Below are positions 1 through 64,000 of a stretch of DNA of 64,000 nt, piece by piece. A program made the position numbers and the translations under genes. The stretch is from NCBI GenBank assembly GCA_030390025.1, contig CM059431.1:123010001-123074000 (forward strand). Reading direction: 5' to 3'. Every line of letters starts with the position of its first letter. Position 1 is the first letter of the stretch. Under the pieces are notes generated by a model that worked only from the letters and a program-made list of their open reading frames with translations, was not told where the DNA came from and made no database searches. Source of the DNA: Squalus acanthias (taxonomy: Eukaryota).

Positions 1-439
1 CATACTTTAAAGAAAGGTAAGTTTATTTTTAGCACCGTTAAAAAGTTTAATTAATTTTTTCAAAAATGTATATTTTTGTTTAAAGCAGTTAATTTATGTA
101 ATTTATAGTTATCTTAAAAATGTGATGGTTTTTAAAAAATTTATTTGAAGTTTTAATGTGGTTTTGGGGCCGATCTCTATTCATACATTTGACAGGTCTT
201 CCTGTCAAATCTATGAATGAAACTTCCCTGCTAGGATTGACTCTCCATGGCCCACGTGATCCCAGGGGACTCTTCGAACTAACTGCGCGCCTGGGATACG
301 CAAGCACTGCGCGCCGGCAGCTGCAGGAGGCCCAGGATCCGAATTCCTCGTGGGCCCGAAGCACAACGGCAGGCGCGGTAGGTAAGTGCGCGCGCGATGC
401 TTGCACCCGCAGGAAGCCGGAGAGTCGAATTTCTGGCAC
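1..439 (+). mobile_element. Non-autonomous Harbinger-type element family A (MITE-like), 3' part, truncated by window start
   Basis: Colinear with full copies at 23579 and 43582; ends in TIR-like CGAATTTCTGGCAC followed by AAT; central hairpin ATTCATA...TATGAAT. Confidence 0.85.
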
Positions 440-621
440 AATGTTTATGTGTATTGAACAATATTTATGCGTAAAACAAGTCAAGAATATGTTTTTTTTT
501 CCATTTGAAAATAATGCACAATCACCAAAGTAATTCTGAGTGCAGTGAGAAATCAGGATGGAAAACTTTATCTGACTAACACAGTCCGTGTTCGAACTTT
601 TCATAAATCTCTAGAACAGTG

Positions 622-3265
622 AAAAGAAAAAACTTGCACTTGCTAAGCACTATCACATCCTCAGGACATGCTAAAGCACTTTACAGCCAATGAATTACTT
701 TTGAAGTGTAGTCACTGTTGTTATGGTGGCTAACGCGGCAGCCAATTTACGCAAACAAGTGACAAGTTATCTGTATTTGATGCTATTGGTTGAGGGATAA
801 TAAGCCGCAAGTGCAAGGCATTCCTGATCTGGAAACAGCAACACAACTCGAGAGCAAGAAAGCAACTCTACAGACGCCTGAAGGCCGAGGTCCAACAAAA
901 ATCTCGCGACCTAAAGAACAGATGGTGGATGGAGAAAGCGCAGGAGATCCAGCAGCTAGCCGACAAACATGACGTGCGTGGATTCTTTAGCGCAGTCAAG
1001 ACCACCTATGGCCCAAGCACCCAAGGTCCTACCCCACTGCGGGCCAAGAATGGAGAGGTACTCATCAAGGATAGAGAGGCAGTCAGTGCCCGCTGGAAGG
1101 AGCACTTCAAAGATATCCTTAACCGAGACTCTGTCTTCGACGCGAGTGTCCTCAGCTTCATCCCGCAGCATGTTACCCGCCACCATCTCAGCACAACCCC
1201 TGCCCGGCATGAGGTTGAAAAGGCCATCTGACAACTGAAGAACAACAAGGCCTCAGGAGCAGATGGAATCTCTGCCGAGGCACTAAAGCATGGCGGAGAA
1301 GCACTATTGGCAAGAATACATGATCTCATTTCTCTTATCTGGAAGGAGGAGAGCATGCCAGGAGATCTCAGAGATGCCGTAATCGTGACCATCTTCAAGA
1401 AAGGTGACAAGTCCGATTGCGGTAATTACAGAGGAGTCCCCCTGCTGTCTGCCACAGGGAAAGTAATCGCAAGAATCCTCCTCCATCGCCTTCTCCCAGT
1501 GGTTAAAGAGCTCCTCCAAGAGTCGCAATGTGAATTCCGCCCACTAAGGGGCACAATGGACATGATCTTCACCGTGCATCAGATACAAGAGAAATGCAGG
1601 AAACAGCACCAACCGCTGTACATGGCCTTCTTTGACCTCACAAAGGCCTTTGACACTGTCAACCATGAGGGATTATGGAGTGTCCTCCTCAAATTCGGCT
1701 GCCCTCAAAAGTTTGTCACTATCCTCCGCCTGCTTCACGACGACATGCAAGCCGTGATCCTGACCAACGGATCCACCACAGACCCAATTAACGTATGGAC
1801 CAGGGTCAAGCAAGGCTGGGCCATCGCACCAACGCTCTTCTCGATCTTCCTTGCTGCAATGCTCCATCTCACCCTCAGTAAGCTCCCCGCTGGAGTGGAG
1901 CTAATCTACAGAACAAACGGGAAACTGTTCAATCTCCATCGCCTCCAGTCCAGATCCAAGGTCATGCCATCCTCTGTCATCAAATTACAGTATGCAGACG
2001 ACGCTTGCATCTGTGCACACTCGGAGGTCGAACTCTAAACCATCGTCAACACCTTCACCGAAGCGTACGAGAACATGGGCCTTACACTAAACATCCGTAA
2101 GACAAAGGTTCTCTACCAACCTGCCCCCACCACACAGTACTGCTCCCCCAATTATCAAAATCCACGACAAAGCCTTGGACAATGTGTACCACTTTCCATA
2201 CCTCGGGAGCCTACTGTCAACAAGGGCAGACGTCGATGACGAAGTCCAACACCGCCTTCAGTGTGCCAGTGCAGCCTTCGGTCGCCTGAGGAAGAGAGTG
2301 TTTGAAGACCAGGACCTCAAACCCGGCATAAGCTCATGGTCTACAGAGCAGTGACACCCGCCCTCCTGTATGCTTCAGAGACATGAACCATGTACAGCAG
2401 GCACAACAAAGCACTGGAGAGGTACCACCAATGCTGCCTCCGCAAGATCCTGCAAATCCATTGGCAGGATAGGCGCACCAACATCAGTGTTCTCGCTCAG
2501 GCCAACACCCCAGCGTCGAAGATCTGACTACGCTCGATCAGCTCCGATGGACGGGCCACATCGTCCGCATGCCTGATACGAGTCTCCCAAAACAAACGCT
2601 CTACTCGGAGCTCTGACACGGCAAGAAGCCCCAGGTAGGCAGAGGAAATGCTTCAAGGACACCTTCAAAGCCTCCTTGAAAAAATGCAACATCCCCACCG
2701 ACACCTGGGAATCCCTGGCCCAAGACCACACAAAGTGGAGGAGAAGCATCCGGGAAGGCTCCAAACACCTCGAGTCTCTTCGCCGGGAGCAAGCGGAAGC
2801 CAAGCGCAAACAGCGGAAAGAGCGCACGTCAACCCAAGCACCCTACACACCCGCCCCTTCAACCACCGTCTGCCCCACCTGTGGCAGAGACTGTAGGTCC
2901 CGCATTGGACTCATCAGTCACCTGAGAACTCATTTTTAGTGTGGAAGCAAGTCATCCTCGGTTCCGAGGGACTGCCTAAGAAGAAGAAGGTATTTAATGC
3001 TATTGGTTGAGGGATAAATGTTAGCCATGATACCAGGAGAACTCCCCTGCTTTTCTTCAAATTTTGCCGTGGGATCCTTTACGTCTACATGAACATGAGG
3101 CCTCGGATTAACGTCTTTTCTGAAAGGCACTCCTTCCACAATACAGCACTCCCTCAGTACTGCACTAAAGTACTAGCTCAGATTATATGGTCAAATCCTG
3201 GAGTGGGCCTTGAAGCAGCAATTTTCTGATTCATAAATGAGAATAATATCACTGAGCTATGGCTG
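622..3265 (-). mobile_element. Deu-domain tRNA-derived SINE (SacSINE1/AmnSINE1-like), split by the RTE insertion (pieces ~622-800 and ~2990-3265)
   Basis: Matches the intact copies at 26463 and 45267 (GCACTTTACAGCCAATGAA, GTTGAGGGATAAAT, CAGCACTCCCTCAGT). Confidence 0.8.
801..2989 (+). mobile_element. RTE-clade non-LTR retrotransposon, 5'-truncated, with frameshifts/stops
   Basis: RT motifs in ORF 1307..2038 (KKGDKSDCGNYRG, FFDLTKAFDTV, QYADD); C-terminal CPTCGRDCRSRIGLISHLRTH zinc finger (2676..2939); (AAG)n tail; 28-bp TSD at 773-800 and 2990-3017. Confidence 0.92.
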
Positions 3266-3570
3266 GCATTTGCTGTAAATTGGTACCCTCAATTAACTGC
3301 TCAAAAAATTATGATTAAGGATTATAACAAGAGTAATTAGTTGTGAAGGTTAAATATGATGGTACAGTCATAAATATGTCAAATAAATTTAACAATGTAT
3401 ACATATATCTATATCTATAACTTCCCTATTATATATCGAGCTAAATTTTGCCTACAACATAATAATGATGGCACTTCAAAAGTAATTCATTGTCTGTGAA
3501 GCACTTTGTGATGTTCTGAGAATGTGAAAGGTACTATATAAATACAAGGGGGGTAAAATTGGGACATGTA

Positions 3571-4431
3571 GGCCACGATTTTATGCTTCGAGGCAGCTTG
3601 GGAGCGGGTCAGCTGCCTTCTGGGTTCCAGTCCCGCCCCCCAACTACATCTGGCCCACAGACATGATTTTACGTCAATTGACCTTGTTAAGCCCGCCCTG
3701 TGGGCATGCCGGCCAATTAAGAGGAAGTCGGTGTCAGATGACGTCATTTGATGACGTGTCATCTGCCGGTTTTCTTAAAGGGATCACGCACAATTTTTTT
3801 TGTCAGTTGATTTTTCAGTGTTTGACAGCATTCAGCTGCTGCAAACACTGACAATCACTGTTCACAGGTGACCACCCAGACTCTCCAGTGACTCCCTCAT
3901 TAGGCTAGAACAGATGGCAGCTGCAGGTGAGGTTACAGAAGCGATCTGTCACTGGTGAGAGAGGTTCTCCCAATGAGGTGGGACTACACATGCAATTCAA
4001 AATTTGTTACCTACAGAAAAGTCTAAATGCATTAAAAATGAATTTCCCAACATTTTCTTACCTCTGAAACTCACCAGTGCACCATTGGATCCTTCACATC
4101 ACTTCTGCAGCTGTCATCAATGCATAAACATTACAGCAGACTCACAACATGCCACACTTACCTGGCGTTTTGTCCGGACGTCGGGAAGCCCGCAGTAGAA
4201 GTGTCAAAATTGGAAAAAGCCTGTTAACTGCCTGTTAACAAGCAGTTAAGAGGCTATAATCCTCTTCCCGCCACTATGTGTCGGGTCCACGCGCAAATCG
4301 GGGACCCGACACCTGGGAAGATTGATTGGAGGCAGGTTGACAGCGGGTTTCTGACCCACTGTCAATCTTTGCGATTTTGCTGGATGTCCTGCCTCCAAAC
4401 CCGCCCCCTGAGCGCCGGCAAAATTCCGGCC
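3571..4431. mobile_element. Non-autonomous Harbinger family B, short (~0.86 kb) form
   Basis: TIRs GGCCACGATTTT / AAAATTCCGGCC; internal GATGACGTCA..GATGACG motif; homologous in inverse orientation to 28601-30187 and to the ends of 16991-18784. Confidence 0.75.
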
Positions 4432-5185
4432 GAAGTGACCATTTTTCGGGTGCTACATGGCCACCCAAGGTCCCAAAATCATAGAATAGAATCATAGAAT
4501 GGTTACAGCACAGAAGGAGGCCAGTTGGCCCATCAAGCCTGTGCCGGCTCTCTGTAAGAGCACTTCAGCTACTCCCACTCTCCCGCCCTTTCCCCGTAGC
4601 CCTGCAAATTTTTTCCTTCAGGTTCTTATCCAATTCCCTTTTGAAAGCCACGATTGAGTCTGCCTCCACCACCCTCTCAGGCAGTGCATACCAGATCCTA
4701 ACCACTCGTTGCGAAAAAAAATTTTCCTCATGTCGCCTTTGGTTCTTTTGCCAATCACCTTAAATCTGTGTCCTCTGGTTCTTGACCCTTCCACCAATGG
4801 GAACAGTTTCTACTCTGTCTAGACCCCTCATAATTTTGAACACCTCTATCAAATCTCCTCTCAACCTTCTCTGCTCTAAGGAGAACAACCCCAGCTTCTC
4901 CAGTCTATCCACGTAACTGAAGTCCTTCATCCCTGGAACCATTCTCGTAAATCTTTTCTGCACCCTCTCTAAGGCCTATACATCCTTCCTAAAGTGCGGT
5001 GCCCAGAATTGGACACAATATTCCAATTGAGGCCGAACCAATGTTTTATAAAGATTCATCATAACTTCCTTGCTTTTGTACTCTATGCCTCTATTTATGA
5101 AGCGGAGATGCCGGTGTTGGACTGGGGTGGACAAAATTGAGAGGTCGCACAACACCAGGTTATAGTCCAACAGTTTTATTTTAAA

Positions 5186-5223
5186 TCACAAGCTTTCGGA
5201 GTTAAAACTCCTTCGTCGGGTGA
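5186..5223 (-). ncRNA. Minimal type I hammerhead ribozyme of PLE (U4C core variant)
   Basis: Minus strand TCAC-CCGACGA-A-GGAG TTTTAA CTCC-GAAA-GC-TT-GTGA: stem I TCAC/GTGA, stem II GGAG/CTCC, palindromic AGCT in place of stem III. Confidence 0.7.
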
Positions 5224-5983
5224 AGTGAGGAGATACAGAATCGTCAAAGCATATATAGATAGAGAACAAAGCATGTGTAACTTACAATTGCAGACAACTG
5301 AATTCAATCATCCTGACTGTTTATCTGCCGAGGTGTGATAAAGTTAATCAGGTCAGCCAGGAAGGTACCACAGCAAAGACATAGCAAGATACAACTGAGA
5401 CAATGAGGTGGAATCGCATGGGGTCGAACGTGTCAAAAGCTGCCGTCTGTATGTAAAACGATTAACTTTAACATTTTTACTTTTTTACTGGGAATCACAT
5501 CTGTGAACAAGCCAACGACGACTCGAGTCCGGATCACGTCATGTATCGTGACATAAACCCAAGATCCCGATTGAGACCGTCTTCATGAGTGCGGAACTTG
5601 GCTATCAGTTATCCGCACTCATGAAGACGGTCTCAATCGGGATCTTGGGTTTATGTCACGATACATGACGTGATCCGGACTCGAGTCGTCGTTGGCTTGT
5701 TCACAGATGTGATTCCCAGTAAAAAAGTAAAAATTTTAAAGTTAATCGTTTTACATACAGACGGCAGCTTTTGACACGTTCGACCCCATGCGATTCCACC
5801 TCATTGTCTCAGTTGTATCTTGCTATGTCTTTGATGTGGTACCTTCCTGGCTGACCTGATTAACTTTATCACACCTCGGCAGATAAACAGTCAGGATGAT
5901 TGAATTCAGTTGTCTGCAATTGTAAGTTACACATGCTTTGTTCTCTATCTATATATGCTTTGACGATTCTGTATCTCCTCACT

Positions 5984-6021
5984 TCACCCGACGAAGGAGT
6001 TTTAACTCCGAAAGCTTGTGA
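5984..6021 (+). ncRNA. Minimal type I hammerhead ribozyme of PLE (mirror copy, U4C core variant)
   Basis: TCACCCGACGAAGGAGTTTTAACTCCGAAAGCTTGTGA, same architecture as 5186-5223. Confidence 0.7.
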
Positions 6022-6418
6022 TTTAAAATAAAACTGTTGGACTATAACCTGGTGTTGTGCGACCTCTCTATTTATGAAGCCCAGGATCCCATATGCTTTT
6101 TGAACCGCTTTCTCAACCTGCCCTGCCAGCTTCAATGATTTGTGCACATATACCCCCAGGTCTCTCTGTTCATGCTACTCCTTTTAGAATTGTACCCTTT
6201 AGTTTATGTTGCCTCTCCTCGTTCTTCCTGCCAAAATGTATCATTTTGCATTTTTCTGCATTAAATTTCATCTGCCACGTGTCCGCCCATTTCACCAGCC
6301 TGTCTATGTCTCCTTGAAGTCTATCACTATCCTCCCCATTGTTCACTATACTTCCAAGTTTTGTGTCATTTGCAAATTTTGAAATTGTGCCCTGTACACC
6401 CAAGTCCAAGTCATCAAT

Positions 6419-7171
6419 GACCCAGAAATTCCGGTTGGAGGCTTCCCGCGGGCGCAAGCCCCCGATCTGCACTTAAGAAGCACGCCTACCGTTATGCTCT
6501 GGGCCCGTGCAGAATTCCATTCCTGTGCCTGCTCCAGCTGCCGGTGCGCAGTGCTCGCGTATCCCAGGGGCGAAGCTAGTTCGCAGCGTCCCTGGGATCA
6601 CGTGGGCCATGGGGAGCCAATCGGAGCAGGGAATCTCCATTCATAGATTTGACAGGCAAATCTATGAATAGAGATCAGCCCCAAAACCTAAGTAAAACTT
6701 CAAACAAATTTTTTTAAAAAATCACATTTTTAAAATAACTATAAATTACATAAATTAACTACTTTAAACAAAAATTTAAATTTTTGAAAAAGATTATTAA
6801 AGTTTTTAACGGGTATAAAAATAAACTTACCTTTCTTTAAAGTATTTTAAAATGATAAACCTGTGGAAAAAATGTTTTACTTTTACTTTCTTCACCTCTT
6901 ACCTTGTTAAAAGCAGGCCTTACGCCTGCTTTTTCCACACGCAGCTGCCAGGACTTACCCGCACTGCATCAACTGAGAAAAAAGCAGAAGTTCGCTGCGT
7001 ACGCGCTGCCTCTCCGGCGCACGCAGTTGACCTGTGAACCCCTTCCTTCAAAAGAACGGAAGTTCCGGTTTCCAGTGCATGCGCAGTGCATGCACGAAAC
7101 CGGCACTTCTCTTGGCCCTACGGGTGAGTACACAGCGCGTACTCACCCGTAGGGAACGGAATTTCAGGGCC
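6419..7171 (-). mobile_element. Family A non-autonomous Harbinger-type element, full length, nested in CR1
   Basis: TIRs GACCCAGAAATTCC / GGAATTTCAGGGCC; flanks AAT/ATT; reverse complement of 23579-24342. Confidence 0.9.
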
Positions 7172-7853
7172 ATTATATATCAAGAAAAGCAGTGGTCCTG
7201 GTACCAACCCCTGGGGAACACCACTGTATACCTTCCTCCAGTCCGAAAAACAACTGTTCACCATTACTCTCTGTTTCCTGTCACTTAGCCAATTTCGTAT
7301 CCATGCTGTCCCTCTTATTCCATGGGCTTCAACTTTGCTGGCAAGCCTATTATGTGGCACATTATCAAATGCCTTTTGGAAGTCCATGTACATCATGTCA
7401 ACCGCATTGTCCTCATCAACCCTTTCTGTTACCTCATCAAAAAACTCGATCAAGTTAGTTAAACACGATTTGCCTTTAACAGATCCGTGCTGGCTTTCCT
7501 TAATTAATCCAAACTTGTCCAAGTGACTGTTAACTTTGTCCCTGATTATCGTTTCAAAAAGTTTCCCCACTACCGAGGTTAATCAGACTGGCCTGTAGTT
7601 GCTGGGTTTATCCTTACACACTTTTTTGAACAAGGGTGTAACATTTGCAATTCTCAATTCCTCTGGCACCATCCCCGTATCTAAGGAGGATTGGAAGATT
7701 ATGGCCAGTACCTCCGTGATTTCCTCCTTAACTTCCCTCAGCATCCTAGGAAGCATCCCATCCGGTCCTGGTGATTTATTAACTTTAAGTACAGGCAGCC
7801 TTTCTAGTACCTCCTCTTTATCAATTTTTATCTCATCCAGTATCTCCACTACC

Positions 7854-9474
7854 TGTAGGGGGTGGTGGTTTGTGTCAGCTTCACCTCTGACTTCTGAGCA
7901 GTTTGAATCGCTCCCATTCCCTTGGTTCTAGACCTTGGACTTATTTGGGGGTTGTGACAAAAGGTGCAGCAGACAACTGAGTTTGATGAAAGAACTTCAA
8001 TCTTTATTAAAAAGATAAAACACAAATAATAACACTCTTAACACTCTAAAGGTGGGGAACACTTCGGTACAAGCGAGGGAAATGACAGTAGAACAATACT
8101 TCACCCCTTCCAACCCCACTTTACTAACTAAGTTAGGTTTTGAAGGACCAGGGATAATGCTCACCAATCCTTTGACAGTTGGGCTAAATCGCGGTTTTGG
8201 GGTTCGCTCTTTATGGCGGTTAGTGTCTGCCGTACCCCATACACGGTAGAGGACTTCACCTGCATATCTGGTCAGTCTTCGCGAGTCCGCTGATGCGGTA
8301 GGATGTCGTTTTGGATTTATCTGGTGAGTACCCAATTTCTTTGGTTTAGCAGTAGGGCTTAGAGTCTTTGGGAAAATCTTACCCAGGGGTAAGTCAGGAG
8401 TAGATTGTAGAGTGGAAACTTTGCGGTTCTTCGGGTTTTCTTCCCTTGAGTTGGTCTTTGTTGGTCGCGGTGGCCTGCTATTATCCGGTCAGTTGGGGGT
8501 AATATGCGGTTGTTGGCTTCTTGAGGCCTTTGGCTTCCGCGATGGTTTTAGGCCTTGTCTAGTGTGTCGGTCGACCTCGTGGAGCCGTCGGTGACTTGTT
8601 GCTGCTTGTTGCTCCGGGTGACTGTGTTGGGACCGTTGTTGGAGGTCCATCGAGGTGGTATCTTCACGAGCTGGACTCAGGTGTGTCTAAGTGGTGAGCG
8701 ATGCCGACTCGCTTCCAGCTTGGCTTGTATTCTTCCTTGCTTCTTCTTCTTCTGATGACCACCTGAGTGCTTAATGGGCCTTCAATTATACTGAATATCT
8801 ACCCGCCAAATCTGCTCAGTTCATTGTCTGGTTTTGGCGGGCTCGTTAATCGGTAACGACTTACTAGTGTGTTAACTGGTTGTGAACAGGCCTTCAATCT
8901 CACCCATTGAACATGGCCTTATCTACCCACCAAATCTGCTCAGTTCATTGTCTGATTTTGGCGGGCCTGTTACCAGTAACTGCTCTGTAAGTGACAAATG
9001 GCTTTTGTGATGGCTTGCACCCTGTCGATCTCCTTGGTTGATCACTGGTGATTGATTTTGTGTTTGGTTTTCTAGGCTGGACTCGGTCTTTCTATAGAAT
9101 GGGTCTGAGTGGGTTTTATTATGCATGTTTCTGATGGGCCCTGTAATCGGGTTTTGATGGGGCCTGTATTTTGGGTGGGACTGCTCTTTCCCTGGGTTTA
9201 TTGTTCAAATGTTAATGTCTGCTGGGACTTGAGTGGAGTCATCCCGGTTCCCCAGACAGTGTAATTAACTGCAATAGCCAAATTGTTTTTACAGAGGTCA
9301 ATTCCCACCTCCTTGTCCCTTTACAGGCCCAGACATGTTTTTTAAAATGCCAAAACTTGTTTTTTGGTCTTAAATTCCTTAGGTTAGGCCCAAATGCAGT
9401 TTTATCACTCTGAGGTAGTTCCAAAGTCCTTTTTCCTTAGGTTTTGGGGATCTGCAAATTTTGGAAACCTTACA
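7854..9474 (-). mobile_element. Solo LTR (1621 bp) of an LTR retroelement/ERV, nested in CR1
   Basis: TGTAGG...CCTTACA termini, perfect 4-bp TSD TACC (7850-7853, 9475-9478); minus-strand TATAA (~8786-8790) and AATAAA (8003-8008). Confidence 0.88.
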
Positions 9475-10126
9475 TACCTCCTCTTTCACCGACTTTGGCA
9501 GCATCTTCTTCCTTGGTGAAGACAGATGCAAAGTACTCATTTAGTACCTCAGCCCTGCCCTCTGCCTCCATGTGTAGGTCTCCTTTTTGGTCCCTCATCG
9601 GCCCCACCTCTCCTCTTACTACCCGTTTATTATTTATATGCCTATATGGCGTCCAAGATGCACGTGCACATTTATGACAGGAAGTGCACAGTGCGCCATC
9701 TTGGTGCAGGAGATCGCACTCACGAGATTAGCGCATGTCGGCAATATGTAGAGGAGAGAGTTCATCAGTTCAGTCAGTGCTGATTTGAGGCCCCCATTGC
9801 AATTTTGAAAGACCCCAGTCAATCATACGCCCTGTGCTCACATTGCTCAGTATAATGGTGGTAAACATCATTATGGCCTCCTCGCCAGTGGTACTTATAA
9901 GGTTCATGCAGGAATTGCGGGTAAATTGCTGGTTATTACTTTAAGCTGCTGCTTGAATTCTAGCCGATTTTTGCTGAGTTCTCCGGACTGTTGAAAGTTT
10001 AATTTGTTTACCCAGAGAGAGGTCTGGATGCTCTTGCACTCCTGGTTGCTGGGACTGTTGTCTGCATCACAAATTATTTGCCTGCAGACAAGGGTGGCCT
10101 GGTACGGCTGCCGCTGGAAATAGAGC

Positions 10127-13100
10127 ATGACTGGGAGCGTGAAGGAAGAAACCACAGAGCAGGACAAGCTGCCAGAAGAGGGAGGAGGAGCACTCAGCAG
10201 GAGGCCATATCCACAGAGGATCTTCAGCAAGCACTTCTCATACATCAACTTCAATGAGCATCAATGTATGAGGCGCCTTCACTTTACCAAGGAGTTTGTC
10301 ACCAAGCTACGTCACCTGTTGGAGCCGCAACTGCAGCCTCAGACCAGAACATGGACAGCACTGCCTGTGGCTGTCAAGGTCACCGCCACCCTCAACTTCT
10401 CTGCCACGGGCTCCTTCCAGGCTGCAACAGGTGACCTTAGCAACAACTCCCAGTTTGCAGTACAGCAATGTATCAGGGAGGTTATCTCGCTCAATACAGC
10501 AAGAGAAACACATCTCCTTCTCTATTGACAGAGTGAAGCAGGACGAGAGAGCTCTAGTTTCGCCTCATGGAGGGTTTCTCATGGTGCAGGGTGCCATTGA
10601 CTGCATGCATATTGCCCTGCATGCTCCCCATGAGAACTGTGTAATATTTGTCAATCGAAAGGGATTCCACTCCCTCAACATTCATCTAGTTTGCACCCAC
10701 AGGTAGAGCATTATACAGGTCTGTGCCCATTATCCCATTAGCAGTCATGACGCTTTCATTCTGCATCAGTCCTCTGTGCTGCCTATATTACAACCAGACC
10801 TCCAACTTAAGGACTCGCAACTGGGCTACAAGGGTTATCCCCTCCAGACATGGCTCATGACTCTGGTTAGGAAATCGCGCACACCTGCACAGCTGGAGTA
10901 CAATGACAGCCACACTGCCACAAGGAAAATTATCGAGCGGACAATCAGCAACGCTTCCATTGCCTGGCCATTTAGGAGGAACACTGCAGTAGAGTTTTTT
11001 TTTAATTTGTTTATGGGATGTGGGCATCGCTGGCAAGGCCAGCATTTATTACCCATCCCTAATTGCCCTTGAGAAGGTGGTGGTGAGCCGCCTTCTTCAA
11101 CCGCTGCAGTCCATGAAGGTACTCCCGTGAAGGTACTCCCACAGTGCTGCTAGGGAGGGATTGCCAGGATTTTGACCCAGCGACGATGAAGGAACGGCGA
11201 TATATTGGAGGGGAACTTGGAGGTGATGGTGTCCCCACGCGCCTGCTGCCCTTGTTCTTCTAGATGGTACAGATCGTGGGTTTGGGAGGCGCTGTCGAAG
11301 AAGCCTTGGCAAGTTGCTGCAATGCATCTTGTAGATGGTACACATTGCAGCCACGGTACGCCAGTGGTGGAGGGAGTGATGGGGTGCCAATCAAGCAGGC
11401 TGCTTTGTCCTGGATGGTGTCAAGCTTCTTGAGTGTTGTTGGAGCTGCACTCATCCAGGCAAGTGGAGAGTATTCCATCACACTCTTGCCTTGTGCCTTG
11501 TAGATGGTGGAAAGGCTTTGGGGAGTCAGGAGCGAGACACTCGCTGCAGAATACCCAGCCTCTGACCTGCTCTTGTAGCCACAGTATTTATGTGGCTGGT
11601 CCAGTTAAGTTTCTGGTGAATGGTGACTCCCAGGATGTTGATGGTGGGGGCTTCAGCGATGGTTATGCAGTTGAATGTGAAGGGGCGGTGGTTAGACTCT
11701 CGCTTGTTGGAGATAGTCATTGCCTGGCACTTGTGTGGCGCAAATGTTACTTGCCACTTACCAGCCCAAGCCTGGATGTCATCCAGGTCTTGCGGCATGT
11801 GGGCATGGACTGCTTCATTATCAGTGGAGTTGCGAATGGAACCGAACACTGTGCAGTCGTCAACGAACATCCCCACTTCTGACCTTATGATGGAGGGGAG
11901 GTTATTGATGAAACAGCTGAAGATGGTTGGGCCTATGACACTGCCCTGAGGAACTCCTGAAGCAAAGTATTGGGGCTAAGATGATTGACCTCCAACAACC
12001 AGAACCAACTTTCTTTGTGTGAGGTATGACTCTAGCCAGTGGAGAGTTTTCCCCCTGATTCCCATTGACTTCAATTTTACTAGGGCTCCTTGATGCCACA
12101 CTCGGACAAATGCTGCCTTGATGTCAAGGGCAGTCACTATCACCTCACCTTTGGAATTCAGCTCTTTTGTCCATGTTTGGACCAAGGCTGTAATGAGGTC
12201 TGCAGGCGAGTGGTCCTGGCGGAACCCAAACTGAGCATCAGTGAGCAGGTTATTGGTGATTAAATGCCACTTGATAGCACATTCCACCACTTTGCTGATG
12301 ATTGAGAGTAGACTGATGGGGCAGGAATTGGCCAGATTAGATTTGTCCTGCTTTTTCTGGACAGGACATACCTGGGCAGTTTTCCACATTGTCGGATGGA
12401 TGCCAGTGTTGTGGCTGTACTGGAACAGCTTGTCTAGAGGTGCGGCTAGTTCTGGAGCACAAGTCTTCAGTACGACAGCCGGGATGTTGTCGGGGCCCAT
12501 AGCATTTGCTGTATCCAGTGCGCTCAGCCATTTCTTGATATCACGTGGAGTGAATCAAATTGGCTAAAGACTGGCTTCTGTGATGGTGGGGATATCAGGA
12601 GGAGGCCGAGATGGATCATCCACTCGTTACTTCTGGCTGAAGATGGTTGCAAACGCTTCAGCCTTGTCTTTTACACTTACATGTTGGGCTCCGCCATCAC
12701 TGAGGATAGGGATATTCATGGAGCCTCCTCCTCCCATTAGTTGTTTAATTGTCCACCACCATTCATGACTGGATGTGGCAGGACTGCAGAGCTTTGATCT
12801 GATCCGTTGATTGTTGGATCGCTTAGCCCTGTCTATAGCATGCTACTTCCGCTGTTTAGCATGCATGTAGTCCTGTGTTGCAGCTTCCCAGGTTGGCACC
12901 TCATTTTAGGTACACCTGGTGCTGCTCCTGGCATGCTCTTCTACACTCCTGATTGAACCACGATTGGTCCCCTGGCTTGATGGTAATGGTAGAGTGAGGG
13001 ATATGCCGGGCCATGAGATTACAGAATGTGGTGGAATACAATTCTGCTACTGCTGATGGCCCACAGCACCTCATGGATGTCCAGTTTTGAACTGCTAGGC

Positions 13101-13400
13101 CAGTTCTGAATCTATCCATTTAGCACAGGTGGTAGTGCCACACAACACAATGGAGGGTGTCCTCAGTGTGAAGACGGGACTTCGTCTCCACAATGACTGT
13201 GCAGTGGTCACTGCTACCAATACTGTCATGGACAGATGCATCGACAACAGGTAGATTGGTGAGGACGAGGTCAAGTAGATTTTTCCCTCGTGTTGAGCGG
13301 GTATTCAGATTTGTGGTCATATGCAGCATACAGCACAACTTCGCCATCATGAGGGACCAGCCCTGTGAACAGACAAATTGAGGATTATGAGCAGGTAGAG
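10127..13400 (+). pseudogene. Degenerate PIF/Harbinger DDE transposase (HARBI1-like), pieces ~10127-10990 and ~13294-13400 split by a LINE
   Basis: Motifs RRLHFTKE, VKVTATLNFSATGSFQ, VQGAIDCMHI, NRKGFHSLN, KGYPLQTWLMT, YNDSHTATRKIIERTI, then ERVFRFVVICSIQHNFAIMR across several frames. Confidence 0.88.
10995..13293 (-). mobile_element. CR1-group LINE with LF-SINE-type 3' tail, 5'-truncated
   Basis: ORF2 fragments GPDNIPAVVLK, PISLLSIISKV, ALDIKAAF, MFVDDCTV, MEYSPLAW; 3' end GGGCAATTAGGGATGGGTAATAAATGCTGGCCTTGCCAGCGATGCCCACATCCCA shared with SINEs at 30232 and 54190. Confidence 0.88.
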
Positions 13401-13760
13401 GACGAAGGGAAGGAAAAGAGGCAGCAACAAAGACAGCCCATTTTTGTCATGTCTGTACAAGAACAGCTGTTTGTGGAGTGCTTCCAGTAACCTCAGCTCC
13501 ACGTCTCCATTCACAAACAATTCCACACTCCTTAACTTTAATTTTACAAAAGTCATCACAATGTCCTCTTTTTCTCAAATTGTGTTGGTATCTCCCTCAC
13601 TTGACTGCAGACATAAAAACCAACACCAAATACAAATGAAAATCAAAATTTATTAATGGCATTCTTTACATAAAATGAAATAATCAGTATGTGCATTCCC
13701 TTAGTACCTGTATTTTATGTACCTTTCCATATTCTGGTGCTCTCACAGTGGCTTGGGCTT

Positions 13761-15055
13761 ACATAGAAACATAGAAACAGAGAAGATAGGAGCAGGAGTA
13801 GGCCATTCGGCCCCTCGAGCCTGCTCCACCATTCAATGCGATCATGGCTGATCATTCAAATTCAGTACCCTGTCACTGCTTTCTCCCCATATCACTTGAT
13901 CCCCTTAGCCTTAAGAAATATATCTAACTCCTTCTTGAATATATTTAATGGATTGGCCTCAACTGCCTTCTGTGGTAGAGAATTCCACAGGTTCACCACT
14001 CTCTGGGTGAAGAAATTCCTCCTCATCTCAGTCCTAAATGGCTTACCCCTTATCCTTAGTCTGTGACCCCTGGTTCTGGACTCCCCCGCCATCGGGAACA
14101 GCCTTCCTGCATTTAGTCTGTCTAGTCCTGTTAGAATTTTATAAGTTTCAATGAGATCCCCTCTCATTCTTCTAAACTCTAGCGAATATAAGCCTAATCG
14201 ACCCAATCTCTCTTCATATGTCATTCCTGCCATCCCAGGTATCAGTCTGGTGAATCTTCGCTGTACTCCCTCCATGGCAAGAACATCCTTCCTCAGATAA
14301 GGTGACCAAAACTGCACACAATACTCAAGGCGTGGTCACACCAGGTCCCTGTACAACTGCAGCAAGACATCCTTGCTCCTGTACTCGAATCCTCTCGCTA
14401 TGAAGGCCAACATACCATTTGACTTCTTAACCGCCTGCTGCACCTACATGCTTACCTTCAGCGACTGGTGCACAAGGACACCCAGGTCTCGTTACACTTC
14501 CCCTTTTCCCAATCTAGTGCCGTTCAGATAATATTCTGCCTTCCTGTTTTTGCCACCAAAGTGGATAACCTTGCATTTATCCACATTATACTGCATCTGC
14601 CATGCATCTGCCCAATCACCCAACCTGTCCAGATCATTCTGGAGTTTCTCTGCATCCTCCTCACAGCACACATGCCCACCCAGCTTTGTCGTCTGCAAAC
14701 TTGGAGATATTACATCTAGTTCTCTCGTCTAGATCATTAATATATATTGTAAATAACTGGGGTCCTAGCACCGATCCCTGCGGTACCCCACTAGTCACTG
14801 CCTGTCACTCGAAAAAAGACCCGTTTATTCCAACTCTTTGCTTCTTGTCTGCCAACCAGTTTTCTATCCTTACTCCCAATCCCATGTGCTTTAACTTTGC
14901 ATGCTAATCTCTTATGCGGGACCTTATCGAAAGCCTTCTGAAAGTCCAAATACACCACATCCACTGGTTCTCCCTTATCTATTCTATCAGTTACATCCTC
15001 AAAAAATTCCAGTAGATTAGTCAAGCATGATTTACCTTTTGTAAATCCATGTTGA
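13761..15055 (-). mobile_element. CR1 LINE 3' fragment (second subfamily, (CATAGAAA)n tail)
   Basis: ORFs 13892..14317, 14492..14698, 14791..15171 with YLDFQKAFDKVPH, QFWSPYLRKD, RRMRGDLIETYKI; closely similar to 60085-61060. Confidence 0.92.
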
Positions 15056-15253
15056 CTTTGTCTCTGGCTTGGGATGTGGAAGACTGCTGAGCTTCCATTG
15101 AGGAGACTGCAAATGGACGGAGGGCCTCTTTGAGCCGCTCTGGGCCTAAAGAACCCGGCTGCAGGCTGCACCTTTTCGGTCTGAGCTGCAACAGACTAGG
15201 CAGATGGCTAATAGGCAATAGCAAGTGCACTGACGGAGTGGCAGGGGTGGGGG

Positions 15254-15254
<1 letters not shown>

Positions 15255-15342
<88 letters not shown>
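15255..15342. repeat. (GAAA)n microsatellite, about 22 units
   Basis: Perfect tetranucleotide run seeded by the SINE TCTT tail. Confidence 0.97.
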
Positions 15343-15343
<1 letters not shown>

Positions 15344-15665
15344 TAAGACTTGGATTCATATAGCGCCTTTCACGACCACTGGACGTCTCAAAGCGCTTTA
15401 CAGCCAATGAAGTACATTTTTGAAATATAGTCACTGTTGTAATGTAGGATACGTGGCAGCCAATTTGCACACAGCAAGCTCCCACAAACAGCAATGTGAT
15501 AATGACCAGATAATCTTTTTTTTAGTGATGTTGATTGAGGGAGAAATATTGGCAGTGATACCAGTGATAACTCCCCTGCTCTTCTTCAAAATAGTGCCAT
15601 AGGATCTTTTACGTCCACCTGAGAGGGCAGATGGGGCCTCGGTTTAACATCTCATCTGAAAGATC
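15255..15665 (-). mobile_element. Deu-domain SINE 3' half with expanded tail
   Basis: Matches 26463-26908; tail expanded to (GAAA)n. Confidence 0.85.
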
Positions 15666-16990
15666 GTATCTGTCTGAGCTTCCATGGCAGAATTTTGTGT
15701 TGCTGTCAAATTGGTCATGGTGTGCTCCATCATGGCGGGTTCCACAGGTCTGCTGATGGAAGTGACCACCTGTTCCACGTTGGAAAGCATGGGCTCCAAG
15801 CTCTGCGCAAAGCCCTACGCCAAACTGAAGATGGACTCCTCCATGCTCTGCGACATTGTCCGCAAGCTCTCCAGCAGGCTTCCCAGTGCACCATGCATTT
15901 CTTGGTGTATGCCCATTAGCCTTCATCTGTAGCCTGGGTCATTGAAGTCCATATCTGAGTCTTCTGCAGCAGAACTAGTGTGCGACCTCACCCTCTGGTA
16001 AGTTGGCACCTGTGGGAATCTGCCCCCCCCCTTCCTGACTCCTGTGCACTTGTGCCTGGCGACTCACCACACACAGATCCCTCCTCTGGCGCAGCCTCTA
16101 AAGTCTGTGTAGTATCAGTCTCTGAGCTGGCGGCTGCAAAATTAAGATCAAGTGAGGGTGCATCTTCATCATCGCTCTCTTCATCTTCCTCCACTGTCTG
16201 AGGAATGTCAACATTCTGACAACCTGAAATGAAAAAGGGACAAGGGTTTGGTTGTGGTGTGGGGAGGGCAAAGAGGAAGAAGGATATGCTGACAGCATTT
16301 GCAACTTGTCATGCAGTGTGTGTGCGGTATGGGAGAAGTGAGAGGAGAGAAGTAGAATTAGGTCTGCAGAAATCCTGCTCAGTGATTCCTCCAGCATTGC
16401 CAGTGGCTATGGCCTCTGCTTCGCCCCTCCCCATTATAGTCAGCACTGTCTCCTCAAGGATGTGAAGTCACGCTGCTCCTCCACCAGTTGCAATCTGCTG
16501 CCTCAGATTACGTGCCACCTTTTGCATGAAAGGACGAAGTGTGTTAGTGAGAGTCTTGCAACATATTTGGGTGATGTGGCTGTGAATCACACACCACGAT
16601 CTCCACGCCCATTCTTCCGCACTATCTATTTTAACCCCCAAGTTCATTCTTTCTTCAAAATCTTACATCTGAATTCACTTCCTGCCGACAAAATCTTATT
16701 TCTGCTTGTCATGTTTCAGTCACATTTTTGTGTCAACTTTTCTCATTATAAATTCCGATGTCCGCATTTATAATGGAAACTGCCAATATAAATGTGTTAC
16801 ACTGTGATTACACTGACCCACCAGTGGTGATACTGTAATGTCTCAGTTATGTGTCACCCAGCTCCTCAGCCTGTACTGCAGAGGAACTTTTATGCTTCAA
16901 CCCACTTCCCAAAATGTCATAAGGTTCACTAGTTAACTATAAATAATAATATCAAATCAAAGTATTATACAAAAATAAGGACAGAGTGTA

Positions 16991-18784
16991 GGGCCGGAAT
17001 TTTGCCGGCACTCAGCAGACGGGATGGTTGGCGGGTCAGCTGTTAAATTTAAAATGATTGATAGCGGGTCGGGAACACGCTGCCAAAACATGCACACTGG
17101 ACTTTCCCAATGTCGGGTCTGCTAGCGCTGAGCAGACCTGACAGGCAGCGGCGGGGGAAGCAGTTAAGATCATTAGAGGCCTGTTTACAGCCACTTAACC
17201 ATGGTTTTTTCCCAGCTTTTTGAATTTGACAGGTCGTCCACTGGTTTTCCACTGTGCCTAGACCTCATCTGTCAAGCTGTGGGGGGAGGTCAGTGGCCAT
17301 TGAATCAGCTGTTGATTTGACAGCTTCAAATGTAGAGTAAAAGCTCCCACCTTAAAGAGATATCTTCCCTCAGCCAGAAACTCTTCCTCACTGCATTTCC
17401 ACAACAGATTCACCGTGCTGCAAGTCTTTACACAAGTCTCCATCCAGTATGACCTCATTATCTCTCTCAACATTGACAGATCGCTTCTATCATCTCTGCT
17501 TCACCTGCCATCTATTCCATCAGCATGGGTGCCCTTTCTACTCTCTCACCTTGGTCCTCAGAATCCAACCACGATCAGCGCCAGCAGCACCAGCACCAGG
17601 CACACCAGCAGCATCAGGCACACCAGCTGCACCAACAACAACACCTACCTTCTCCGCAACAACTGAAACTGCACAGGACACAGGGCATCAGCACCCAACC
17701 ACATTGCAGCCCAGGAGGCCAGGGATGGCCTCACCATGGCCAGATTTACTTCACTTGACGCTGTACACCCTGGCTGCCACATGATGCGCCAGGTTGGCAC
17801 CACCCCACACCAACAACATAAAGCATCCCTACAATGTCCAAGCCATTCCTTTCATGCTCATCACCATTGCAGGGGTGGTACCTTTATGTCTCACCATTCA
17901 CTGCAACTCACTAAGCCACTTCCAAAGGTGCACACAAATTTGTCCAAGAATGCTAAGTGTTTAAAATAAAGGTTTCAATGTTTGGCACCACATTAACAGA
18001 AACTTTACATGAACATTGGCTAAAACACCCAAGTGACTTCCTTCTGTGTTGTTAGTTGGTATGATTGCACTAGGATGAGAGTGAGTGTGTGTGAGGGGTG
18101 GCTAGTGAGATGGGAATGTGATAATGTAGATAGAGAGGGAAGGATGGACGTGCAAGATAAGTTGGTGTGAGAAGGATGTGCAGGAGTAGGGTAGGGAAGG
18201 CAGAGTGATGGGGATGTGTTGAGAGACACAGCAGGATGAGGTTGAGTGTGGCTTTGTACTAACGTTTCGTGATCTACTGAGATAATTGAAAAGTTTGCGA
18301 CACTGCACCCTGGTCCTCCTGACGACATCCCTGCTTGTGCCCTCCTCTGCAATGTGCAACCAGGCTGTGTTGATCTCCTGGGGAGGTCTCTTCCGCCCAT
18401 GGGAAGGGAAGAGGACCTCCCTGTGTGCTGTGACTCCCTCCATAAGCATATGGAGGGAGTCATGGGAGAGCCTCGGTGCAGCCCTGCACCTCTGTGCAGT
18501 GCTTGTCAGTGTTTGCAGCACCTCAATGCTGTAGAACACGGACAACACAAATGTCAAAATAAATTTGGCCATGGTCCCTTTAAGGTAACCGGCTGATGAC
18601 GCGTCATCAGATGACGTCATTAGACCCGCTTCCTCTTATTGGCCAGGCAATGCGCTGGGCGGGCCTAACAAGCCCTGTCAGGGGAAATTCATTTCAGAGG
18701 CCGGGATGGAGCCAGCAGCGGGGTTGAGACCCGCCACCGACGTCACCCGCCATGGACCCGCCGAGTTAAGTAAAATCGCGGCCT
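16991..18784. mobile_element. Non-autonomous Harbinger family B, long (~1.8 kb) form retaining a Myb/SANT-like exon on the minus strand
   Basis: TIRs GGGCCGGAATTTT / AAAATCGCGGCCT; ORF 18102..18620 contains PRLSHDSLHMLMEGV..REVLFP..AWLHIAEEG..RRTRVQCRKLFNYL (Myb/SANT-like); second copy at ~41150-42914. Confidence 0.85.
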
Positions 18785-20469
18785 ATGACTTTAAAATAGG
18801 GTCAGATATTTATGTCTGTGCGTCCTGGTCCATTTATGCCCTACCCTCTAACCCCAGTTTACCTGAGGACTACACTTAGCCTTGACTCCCTGTGTGTCAC
18901 ATTACGGGAGATCGACTAGTACTGTAATATATACGTTTTCTTGTGACTGCGCGAGCTTCCTGTTGTCATACTTTCTGTGTCAGTATTTTGTCATGCCTTG
19001 CGGCATTCGGTAATATATGGCAGATAACACTGTATCACCTGCTTAAATCACCATTATACTAATCCTTCATTATTTTTCAGTCCCTCAACAATGAGTGGAA
19101 TTGTCATGCGAGTCCCCCAGGTCCACCCCCAATATTGTTTTTCATTTGACGTGAAGTTAAATTTCATTTTCAATTCAGCGTATTTTTATCCTTTATTTTT
19201 AATCGCATTTATTTATTTCGATTGATATCATCTCCTGAGCCCCTAGCAACCACCTGAAAAATGTTGGTCCCGCTCTCCTGCTGTCCTATTAGGCCCTAGG
19301 AATTTCCCAAGCATTCCTCGCACTTCGATCCTGACAGGACTTGACATTACCCCTCCAGCTCCCTGCTGGCTACTCTTCATGCTTTAGCCACAATAAAGGA
19401 TGCTTTATATATATATTTACAACATTAACCGCACTAGACGACTGCTCCACTCTAGCCCTCCCATCACCAGATGCCTAATCTTCATGGCACAGAACCGCTC
19501 CAAGACTAATTGCTGCCACACATGAGGCTCCCCCTAATTGCCTAATCTTCACAGCTTCAGCCACATCAACACTGCCTGGAAGGTAACATTTCAGTCTAAG
19601 GTCTATTACGTATTCTGTTTTCTAACAAACACTAAACATACATTTAGCTCCAGCAGACCATTTAAAGTCTTCTTTTCTTCAGACGTAACATTAAGGGCAG
19701 CTACAGGTCGGGGCAAAAAGCAATTCTACCCACACTACCTTATCCCAGCGATTCCAGGGTTCACACACTCCAACCCCCCTTCAAGTCCTCACTGTTCCTG
19801 GACCCCCACCAAGTGCTAACACATCCTCTTCATACTACTCCTCCAACCCACCCAAGTGCCTGACTCACCATCAGAGACGAGCTGCTCGTATATATTAAAT
19901 GGATTAGATTCAGCAGTGTTTCTTTATTATCTTACAGTATATAACACTTACCAAATAATGTATTCTGTTCCAGGACATAGAATTTGATTTTAGAAGCAAG
20001 ATAAGATTACAATGACTGATAGTCCTACTTGATTTCTCCCTAAATCTAAAATAAATGGAGTATTTTTAACAGATTTGATTTTTAAAAATTTGAGCAATTC
20101 CTTGAATTACAAAGTAGAGATCTAGAAGCTATTTTTTAACTGAACTTTTTTTGCTGACATTATTTGATTAAAATTCGTTGTGGTACAAATTCCTGCTTGT
20201 GCATTATTCTGGCCAAAACGGTGAAATGAGGGAGATATTGCCGACTTTTAGCTTATGGCCATGCCCGCCAGAAATTTGTGGTTAGCCTAAATTTACTATT
20301 CCAGGCGAGCTTCCTTCTGCACCATGAGTTGCCTATGGTAACTTGTGCACACTTGCTAGAAATTTTAAGCATTGCTGTATCTATTTAAAGGTCTGCAGCA
20401 GCCATTCACAGCCCATTCATCTGAAGTGAATAGAAGAGAAAGGGATTGAAGCTGTGCACTCTTGTGTGC

Positions 20470-20700
20470 AGTGGAAGGTGTCAGACATTTCATGGTTACC
20501 TTTACAGGTGGTGCCCTTGAGGTGCTACTGCATGCAGTGAATCAAGTAAAGGTTGCTCTGATTGACCTTCCCCAGAGAAGAATCTCTCAAATTGCCTGGC
20601 AGGACATAGCTGACAAAGTGATTATTCTCTAAAACAACCAGAGCACCGAGCAGCTAATGTGAAAGATAGCAGATCTGAAGAAAGCTATCAAGGTAACTGC
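20470..20700 (+). pseudogene. Old Harbinger Myb/SANT-like exon relic
   Basis: FTGGALEVLLHAV..AWQDIADKV-like peptide ending in AAG|GTAA, same layout as exon 1 at 48042-48285. Confidence 0.5.
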
Positions 20701-21299
20701 AACATTTTGGGATTTTTATGTATTTGGTCTGGAAGGGATTTTGGTTTAATTTGTACTATGTTATTGCTATAAGGCAAGGTTCGGTTTACAAAGCATTAAC
20801 TGCTAGAGATACACAAGCTAATTAGAATGCCGATTGGATGTTTAAGTAGAATATCAGGCAGGCCAGCTGTTATAGCTAATGGACAATATCTCAGAGGTCA
20901 ATCAGCAGATGGTTATATCAGTAAAAGAAATGTCTTTGGCCATCAATATAGATGGTATTCTTTGCTTTCAATTTATGTGGATGGAGCACCCATTGTGGGT
21001 CAACTTAATCAAAAAAGCACAGACACATGGGGGTAGAAATTTCTCTGGAACGGTAGCGCAAAACGGGAGACAGCGAATTAGCGCCCGTTTGACACTACGC
21101 CCAATTTTCTTTTCCTCAATGGTTAATCGAGCATTCTGTGTAAAATAAACCAGTTTGCTGGTTTATAGTCAGCCTCAACTCACTAGAATGCTTTTCAGTT
21201 CACTTTCCAAAAAAAGACAAGAGAATACATATGGCAGCACCTGTGAGGGCAAAGTAGCCAGTGCATGTCAAAAAGAGTCTACCGTTGTGATCCCTGGTT

Positions 21300-21882
21300 T
21301 ATGGCACCATGTACAGCAGGCACCTCAAAGCACTGGAGAGGTACCACCAACGCTGCCTCTGCAAGATCCTGCAAATCCATTGGCAAGATAGATGCACCAA
21401 CGTCAGTGTTCTCACTCAGGCCAACATCCCCAGCATCGAAGCTTTAACCACGCTCGATCAGCTCCGATGGACGGGCCACATCATCCGCATGCCCAATACG
21501 AAACTCCCAAAGCAAGGACTCTACTCGGAGCTCCGACACAGCAAGAGAGCCCCAGGTGGGCAGAGGAAACACTTCAATGACACCCTCAAAGCCTCCTTGA
21601 AAAAATGCAATATCCCCACCGACACCTGAGAATCTCTGGCCCAAGAGCGCACAAAGTGGAAGAGAAGCATCTGGGAAGGCGCCAAACACCTCAAGTCTCT
21701 TCGCCGGGAGCAAGAGGAAGCCAAGCGCAAACAGCGGAAGGAACACACGTCAACCCAAGCACCCCACCCACCCGCCCCTTCAACCACCGTCTGCCCCACC
21801 TGTGACAGAGACTGTAGATCCTGCATTGGACTCATCAGCCACCTGAGAACTCATTTTTAGTGCGGAAGCAAGTCATCCTCGA
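21300..21882 (+). mobile_element. RTE LINE 3' fragment, same family as 801-2989
   Basis: ORF 21309..21629 (LERYHQRCLCKILQIHWQD, QLRWTGHIIRM); nucleotide match to 2385-2960. Confidence 0.92.
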
Positions 21883-22096
21883 ACATTGAACAAGACATTG
21901 GGCAGTTAAAGTGCTCTCTAGATCATAGGCAATGCGGAATCCAATTAAGAAAGTGACCAGTGATGCTGAACCTGAGAGAATACCTACTGTAGACCCATAA
22001 AATATAATGATGCGGAGATGCCGGTGTTGGACTGGGGTGGACAAAAATGAGAAGTCGCACAACACCAGGTTATAGTCCAACAGTTTTATTTAAAAT

Positions 22097-22132
22097 TACG
22101 AGCTTTCGGAGCGCTGCTCCTTCTTCAGGTAC
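22097..22132 (-). ncRNA. Minimal type I hammerhead ribozyme of PLE, canonical core
   Basis: Minus strand GTAC-CTGAAGA-A-GGAGC AGC GCTCC-GAAA-GC-TC-GTA: CUGANGA and GAAA boxes, 5-bp stem II, UH cleavage site, short stem I TAC/GTA. Confidence 0.8.
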
Positions 22133-22389
22133 AAGTACAGTGAGGGAATACAAATCGGCAGTATATATACACAGAGAGCAATTTGTCTGCAGAGATACAA
22201 TCTGTTAGGAAGATATTACATCAAAGACACCTCAGAGTACAGCTAAGACAATGAGGTGGGTCACAGGGGGTCCAATGTGTCAAATGTTGCCGTCTGCAGT
22301 TGAGTTTTTAACTTTTTTTTTGGTTTTTTTTTTGGTTGTTTTTTTTTCTCTGTTTTTTTTAAACTGGAAAGACAGACAACGATGTCGAG

Positions 22390-23082
22390 TCACGTTCTGT
22401 AGCATGACATGAACCCGAGGTCCCTATTGAGGCCATCCTCATGGGTGCGGAACTTGGCTATCAGTTTCTGCTCGATGATTTTGCGTTGTCGTGTGTCTCG
22501 AAGGCCGCCTTGGAGAACGCTAACCCACAGATCCGAGGCTGAATGTCCTTGACTGCTGAAGTGTTCCCTGACTGGGAGGTAACAATCCTGCCTGGCGATT
22601 GTTGCGCAGTGTCCGTTCATACGTTGTGTCAGTGTCTGCATGGTCTCGCCGATGTACCATGCTCCGGTGCATCCTTTCCTGCAACGTATGAGGTAGACAA
22701 CGTTGGCCGAGTCACATGAGTATGTACCATGTACCTGGTGGGTAGTGTCCTCACGTGTGATGATGGTATCTGTGTTGATGATCTGGCATGTCTTGCAGAG
22801 CTTGCCGTGGCAGAGTTGTGTGGTGTCGTGGTCGCTGTTCTCCTGACAGCTGGGTAATTTGCTGCGAACGATGGTACTTTTGAGGTTAGGCGGCTGCTTG
22901 AAGGCGAGTAGTGGAGGCGTGGGGATGGCCTTAGCGAGGTGTTTGTCGTCATTGATGACATGTTGAAGGCTGCGAGGAACATGGTGTAGTTTCTCCGCTC
23001 CGGGGAAGTACTGGACGACGTAGGGTACTCTGTTGGTTGTGTCCCATGTTCGCCTTCTGAGGAGGTCTATGCGGTTTTTCAC
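22390..23082 (-). pseudogene. PLE ORF C-terminus: linker with Cys motif plus GIY-YIG endonuclease (RT domain lost by truncation)
   Basis: PPLLAFKQPPNL, CHGKLCKTC, VVYLIRCRKGC..WYIGET..QRMNGH, VREHFSSQGHS, EQKLIAKFRT..GLN; the Cys linker resembles Neptune-type PLEs. Confidence 0.9.
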
Positions 23083-23578
23083 TGTGGCCCGTTGGAACTG
23101 TCGATCGATGAGTCGAGCGTCATATCCCGTTCTTACGAGGGCGTCTTTCAGCGTCCATAGGTGTCCATCGACGATTCCGACGGGTTGGACGTGCTGATGG
23201 TGGCCTTGTACTAGTGATGCAAGAATCTGATCCTTAGTGTTATACCAAATATTCAGGTATTGCTGGAAATTGTGCTAGAATGAGCTTTAATCATTCTAAA
23301 CAGCCTAAGAAAAATGTCCAGAATGAAAATAGGCTGACACAATCTGAGAGTGTTATAATGATCCTGTTCTTTGCTGTCTGAAATAAAACTGTTCCAGGTT
23401 CCCTATTAATAGTACTATGGGAGCTTTAACTTTGACTTCTCCATCTCTGTGGCAACTTCCATGTAACTTTGCAACTCCCTAGCAACCTTCCTATTCTTTC
23501 CAGCTTTCTTCCTGTCTCTCAAGCCATTACTCCAGTTTTTAGCGATCATGTTGTCATCGTGCACTTTTCTAAAAAATT

Positions 23579-24342
23579 GGGCCAAAAATTCGGCGCTTGT
23601 CGGGTGAGTACGCGCTGTGTACTCACCCGTAAGGCCTCCTGACGTGCCGGTTTCCTGCATGCACTGCGCATGCGCGGGAAACCGGAACTTCTGGTCTCGT
23701 GAAGGGAGCGGTTCAGAGGTGAACCGCGTGCGCGGTAGAGGCTGCGCGCATGCAGCGAACTTAGTTTTTTTTTCAGGTTTCTCCGGGAGGGTAAGTATTG
23801 AAAAAGCTGCGCTTTTAAAAAGGAGGCGCAGGACCCGTTTTCAACAAGGTAAGTGGTTAATTAATTACAATTTAAAAAATTTTTCAACAGGTTTATCTTT
23901 TTTAGATACTTTAAAGAAAGGTAAGTTTATTTTTAGCACTGTTAAAAAGTATTTAAATTTTTTCAAAAATTTTAATTTTTGTTTAAAGTAGTTAATTTAT
24001 TTAACTTATAGCTATTTTAAAAATGTGATGTGTTTTTTTTTAAATTTATTTGAAGTTTAGGTGTTGTTTTGGGGCCGATTTCAATTCATAGATTTGACAG
24101 GTCCTGTCAAATCTATGAATGAAAGATGGTCTGCTGCCATTGGCTCTCCATGGCCCACGTGATCCCAGGGGACGCATCGCACTAACTACGCCCCTGGGAT
24201 ACACAAGCACTGCGCGCCAGCAGTTGGGGCAGGCCCAGGAGCTGAAGTCCCCGTGGGCCCAGAGGTCAACGGCAGGCGCGGTAGGTAGGTGCGCGCGGGA
24301 TCCTTGCACCCGCGGGAAGCCAGGGAGCCGAATTTCTGGGCC
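23579..24342 (+). mobile_element. Family A non-autonomous Harbinger-type element, full length (764 bp)
   Basis: TIRs GGGCCAAAAATTCGGC / GCCGAATTTCTGGGCC; flanks ATT/AAT; near-identical to 40070-40832. Confidence 0.92.
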
Positions 24343-26462
24343 AATAATTGCCAAAACGAAGCATGCTAGTTTCAGTTCTGCCATTGCGATAAACTGTTAG
24401 AAGCAGAGCTTGGTAACAAATTTATTGAACATTCTGTCATAATGGTGGAACTGCCAGTCAAATTACTGAATTGATCTGCCCAACATGACCTTACTACACC
24501 AGAAGCAGCTATTCTACTCGAACCTGAGACCGCAATGCCACCATATGATACAATTACTACATTTTCAGGATAACAACAGCCACTTGGAAGGACATTTCTT
24601 ATGATCCAAGAAAATATCAAGCAAGTTTTCCACATTTGCTTGCAGGAGATGGACCTTTTTACTCTTCCACTCCTGTTGATTCATAGATTACGTGCTTGGA
24701 AATTCTGAACATTGCAAATTCTCAGGATACAGAGATGCGATTGAAAGCTTTCTCTTAACTATTGTGACCTACTTACAAAGTATTTACAGCACGGAAACAG
24801 GCCATTCGGCCCAATAGGTCCATGGCAGAGCAATTGAGTGACAAGCAAAACTGACAGGTCAGTACTGTCATTTAACAGTGTAATTCCCATGAGTGTGCCA
24901 ACTGGTCGTGTTAGAGATAACAGTTACAAGTAATTGTTGACATTCTAACATTGCAATTCACTTTACAAATGTTTATGTAGCAAGTTGCAATAGAGTGCAT
25001 GCCCTACGTAAGATTTTTAATGATATATAGCAAAACAAATTACAAAAGCCCAGTAGAAAAACAGTACGGGAATGGATAGCATTATGTGCAAAGTGGTGTC
25101 CTTTTACCTCTGATACCCGTGTTCAAATCTAGCCCAGACTAATAGCAAGAAAGGCTCCTTTCAATTTTACTTATACATTTTGTTAGAAATATCTGACCAA
25201 CCACACTGTCGGGAATCTATTTCAATTATTTTATGCAAATTAGAAGCACAAAAATGAACCAAGTATAAATGTGAAAAACACTGTGAAAACTAACTAACAA
25301 ACACCAGAGAGCTTCATTTTATTCATCAAACATTTGATTGGTATGCTGCCACAGTGTAACCTGTCTTCAGAAATAAAGCTAACAGATGAACCTGGCATAT
25401 TTTTAGTGCTGAACAATGTTCAAACCTCCCAGCGCCTGCAAACATTCTGCCCACTAACTGTTCAAATCCCATGGATACCCACAAGCTATCAGCATTACTA
25501 ACAGAACAGTGAGAATGTTTTTCCTAATAGTTTAAAGCACAGGTAAAACAATGAATTGGAATATATATATATATATCAGTATATTTACTGTTTTCATTGT
25601 TATTTAAAATAGTAACATACATTACATTATTCAGATTTTTCTTGCTTTTCTTTCTATGTTTTTTTTAAATATGTTTCTCTTATTTTCAGTGAAGAAAAGA
25701 GTGGAGTGAGATTGACAAAATCGGTGGCGCCGTGCTTATTCGATTTTTTGTTATCTTTAATTTGTTATGAGATTGTTTTTTCTATTTCTCCCCTTCCCGC
25801 CTTCCCTGAAATCATCAGCTCCTTGTTGGACTACAGTTCATTGGTGTTCGTCACCCTCCAATACCTTGCCCAGGTTACAGATTATTAATTTATATGTCAT
25901 GACAGTGAGTGTCAGCTGGTTATTATTGGGAGTGTCACCAATGCCTTCACCCAAAGGGTTGGCAATTCTGGTTGGATGAATTCCTGAAGGTTTCATTCCA
26001 TGATGTCCCACCTCCCACTGCCATGCTGCTACCCTCCCGCCATTGGCTGCTCAACACGCCCATCCCCATGGCACACCATTTTCCCAGGGCCAATTGGAAA
26101 GTGAACAGGCCCTTCATGACTCAATTGGATTATTCTTGACTGTCAAGCAACCTTCTTCCCCAACTCTTATATTTTTATAACTGATAAACAAAAGCATTCA
26201 AAGAAAATGGAAAAGAAAAACATTTGGGTTGCTCACAGCAGTGTCCTGGAGATTATTCTTCCATTTCTGGAGACTCCGGGAAAATCCTGGAGGGTTGACA
26301 ACCCGACTACAGCCACTCCTGGTCACTGTCCAGGCAGGACTCGCTGCATGGCAATCAGGAGCAAGAATAACGGCCCAAGTTTTCCTCTCCCAACTCGAGA
26401 CCACGTAGGCCAATTGCAGCTTCTTTATCAGCACAGCGATCAGCTGCAGAGTGGAGATTCAC

Positions 26463-26908
26463 AAAAAGAAAGACTTACATTTATATAGCGCCTTTCATGA
26501 CCATCAGACATCCCAAAGCACTTTACAGCCAATGAAGTACATTGTGAAGTGTAGTCACTGTTGTAATGTAGGAAACATGGCAGCTAATATGCACACAGCA
26601 AGCTCCCACAAACAGCAATGTGATAATGACCAGATAATCTGTTTTTTTTGTTATGTTGATTGAGGGATAAATATTGGCCAGGACACCGGGGATAACTCCC
26701 CTGCTCTTCTTCGCAATAGTGCCATGGTTACTTTTACGTCCACCTGAGAGAGCAGACGGTGCCTCGGTTTAACGTCTCATCTGAAAGACGGCACCTCAGA
26801 CAGTGCAGCACTCCCTCAGTGCTGCACTGGAGTGTCAGCCTAGATTTATGTGCTCAAGTCAGTGGAGTGGGACTTGAACCCACAACCTCTGACTCAGAGG
26901 CGAGTGTG
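26463..26908 (-). mobile_element. Deu-domain tRNA-derived SINE, near full length
   Basis: B-box GGTTCAAGTCCC on minus strand (~26870-26882), Deu domain, TCTTTCTTT tail. Confidence 0.9.
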
Positions 26909-28600
26909 CCGGAACTTGCCTGCTTTGTATGGCTCAGCTACTCATGGTATAAAGTCACATAGCCACCAGGAGAGCTACTGTCATTAGAAATTAATTTGTC
27001 AGCAATTAATCTTCAAATGTTACAATATGCAACTTCAATTTGCATGATCTTTGAATTTACAATTCATTAATTTCCTGTTTTCACCAAAAATATGTCTACG
27101 TACTTTATGTTGCATGTGTTATAATAAATCTTATTCGATGACATTTTATCACACTCCAGTATGATCTGAAATTTGTCACATAGTTTGATAATGTTGTGAC
27201 CAGAAGTACTTCTTTGCCCTTGAATGTTGCCATAAATCTGTCAAATTCAAATGTTCTATAGCTGTAGTAGCACACTTATGACCAATTGCACCAAGTTGAA
27301 TTGACAGGAGCAGCAATTCTTTACGTATAATGACTAATAGCAAAATTGGCTGCATATTCTAATTTTGTGTGTGGAGTTATGGAGCAAAATCTTCATTCTA
27401 TCCCCATGACTCAATCAGAAAATAAGCAGCACTTCAGAACACTGTTCTCATGGCGTCATTCGCGTGAAGGGGATTTTCAAGTTGTCAGCCAGTCACATTT
27501 GAACAGGGCCACATGGCATCTCACAGGACATGTTCAGAAATATTTAGGGCTGAATTTTTTTCTCATATATATTCTCCATTTTCAGATAGATTCAAGGTGG
27601 GCAAAGAGGGAAATGGGATCGGGGAGCCCAGGACTGAATCCCCACCTATTAAAATTCATGTTGCAATTTTCCTCAGCCCATGAAGTGCGCAGCCTGGAGC
27701 GCTCACCGAAACTCAGCCCTCTGCATATAAGTGAGATTTAAATTGCTCATCCAAGGCACCTTTTAATTGCCCTTCTTTAACACCCAATAGTTCGCCTTCC
27801 CAAATGAATGTCTGTATAAAAGAGACGTTCAGCATTGCTAGGTGATGGCTGAAAAGCAGAAGTGGAGTTAAAGGCAACTTTTAAAAGTTGCCATGTGACT
27901 GGCTGCTGATGACTTGCTTTGTACTTTTGTTGCTATTTCTGTCATCTCCCTTTTGCTGAAAGCTTGAGCATTTAATTCGTGACTTTTGCAAGAATGGTAT
28001 TTTTCTTAGGTATTCCCACATTTTCTTCTGCTGTGAAGAGAAAGATGAGAAGGATCAGGATGCACAACGTAGGGAAGCCAGGCTGATCAGGTATCATAGG
28101 TGGCATCTGCCCCCCCTCAGCCACAGGTCTCCACACTTCCATGTCCACAGACTTAGGTGGTCATACGTGAATCTCATGGCTGAGCAATGCTTGAGAAGGC
28201 TGTGTTTCCTTCACAAGGCAGTAACTGAGGTGTGCCACCTGTTTGTATTCATCTCTTTTCTTATGAACCTTGCGCACCAATTTGAGACAAATTTGTACAG
28301 CCTGACCACATTTCCCCAAGTGCAAAGTTCGATCGATGGCACCTACATCACCACATGTGACCTTTTTGAGAACATAATCAACTGAAAAAGGTATCACTCC
28401 ATCAACATGCAGCTGATGTGCAAGGTGACACGCTTTGTTATGCATGTGAATAATTGCTAATAGCGAGCTGCCATGATTTATTTGTTTTAAGACAGGCCAC
28501 AATCCCAAAGGCAGGTGTCTGGTTGGCTGATCCATAAACAAAACTACCATCTGCAGCTATGTTGATACAATATTGGGTCCTGAAGAAACACTAACACAAT

Positions 28601-30187
28601 GGGCTGGATTTTACCAGCCCTGAGGAGGCAGGTTTGGAGGCGGGACTGCTGGGAAATTCAAAAAGAATGGGAGCGGGTCCCAAACTCGCTCCTAACCCGC
28701 CTCCAACCAATCTTCCCGGGAGTCGGTCCCCAATTTGCGCAGGGACCCGACTCCTAGCGGCGGGTAGAGGATTATAGCCACTTAACTGCCTGTTAACAGG
28801 CAGTTAAGAGGCATTTTCCCATTTTTAGACTTCTGCTGCGGGCTTCCTGACGTTGGGGAACCCGCCAGGGTAAGTGCTGTGGGTCTGTTGTTATGTTGGT
28901 GTACAGATGACAGCTGCAGAAGTGGTGTGAAGGATGCAATGGGACACTGGTGAGTATCAGAGGTAAGGAAATGTTGGGAAAGTCATTTTTATTGGCCCAA
29001 AAATTAGTCTTAGTACGCGAGAGTACGCACTGTGTACTCTCGCGTATTCTGTCTCCAATTGCCGGTTTTCTGCATGCACTGCGCATGCGCTGAAAACCGG
29101 CACTTGGTGAACTCAAAAGGGGGCGGTTCCTATGTGAACCACGTGCGCGCTACAGGCTGCGCGCACGCAGTGCACTTAGTGCTTTGAACGCGCAGGTAAG
29201 CATGGAAGATTTTGCACATAAAGAAAGGAGGCGTGACCCTCTTTTAACAAGGTAAGTAGTTAATTAAGTATTATTTTAAATTTTTTTCAACAGGTTTATC
29301 TTTTTTAGAGACTTTAAAGAAAGGTAAGTTTATTTTTATAACTTTTAAAAAGATTTTAAATTTTTTCAAAAATTTAATTTTTTGTTTAAAGTGGTTAATT
29401 TATTTAACTATACTTATTTTATTAATGTGAGGGTTTTTTTTAAAATTTAATTGAGGTTTAGCTGTTCTTTTGGGGGGTATAGATTCATAGCTTTGACAGC
29501 CCTTGCTGTCAAAACTATGAATGAAAGATGGTGTGCTGCCATTGGCTCTAACTGAATCACGTGATCCCATAGCTCGCACGAATTAACTGCGTCTCTGGGA
29601 TACGCACACACTGCACAGCTGCAGCCTTGAAACTAAAGTTCGTGTGAGCTCGGAAGGAAAAGGTAGGCGCGCAGTGAGATATCACGGGGAAGCCTTACCC
29701 CCGCAGGAAGGCTCCGTCTTTAATTTTGGGCCAATGTGTTTAGATTTTTCTGTAGGTGACAAGCTTTGAAGTGTTTGTGTGGCCTCACCTCATTGGGAGT
29801 AGTGACAGATCACTTTTGTACACTCACCTGCAGCTGCCATCTGTTTCATCCTAAGGAGAGAGTCATTGGAGAGTCTGGGTGCAAGGGCTCACCTTTGTAC
29901 AGTGATTGCCAGTGTTTGACAGCACCTCAATGCTGTCAAACACTGTCAAATCATTGTCAAAAATTTATGGTCATGTGCCTTTAAGAAAAACGGCAGATGA
30001 AGCGTCATCAACTGACGTCATTTGACACAGGCTTTCCTTTAATTGGCCAGCAAGCCCGCAGGGTGCATTTAACAAGGTCAATCAAGGGAAAATAGCGTCT
30101 GTGCATCGGACGTCGCTAGGAGTAGGACTAGAGCCTGGAAGGCAGCAGTCCCGCCCCCAACTTGTCTCGGTAAGTAAAATCAAGCCC
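28601..30187. mobile_element. Non-autonomous Harbinger family B short form, containing a nested family A element
   Basis: TIRs GGGCTGGATTTTAC / GTAAAATCAAGCCC, TSD AAT/AAT; homologous to 3571-4431 once the insert is removed. Confidence 0.85.
28994..29732 (+). mobile_element. Family A element, subfamily A2
   Basis: TIRs GGCCCAAAAATTA / TAATTTTGGGCC; flanks ATT/AAT; closest to 52802-53542. Confidence 0.9.
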
Positions 30188-30231
30188 AATGAGTCTCATT
30201 GAGCATACCATAGGGATTTTTGAAGTCACAA

Positions 30232-30650
30232 TTTTTTTTTAATCGTTCATGGGATGTGGGCGCCACTGGCAAGGCCAGCATTTATTGCCCATCCCTAATT
30301 GCCCTTGAGAAGGTGGTGGTGAGCTGCCTTCTTGAACCACTGCAGTTTGTTACAGCTGAATGGCTTGTTAGGTCATTTCAGAGGGCAGTTAAGAGTCAAC
30401 CACATTGCTGTGGGTCTGGAGTCACATATAGGCCAGACCGGGTAAAGACGGCAGATTTCCTTCCCTAAAGGGCATTAGAGAATCCGATAGTTTCATGGTC
30501 ACCTTTACTGATATTAGCTTTTTATTCCAGACTTATTTAATTAACTGAATTTCAATTCCCCAGCTGCCGTGGTGGGAATTTGAACTCACGTCTCCGGATC
30601 ATTAGTCCAGGCCTGTGGATAACTAGTAACATTACCGCTACTGTACCCGC
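30232..30650 (-). mobile_element. LF-SINE-like tRNA-derived SINE
   Basis: Minus strand GAGTTCAAATTCCCACCACGGCAGC head, TTTAGGGAAGGAAATCTGCCGTC body, LINE-derived tail shared with 10995 and 61620-61685. Confidence 0.8.
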
Positions 30651-30930
30651 AAGGTGCTTGGATAAATCTGGGGCGTCACAGTATAGTCCAGATTGGGTTT
30701 TTCACATTGTTGTTTTACACCCCGTTTTACACCCTATCTGAGTTTACTCTACATTGAAGTCAATGCTGGGCAATATTGGGCTTAGTTACAATGGGCGGCC
30801 AACATGATCTCATCATAAAGGACACCATGAGCTAAGTCATTCTACTGCTACAACAGTCTTCAAGTTACTGTCATCCTTTTGACCATACATCACATCATTC
30901 ATATACTGATATTCCTCTCTACTGCACAAC

Positions 30931-32618
30931 TGTAAGGGGTTGTGTCGTGCTTGTATCGCAGACGGTGCTGGTGCGGGGTTAGGCCTTCGTTGCCTAATAC
31001 TATTGCTTGCTCTGGTCTCCGGCCAGCCTTGTTGCAATAAGCACCTGTGAGTGGTTCGACCCACTCGCCCTTACAGTTCTAACACTGGACTTAGGTGCGA
31101 GAGCAGTAATGCAGAGAAAAACTCAATAGACCCGGTTGAATAGTACGAAATGGAAATCTTTATTGCATAGCGTCCAAAATCATGAAGTACATGTCATAGG
31201 CGCAAATTAACGAGAGTACAAGTATACATACATTCATAAAGCTTGGTCTATGGTAATGAAGAACGCACGGCACATCGTATAAAGCGGAACACATTATACT
31301 TTATCCTTAATAAAACCACCCTCCCTTATCAATACCTACACTACGTCTAGATTTGTAGGATCGGGAAACATGCTCACCACACGTGATACTTAGGAGAATT
31401 TTAAAGTGAGGCACTCGGCTCGTTCGCTGCAGCGCCTGACTGTCACGTGTTTGGAGGGGTCTCTGTACCCCACTTGTTTATCTTCGCTGCTGCTGCAAGC
31501 AGGCCGGGCTCCCCGTTGTCATGAAGAACTCGACAGAACTCGGGCCCGGTTGTAGAACTCAAAGAAAAGTCTTCCTGTACCGACACCAGTTGTCGGTAGA
31601 ATTCGAAGAAGAGTCTTTGGCCAGTTCGTGCAGTAACCTGTAGAGTTCAAGAAATGGGTCGTATATTTTCGGACGCGGTCGGGGTTTGCTGACCGCGGCG
31701 GCACATGGATTCTTCTCCTCTTCTTCTTGTCTCGTCTCGTCTCTTCGGGCCTTCGGCTCCAGACACCGTTTACCGACCCTCGGGATGGTGCACCCGGTCA
31801 CCGGCCTTCGTCGAGGCGGCTCGTTCCGTTTGAGCTCCACCCAACATTCGAATAACCGTCCAGTGCGGCTAAAAGTCCAGAGTCAACAGCGTCCAGAGAA
31901 ACACAGAAGGCTGCTCGTCCAGCAGAGTTCAGCCCCAGTCAAGAGTCCGCAGAGATAAGAGAAAATAAGAGAGCGATGGACATTTTGTCTATAGTTATAG
32001 TGCTGTGTTCCCTTATCTCCCGCCTAAATCTTAATGTTTGTCCTTTGTGAAATATTGGCGCTCAAAACTCCCAGCATGGGGTGATTCTTGTCTTTAACGG
32101 GTTTCGGTAGCACCTGAGACTGGCCAACTACCCGTTAATGTTTTCCCCATTGTTGGCCCAGCCAGGATCGTATGAATCGTCTCCCTGGCTGGTTTTGGGG
32201 GCCCCCGAATACTTGTTTAATCACCCGAGAATGGCTCTCTCATTGTAGAGCCGTGGGGGTATTTGTGTCTTGATGTGTCTGGATGGGCCTTCGATTGCCC
32301 AGTACAATGGTCGTTACTTGTGCATGGAAAACGATTCCAGCACTCATATCTTTTGCTATTGTCACAAATGCAAACAGGTTGCATCCTGTCTTTATCAGTG
32401 CTTATCGAGTATGACCCCGTCTTATATTGAAAATGTTTATTCGAACGCCATCTTGTCTGCCCACTGTACTTCTGGAAACTTCTGCCACGATGCGCGGCGG
32501 CCATTTTACAGGCTTCTGTGTCCTGTTTAATCATGACAGCATTTTGTTTAAATAAACTGATCAAACGAATCTGCTTCTATCTCGTTATTTCGAATCGCGA
32601 TAATTGCGAAACTTTACA
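30931..32618 (-). mobile_element. Solo LTR (1688 bp), CpG-rich
   Basis: TGTAAG...CTTTACA termini, perfect 4-bp TSD CAAC (30927-30930, 32619-32622); minus-strand TATAA (~31996-32000) and AATAAA (31159-31164). Confidence 0.88.
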
Positions 32619-33379
32619 CAACTACCACTGTGACCAGTCAGATACATTCTGCTTCCTTGCTCCCACTAATCTCCCCACCTTACCTCAAAACAATATGCAC
32701 TTATAACTTCAGTGCTGACAATCCATTAATCCACAGAAAAAAATGATGGGGATGATAATCACTTTGGGCAGACTTTGAGCAGGTGGAAGGCGGAGAAATA
32801 GCGCTGCCTGCCCGACGTTCTTGCCGAGAGGCCTGAGTTATTTTGAGGGCGAGGCCTCATTTCGACATGAACGGCGAGCTGCGAGCACAGAACCAGCATT
32901 CACAGGCAGCTTGTTATTCTCGGGGTGGGCCAGGAAATCCGACGGCTCTGACAGAGCTGAGCCACAAGTTTGGACTTAAAGGGGATTGGAAACAATCACG
33001 GCGGTGGGTTGTTGGACAGTCGGCAGCAGGCCGGGAGATTTTTCTGGGACTAGGAGGAGTCTTGCTGCTCCCTCTGGCTCCATAAAAGTCTCTGAAGAAA
33101 CTTTTACTTTCCTTTTCTGAGTGGCTTATAGCGGTCCCTTTTAGGATCACTGGTTAGGCCACTCAGCGCCTAGTACCTAAGGATGGAACATGCGCAGTGC
33201 ACACTCCGCCTCCTGGTACCTCAACATTGCAACCTGCAACCGGCAGAGGACCCCGACTTGCATATCAAAAGTAGGTTCTTACAGTAATACTGTAGTACTT
33301 GTAAAAATCTGCATTAAAATTAGCCCCATAATATATAAATCTTGAATTGCCGTTTACTACTTTTGTATAACCCTCTATT

Positions 33380-33847
33380 ATAGAAACATAGAAACATAGA
33401 AAAATAGGAGTAGGAGTAGGCCATTCGGCCCTTCGAGCCTGCTCCGCCATTCAATATGATCATGGCTGATCCTCTATCTCAATACCATATTCCCGCTCTC
33501 TCCATACCCCTTGATGCCTTTTGTGTCTAGATGATGCCTTTTGTGTCCAGATATATTTAAAAAGTGAGTGATCTCACAATGCCAAATGTAATGTTCTAAG
33601 ACTAATTGATTTCAATGAGGTAGCACCTAACGTTATACGACAGCCTTTTACTCAACCCACAGAAATCCCATTCCCAATAAAGTCAGAGATCAATAGATTT
33701 TTGGATATTAAAGGAATCAAGGGATATGGGGATAGTGCAGGAAAGTGGAGTTGAGGTAGAAGATCAGCCATGATCTTATTGAATGGCGGAGCAGGCTTGA
33801 GGGGCCAAATAGCCTACTCCTGCTCCTATTTCTTATGTTCTTATGTT
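33380..33847. mobile_element. Two short CR1 3'-end fragments in opposite orientation (~33380-33550 minus, ~33680-33847 plus)
   Basis: Tail plus GGAGTAGGCCATTCGGCCCTTCGAGCCTGCTCCGCCATTCAAT 3'UTR motif and its reverse complement. Confidence 0.8.
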
Positions 33848-34266
33848 ACGGAAAAATTGCAGTCCCAGGACGCAGTATATGTGCAAATGAGCAGAACTAG
33901 ACTTTGAAATATTGATGCAGTGGGAAAGCACTCTCCATTGCAAATTAGTGAAATGGATCTTCCTAATGCTCGTAAAGCTCTGGTGGCCAGCCAAGTTATA
34001 TGCCCCCATTGGTAAGAAGTGTCAAAAAGGCAGATAACAGCACGGATGAAAGAATGAAGGCCGGCAGGAAGTAGCAAATGGTTTACTGACTCTGACCAAC
34101 AATGAACAAAAAAGGAGGAATAGAAAGCTGCACGCACAATCAGAAAGGCACCCCCTCTATCATTCATAAGATATGCTGAACAACAAACACTGAGCAAAAA
34201 TCACGCACCCCCTTACTGAGCAAAGAGCAGCGATTACCCACCCTCCCTTTCCACTGAACCGACATA

Positions 34267-34450
34267 GGGGGTAATTTTAACATCGGTTGATAGTGTGAAA
34301 CGGGCGATATCAGATCAGCCGCTCGTTATGCATCTCTCCCGAGTTCTGTTTCCATTGACTTCAATTCAAATGAGAATCATGAGAGATGTATAACGGGCGG
34401 CTGAATCGATATTGCCCGTTTTACACTGACACCAAAACAACATTTCCCCC
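34267..34450. mobile_element. Small palindromic MITE (~184 bp)
   Basis: GGGGGTAATTTT...CATTTCCCCC ends; arms AGTGTGAAACGGGCGATATC..CATCTCTC / GAGAGATG..GATATTGCCCGTTTTACACT. Confidence 0.7.
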
Positions 34451-35974
34451 ATGTGCGTAATCTCACCCACCGCACCAAGCAGAGTGCACATTCCCCCCCC
34501 CCTCAAATGTGCAGAGGTCACAAACATTAAAAAGATCCCCACCTCCACCCATCAGTGATAGTATTACACCCCCGCTAAGTAGTCATTTCAGATTCCAACG
34601 TCCTCAAAACAGCTAAAAATGTGATGCCAAAAGTGCACCATAATGACAAATCGTCAACAATGAAAGAGATGTGTAAACTGTAGCCTTTTCTCTAAACCAA
34701 AGTATGAAACTGGAAGACCTTGGGCAAAAATGGCAAACGGCGAAACCACTGAACCTTCTTCCTGATTCACTGAGCAGAGATTTTGACTCTCTACACCCAT
34801 ATTGTGCCCCACCTTTGAGCAAAAATCTTTGCTCCTCCCCCATAGCCAGCCCCTCACTGAGCTGAAATCAAGCCACCCCACCACTAAGTAGAAATCAGTA
34901 CACAAATCACTCCCCCCCGAGAAAGATATCCAACTGCTACCTCCCAACCTGGTCACTTAGCTCGAGCAAACCTCCCACCCCACCCCCACACTGAAGGCAA
35001 TTTGGGCCTTCCCATTTCTCTAAGAACTAATCCACACCCCCTGCTGAGCTGAAGCTTGCCCACCCGTTCCTGCCCCCCACCCCTCCCCACCCCGCCACCC
35101 CCGATTCCCCACTTGGAAAAAATGTGGGCTTATTTCTGCCTCCGTGACCAGTAATTTCATCCCCCCACCCAATGAGAAGCAAATATCCCCCCACCCGCTG
35201 AGAAACAGCTCATTCACCTTCGTGCCCCTGGCCTAGCATAAACTCAGAACCATCCCCTATCATGAGTCGATGGGATGAAAAGGTCGCTCCCCTTCCCCAC
35301 GCAGATGAAATTGGGCCCTAGGCCAGTGCAGCACCACCCTCCCACTGAGAGGAAAACCACACACAACAACCAGAACAACAACTCAGATTTATATAGCGCA
35401 TTTAACGTAGCAAAACATTCCAAGGCGCTTAACAAGAGTGATTATCAATCAAAACATTTTTGACACCAAGCCACAGAAGGAGATATCAGGACAGGTGACC
35501 AAAAGCTTGGTCAAAGAGATAGGTTTGAAGGAGCGTCTTAAAGGAGAAGAGAGAGATAGAGAGGCAGGAGGTTTAGGGACATACCACTTCATTGCTTTCT
35601 GTTGCTCCCTCTCCTCCATCCCCTTCTCCTGCCCTGTGATCCTTCTTCCCTAATTCCCCTCCCCATGCAACTCCCCCATCCCTCTATCCTCTTCCTGTCC
35701 CCTCTCTCCCTATGCCTCCAATCTATCTCCTGCTCCCTCCCTGACTGCTCCCCCACCTGGATCGAGTAATCATGCCATTTTCTAACCCACTTGACCTCAA
35801 TATTGAACTTAGTCTTGACTCCCAGTATTCAGCAATACAGGAGAATGGTTATTATTCATAAAAGGAGACTGTGAAATTCCTGGTTCATTCCATTCAGTTA
35901 GAAGTCATTCATATTTCATGTTTCTATCTATTTAGTAAAATTATTGTATTTTAAAAGGCTGGGACTTCTTTCTC

Positions 35975-36380
35975 TAGGAAAGAGAAGGCTGAGGGGTCTT
36001 GCTAGAGGTCTTTAAGATTAAGATTATGAAAGTGTTTGATAGGATAAATGTCGAGAAAATGTTTCCACTTATGGGGAGCCAAAAACTAGGGGCCATAAAT
36101 ATAAGATAATCAACTTTTAATCCAATAGGGAATTCAGGAGGAACTTCTTTACCCAAGAGAGTGGTTCGAATGACAAACTCACTGCCACAACTAATAGTTG
36201 AGTTGAATAGCATAGATGCATTTAAGGGAAAGCGAGATAAAAACACGAGGGAAAAAGGAATAGATGGATCTGTTGATAGAGTTAGATGAAGAGGAGTGGG
36301 AGGAGGTTTGTGTGGAGCATAAACACCAGCATGGACAAGTTTGGCCAAATAACCTGTTTCTTTGCTGTAAATTCTATGTA
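35975..36380 (+). mobile_element. Old CR1 LINE 3' fragment
   Basis: RRLRG.L.EVFK-like coding start, AGGAACTTCTTTACCCAAGAGAGTGG, 3'UTR ending TGTAAATTCTATGTAA. Confidence 0.75.
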
Positions 36381-37704
36381 ATGTTGTCTTTATCAGTTAC
36401 AATAAATGTGTACTTGTGAAATATTTCACAATGTAAAGTGTTAGTGTCCCATAATATGTTAACATGAAAGTACAACTATATTATAACAAAATAAATAAAA
36501 TTGTACTCTATATAATGTACAGCCTCCATCAAATAATATTTATTGTAAATTATCCAAGTTAAATGGAGTAGAAACGTGAGCACACCCCTGTTTGGGCACG
36601 CAGGAGGTGCAGGGGATAATTCGTTCACTTGAATGGTGCGGCCTGCGGAGCCACCGATATTGAGTCTTGGGCTTTTCATCAAGCCGGCGTGACGATAACA
36701 GCTAGCTGGTGAAGAGTCGATGAAAATTGGGCCGCTACTAGCATCACAGTGGCCCTCAGGTAAGTGAAGGTCAGGGGGGATGAGAAACGGAAGCCAGGGG
36801 TGGCGAAACGGAGACTGGGGAGGGAAATCGGAGATCGTGGAGGGAGATCGGAGGACGGGGCAATCGAAGGCTGGAGAGGTCGGGGGAAGTGGGAATCGGG
36901 GAGTGGAGGCGACCCACGTTATTTCAATGTGGGGTCGTGGGGAGCACTCCCACTCCTCTCGGCTCCACATTCAGGTCAGTATTCTTCAAAAACTTACCTG
37001 TTGGTAACAAGCATTCCAAGGCCTGTTTATTTGAGTGCTGCCGGGCAAACCAGTCTTGCATTGGGGGCCTAAAAGAGACTTTAGGCCCCTTATTTGCTTC
37101 ATTTCCGCCATACTGGGGGCTTAGTAGGCCAGTTAACACCCAAAAACCGGACGCTGTGCAGACAATTTCATAGGTCAATAGTTCATTCACCTTTTATTCC
37201 TTTTTTCAGCCTGACTAAACCAATAATGCAAAACAGAAAGCAACATTTGAACTTCACTGCTAGGCGGTAACCTGGTGGAGCGGATAGCCCACCCGTTGTA
37301 GCACCTGTCTGATTTCCATCCCATTGATTTGAAAATTACTCCCAGTATGCCAGAAAATTAAATCTGCAGGCAATAGTGACCACTATGTGCCTGTCTGCTG
37401 TAATCCAATAGTTAGTTTACCCTTTGTATATAAACAGTGAGAGTAGCAACATGAGAGTAGCTCGTTAAAGCTGCAGCTGGCTTTATTGTTAGCAGAGAAG
37501 CTCCAACTGGAGCTCAACTTGCCATATTAATCCAAACGTTCCACTCAGAATTCACCCAACCTTACACAGTGGGGAAGATTTCCTCTGTTGCTATACATAA
37601 TGACATTGTAAAACCATTTATAAAGAACGCATTTACAATTTCACTATACCGGTCACACAGTAATGTTTCCCATTCTTCCTTCTGTTTGGGTCATTGCTTG
37701 CAAT

Positions 37705-39348
37705 TCATAGAATCATACAGCACAGAAGGAGGTTATTCAGCCCTTCGTGCCTGTGCCGGCTCTTTGAAAGAGCTGTCCAATTAGTCCCACTCCCCTGTTC
37801 TTTCCCAATAGGCCCTGCAGATCTATCCCTTTCAAGTAGATATCCAATTTCCTTTTGAAAGTTACTATTGAATCTGCTTCCTCCACCCTTTCAGGCAGCG
37901 CATTCCAGATCATAACAACTCGCTGCATAAGAAAAAAATCTCCTCATCCCCCCTCTGGTTCTTTTGCCAATTATCTTAAATTTGTGTCCTCTGGTTACTG
38001 GCCCTCCTGCCAGTGGAAACAGTTTCTCCTTATTTAATGTATCAAAACCCCTCTTAACTTTGAGCAGCTCTGTTAAATCTCCCCATAAACTTCTCTTTCT
38101 ACGGAGAACAATCCCAGCTTCTCTAGCCTCTCCACATAACTGAAGTTCCTCATTCCTGGTATCTCCTCTGCACCCTCTCCTTGACATCCTTCCTAAAGAG
38201 GTGCCGAGAATTGGAGACAATGGCTGGAATTTGAATCTGGAGGTTGGTCAGGAGCCGGGTGGTTTTGGGGGGGGGGTGGTGTGCTAGAAAGTGGTCGGAC
38301 AACAAGGGAAAACAGCTTTCCCGCAGGCCCTGCCAAATTTAACGGCAGGGCCCAATTAACGTTTGAAAGCTCTGTTTCCCGCCCGCAGCCAGTCAGCCTC
38401 TCCATCTGATGGGCCTGTGGCAATAGGCCACGGAAAGTAGGGAGGGAGGGATTGGGATGGTGAGGTGCAGTGGTCGGGGCCAGAGGAGCATCAGGGGGAG
38501 GGGGTGGAGGGGGAGAGGTCAGGAGCCAGAGGACGATGGGGGGATGGAGGAGCATCGGGTCAGGTAGGGGGAGGTGGTCAGGAGTCAGAGGACAATTGGG
38601 GGCCTGAGCAGCATCGAGGGTGAGCGGGGGGTCGGGAGCAGGAGAATGATCGGGGGCCGGAGGAGCATCTGGGGATGGTGAACGGGAGCCGGAGGGGTGA
38701 GGCCGGAGGAGCATTGTGGGAGACCGGAAAGGCGGACGGAGGCCTTGTGGGCGGGGATCGGAGGCCTCGTGGGAGGGGGAGGTCAGGGGAGAGGGGGGAG
38801 ATTGAAGATCTCATTGAGAGGGGAATCAGAGGCATGGTGGGGCAGGGGAGAAATCATTATTATATTTAAATGGGCGACCCACCTCCTGGGAACGGGTTGG
38901 CTGCCTGCCACCCGTCCCATCTCCATTAAAACCAGAAGTGGGCGGGTTGGAGGTGGTTTGGGGTCAGGGTTCAGTTTTTTAACTCTTCAACCTCCCACCC
39001 AACCCCAACCTATGCCTTTTCTGGGGTTAAAATTCCCCCCAAAACTCCAGCTGATGTATAAAGGTTTAGCATAACTTCCTTGCTTTTGTACTCTATGCCT
39101 CTATTTATAAAGTCAACGGACCAGTATGTTTTTTTAACAGCCTTATCAACTTGTCCTGCCACCTTCAAAGATTTGTGTATGTGAACCCCCAGGTTTCTCC
39201 ATTCCTGAACCCCCTTTAAAACTGTACCATTTAGTTCATATTGCCTCTCCTCATTCTTCCTACCAAAATGCATCACTTCACACGTCTCTGCATTAAATTC
39301 CATCTGACATATATCTGCCCATTTTACCAGTCTGTCTATGTCCTCCTG
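37705..39348 (-). mobile_element. CR1 LINE 3' fragment split by a GC-rich MITE
   Basis: ORFs 37737..37928 and 39010..39303 (RVVMIWNALP, FNAETCEVMHFGRKN, FINRGIEYKSKEV). Confidence 0.85.
38222..39040. mobile_element. G-rich non-autonomous DNA transposon (Harbinger-type ends) nested in CR1
   Basis: Ends GGCTGGAATTT / AAATTCCCCCC; CR1 host rejoins across it; internal degenerate GGAGCATCGGGG repeats. Confidence 0.7.
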
Positions 39349-40069
39349 TATGGAGAATTCTATCTTTGTCCGGAGAATTAACTACCCATCACCTGTTGAT
39401 CTGGAGTTATTGGAACATATATAAGTCTATGGGAAATCTGTAACGTGCCTGTTAATATTGTAGTACAGATATGCAAGCCTTTCTGAACTCCAAGTGCCAG
39501 CGTCAAAGTTGTGCGACATCCATCCTGATTCCAGTTATCTCAGGCTATATCCTATTTTCATGTCACTGATCAGAATTCACACCTCTTTTAAAATGAAACA
39601 TTTAAAATTAATCATAAAAACCCTAATATAGTTTGTTTCCTGCATTTTCTATTTATTGTAAGTAATTTTGTTTGGCTGATGTGTACTATGTTAGGGAGTT
39701 ACTTAACATAATAATTTTGAGGGATCTGCAGTAACATCAACACTTACAGTCATGCTTCAATAAGGTTGTAAATTATTACTATTTCAATTATACATATGAA
39801 TTGTTGCAATTCAACATCTTTAGGTTAAAGAGCTAAAGGGTCATGTTTCAAAGTACATCTTATAATGTACAAGTATGCTGAGTATGGTGGCATCTATAAT
39901 GCACAAAGAAGTTGATTGGAGGGATAATTGTATGACTCCACTGTGTCAGACAGGAAGCCTCAACCACTGGGACTGCATATCATAAATTTGGGCACATGTG
40001 GTCTTTTAAACTGGTCAAAAATTCGTGGACAGTGCGAACACAAATACAATCTGCCATGCAACACATAAC

Positions 40070-40832
40070 GGGCCAAAAATTCGGCCCTTCCCGGGTGAGT
40101 ACACACTTCTACTCACCCGTAAGGCATCCTGAAGTGCCGGTTTCCTGCATGCACTGCGCATGCGCGGGAAACCGGAACTTCCGGTCTGGTGAAGGGAGCG
40201 GTTCAGAGGTGAACCGCGTGCGCGGTAGAGGCTGCGCGCACGCAGCAAACTTAGGTTTTTTTTCAGGTTTCTCTGGGAGGGTAAGTATTGAAGAACCTGC
40301 GCTTTTAAAAAGGAGGCGCAGGACCCGTTTTCAACAAGGTAAGTGGTTAATTAATTATAATTTTAAAAAAATTTCAACAGATTTATCTTTTTTAGATACT
40401 TTAAAGAAAGGTAAGTTTATTTTTAGCACTGTTAAAAAGTATTTAAATTTTTTCAAAAATTTAAATTTTTGTTTAAAGTAGTTAATTTATTTAACTTATA
40501 GTTATTTTAAAAATGTGATGTTTTTTTTTAATTTATTTGAAGTTTAGGTGTTGTTTTGGGGCTGATGTCAATTCATAGATTTGACAGGTCTTCCTGTCAA
40601 ATCTATGAATGAAAGATGGTCTGCTGCCATTGGCTCTCCATGGCCCACGTGATCCCAGGGGACGCATCGCACTAACTACGTCCCTGGGACACGCAAGCAC
40701 TGCGCGCCGGCAGTTGGAGCAGGCCCAGGAGCCGAAGTCCCCGTGGGCCCAGAGGTCAACGGCAGGCACGGTAGGTAGGTGCGCGCGGGATCCTTGCACC
40801 CGCGGGAAGCCAGGGAGCCTAATTTCTGGGCC
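40070..40832 (+). mobile_element. Family A element, full length
   Basis: TIRs GGGCCAAAAATT / AATTTCTGGGCC; flanks AAC/ATC; near-identical to 23579-24342. Confidence 0.92.
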
Positions 40833-41149
40833 ATCATTAGCCCAGAATGTATATTTACCTTTCTAGACCATGGATTTAACTGTCATCCAGAATAATGGCA
40901 TTAAAGTGTTCTCTCTCTGCTAGTGATTAGGGTCTTGTGCCCATATTAACTTAGACAGTAAGAACACAGGGCCCGAAATTCCTGGGGTGGGAGGGGAGAT
41001 AAGCAGATCACTCACAGCAGGCTGCAAATTGGGGCAGAACCTGGGTCCGCCAGGCTTCCATTCCATCTTGCCGCACATTCCTAACAATTTCAGACCCTCA
41101 GTTTTTAGTGGGAGCAGGCACATATTAAAGTCACAATTTCAGAGATTTT

Positions 41150-42914
41150 CTGGGGGTCAGCGGGCATGATCGGTGGCGGATCGAGTGGGAAAGAGTTTTT
41201 TTTCCCCAGCGGGTCATGACCCCACTGTGACCCCGCCACCACGCGCTTTTCCCAATGTCGGGTCTGTCAGCGCTGAGCAGACCTGACACGCAGCGGCGGG
41301 GGACCCAATTCAGGTAATTATGACCTTGTTTAGAGATCATTAAAAATACGTTTGAGCTCAACTTTTGATTTTAATGCTCGCCCGCGGGGTCCACATTGGT
41401 CAAGGGCTACATCTGTCAAGCTGAGGCGGGAGGTCAGTGGCCATTGAATCAGCTGTTGAGTTGACAGCTTCAAATGTACAGTAAAGGCTCCCACCTTACA
41501 GAGATATCTTCTCTCAGCCACAAGCTCTTCCTCACTTCATTTCCACAACAGATTCACCATGCTGCAAGTCTTTACACAAGTCTCCATCCAGTCTGACCCC
41601 ATTACCTTTCTCACCATTGACAGATCACTTCTGTCATCTCTACTTCACCTGGCTTCTATTCCATCAGCATGGGTGCCATTTGTATTCTGTCACCTTGGTC
41701 CTCAGAATCCCAACATGATAAGCTCCAACAGCAGCAGCACCAGGCACACCAGCAGCACCAACAACAACACCACCACCAACCTTCTCCACAATCACCTGAT
41801 GCTGCACAGGACAGAGGGCATCAGTACCTGACCACATTGCTGCCCGGGAGGCCAGGAATGGCCTCAGCATGGCCAGATTTACTTCACTTGATGCTGTACA
41901 CCCTGGATGCCACATGATGCACCAGGTTGGCATCACCCCTTATCAAGACCATAAAGCATCCCTACAATGTCCAAGCCATTCCTTTCACACTTATCACCAT
42001 TGTGGGGGGTACCGTTATGTCTCACCATTCACTGCAACTAACTAAGCCACTTCCAAAGGTGCACATAATTCTGTCCAAGAACGCAAAGTGTTGAAAATAA
42101 AGGTTTCAATGTTTGACAGCACATTAACAGAAACTTTACATGAACATTGCATAAAACACTCAAGTGTCTACCCTTGTGTGTTGTTCGTTGGTATGATTGG
42201 ACTAGGATGAGGGTGAGTGTGAGGGGTGGCTAGTGAGATGGGGATGTGAAAATGTAGATAGAGAGTGATGGGTGGAGGTGCAAGGTAAGTTGGTGTGAGA
42301 AGGATATGCAGGCGTAGGGTAGGGAAGGCAGAGTGATGGGGATGTGATGAGAGGCACAGCAGGATGAGGTTGAGTGTGGCTTTGCACTAACGTTTCATGA
42401 TCTACTGAGATCTTTGAAAGGTTTGTGCCACTGCAGCCTGGTCCTCCTGATGACATCCCTGCTTGTGCCCTCCTGTGCAATGTGCAACCAAACTGTTTTG
42501 ATCTTCCGGGGAGGTCTCTTTCACCCATGGGAAGGGAAGAGGACCTCCCTGCGTGCTGTGACTCCCTCCATAAGCATATGGAGGGAGTCATGGGAGAGCC
42601 TGGGTGCAGCCCTGTGACTTTGTGCAGTCATTGTCAGTGTTCTGCAGCACCTCAGTGCTGTAGAACACTGACAGCACAAATGTCAAAATAAAGTTGGCCA
42701 TGGTCCCTTTAAGGAAACCGGCTGATGACGCGTCATCAAATGACATCACCAGACCCGCTTCCTCTAATTGGCCAGGAAACACGCTGGGTGGGCTTAACAA
42801 GCCCAATCAAGGGAAAGGCATTTCACAGAGCGGGATGGAGCCAGCAGCGGGGTCAGGACCCGCCACAAACTTCACCCCGCCATGGACCTGCCGAGATTAG
42901 TAAAATCCCGGCCA
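41150..42914. mobile_element. Non-autonomous Harbinger family B long form, second copy
   Basis: Colinear with ~17060-18784; right end TAAAATCCCGGCC; Myb exon carries an in-frame TGA; left boundary uncertain. Confidence 0.85.
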
Positions 42915-43581
42915 GAGATTTTGGATGGTTACTAAGGGGAATTAAAAATAACATTTAAAAAACTGATTCAGGAGTATGTAATTTTCCCAGATTATGGCAC
43001 ATTGTTGGGGGAAGTAAAAATAATTTCCATCGGTTCAAATCCTTGTGAAATAGAAACCACTCTTGCAGATATTGCAGTGCTATACTGCTGTAAGGCCATT
43101 CAGCCTCCGAGCCACGAAAATATAATTCTCCCGATGGAATGGGAGCGAACAAAGCCTGGAAGTCCTTTCAATGTCATTGCTCTGATATATTAATCTTTTG
43201 GAAGTTCTGCATTGTTTGAGCTGACCATGCAATGTATTAGATGGGAGAGCTTGATACTTGCATAGAATTGCCAAAATGTGAAAGTATTCAATTCCCTAGC
43301 ACTTACATGCCTCACTTAGTTGAGCAAAAAGAGTAATATTTGCAATACAGAGTATATATACATAGTAGCTAATGATCATAATTAGTTTTCTAAGTATACC
43401 TACATAAATAACTGAATAAATACATCTACAAACTGGTGCCATTGAATAAATAACTGAAGCTTTTGCAAAATAAAAACTTGTTAGCAATATACTAGATTAT
43501 TTCTCATACTCTACGTTGAATCCAAAAGTCATTCACCCATTGGCCCCTAAACATGAAATTCCATCTATGCTGTAAGATATA

Positions 43582-44314
43582 GGGTCAGAAATTCGGGTCT
43601 CCACGGGTGAGTACGCGGTGTGTACTCACCCGTAGACCCAACAAAAGTGCTGGAAACCGGAACTTCCGTTCCCCTGAAGGAAGGGGTTCAGAGGTTGATC
43701 GCGTGCGCCGGAGAGCCAGCGCGCATGCAGCGAACTTCGGTTATTTTTCAGGTTTCTCCGTGAGGGTAAGTACGGAGAAGCTGCGCGGGGAAAAAGGAGG
43801 CGCAAGGCCTGCTTTTAACAAGGTAAGTGGTGAATTAAGTACAATTTAAACATTTTTTCAACAGGTTTATCTTTTTTACATACTTTAAAGAAAGGTAAGT
43901 TTATTTTTAGCACCATTAAAAAGTGTAATTAATTTTTCAAAAATTTAAATTTTTGTTTAAAGTAGTTAATTTATGTAATTTATAGTTATTTTAAAAATGT
44001 GATTTTTTTTTTATTTATTTGAAGTTTTAGTGAGGTTTTGGGGCCGATCTCTATTCATAGATTTGACAGGTCTTCCTGTCAAAATCTATGAATGAAGATT
44101 CCCTGCTCCGATTGGCTCTCCATGGCCCATGTGATCCCAGGGGACGCTTCCAACTAACTGCGCCCCTGGGATACGCAAGCACTGCGCGCCGGCAGCTGCA
44201 GGAGGCCCAGGAGCCGAATTCCACGTGGGCCCGAAGCACAACGGCAGGCGCGGTATGTAAGTAAGCGCACGATTCTTGCACCCACGGGAAGCCGGAGAGC
44301 AGAATTTCTGGCCC
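43582..44314 (+). mobile_element. Family A element, full length
   Basis: TIRs GGGTCAGAAATTC / GAATTTCTGGCCC; TSD ATA/ATA. Confidence 0.92.
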
Positions 44315-45266
44315 ATAGTTATAAATGACCAAAATGGAAGCTTGTCCTTAAATAGACCAGTTACTACAGCACCTGATTCCAGTAGCAGGATCTAAGGGTG
44401 AATTGCAATGCCCTCTGCCCGGGGCAGTTAAAAAGGAACGGGTTAATTACCAGCTCCGCTCTCGCTCCATGGGGATTTTTATGCTGCTGTTTTTGGAAGC
44501 AGATGAGACGTCCATCTGAATCAGTTGGGGTCCTCACACATGTATGTAAATCAGGGTCCTATTAGGTCAAAAGGACCTCAATGGCCTTATAACCGCAATC
44601 TGAGTGCGGCGCTTGTCCCAGTCGCCCCGCTCAGTGAAAGCTGCACAAAAGGTTAAGTGTTAAGCTTTCGTTTGTGGGGCCAGGAGTAGCAGGACTGCTC
44701 TTCTGTGTCCCACAAGGAAAATCTTGGCCTCTGCCGCCTCGGGCTCCCTGCATCCCCCCAACCTCCCTGCTGAAATGTCCTTCCTGCCACTTACCTTGCA
44801 GGCGGCAGGCAGCCTCCAGGCGATGCTATTTTAACCAGCTGGATGCTGGCCAGCCACCTCTTTTGGCCCGATTTGGGCAGTCAGCTGGTCGGCGAGATGT
44901 AAATGAGGCCTAGGAGCCTTAATTGATGCTGTCAGGTTGTTTGACACTCGGCCAGCCCAACTAAAACATGCTCTCAGTTAAAATCCCCCCTATGTATCTA
45001 CTAATGCTGAGAAAAATGGCTGCTACTCTTTCCCATGTTGGGCTCCTGTGTCTCCTCCAGTCCTATAACCCTCCGAGATCTCTGCACTCCTCCAATTCTG
45101 GCTTCTTGCACATCCTCTATTTACAGGCCTATGTCCATTGTTTTATGATTTATACTCTATCAGACACTAAGGGGTTCAATTTGTACAAGTAACATACTGC
45201 TTACAGTCCTTGCATTAAAAAATTGTCTGCACCATTTCAATACAATTGTTATCCCATTGAAATAAA

Positions 45267-45693
45267 GGGGTAAGCTGTGGCTCAGTTGGTAGCACACTTG
45301 CCTTTGAGTCAGAAGGTTGGGGGTTCAAGTCCCACTCCAGGGACTTCTAACACATAAAGTTAGGCTGACACTCCAGTGGAGTGCTGCACTGTTGGAGGTA
45401 CTGTCTTTTGGATGAGATGTTAAACCGAGGCCCTGTCTGCTCTCTCAGGTGGATGTAAAAGATCCCATGTCATTATTTCAAAGAAGAGCAGGGGAGTTAT
45501 CCCCGGTGTCCTGGTCAATATTTATTCCTCAACCAACATAACAAAAACAGATTATCTGGTCATTATCACATTGCTGTTTGTGGGACCTTGCTGTGTGCTG
45601 CTGCATTTCCCACATTACAACACTCCACTTCAAAAAGCACTTTGAGATGTCTGGTGGTTCATGAAAGGCACTTTATGAATGCAAGTCTTTCTT
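45267..45693 (+). mobile_element. Deu-domain tRNA-derived SINE, full length
   Basis: A-box TGGCTCAGTTGG, B-box GGTTCAAGTCC, Deu domain (TTAAACCGAGGCCC..CAGGTGGATGTAAAAGATCCCA), tail GCAAGTCTTTCTTT. Confidence 0.9.
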
Positions 45694-45939
45694 TAATATG
45701 TTAAGTAGTGCAGCTTTTCTTTTGTATGAATGCGTTGTACTATGCTATACAAAAGGAAAATAAACTTCCACGTTTGCTTGAGAATCAGGTAGCTAAAGAT
45801 CAAACAAGTGTAAGGAGTCTATTTTGGAAAGTCATATAATTGCTGTAGTAATGTTTTGGACAGAAGAAAAACATTGCTTCTTATAGCTTTCTCTTCCAAA
45901 CCTCCGAACAGATTGCTTACTGTGATTCTGGAACTAATT

Positions 45940-46380
45940 GCCCTGTTTCCCTTTCCTGGTAGGAATCCATCTAGTCTTTTTTTTAAATGTCATGGTTTTC
46001 TATTCTACTAACCCTCCTGATAATCTGTTCTACAATTCTATCACTCTCTTAATAAAAATGATTCCTAAATTTCCTATTTTCCTCTGACATCTTTAATATT
46101 AATCTGTGTCTCATAGTCCACGAATCTTGTGCTGAATGGAAGAACTTTCCTGTATCTAAATTCTCCATACCCATGAAAATCATAAAGATGTTTCTCAAAT
46201 CTCCCTCTCATTGTCCTCTTCCCCAGAGAGTAAAGTCCTAGAGAGCACAATCTTTCCTCATAACTCTGCCCACTAAGTTCAGGAATTAGCTTCATAGCAT
46301 CTTCTGCACTCCTTTCCTGCAACTCAGAGATTAAAACTTAACGCAATACTCCAGCTAGGACTTCACCAAGTCAGATACAA
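45940..46380 (-). mobile_element. Old CR1 LINE 3' fragment
   Basis: ORF 46074..46322 (KLIPELSGQSYEERLCSLGLYSLGKRTMRG). Confidence 0.75.
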
Positions 46381-48041
46381 TTTGAAACTGTGCTACAAGT
46401 TTTCTATATAAAGGATCAGCTCTTTAAGCTGAGAAAAGTCATCAAGCTTTTTGAAGGAGTCTGATGTTTCTGATGTCTTCCCAAAAGGGTGCAGATAAAT
46501 CGATATTCTGAAATTATATAAAAATATGATTGATATCTTGAACCACAAAGCACTTACAAAGGGATCGAACATGCATTAATAGATGTAACAAGTAACTACA
46601 TATGTTACCCTTTCACGAAAGAATACAGAATTCACTGGTGAAAGGCCTTGAAGAAAATGTTGATAGCAAGTCTCTTAAGTGACTTGGCCAAGATTTCCTC
46701 TGTGTGCTGTGTGTAACAGAATCATAAAGCAGTTCTTTATAAATGGTTTTACTGATAGTGCACAGGGGGAAATTTTCTTTTTTTGAAACTATGACTTTTA
46801 CTTAAACATATACTTTTTCTTTTCTTTCTTTTTGGCTGGGATTATCTGAAGCAAATTGCAGATCCATTTGAAAATCAATTGAAAAAATAAATTTTACCAC
46901 CCCCTGTGAACTTCCCTCTCAGAATGTAATGTTATACAAAATATCGTCCCCTACTTTCTCCAGTAGCGTGATTTGATACTTTAGCTGAGTTATTATGCAG
47001 TTAGTTTGGTTCCTACAGAAAGAGAACGCTCCTACTCAAAATCGCATGAAGGCAACATATATCATCGCAAACAGATTTGGCAAGGTAACTGGGATTGACT
47101 TGACACAAAGAAGCAATTTTTAATTTAATTTCGAAAAATCGATAGCTATCTTATAAGTGAATCTAGTTTTCTGTTGTGACAAAAATGTACATTTAGTCTG
47201 TGCTGAATTTATTTGTATTGCTACAAACAGCATTTACAGCATTTAAGTGATTAACTCTTGAGGTCGCACAAGGGAATTTTCAAAGCCGTCAGCTCAGACT
47301 GGACAGTTTGGCTACAAAGTCCCCACAAAGTGCACGTTTCTATGACCAACACAATGAAAGGAGAGTGGAGGGAAGTGGGGGGGGTGAGCAAAATGTGAAC
47401 TGTTTCATATATCTGAGCCATTACATTGAATCACAAACATCTTTACCATTGTCAGAGATTGGCTATCCATTCAATATTAATGAAGGTCTGTTTGATCTAA
47501 CGTAATCGAGAGATGCAGCCATCCATTTCATTTTGCTTCTGTATACTTCAAAGGAGGTCAAATTATATTTCTGTGAGTAGACTGTTTACCTAGGAGGCCG
47601 TCGGCATTTCGTGTCTTTCAGCCAAACACTGCAAAGCTGCATGTTTTTAATGTTTTATGCTGGCCTGACAAGAAAGTTAGGCCAAATAGAGGCCGCAGTA
47701 AATAAACTTCTGTTTAAAGTCATTGGGGGCTAAATTGGATAGCCCAAGAAAACGGGCGCGGGATCGCGATCCGCAATTACCCTGCGCCTGTTCAGTGTAA
47801 TGCATGCAGCATGCCAACTTTATGCTGCATGCTCATTATAATGATTGCTGTGTGCAGCCAGCGCTAACCGTACTGATCATTGGCTGCACGCATCAGCAGG
47901 GGCCTAATATCATTACTTGCTAGCACTACTTAAAGCTAGCCTGCACTGCTTCAAGCTAGCCTGCACCTCTTAAAGGGAAGGTGCATTGTGGCTGCTGGAG
48001 GTGTTGAGATCATTCGGAATAGTGCTGTGCAACAAACAACA

Positions 48042-49935
48042 ATGGCTGACCATGGAAGAGAGTGTGCACCAAAGGTTTGCCAACGCTGAACTAGAGGTCT
48101 TGGTGGAGAAGGTGGAAAGAAGGAGGAGCAATGTCTGGCATCTGCAGGGAGGTAGGATATCCTCCAGACACACAATGAGAAGGCAGTGGGAACAGATAGC
48201 CGCAGAGGTCAATGCCAGGAGTTTAGCCCCAAGGACGTGTAGGCAGTGCAGCAAGAAGTTTAATGACCTCATGCGAGAGGTCAAGGTCAGTGAATGCATC
48301 TTCAAATGTCATATTCTAACAACTGCACCACCTGCTTCAGCCACTGCTCAATTTACCATACTCCCATCACTCACCTACCAACATTCTTTATCAATCAGGA
48401 CTCATACCTAACATTCAGACACTTCATCTCATTCTCACACACTTAGCACTGTTGCAAGCCTCACACCCACATCTCACAGCTTGCACACACTGCCAGCTAT
48501 TCAACCATGACAGTTACATTACCCAAACATATTGCACAACACTCACTGACACATTTCCCTCTCTCTTGCAGGAGCAGATGGCGCACAACTGGAGGCAGCA
48601 GGAACTAATTGGAGGGGGAGTTGCAGGCCTGTATGTTCTAATCCCCATGGAGGAGACAGTGCTGATTATTATGTGGAGGGCCATTGCTGAGACCGTGTCC
48701 AGCAGCGGGGCTGATTTCCATTGGAGATGATGGTATCCTCATACCTAATCCTCCTTCTCACATCACACTTCCCCCTCAACCCACAATCTCTTCTGACTTA
48801 CAAGCTGCAGATGGCGGAAGCATTCACCTCTTATTTTCTCCTCTCCCCTCTTGACAACCTTACCCTTGTCCCTTTTTCCTTTCAGATAGCCAAGAACTGC
48901 AACCTACCCAGGCAGTGGAGAAAGACCAAGGAGACAGTGATGTTGAAGAGACACCTTCATTTGATTCCACACTCGCAGCCACCAGCTCAGATACAGGCAC
49001 ATCAGGTATCTTAGAGGTGGGATCTGCATATAGTGAGGCACCGAGCACAAGTGCACTGCAGCCAGGAACAGGGGGCAAGGATAGCGCAGGTGCCAACTTG
49101 CCGGAGGGCGAGGTCGCAAATGAATTCTGCTGCACAGGACTCAGATGAGGGTTTTGATTGCCCAGGCTACAGAAGAAGGTTGATGGGTATACACAACAAA
49201 TTGCTTGGTGCTTTGGGAAGCCTGCCAGAAAACCTGCATTCAATGTCAAGGAGCATGTAGGAGGCAGGCACCAACTTGGCACAGGGCTTTGTGCAAAGCT
49301 TGGAGCCCATCCTTTCCAGGATGGAATTGGTGGCCAACTCCATCAACACAATTGTGGAACCAACTATGGTGCAGTGTCTGATGGCTGATGTCTCGGCTTC
49401 CATTGCATCACAAGCAGCATACACCAAAAGTCTGAAATCTGCAATTGAAGCTCAGACTGCTGTCTTGCAAGTTCAGACTGCTACCATCATGGCTGTGGAT
49501 ACTAGTGTTGAAAGGGACTTGCAGGGTGTCACAGGAGTCCAGCAATATGTCCTCCAACAGATTACTAGGATTGCTGAGGTGCCGCCATGGGGGAGTGGCA
49601 ATGGCTCCAAGGGGCATGAACCTGCTGTCCTCTCTCAGGATGACAGCATTCATGCTCCCACCTGTGCCATTCCACCAGTGCCCATGCTTTTGCCTGTCAG
49701 CCAGCCAGCACAGACTACTGCTGCCCATGCCGAGATGGTGCAGTCTGAAGCCGGGCCTTCTAGGCCCAGAGCTGCTCGAGGTCGTCCTCCAAGGCCATCT
49801 GCAGTCTCCCCCACTGAAAGTCAGCAGCCTTCCACCAGTCATGCTGCAGCCACTGTGGTAGCACTTTGTAGGAGCACTAGGACAGGCAAAGGCACACGGA
49901 AGACAGGCACCGAGGGAATGCAAAATTGTGATTAG
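48042..49935 (+). pseudogene. Harbinger Myb/SANT-like DNA-binding protein gene, 3 predicted exons (~48042-48285, 48572-48732, 48886-49935), disrupted
   Basis: RFANAELEVLVEKV..RRQWEQIAAEVNA..RTCRQCSKKFNDL; splice signals AAG|GTCAGT, TTGCAG|G, ATG|GTATCC, TTTCAG|A; frameshifts and a TAG at ~49258. Confidence 0.82.
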
Positions 49936-50097
49936 TTTCATTTTGTATGGAATATGGCATGATTTAATTGATCAATTTGGTTTGGACTGTGTTGGCTTTT
50001 ATTTTTGCATTGTGGCCAAGAGGACGATGTGATGGTCAGTGACAGAGAGAAGGTAAGGAGTGTGGGACTGTTGGTGAACGGGGAATTGGGGTTGAGG

Positions 50098-51230
50098 TTA
50101 CTGGTACCGCACTTGAATTAGTTCTTCACGTACAACCTGGGCAGAATTGGGCAGTCTAGGTTGCAGCCTCCCGTCCTTTTCCTCCTCTTCCACCTCCTTG
50201 TCCTCCTCTTCCTCATCCTCCTTTTCCTCTTCCTCATGCTCTTGCTGCTCAGCTTCTCGCTTAATAGGTGGTGGCAAGGGCTGTTCCCTCATGATGGTAA
50301 GGTTGTGCAGCATGCAGCATACCACCACAAATCTTGAGACCTACTCTGTCGAGTACAGGCAGTGGAATCGTTGCTTCAGGATGCCAATGGTCTGCTCTAT
50401 CAGATTTCTTCTGGCATCATGGCTCTCATTGTATGCATGCTGCGCACGTTGTGCGTGGTTTGCAAACCGGAGTCATGAACCATTTCATCAGTGAATAGTC
50501 TTTGTCACCCAGTAGCCACGCTTTGGTTTGGCATGCTGGCTGAAACACAACTGGCACAGCGGACTGCTGCAGAATTAACTGATCATGTCTGCTGCCGGGC
50601 ATTGACCTGCATGATGCACTGCCTATGGTCACTCACCAGCTGCACGTTGAGGGAGTGGAATCCCTTTCGGTTCCGGTACATGGCAGAGTTGACATGAGGC
50701 GCAGGCAAAGCAATGTGCATGCAGTCAATGGCACCCTGCACCGTGGAGAAGCCTGCAAACCTTGCAAACCCTCGTGCTTGCTCCATCTGCTTCTCTCTGG
50801 CAAGAAGAAGTGAAATGAAGTTATCTCTCTATGAATAGAGGGCCTCAGTGACCTTCATTATTCTACTGCATGATGTTGCAAATATCTCCAGCACCAGCCT
50901 GGAAGGAACCAGACGCATAAAAGTTCATTGCCACGGTCACCTTCACAGCCGCTGGTAATGATGTCCTTGCCCTGCTCTGAGGCTGGAGTTTTGGCTGCAG
51001 CAATTGGCAGATTTCAGTGATGACCTCCTTAGTGAAGCGCAGACTTCTCAAACATTGGTCGTCGCTGAGGTTCAGGAAGGAGAATTGTTCCCTGAACACC
51101 CTGGTTGAGGCCCTTCTCTCCCTCCTCCTCCTCCCTCTTCTAGCAGCTTGACCTGCTCTTCATGGCCTCTGTTCATTCTCCCAGTCATGCTCGATTCCAA
51201 GAGCAAGGCCTAAAAGTCCACCCAAGTCTG
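50098..51230 (-). pseudogene. Harbinger DDE transposase (HARBI1-like), disrupted
   Basis: FREQFSFLNLSDDQCLRSLRFTKE, VKVTVAMNFYASGSFQ, VQGAIDCMHI, YRNRKGFHSLNVQLV, WLLGDKDY, VVCCMLHNL, acidic tail; split over frames. Confidence 0.9.
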
Positions 51231-52801
51231 AGAGCAACTGGTTTGTTCAGAGCCTTTAAGTTAGCAAAAATACTTCAGCACCTGCCACACCACTCCCTGT
51301 ACACTACTGAAACTTGAAACAACTATGGAACGCACCAAAAACATGCAGAATTGTAACAACCGCCAGAAGAAATAAACCAGCAACTAACCTGTAAGTAGTT
51401 GATAATCCCTTTAAATAGCACTGGTGGGAGGTCCTTTATGCAGCTTAACACGTGTTCAGCTGTGCAAGCTTAAGAGAGGGCACCGGCTGGAGTGTGGAGC
51501 TCGAAATGGCCGTGCTGGTGTCAAATCCGCATTGCACGTCTGCTCTGCATATGTCCAGTGTACGTTAAGTGCACGTGCACTAATCCCTTTACTAAGGTGG
51601 CGTCTGGCGCACTTCACGTCAGAAGTGTGCGCGAGCACTCGGACAGCATTTTGGAACCCTAAGGTCCCTCATAGGTACCGAGCCCAGTTTCGTCCCCATT
51701 GTTTAGGGAAAATGTGAGTGTCATAATTATTATTTTATGTATTGATGAGGGTAGATAAATATAAATTTCACATTGTTATACAGTTTATCTATCTGTTGTA
51801 TGTCAATTAAAACACGTTATTCCAGTTACAGTGTACATCCAGTCCAGTTAACAGCATGTGATACATTCCAGTAGCTAACGTAAAAATTCTTTGTTATAAT
51901 CCCTGGATCCTGCTCGCCTTTACCTGGATATTGAGCAGAAAAAGGAATGCTCTTGATTTTAAGGGATATGCAGGTAGCGATCCTTCTCTGTGAACCTGTC
52001 TGAAATCAGTTGGGATCACAGCAGAGATTGAAGAAAAATATAGATGGTCAGGCTCAGCAGAGCCTCACCCCACGATGACCCACCACTAGCCTCTCCTTCC
52101 CCATCCTCTGCATGCAAATGGTGGTGGAGGGTGGGGCTCGAGACATTGGCGGTTTTGCTTCCTATCCACCTGTGTTACCGTCATTTCCCGGGATCACCAT
52201 AGGGAAGGTGGCAGAAGGCCCAGGATAGCAACTGTAATAGCCCTGAGGTGTCCCTTGGAGAGAGAGGGCCTTGTAGTGGCCTCCCTGTCCCTCCATTCTG
52301 CCCCCGATGACATACCTGTGTAGGCCTCAGTCTCTGTCAAATCCTGCTGGGCTGCAGCTTCTGCCATCATCGGGGTGCTTCTGCCCCTTTAGATCCATCT
52401 TTACCTCTTGTGGTGCTGCAGTGCCAGTCCTGCTACAGCACCATTGACATCTCTCTTGGGGCCAATGGCAGGCTCCCTCCTGGCAGCAGGAATCCCGCTG
52501 GAAGCTTGCCATGCATTGGAAATGACCCCAGACCCAGCAACATGAGTTGAGGTTGGGGTGGATTCAGGGGCCAGTGTGGAGAAATTTGGCTAATGTCTGC
52601 TTACAGGACTGGTCAGTGACACTGAGTCTGGGCAAAAAAAAATCGAGTGTACAAACCCCAAAACATGACAGTTGTTAAGTATAAAATGACAATAGAAGTT
52701 AACTGAGATAATGCTGGAAACTTCTGAATACAAGAACATTTATGGCTGGATTCTCCTCCCATTGCATGGTTTGTGGTGGGGTGGTCCTAATACTAACCAT
52801 T

Positions 52802-53542
52802 GGCCCAAAAATTAGTGCCGCTACGCGAGAGTACGCACTGCGTACTCTCGCGTATTCTGTCTCCAATTGCCGGTTTTCTGCATGCACTGCGCATGCGCTG
52901 AAAACCGGCACTTGGTGAATGGAAAAGGGGGCGGGTCCTAGGTGAACCGCGTGCGCGCTACAGGCTGCGCGCACGCTGTGCACTTAGTGGTTTCAACGCG
53001 CAGGTAAGTACGGAAGATTCTACACATAAAAAAGGAGGAGTAAGACCCACTTTTAACAAGGTAAGTAGTGAATTAAGTATTATTTTGAATTTTTTTTAAC
53101 AGGTATATCTTTTTTAGAGACTTTAAAGACAGGTAAGTTTATTTTTATAACTTTTTAAAAGATTTTAAATTTTTTCAAAAATTTAATTTTTTATTTAAAA
53201 TGGTTAATTTATTTAATTATACTTATTTTATTAATGTGATGTTTTTTTTTTAATTTAATTGAGGTTTAGCGGTTCTTTTGGGGGGCTATAGTATTCATAA
53301 CTTTCACAGCACTTATGTGAAAGTTATGAATGGAAGATGGTGTGCTGCCATTGGCTCTAACTGAGTCACGTGATCCCACAGCTCGCACGAATTAGCTACG
53401 CCTGTGGGATACGCAAGCCCAGCACACCAGCTGTCCAGAACATCAAGTTCGTGCGAGCTGGAACTGAAAAAGCCAACGCGCAGTGAGAGATCGCGTAGAA
53501 GCCTTACCCTCGCACGAAGGCTTCCTCATGAATTTTTGGGCC
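52802..53542 (+). mobile_element. Family A element, subfamily A2
   Basis: TIRs GGCCCAAAAATT / AATTTTTGGGCC; TSD ATT/ATT. Confidence 0.92.
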
Positions 53543-53639
53543 ATTTCCTTCCAGAACCCACATTAGCTATGCAGAGCAATTTGGAGGCTAGAAAACTGCT
53601 CCTCATGAGATGCTGCAAGACAGCTGAGGGAGCAGCATT

Positions 53640-53890
53640 CTGAAGCATGGCAGCAGTAACAAGGGCACCAAGGTTTTTAGATGTATCTGTAGAAGTGTCA
53701 CAAGCTGAAGTCAGGGCAAGGAGGGACAGTCTCATGGGCATTTGAAGGCTGGAAGCCCCATTAAAGGGTGGTACAGGCTGTTTGGAGAGAGGTAGCAGAG
53801 ACAGTCAATGCAATCTCTACCACCTTAAGAATTGTTATACAGTACTGAAAAAAGTTCAATGACCTCACAAAGATAGTCAAGATAAGTCAA
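53640..53890 (+). pseudogene. Old Harbinger Myb/SANT-like exon relic
   Basis: RAPRFLDVSVEV..AEVRARRD..WREVAETVNA..KKFNDLTKIVK-like peptide with stops. Confidence 0.65.
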
Positions 53891-54189
53891 GGCACCCATA
53901 CCAACACACATCGTCTACCATTCACTCCCCTCTTGAACTCTTGTATTCTTCCTCTTTCAGTACCCAGGTGTCTGGGAAACTCACTATTGCAAAGGCAACC
54001 TTTCCAAACACTCAACCAGAATCTACAATCACCAGCTACTCTCTCAAATCATTTTGCCTGCCACAAGGACTACGGCTAATCTTCAAGGACACTTCATCAT
54101 CACGGATGCATGCGCTCATATGGAAGAAAGTATACATACCAATGATAGCCTGTAACATTGTATTCTTTACCCCAAAAAGAAAATGGTGG

Positions 54190-54615
54190 AGTACGGTTCT
54201 GTAGTGGTTATGTTACTGGACTAGTAATCCAGAGGCCTGGGCTAATAATCCAGAGTATTTGAGCTCAAATCCTATCATGGTAGAATGAGAATTTGAATTC
54301 AGTTTTTTTTTAAATCTGGAAATGAACAGCTGGAATCAGTAAAAGTGACCATGATGCTGTTGGATTTTCATCACAACCCAACTGGATCACTAATGTCCTT
54401 TAGGGAAGGAAACCTGCCATCCTTACACAGTCACTTAACTGCCCGCTGAAGTGGCCTAGAAAGCCATTCAGTTGTATCAAACTGCTACAAAGAATAACTG
54501 GAACCCCTTACCGAATAACATTGTGGAATCCCAATATCACCTTCTCAGGACAACCAGGGGTGAGCAATAAATGCCAGCCTTGCCAGTGGCACCAACATCC
54601 TGAGACTGGAAAAAG
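54190..54615 (+). mobile_element. LF-SINE-like tRNA-derived SINE, diverged
   Basis: TAGTGGTTATGTTACTGGACTAGTAATCCAGAGG head, CTAATGTCCTTTAGGGAAGGAAA body, GCAATAAATGCCAGCCTTGCCAG tail. Confidence 0.8.
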
Positions 54616-54654
54616 AAAGGAAAAGCTGGCCGACAACTACAACAGCTGAATTAG

Positions 54655-54995
54655 CTTTGAAGTGTAGAGACTGTTCTAATATAGGGAAATGCAGCAGCAA
54701 ATTTGCACACAGTGGGGTCCAACAAACAGCAATAAGATGAATGACCAGATAACCTTTTTCTCAGTGACGTTGGTTGAGGGATAACTGTTGTCCAGTACGC
54801 CAATAGAACTTGTCTGATCTTCTTCAAGCCATGGCATCTTTTACATCGACCTGTGAGGGCAAATAGGACCTCGATTTAACATCTCATTAAAAGACAGAAC
54901 GCCCTCACTACTGCACTGAAGTGCCAGCTTAGAGTGCATGCACAAATCTTTAGAGTTGAGCTCAGAGGCAAGTGTGCTAACACTGAGCCAAGGCT
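54655..54995 (-). mobile_element. Deu-domain SINE, diverged
   Basis: Matches 26540-26908 with more substitutions. Confidence 0.75.
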
Positions 54996-55324
54996 AACAG
55001 TGCATTCCTAAAATAAACATGGCTTGATCACATAGAGTTGTGAGTTTGTTTCTGTGTGTGCTTTCAACTTTTGGGATTTGGATGATGGCAGGGGGAAATG
55101 GAGACCTCTGTCTTATGAATTAACTTGGCAGAAGTCTTGGGAAGTGAGGGACTTTGTGAGGGTGTGGGGAGGAGAACAGAGAATGTGAAATTACTTTATT
55201 TTGCTGAGACAACCTTTATTTTTTGAAAGAATTGGGTTATTAGTTATACTCTCCTTGCTCTGGCAGCTGGCTGCTGGCTCTCCTCTACTTCCTAGTCTCT
55301 CTCGTTGTGCTGTGAGGCTGCAGG

Positions 55325-55763
55325 TGCTTCCTCTTATGAGGAAAGATTGAGGGAGTTGGGGCTTTTCTCTTTAGAGCGGAGGAGGATGAGAGGCGACTTA
55401 ATAGAGGTTTATAAGATGATGAGGGGGATAGATAGAATGGATGTTCAGAGACTATTTCCTCGGGTAGAGGCAGCTGTTACAAGGGGGCATAACTATAAGG
55501 TGCATGGGGGGAGATATAGAAGGGATGTCCGAGGTAGATTCTTTACTCAGAGAGTGGTTGGGGTGTGGAATGGACTGCCTGCTGTGATAGTGGAGTCGGA
55601 CACTTTAGGAACTTTCAAGCGGTTATTGGATAAGCACATGGAGCACACCAGAGTGATAGGGAGTGTGATAGCTTGATCTTGGTCTCGGACAATGCTCGGC
55701 ACAACATCGAGGGCCGAAGGGCCTGTACTGTGCTGTACTGTTCTATGTTCTATGTTCTATGTT
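55325..55763 (+). mobile_element. CR1 LINE 3' end with (TTCTATG)n tail
   Basis: ORF 55305..55676 SYEERLRELGLFSLERRRMRGDLIEVYK..FFTQRVVGVWNGLP. Confidence 0.92.
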
Positions 55764-55799
55764 CCACTTCATCATCATCAGTGCCTTCAGCTTCTAAAA

Positions 55800-56975
55800 G
55801 CAACATGCCTTTTTTCATGGAAATGTTCTGAAGCACACAACATGCTATAATGGTCCTGGAGACACGGGTTGAGCTGTCCTGTAGTAGTCCACCTGATTTA
55901 CCCAAGGCGAGACTTCTGAATGGCTATAGTTTGCATCAATGACACTTCTTCTGCTTCCACGGGTCTCATTGGCCCTGAATTTCTGATCGGAGGCTTCCTG
56001 TGGGCGGATGCCACCGCTCGGAAAAAAACCTACGAACTTACCTGCTGGTTCCATCGATACCGAGGCTTGCGATCCTGGGCCTCTCCTCTTCGAAATGCGC
56101 AGAGGCCCATGTATCCCAAGGGTGCATGCGGTTTGCAAGTGCCCCTGGGATCACGTGGGCCAGGCAAACCAATGGAAGAAGGGAATCTCCCTTCATACTT
56201 TTGAGAGTTCCGTACGCACAGAAATGTCAAAAGTATGAATGGGGATGACTGCAAAAATGCACCAACACACTAAAATAAATAAATAAAAACTATTACATAT
56301 GTAAAATTAATTAAAATGCGATTTAATTAAATATTTTAAACAAAAATTTTATTTTTTGAAAAATAAATTTTTATGTTTTAAAGAGGCTAAAAATAACTGT
56401 ACCTTATTGCACAGGTTTTTTAATGTTAAAATGATTGGAAAAAAATTATTTTTAATGTTATTTTAAACTCTTGTGCTGGTAAAAGAAGGCCTTACGCCTG
56501 CTTTTACCAAGCATAAGAATTCTATGGTCTTTCAGCGGGCGGAAGTTGTGCAAAAAGCGCAAATCTCCACCCGCAGAGGCACTTTTCTTGGGCAGGCGGA
56601 GGATTGGTTAAGAGAATTCTTGACAAATCGCAAGTGCCGGTTTTCAGCGCATGCACTTTGCATGCATGGAACCGGCACTTGCGCGGCCCCTACGGGCGCG
56701 TACGCACCTCTTACGCACCCGTAGGGGTCGCAAAAACCGGCACATATCTGTTCTCCTCGAATGTTTGTGGAATGCTCACTGGAGTCATGAACCTTAAGTG
56801 GAGGGGTTAACCAACATAATACATGGCCTTGAGTCATGAGGGCTGCAATGGTGGATTGTTGCATGATTGATCAAAAGATCATGGCAACTCACCAGATATC
56901 TGACATTGACATGTAGGATTAGGTGATTAGCATGATATACACGGGAAACCCGTTCTGCTCATGAAATAAAGGGGA
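55800..56975 (-). pseudogene. Old Harbinger transposase relic interrupted by a family A element
   Basis: Minus-strand FMSRTGFP (~56945-56965) and CVLQNISMKKG (~55808-55840) resemble the NRKGFH and CCxLHN motifs. Confidence 0.5.
55971..56743 (-). mobile_element. Family A element, divergent subfamily A3
   Basis: Same module order inverted (GGGATCACGTGGGCC, CCAAT, central hairpin, AT-rich core, GCCGGTTTTC..GAACCGGC, terminal hairpin); left TIR GGCCCTGAATTT. Confidence 0.82.
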
Positions 56976-58968
56976 TTTTCACTGGGGACTTGAGTAGCAC
57001 GAGTTCTGTCAATTACTCACTGCACCTGTGGTAATTGAGCCAGGAGGAGCAGAAGTTCTATCCCTGGCTCCACATTAATATTGCAGGCTATTGCTGGCTC
57101 GTGCTCACCCTGCTACCACCACCTCCTTCCCCCCAACCTCTTTGGACTTACACTCGGGCCGGCTTGCCATCCTAACCCAGGCCAAGGTTCTGCGTTGGAG
57201 CCCACAGCTCATCGGATTTATTGCAATGAGACCAGAGGATGAATTTAGCATTGCCCTTGGGCCTCTCTCTTCTGATGTCCAGCATGCCGACCATTTTATT
57301 GGCGCTATTGAATTTAAGCCCCTTTCAGCCTTCACCCATCCTCTCACTTATTCATTGCTATATTTTCACTCTCCCTTTCCCCATCCAGCCTTTCTATCCA
57401 CATTGATCTTTTTCTATAATCCATTCTTTCTATATGTAGCCTAACAGATACCTTCCTGCTCATTGTTTAAGTGCGGATGGAGATATTTTGAATCCTTTTT
57501 TTTAATTCGTTCATGAGATGTGGGCGTCGCTGGCAAGGCCAGCATTTATTGCCCATCCCTGAATGCTCTCATTTTGCTTTTTTAAAATCGCTCTCTGTCT
57601 TCCCTTTGTTACTTTTGCTCACCCTTTTGCTATTTGTATTAATTTAATGATATTCATGGGTAAAACGTCTAAGTTAACCCAAGACTTTATCAAATTGGAT
57701 TGATTTGAGTAATAAAGCTACTGCAGGTTCCTGCACCATTAAATTAAATGTAACTTAATTATCATGACAAAGCCTTGGGCATGATCAGTCGCCATAATCC
57801 TGCATGAGAGGTTTGCCTTCCATTGAATGCTGCCATTTTACTTTTCAGATATAATTCAGTTTCAGAAGTCTTAAATTTCATAATCCTAAACATGAAAGAG
57901 GGTTTGTTACAAATGCATTAATATTTCTATGACATGTCAAGAACTCGGGCGTTCGTGAGCTACAATATCTGCTCAGTTCCAATCCTCTGTGGTATAACTC
58001 TGTAACATATTAATGCAATTTTCATCTATCTGACATGATAAATTGCTAACTGGAGAGTGATACCGAAGTAAAAGTTACATAATGATCTCTGAGTTCCAAT
58101 TAATAACAGTACAGATTTGCTGGTATACCAAATTGTCAGTAGGTATTATCTCAAAATCATTTCTAGATGCATTTTTTGTCCCAAATTCTTTATCACCAAA
58201 AGAAAGAAATCATATTGAGATGGTTCAAAACTATTGAAAACTAAAATAATTTTTATTATCATAAATTTGTCTTTAATGTTAACTGCAATTATTTCATGTG
58301 GTTTATATTTGAATTTCAAAAGATGTTGGGTTAGGCTTTTCTCTGTTTGGATGCCCATTTCTGGCCATACAATGGAGGAGGTTGATGACCAGTGCCAGGT
58401 CTCCAAAAACATACCAGCGAATCATCCTCGGGTCCCATGGGGGTGGACATCTCCAGCCGCTGCACCCCAACCCGCTGCATGTAAATGGTGGTGGATGGGT
58501 GGAGTTTGCCGCAGCGGCACTATTCCCTCATTTACCAGCCAGTAGCCTCTGGCAGTAAAGAATGCCTCAGGAGGAGAGGAGATGGAAATTGCTTGTGGTG
58601 GGTCAGAAGTGCTTCAAACTTAAAGGGCACAGAACCCAGCAAATAAGATTTTTATTAATATTATTTAAAGTTGGCTTTCATTATTTCAAAGCTTTTATAA
58701 GATTTGGTAAAGATTTTTGAAGATTTTATAAACTTGATTTAAATTTTATAAACATTTCTTAAGAATCCATGATTGGGAATGTTTGCTGATGACTGCACAG
58801 TGTTCAGTGCCATTCACAACTCCTCAGATAATGAAGCAGTCCATGCCCGTATGCAACAAGACCTGGACGATGTACAGGCTTGGGCTGATAAGTGGCAGGT
58901 AACATTTGCGCCACAGAAGTGCCAGGCAATGACTATCTCCAACAAGCGAGAGTCTAACCACCACCCCT

Positions 58969-59983
58969 TGAAAGGATTCGCAAAATTTCATGTGTCCCCC
59001 CCCTCGAAGATTTTTTGTTGGACTTATTAATAAGGAACCCTGGTCAGACTGAGTTTTAAAATCCAGGGCATAAAATGGCCGCGGCCAGACCTTGTGACCA
59101 AGAGCTTTTCAGATGCTGGGAAGCTATCAGCTTGTGTATTCCGATGTCTGCAACAGGAAGTTACAGGACCTTTCCTTATGCATTACAATCAGGTCTATGC
59201 ATAAGGCTTTCAAGGTGTTTGCTCAAATAATCAGCGGGGACATTGAGACGGGGCTGGCCCCATCAACAAAACTGTTCTGGACAATCATCGAACCTGTCGA
59301 ACAATAGGGGGGCAGTTGAAGAACTGGTATCATACAATTACCGGCCATCTAACATGATGGGCCGAGACCAATACCTTTTGTTAAAATTCATCATGCCCAG
59401 ATCAGACACTAGAAATGAGCTGATCGGAAGGGAGATTAGGGCGACCGGGAGGGGTATAACTGGGAAGACCCAGCCATTCTCTCTCTCTCTCTGCCTGGAC
59501 CCCGGTTCGCTCTGTCTGCTGGCCAGCAGCCCAGAAAGAAGACTGCCAGAAACTTTGCAGCCACATGTCGAAGGCAGAAACAGAACACAGGGCCAGGTTT
59601 TTCCATCCATTTCAACGGTGAGCATTATCTTCTTCTGGCTGTCGCAAGACAATTCTAGTTAGGCATAAGGGTGGGAAGTAATGGGGATATTGCTAAAATT
59701 GTAATTTTAGGATTTTCCCTGGATGTGTCCGTTCTCCTCCCATGCTAAGTGTAAAACCATCTTCATATGATACTGTTTCTCTGTAGTTTTACTTCTGTAA
59801 ATAAACATTAGTTTTCCTCGCACCAATCCACGGGTCTGTTCGTTTGTCCTTATCGCCGCTCGATAAGTCCTGGGCTCAGAACTAATAAGGGGATAGCGAT
59901 TCGCAACCGCACAGCGGGCAGTACAGTCCAGGAAAACATAACTGGCTGACCTACAAATAAGCCCAAGACAAAAACACCTTACA
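58969..59983 (+). mobile_element. Solo LTR (1015 bp) nested in LINE
   Basis: TGAAAGG...CCTTACA termini, perfect 4-bp TSD CCCT (58965-58968, 59984-59987); TATAA ~59455, AATAAA 59800-59805. Confidence 0.88.
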
Positions 59984-60084
59984 CCCTTGACATTCAACGG
60001 CATTACCATCGCCAAATCCACCACCATCAACATCCTGGGGGTCACCATTGACCAGAAACTTAACTGGACCAGCCACATAAATAC

Positions 60085-61060
60085 ATAGAAACATAGAAGA
60101 TAGGAGCAGGAGTAGGCCATTCGGCCCCTCGAGCCTGTTCCGCCATTTAATTAGATCATGGCTGATCATCCAAATTCAGTACCCTGTCCCTGCTTTCTCC
60201 CCATTTCCCTTGATCCCTTTAGCCTTAAGAAATATATCTAACTCTTTCTTGAATATATTTAATGAATTGGCCTCAACTGCCTTGTGTGGTAGAGAATTCC
60301 ACAGGTTCACCACTCTCTGGGTGAAGAAATTCCTCCTCATCTCAGTCCTAAATGGCTTACCCCTTATCCTTAGACTGTGACCCCTGGTTCCCCCACCATC
60401 GGGAACATCCTTCCTGCATCTAGTCTGTCTAGTCCTGTTAGAATTTTATAAGTTTCAATGAGATCCCCTCTCATTCTTCTAAACTCTAGCGAATATAAGC
60501 CGAATCGACCCAATCTCTCCTCATACGTCATTCCTGCCATCCCAGGTATCAGTCTGGTGAATCTTCGCTGCACTCTCTCCATGGCAAGAACATCCTTCCT
60601 CAGATATGGTGACCAAAACTGCACACAATACTCAAGGTGTGGTCTCACCAAGGCCCTGTCCAACTGCAGCAAGACATCCTTGCTCCTGTACTCGAATCCT
60701 CTCGCTATGAAGGCCAACATACCATTTGCCTTTTTAACCACCTGCTGCACCTGCATGCTTACCTTCAGCGACTGGTGCACAAAGATACCCAGGTCTCGTT
60801 GCACTTCCCCTTTTCCCAATCTATTGCCATTCAGATAATAATCTGTGTTCCTGTTTTTGCCACCGAAGTGGATAACCTCGCATTTATCCACATTATACTG
60901 CATTTGCCATGCATCTGCCCAATCACCCAACCTGTCCAAATCATACTGGAGCTTCTCTGCATCCTCCTCACAGCACACACACCCACCCAGCTTTGTGTCG
61001 TCTGCAAACTTGGAGATATTACATCTAGTTCCCTCGTCTAGATCATTTATATATATTGTG
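60085..61060 (-). mobile_element. CR1 LINE 3' fragment nested in LINE
   Basis: ORF 60370..60978 (CR1 ORF2 C-terminus); (CATAGAAA) tail; short duplication AATAC either side. Confidence 0.92.
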
Positions 61061-61771
61061 AATACTGTGGCAACAAGAGCAAGTCAGAGGCTAGATATTC
61101 TGCGGCGAGTGTCTCAGCTCCTGACTCCCCAAAGTCTTTCCATCATCTACAAGGCATAAGTAAGGAGTGTGATGGAATACTCTCCACTTGCCTGGATGAG
61201 TGCAGCTCCAACAATACTCAAGAAGCTCGACACCATCCAGGACAAAGCAGCCCGCTTGGTTGGCACACCAACCACCACCTTAAACATTCACTCCCTCCAC
61301 CACCGGCGTACCGTGGCTGCAGTGTGTACCATCTACAAGATGCACTGCAGCAACTCACCAAGGCTTCTTCGGCAGCACCTCCCAAACCCGCGACCTCTTC
61401 CACATAGAAGGACAAGGGCAGGAGGTGCATGGGAACACCACCTCCTCCAAGTTCCCCTCCAAGTCACAAACCACCCTGACTTAGAAGTATATCACCGATC
61501 CTTCATTGTCGATCGGTCAAAATCCTGGAACTCCCTACCTAACAGCACTGTGGGAGTACCTTCACCACACGGACTGCTGCGGTCCAAGAAGGCGGCTCTC
61601 CACCACCTTCTCAAGGGCAATTAGGGATGGGCAATAAATGCTGGCCTTGTCAGCGATGCCCACATCCCATAAATGAGTAAAAGAAAATCCATCCTCAGCT
61701 GCCAGGGTGAAACATGGGGGGCATATTATACTGGCAGAAGATGAAGGAGTCACAGCAGCTCCCTGGGTTTA

Positions 61772-61882
61772 AAAAGAAAGAAAGACTTGCATTTATATAG
61801 TGCCTTTCACGACCACCGGACGTCTCAAAGTGCTTTACAACCAATCAAGTATTTTTGAAGTATAGTCACTGTTGTAATGTAG
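61772..61882 (-). mobile_element. Deu-domain SINE 3' tail fragment
   Basis: AAAGAAAGACTTGCATTTATATAGTGCCTTTCACGACC..GTCACTGTTGTAATGTAGG. Confidence 0.8.
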
Positions 61883-61889
61883 GTATCGG

Positions 61890-62620
61890 GCTTATATCTG
61901 CATGAACCTGTTCCTGTGGTTGCAGATGAATTGAACATCGATGAAATAGAAACCCTGATGGCTATGTGTATGGCACCCTGCACTTGTGGAAAGTCAACCA
62001 GAGCTGCAAATCCCAATGCTACAAAGTATTTACAGCACAGAAGCAGGCATTTTGGCCCAATAGATCCATGCCGGTGCTATGCTGCACAAGAGTCTCCTCC
62101 CACCCTGCTTCATCGAACCCCATTAACATATCCTTCTCCCCATCTGACTGCTGCCATCAGTTGGACAGAGATATAGCGACTGGCCCTGGCAAATAACGCA
62201 TCGGTCACCTGACTGATGCGTTTGTGGGTGTCTAATTGCAACACCCTCGATATGGCCCCTGTAGCAGCCTGGAATGATCCAGAGGCGTAAAAGTTCAGGT
62301 CACTTTCAATGCCACTGCCACGGCATGGCTGCCAGTCCCAACAGGCAGGGTATCTTCCTCAAGGAGGCTGCCGAGGTCCGCGACCACCTGCTTTGACAAT
62401 CTGAGCCTGCTGAATTACTGCTCTTCAGACAGGTCAAGGAAGCTGAGCCTCTGTCTGTGCACCCTGTGAGCATACCCGCTCTGTTGCTGCCTTCTCTGTG
62501 GCCCACCTGAATATCCTTCTTTAGCACGCCCTTGCTGCTGCTGCTGCTCTTCCTCCTTCTCCTCCTCACTCCAGTAGAGTATAGCTGGAGCAGCAACCAT
62601 CATCAGCTTCTTGGATTTTT
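61890..62620 (-). pseudogene. Harbinger transposase N-terminal relic
   Basis: QRLSFLDLSEEQ, LNFYASGSFQAATG, GFAALVDFPQVQGAIHIA fragments. Confidence 0.75.
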
Positions 62621-63616
62621 CTCAGAAGATTATCAAAAACACAACCCAAAACAAACAGTGATCACAGAATCACCGCTCACAATGAAGTGAAAGAGCACCT
62701 GTGAGTGTAGCCACTTTATTCAAATCGTACCCCCTGTACTTTCAGCACTGTGATCAATCAGCATCCAATCCACCAGGGTTCCCCTCGCAACCTTGCCGTC
62801 CTGCGTGAAACCCATGCTGCATACGTTAAAATCACATTGGGGTCCTAATTTCATCATAGGACCCCGATTTACACGAGCTTTCCACCTCTCTACAGCAGGA
62901 GTCACGTCAAACACGATACTCGCCGTGGTTAATATTACGTTGGTGGTAGGATCGCCATTTCCGACCATCCTGCCTGTCGTGGGAGGGGAGATTCAAACTG
63001 AGGCCAAAATTTCTGTACCAGAGAAACAGGTGGAAAATTGGCAGTCATTTTATTTTAAAAATTACATTGAATGATTGATATAGATCTGTACCTAAAACCT
63101 GCCATGTCAAAGTTAACATCTGGGCCTAGACATTCAATGGCGTGCACCCATTTTCTAGGTGCCAAACGGGCGCCTAAGCATCCAATGTGGCGGGCGGGGA
63201 GCATGCGCTCATTACATGCCAGAAGTATGCCGCCTGCCATATTAGTGAAGGCAGAAAAATAGGGAGCCAAGGCCCACACCTTAAACAGGCATCAGTTCCT
63301 TTGCATATGCAAGTCGGGGGCTTAACGGGCTGCCCTGAACGCAGCTGACACCAGGCTGGCTGCATTCAGGAAAATATGGTCTACACGTAGCCAAACCTTA
63401 AAGGGACCGCTGCAGGCCGCCACCAAAATTAAGTTTTAAAAAAATACTTACTTCATTGTGAAGCCGGGAGGTGCGGATGTGCTCCACATTCATGTAAGTA
63501 CTTTTTTTTAAATGCTTTGTATTTGGCAAAAGATGCAATAGTTCAGATTGCAATTTATTTGTCTTTAAGCTCTGTGTCAATTTACAATTAGATTCCAGTC
63601 CTGTGGAAGAATCTTT

Positions 63617-64000
63617 GGGGGAAAAATTGGGTTGATTTGCGCCTCTCATTAGTGCCCACGGGGGGGCGCTAACCGGGCTCAAATGCCCTAGCGCCCGGTC
63701 ACGGCGCCGCTAATGCCTCCCGCGAAATTCAGCGGCAGGTTAGAGGCAGTGGTAACCGGTAGTGCCCCGCGATGATGTTATCGCCGTGCGCGGCGCCCCG
63801 CTTGCGCCCCGGCCACAGACTTCCCTTGCGCCCTTGACCTATCGCCGAACGACATGTCCGACAGGGTCAGGGGGCGTTTTTGCAGTGGCGGTGGCGGTAG
63901 TTATAGGGGCAGGTGTCGGGCGGCCATTTTTTTGGGGCCGACTGCCAGCACCTGCCCCCTTTCCCTTTTTTTCAGGGTGCCGGCCACGATCGCTCAGTCC
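63617..64000. mobile_element. GC/CpG-rich element with Harbinger-type terminus, runs off window end
   Basis: Begins GGGGGAAAAATTGGG like the TIR at 47725, abrupt switch to GC-rich sequence. Confidence 0.55.

Follow-up and report, generated by a model that had tools for sequence, protein, structure and literature searches.

Internal palindromes that co-vary between subfamilies of a non-coding Harbinger-type element, with a probable role at the DNA level

The window, by which we mean the whole 64-kb stretch of DNA analysed here, is rich in repeats, with LINE fragments and Harbinger remnants, and contains eight copies of a non-coding element that measures 733-773 bp at full length. All eight were recovered by blastn, and a profile search of the window returned the same copies and no ninth, in agreement with the initial annotation, which had described eight copies of a non-coding family of the cut-and-paste type. 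The frames that overlap them are low-complexity stop-free frames only. Pairwise identity between copies ranges from 53 to 94%, and a tree separates about five lineages. The copies are the following.

1..442, + strand: c1, whose left part lies beyond the window edge
6419..7171, - strand: c2
23579..24342, + strand: c3, the reference copy, a putative non-autonomous Harbinger-type element of ~750 bp
28994..29732, + strand: c4, nested inside an element of a second Harbinger-type family (28601-30187)
40070..40832, + strand: c5
43582..44314, + strand: c6, which has lost most of palindrome H4 by a 28-nt deletion
52802..53542, + strand: c7, which carries most compensated pairs
55971..56743, - strand: c8, the most diverged, 53-62% identical to the other copies

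The element has GG..CC termini and imperfect terminal inverted repeats of roughly 14 bp, of the form GG..AAATT, with 11-12 of 14 bases matching in c3-c7. Its ends are GC- and CpG-rich, on both sides of an AT-rich middle (in c3, 56-61% GC and CpG observed/expected 0.7-1.2 at the ends, 18% GC in the middle). Outside the palindromes, c3 shows these features.

23579..23592, + strand: left terminal inverted repeat, in agreement with the right one at 12 of 14 bases; flanking triplet ATT
23790..23925, + strand: three donor-like GGTAAG words (23790, 23848, 23920) and pyrimidine-rich acceptor-like stretches
23850..24060: AT-rich middle; its conservation between subfamilies about equals, or exceeds, that of the end regions outside stems
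24139..24161: CCAAT on the minus strand (24139-24143) and CACGTG (24156-24161), present in 7/8 and 8/8 copies
24329..24342, - strand: right terminal inverted repeat; flanking triplet AAT, whose middle base is unlike that of the left triplet

The three GGTAAG words and the acceptor-like stretches are kept in six of the seven full copies, and c8 keeps one word of the three. The CCAAT and CACGTG words resemble promoter boxes. Judged from its ends, flanks and neighbours, the family appears to be a non-autonomous PIF/Harbinger-type (Tourist-like) element that would be moved in trans by a transposase together with a Myb-like helper. A Helitron-, SINE- or IS605-type origin is ruled out by terminal inverted repeats at both extreme ends together with Harbinger-like flanks. 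Between 0.55 and 0.86 of the element's sampled words were present in ten DNA runs (five organisms and one further sample), and only 0.06 and 0.04 in runs X19 and X20. For run X1, summed contig depth had a median of ~1.2 million on the element vs ~20 on its flanks, a rough measure that is not a copy number. This depth, taken with eight copies per 64 kb, indicates that the genome probably holds tens of thousands of copies or more. Searches of public metagenome contigs, viral contigs and prokaryote genomes for further copies gave 0 matches.

Other Harbinger-type elements lie in the same window. Pfam matched four of ten frames, two with DDE_Tnp_4 (10272-11069) and two with Myb/SANT domains (18105-18635 and 47974-48408), Myb_DNA-bind_5 being among the matches. 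Two kinds of element stand out.

47725..51697, + strand: decayed autonomous-type two-gene Harbinger, with the Myb/SANT frame at 47974-48408
28601-30187, 3571-4431, 16991-18783 and about 41100-42913: the second Harbinger-type family, two members of which have Myb-gene remnants

On its minus strand, the element at 47725-51697 has a stretch that resembles the DDE_Tnp_4 remnant at 10069-11069; its GG..AAATT ends are similar to those of the eight-copy family, and its triplets are exact (ATT/ATT). It would illustrate the kind of helper present, not a proven partner; neither blastn nor the profile search found internal similarity between the eight-copy family and the DDE/Myb elements of the window. 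It also holds perfect palindromes at 47802-47832 and 47852-47889. The second family is bounded by the GG..AAATT pattern as well. In it, palindromes of the form TGTCAGTGTT..AACACTG occur near 29910, 3815 and 42632, with another palindrome at 28781, and the series CCAAT / TGACGTCA / TTAAAGGG near the right end is promoter-like. The member at 3571-4431 is a paralogue that provides the empty site for the c4 insertion. Its own position is 23 bp within a further end, of the GGGGGGTAAAATT type (3548-3571), so that Harbinger-type elements nest in each other's ends.

Two further features were noted. Positions 5134-6073 form a 940-bp near-perfect palindrome, 98% self-complementary, with 123-bp perfect core arms around a 16-nt loop; it is related to a Penelope-like repeat at about 22007-22466 and looks like a recent fold-back duplication. 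Just upstream of c3, on the minus strand, a 294-residue stop-free frame (22393-23274) shows, on visual inspection, a resemblance to a Penelope-like element at its endonuclease end; it had no Pfam match at E 0.01.

Flanking triplets were surveyed in ten Harbinger-type elements, the seven copies with both ends and three others; an eleventh, with an unclear boundary, was excluded. Two of the seven copies, c6 and c7, have exact triplets (ATA, ATT), four differ at the middle base only and one at the third base. Over the ten elements, triplets are exact in four, differ only by an A/T mismatch at the middle base in five (6419-7171, 23579-24342, 28994-29732, 40070-40832 and 3571-4431) and differ at the third base in one. 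Mismatches were thus found at 5/10 middle vs 1/20 outer positions (p=0.009). At the single empty site, the simplest reading is an AT duplication of 2 bp that is flanked on either side by one additional base.

In the available portion of PMC4482050, which is also our source for the group rules that follow, the definition of a PHIS group rests on its target site and its second gene. TWA triplets occur in 0/7 copies and the triplets are A-W-T-like, so that the family departs from the strict PIF/Harbinger rule. Two other groups, Pangu (ANT duplications) and ISL2EU (AT duplications in A|AT|T), can both begin with GG, as the element does. Flanks are A-N-T-like in four of the seven copies, one of them exactly; the ISL2EU rule fits c2 exactly, and c3 and c4 only if the element ends T..A. 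Neither rule therefore fits all copies. Moreover, the second frame is described as having no known motif in Pangu and a YqaJ domain in ISL2EU, whereas the autonomous-type elements of the window carry Myb/SANT domains. Excision of rice mPing has been reported to proceed by staggered cuts within the duplications (PMC4561436, in the portion available). From the few cases at hand we infer that the middle-base mismatches may be explained by carry-over of a donor overhang at integration. No report of middle-base-mismatched duplications was found by title or abstract start in the open-access literature.

Between the terminal repeats, the element contains inverted repeats, given here for c3.

23601..23629: H1, 11-bp palindrome with a 7-nt loop, an inverted pair of CGGGT; three compensated pairs across copies
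23647..23685: H4, 9-bp palindrome with a conserved 21-nt loop; one compensated pair in the core
23708-23727: H5, lineage-restricted, perfect in c3 and c5 only
23726-23753: H6, lineage-restricted palindrome
24084..24120: H2, 18-bp AT-rich perfect palindrome whose loop length differs between copies
24162..24200: H3, 9-10-bp palindrome with a 19-20-nt loop; two compensated pairs
24250..24316: H9, imperfect inverted pair with a long loop, close to the right end; a perfect 10-bp pair in c7

The coordinates and sequences of H1-H4 in the initial annotation held when checked against the copies. Its description of the loops as freely varying applies to the length of the H2 loop, the only one in which a length change was seen, and not to H1, whose loop is 7 nt in 6/7 copies, or to H4, whose 21-nt loop is nearly invariant, ranks among the most conserved stretches and is as conserved as the H4 stem. 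This loop contains TGCGCATGCG at 23665-23674, which we take to be an NRF1-like word. The H2 stem is perfect over 16-18 bp, with 97% of cells paired, and two adjacent pairs in it each show three different Watson-Crick states. In c8, the enlarged H2 loop (56191-56240) holds GTGCGTACG, a 9-mer found also in the H1 of that copy, either as a templated insertion or by chance. Copy c7 contains the 10-mer CTCGCACGAA three times, at 53382-53391, 53448-53457 (inverted) and 53509-53518, a number reached in 0/2000 shuffles. Palindromes are also gained and lost between subfamilies, as seen for H5, H7, H8 and this triple motif; H5 is not kept in five of the six other copies that cover it.

Inverted repeats are far more frequent in the element than expected. 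Full copies hold 4-6 perfect stems of at least 8 bp, vs 0.1-0.3 in 40 block-wise dinucleotide shuffles each, and the cut copy c1 holds two (shuffle mean 0.10, shuffle maximum 2). Stems of at least 9 bp number 30 within the 5.7 kb of copies and 25 in the remaining 58.3 kb. To score compensation copy by copy, stems were taken from c3 alone, H5 included, giving 56 pairs. Eight pairs are compensated in c7 (0/200000 shuffles), five in c4 (3/200000), four in c8 (1540/200000) and none in c1, c2, c5 and c6. The structure as a whole was scored on the four core helices H1-H4, with H5 left out (45 pairs, 327 cells). Nine of the 45 pairs have changed on both sides, 29 never vary, and 96% of the cells are paired; none of 500 shuffles matched any of five measures, and slid controls gave 0-3 pairs. 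RNAalifold pairs in the AT-rich middle were dropped, as they show almost no covariation. These results confirm that the covariation of the four internal palindromes is real and above chance, and with it the central observation of the initial annotation, that internal inverted repeats stay paired across the eight copies while their sequence changes.

The covariation, for which phylogeny was taken into account by counting events, traces back to few of them: nine pairs account for 11 new Watson-Crick states. The compensated states fall on only three or four branches (to c4 and c7, the c7 tip and the long branch to c8), plus one loop-edge pair in c4, and they are clustered, with two within 3 nt in H1, three within 6 nt in H2 and two adjacent in H3. 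Arms of the c4, c7 and c8 types recur, in loose contig ends, in other public contigs and organisms, and are therefore subfamily characters. Read contigs yielded 142 site variants (40 of them listed), without arm-to-arm haplotypes.

Palindrome arms evolve slowly, being 1.2-5 times more conserved than the rest of the element. With five chosen stems of c7 (five of its seven), arms show 0.03-0.07 changes per site vs 0.19-0.26 in the rest in five pairwise comparisons, and 0.23-0.25 vs 0.44-0.51 in the comparison to c8. When all perfect stems of a third copy (c7, c8 or c4) are used, the values are 0.04-0.16 vs 0.18-0.27, and 11 of the 12 comparisons, which are not independent, reach p<0.02; one of the four comparisons with c8-defined stems shows no slowing (p=0.42). 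Copies c5 and c2 differ by 26% outside stems; within the stems, 46 pairs have stayed the same in both and compensated pairs are absent.

A purely neutral process could in principle yield matched arms, if template switching bears and homogenises palindromes in a heavily replicated element, those shared between copies being functionless survivors. Such a process would account for the palindromes that appear and vanish between subfamilies, and the compensations do follow the background mutation spectrum. In addition, picking stems present in several copies biases toward conserved stems, and the slowing is smaller with all stems of an outside copy. However, neutral homogenisation expects arms to change at the background rate, in pairs, as opposed to what is seen between c5 and c2, and the slowing persists in all but one of the third-copy comparisons. 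Because arms are slower than the rest of the element, neutral homogenisation alone fits poorly, and we consider it unlikely. The slow arms support the view that the internal inverted repeats are actively maintained, and the palindromes are probably under selection. The coming and going of H5, H7 and H8 means that mutation, too, supplies inverted repeats. Repeated template switching, one of the options raised by the initial annotation, is compatible with the data as a step that matches the arms, but alone leaves their slow rate unexplained.

Another of those options was a structured RNA, for which an enrichment of G·U-compatible mismatches on one strand had been proposed as the sign. No G·T excess was found on either strand. 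The 15 non-paired cells of the 327 in the core include two G·T and four A·C, and the 38 distinct mismatches of an unbiased stem scan include five and ten, respectively (p=0.30). Only 3/11 compensations are transitions, reachable via G·U, in line with the background transition share of 0.34-0.43 (p=0.76) and, on these small numbers, below the 61% given for rRNA in the available part of PMC8794818 (p=0.03). Rfam gave no match at the gathering score over the whole 64-kb window; a scan of the copies gave one match, in c5, at chance level (E 0.77).

Sequencing runs guessed to be RNA were compared with DNA runs at the level of contigs, which cannot reveal strand, ends or expression level. The element would, on the RNA reading, make a structured and possibly spliced transcript from an internal promoter, aiding its mobilisation or protecting it. 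Its CpG-island-like ends, promoter-like words and three donor-like words are what such a transcript calls for; eight guessed-RNA runs from organisms A and E contain 0.37-0.41 of its words, and two guessed-RNA contig sets span the whole element. With RNA parameters, the left part folds slightly better on the element's + strand in 6/7 copies, and in X13 (guessed RNA) the left part stands 2-5 times above the middle relative to DNA run X6, the X13/X6 ratio running from 0.09 to 0.55 with its highest value at the left end, although the two runs come from different organisms. Against this, RNA depth in organism A tracks DNA depth (Spearman 0.89, the ratio across 27 bins staying at 2.0-5.7 per thousand), the 15 joints listed, of 22, all lie in a DNA run with no spliced joint of a guessed-RNA run among them, and c8 has lost most donor words. 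With mostly transversion doubles, no Rfam match and no RNA peak in contigs, the structured-RNA option is disfavoured, on negative evidence that is weak, limited to contigs and small in number, and we hold a functional transcript to be quite improbable. The pattern is symmetric between strands, and the palindromes probably act at the DNA level.

At that level, selection might act on base pairing itself, with hairpins or cruciforms extruded in supercoiled DNA, or in the single-stranded DNA of donor-site gap repair that raises copy number, aiding synapsis, bending or faithful copying. H2 is what would be expected of such a structure, with a perfect AT-rich stem, a loop that varies and two positions that each occur in three paired states; the strand symmetry suits DNA, and a similar palindrome lies at equal distance from the end in the second Harbinger family. 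DNA folding of both strands is far better than that of 20 shuffles each (z -11.6 and -9.6), values that are inflated by the mixing of AT-rich and GC-rich parts. By contrast, the 29 invariant core pairs point to a constraint on sequence, the H4 loop is conserved as well as its stem, and the repeated 10-mer of c7 gives mutually exclusive pairings. To our knowledge no DDE cut-and-paste element has been shown to depend on hairpins in its interior, and no eukaryotic case was found in the open-access literature. Selection on pairing as the general explanation is thus possible yet doubtful. H2 is nevertheless the strongest candidate among the palindromes for a true hairpin or a cruciform, and a hairpin reading for H2 may hold alongside a binding-module reading for H1 and H4. 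Slightly less probable still is a broader proposal, that the family belongs to a long-lived vertebrate cut-and-paste lineage in which folded internal DNA hairpins serve mobilisation or copy gain, and donor-overhang carry-over leaves the middle-base-mismatched duplications.

Host selection on copies exapted as enhancers or promoters could also preserve palindromic factor sites. There is a precedent in the frog Xenopus tropicalis, where copies of Harbinger-N12A_XT, with internal palindromic repeats and NRF-type sites, are described as enriched at liver open chromatin (PMC12676858, in the text available). In the family studied here, though, subfamilies share the conserved and compensated states across a wide set of contigs and organisms, which places their fixation in source elements and not at single loci, and we regard exaptation as a very improbable cause.

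Our leading reading, to which we give a little less than an even chance, is that the palindromes are duplex binding modules, selected in transposition and kept matched by arm-to-arm template switching. It is based on the eight copies of one 64-kb window. Under this model, the transposase and a Myb-like helper would move the element in trans, and most palindromes would consist of two recognition motifs in inverted orientation, read as double-stranded DNA and without strand preference. Binding of the helper, of host factors or of both would raise a copy's chance of mobilisation, and selection for mobility among copies would keep the arms at the slow rate observed. A tolerated change in one arm would be copied onto its partner by a short template switch, so that both arms would change together and resemble RNA-style covariation. 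Inverted pairs of protein-binding motifs, the best fit for subterminal palindromes, were missing from the three options of the initial annotation.

Several observations bear on the binding-module reading. The word CGGGT occurs 3-4 times per copy in c2, c3, c5 and c6, twice in c8 and 0-1 times in c4 and c7, whereas GCGAG occurs 3-5 times in c4 and c7 and 0-1 times elsewhere; the motif is switched at both ends, for words that were picked after viewing the data and with the left- and right-end switched words offset by two columns. The three CTCGCACGAA copies of c7 cannot all pair, since their pairings exclude one another. The fixed spacing of H1, the conserved H4 loop and the invariant pairs suggest sequence recognition. 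GCGGG/CGGGT words are also numerous in the second Harbinger family, where a palindrome containing TTTGACA lies ~240 nt from the end, as H2 does here. On the other side, the H2 loop varies in length and two of its positions show three Watson-Crick states, neither of which a dimer site of fixed spacing needs. The four core helices have no one motif in common, so that several binding proteins would be needed. Template switching would be marked most clearly by an inverted loop, and none was noticed by eye among the four core loops.

Support was also sought in a 9-mer, the putative Myb site of zebrafish Harbinger3_DR. It exceeded dinucleotide shuffles at two mismatches in 7/8 copies but ranked 521 of 129818 GC-rich 9-mers and was reached by 23/5040 permutations; being unremarkable among such 9-mers, it was set aside.

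Known systems share parts of this pattern. Published sources are cited in what follows for those portions of their text that were available. Tourist-like MITEs such as rice mPing (PMC2836001, PMC9921582, PMC4561436) are likewise short and non-coding, with GG..CC repeats of ~14 bp, a 3-nt target register with an A/T middle, very high copy number and internal sequence that affects mobility. The effect of the mPing interior has been ascribed to general features such as GC content, and the text searched mentions no palindrome or hairpin (PMC9921582), whereas discrete palindromes co-vary here; again unlike mPing, half of the flanking triplets in our survey mismatch at the middle base. Harbinger3_DR and Harbinger3N_DR represent a vertebrate Harbinger that uses transposase together with a Myb-like protein, as proposed here, the zebrafish Myb-like protein binding a 9-bp subterminal motif (PMC9710019, PMC2836001). 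The NuwaI group targets CWG (PMC4482050); the present family has an A-W-T-like triplet and palindromes up to 260 nt inward, and binding to them is a prediction. The frog element Harbinger-N12A_XT, which we compared by description only, is 342 bp long, and covariation of its palindromes goes unmentioned in the portion of PMC12676858 examined.

Outside this superfamily, coral CMITEs have an internal region more conserved than expected, for which an aid to transposition was proposed; they are piggyBac-type elements of about 100 bp, and the text searched mentions neither hairpins nor palindromes (PMC2872659). Template switching is known to create and repair stems in RNA genes (PMC8794818), where clustered multi-base compensations likewise arise in one step within perfect stems; that system concerns RNA genes, while here there is no RNA signature and no loop inversion was noticed. 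The accessible parts of PMC3413126 and PMC9179366 contain nothing on MITE internal structure, and the latter did not examine cartilaginous fishes other than the elephant shark. The premise of the initial annotation that MITEs need mainly terminal inverted repeats is too strong in view of the mPing interior, which tunes mobility (PMC9921582), and of the palindromes in the frog MITE (PMC12676858). For the same reason its term 'undescribed system' was overstated, while 'undescribed variant' is fair as judged on the open-access literature, in which we found neither this family nor any eukaryotic MITE whose internal palindromes are described as co-varying.

The interiors of MITEs are usually taken as inert filler, and in this family discrete internal palindromes show paired changes and probable purifying selection. 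The family thereby provides a mutational scan, carried out by nature, of the features with which a non-autonomous element can outcompete others for transposase, a question still open for MITE amplification. It also serves as a warning, in that a DNA element without an RNA signature can pass RNA-style covariation tests. Finally, if the mismatched triplets hold genome-wide, staggered cutting by PIF/Harbinger transposases within the duplication would become testable from sequence alone.
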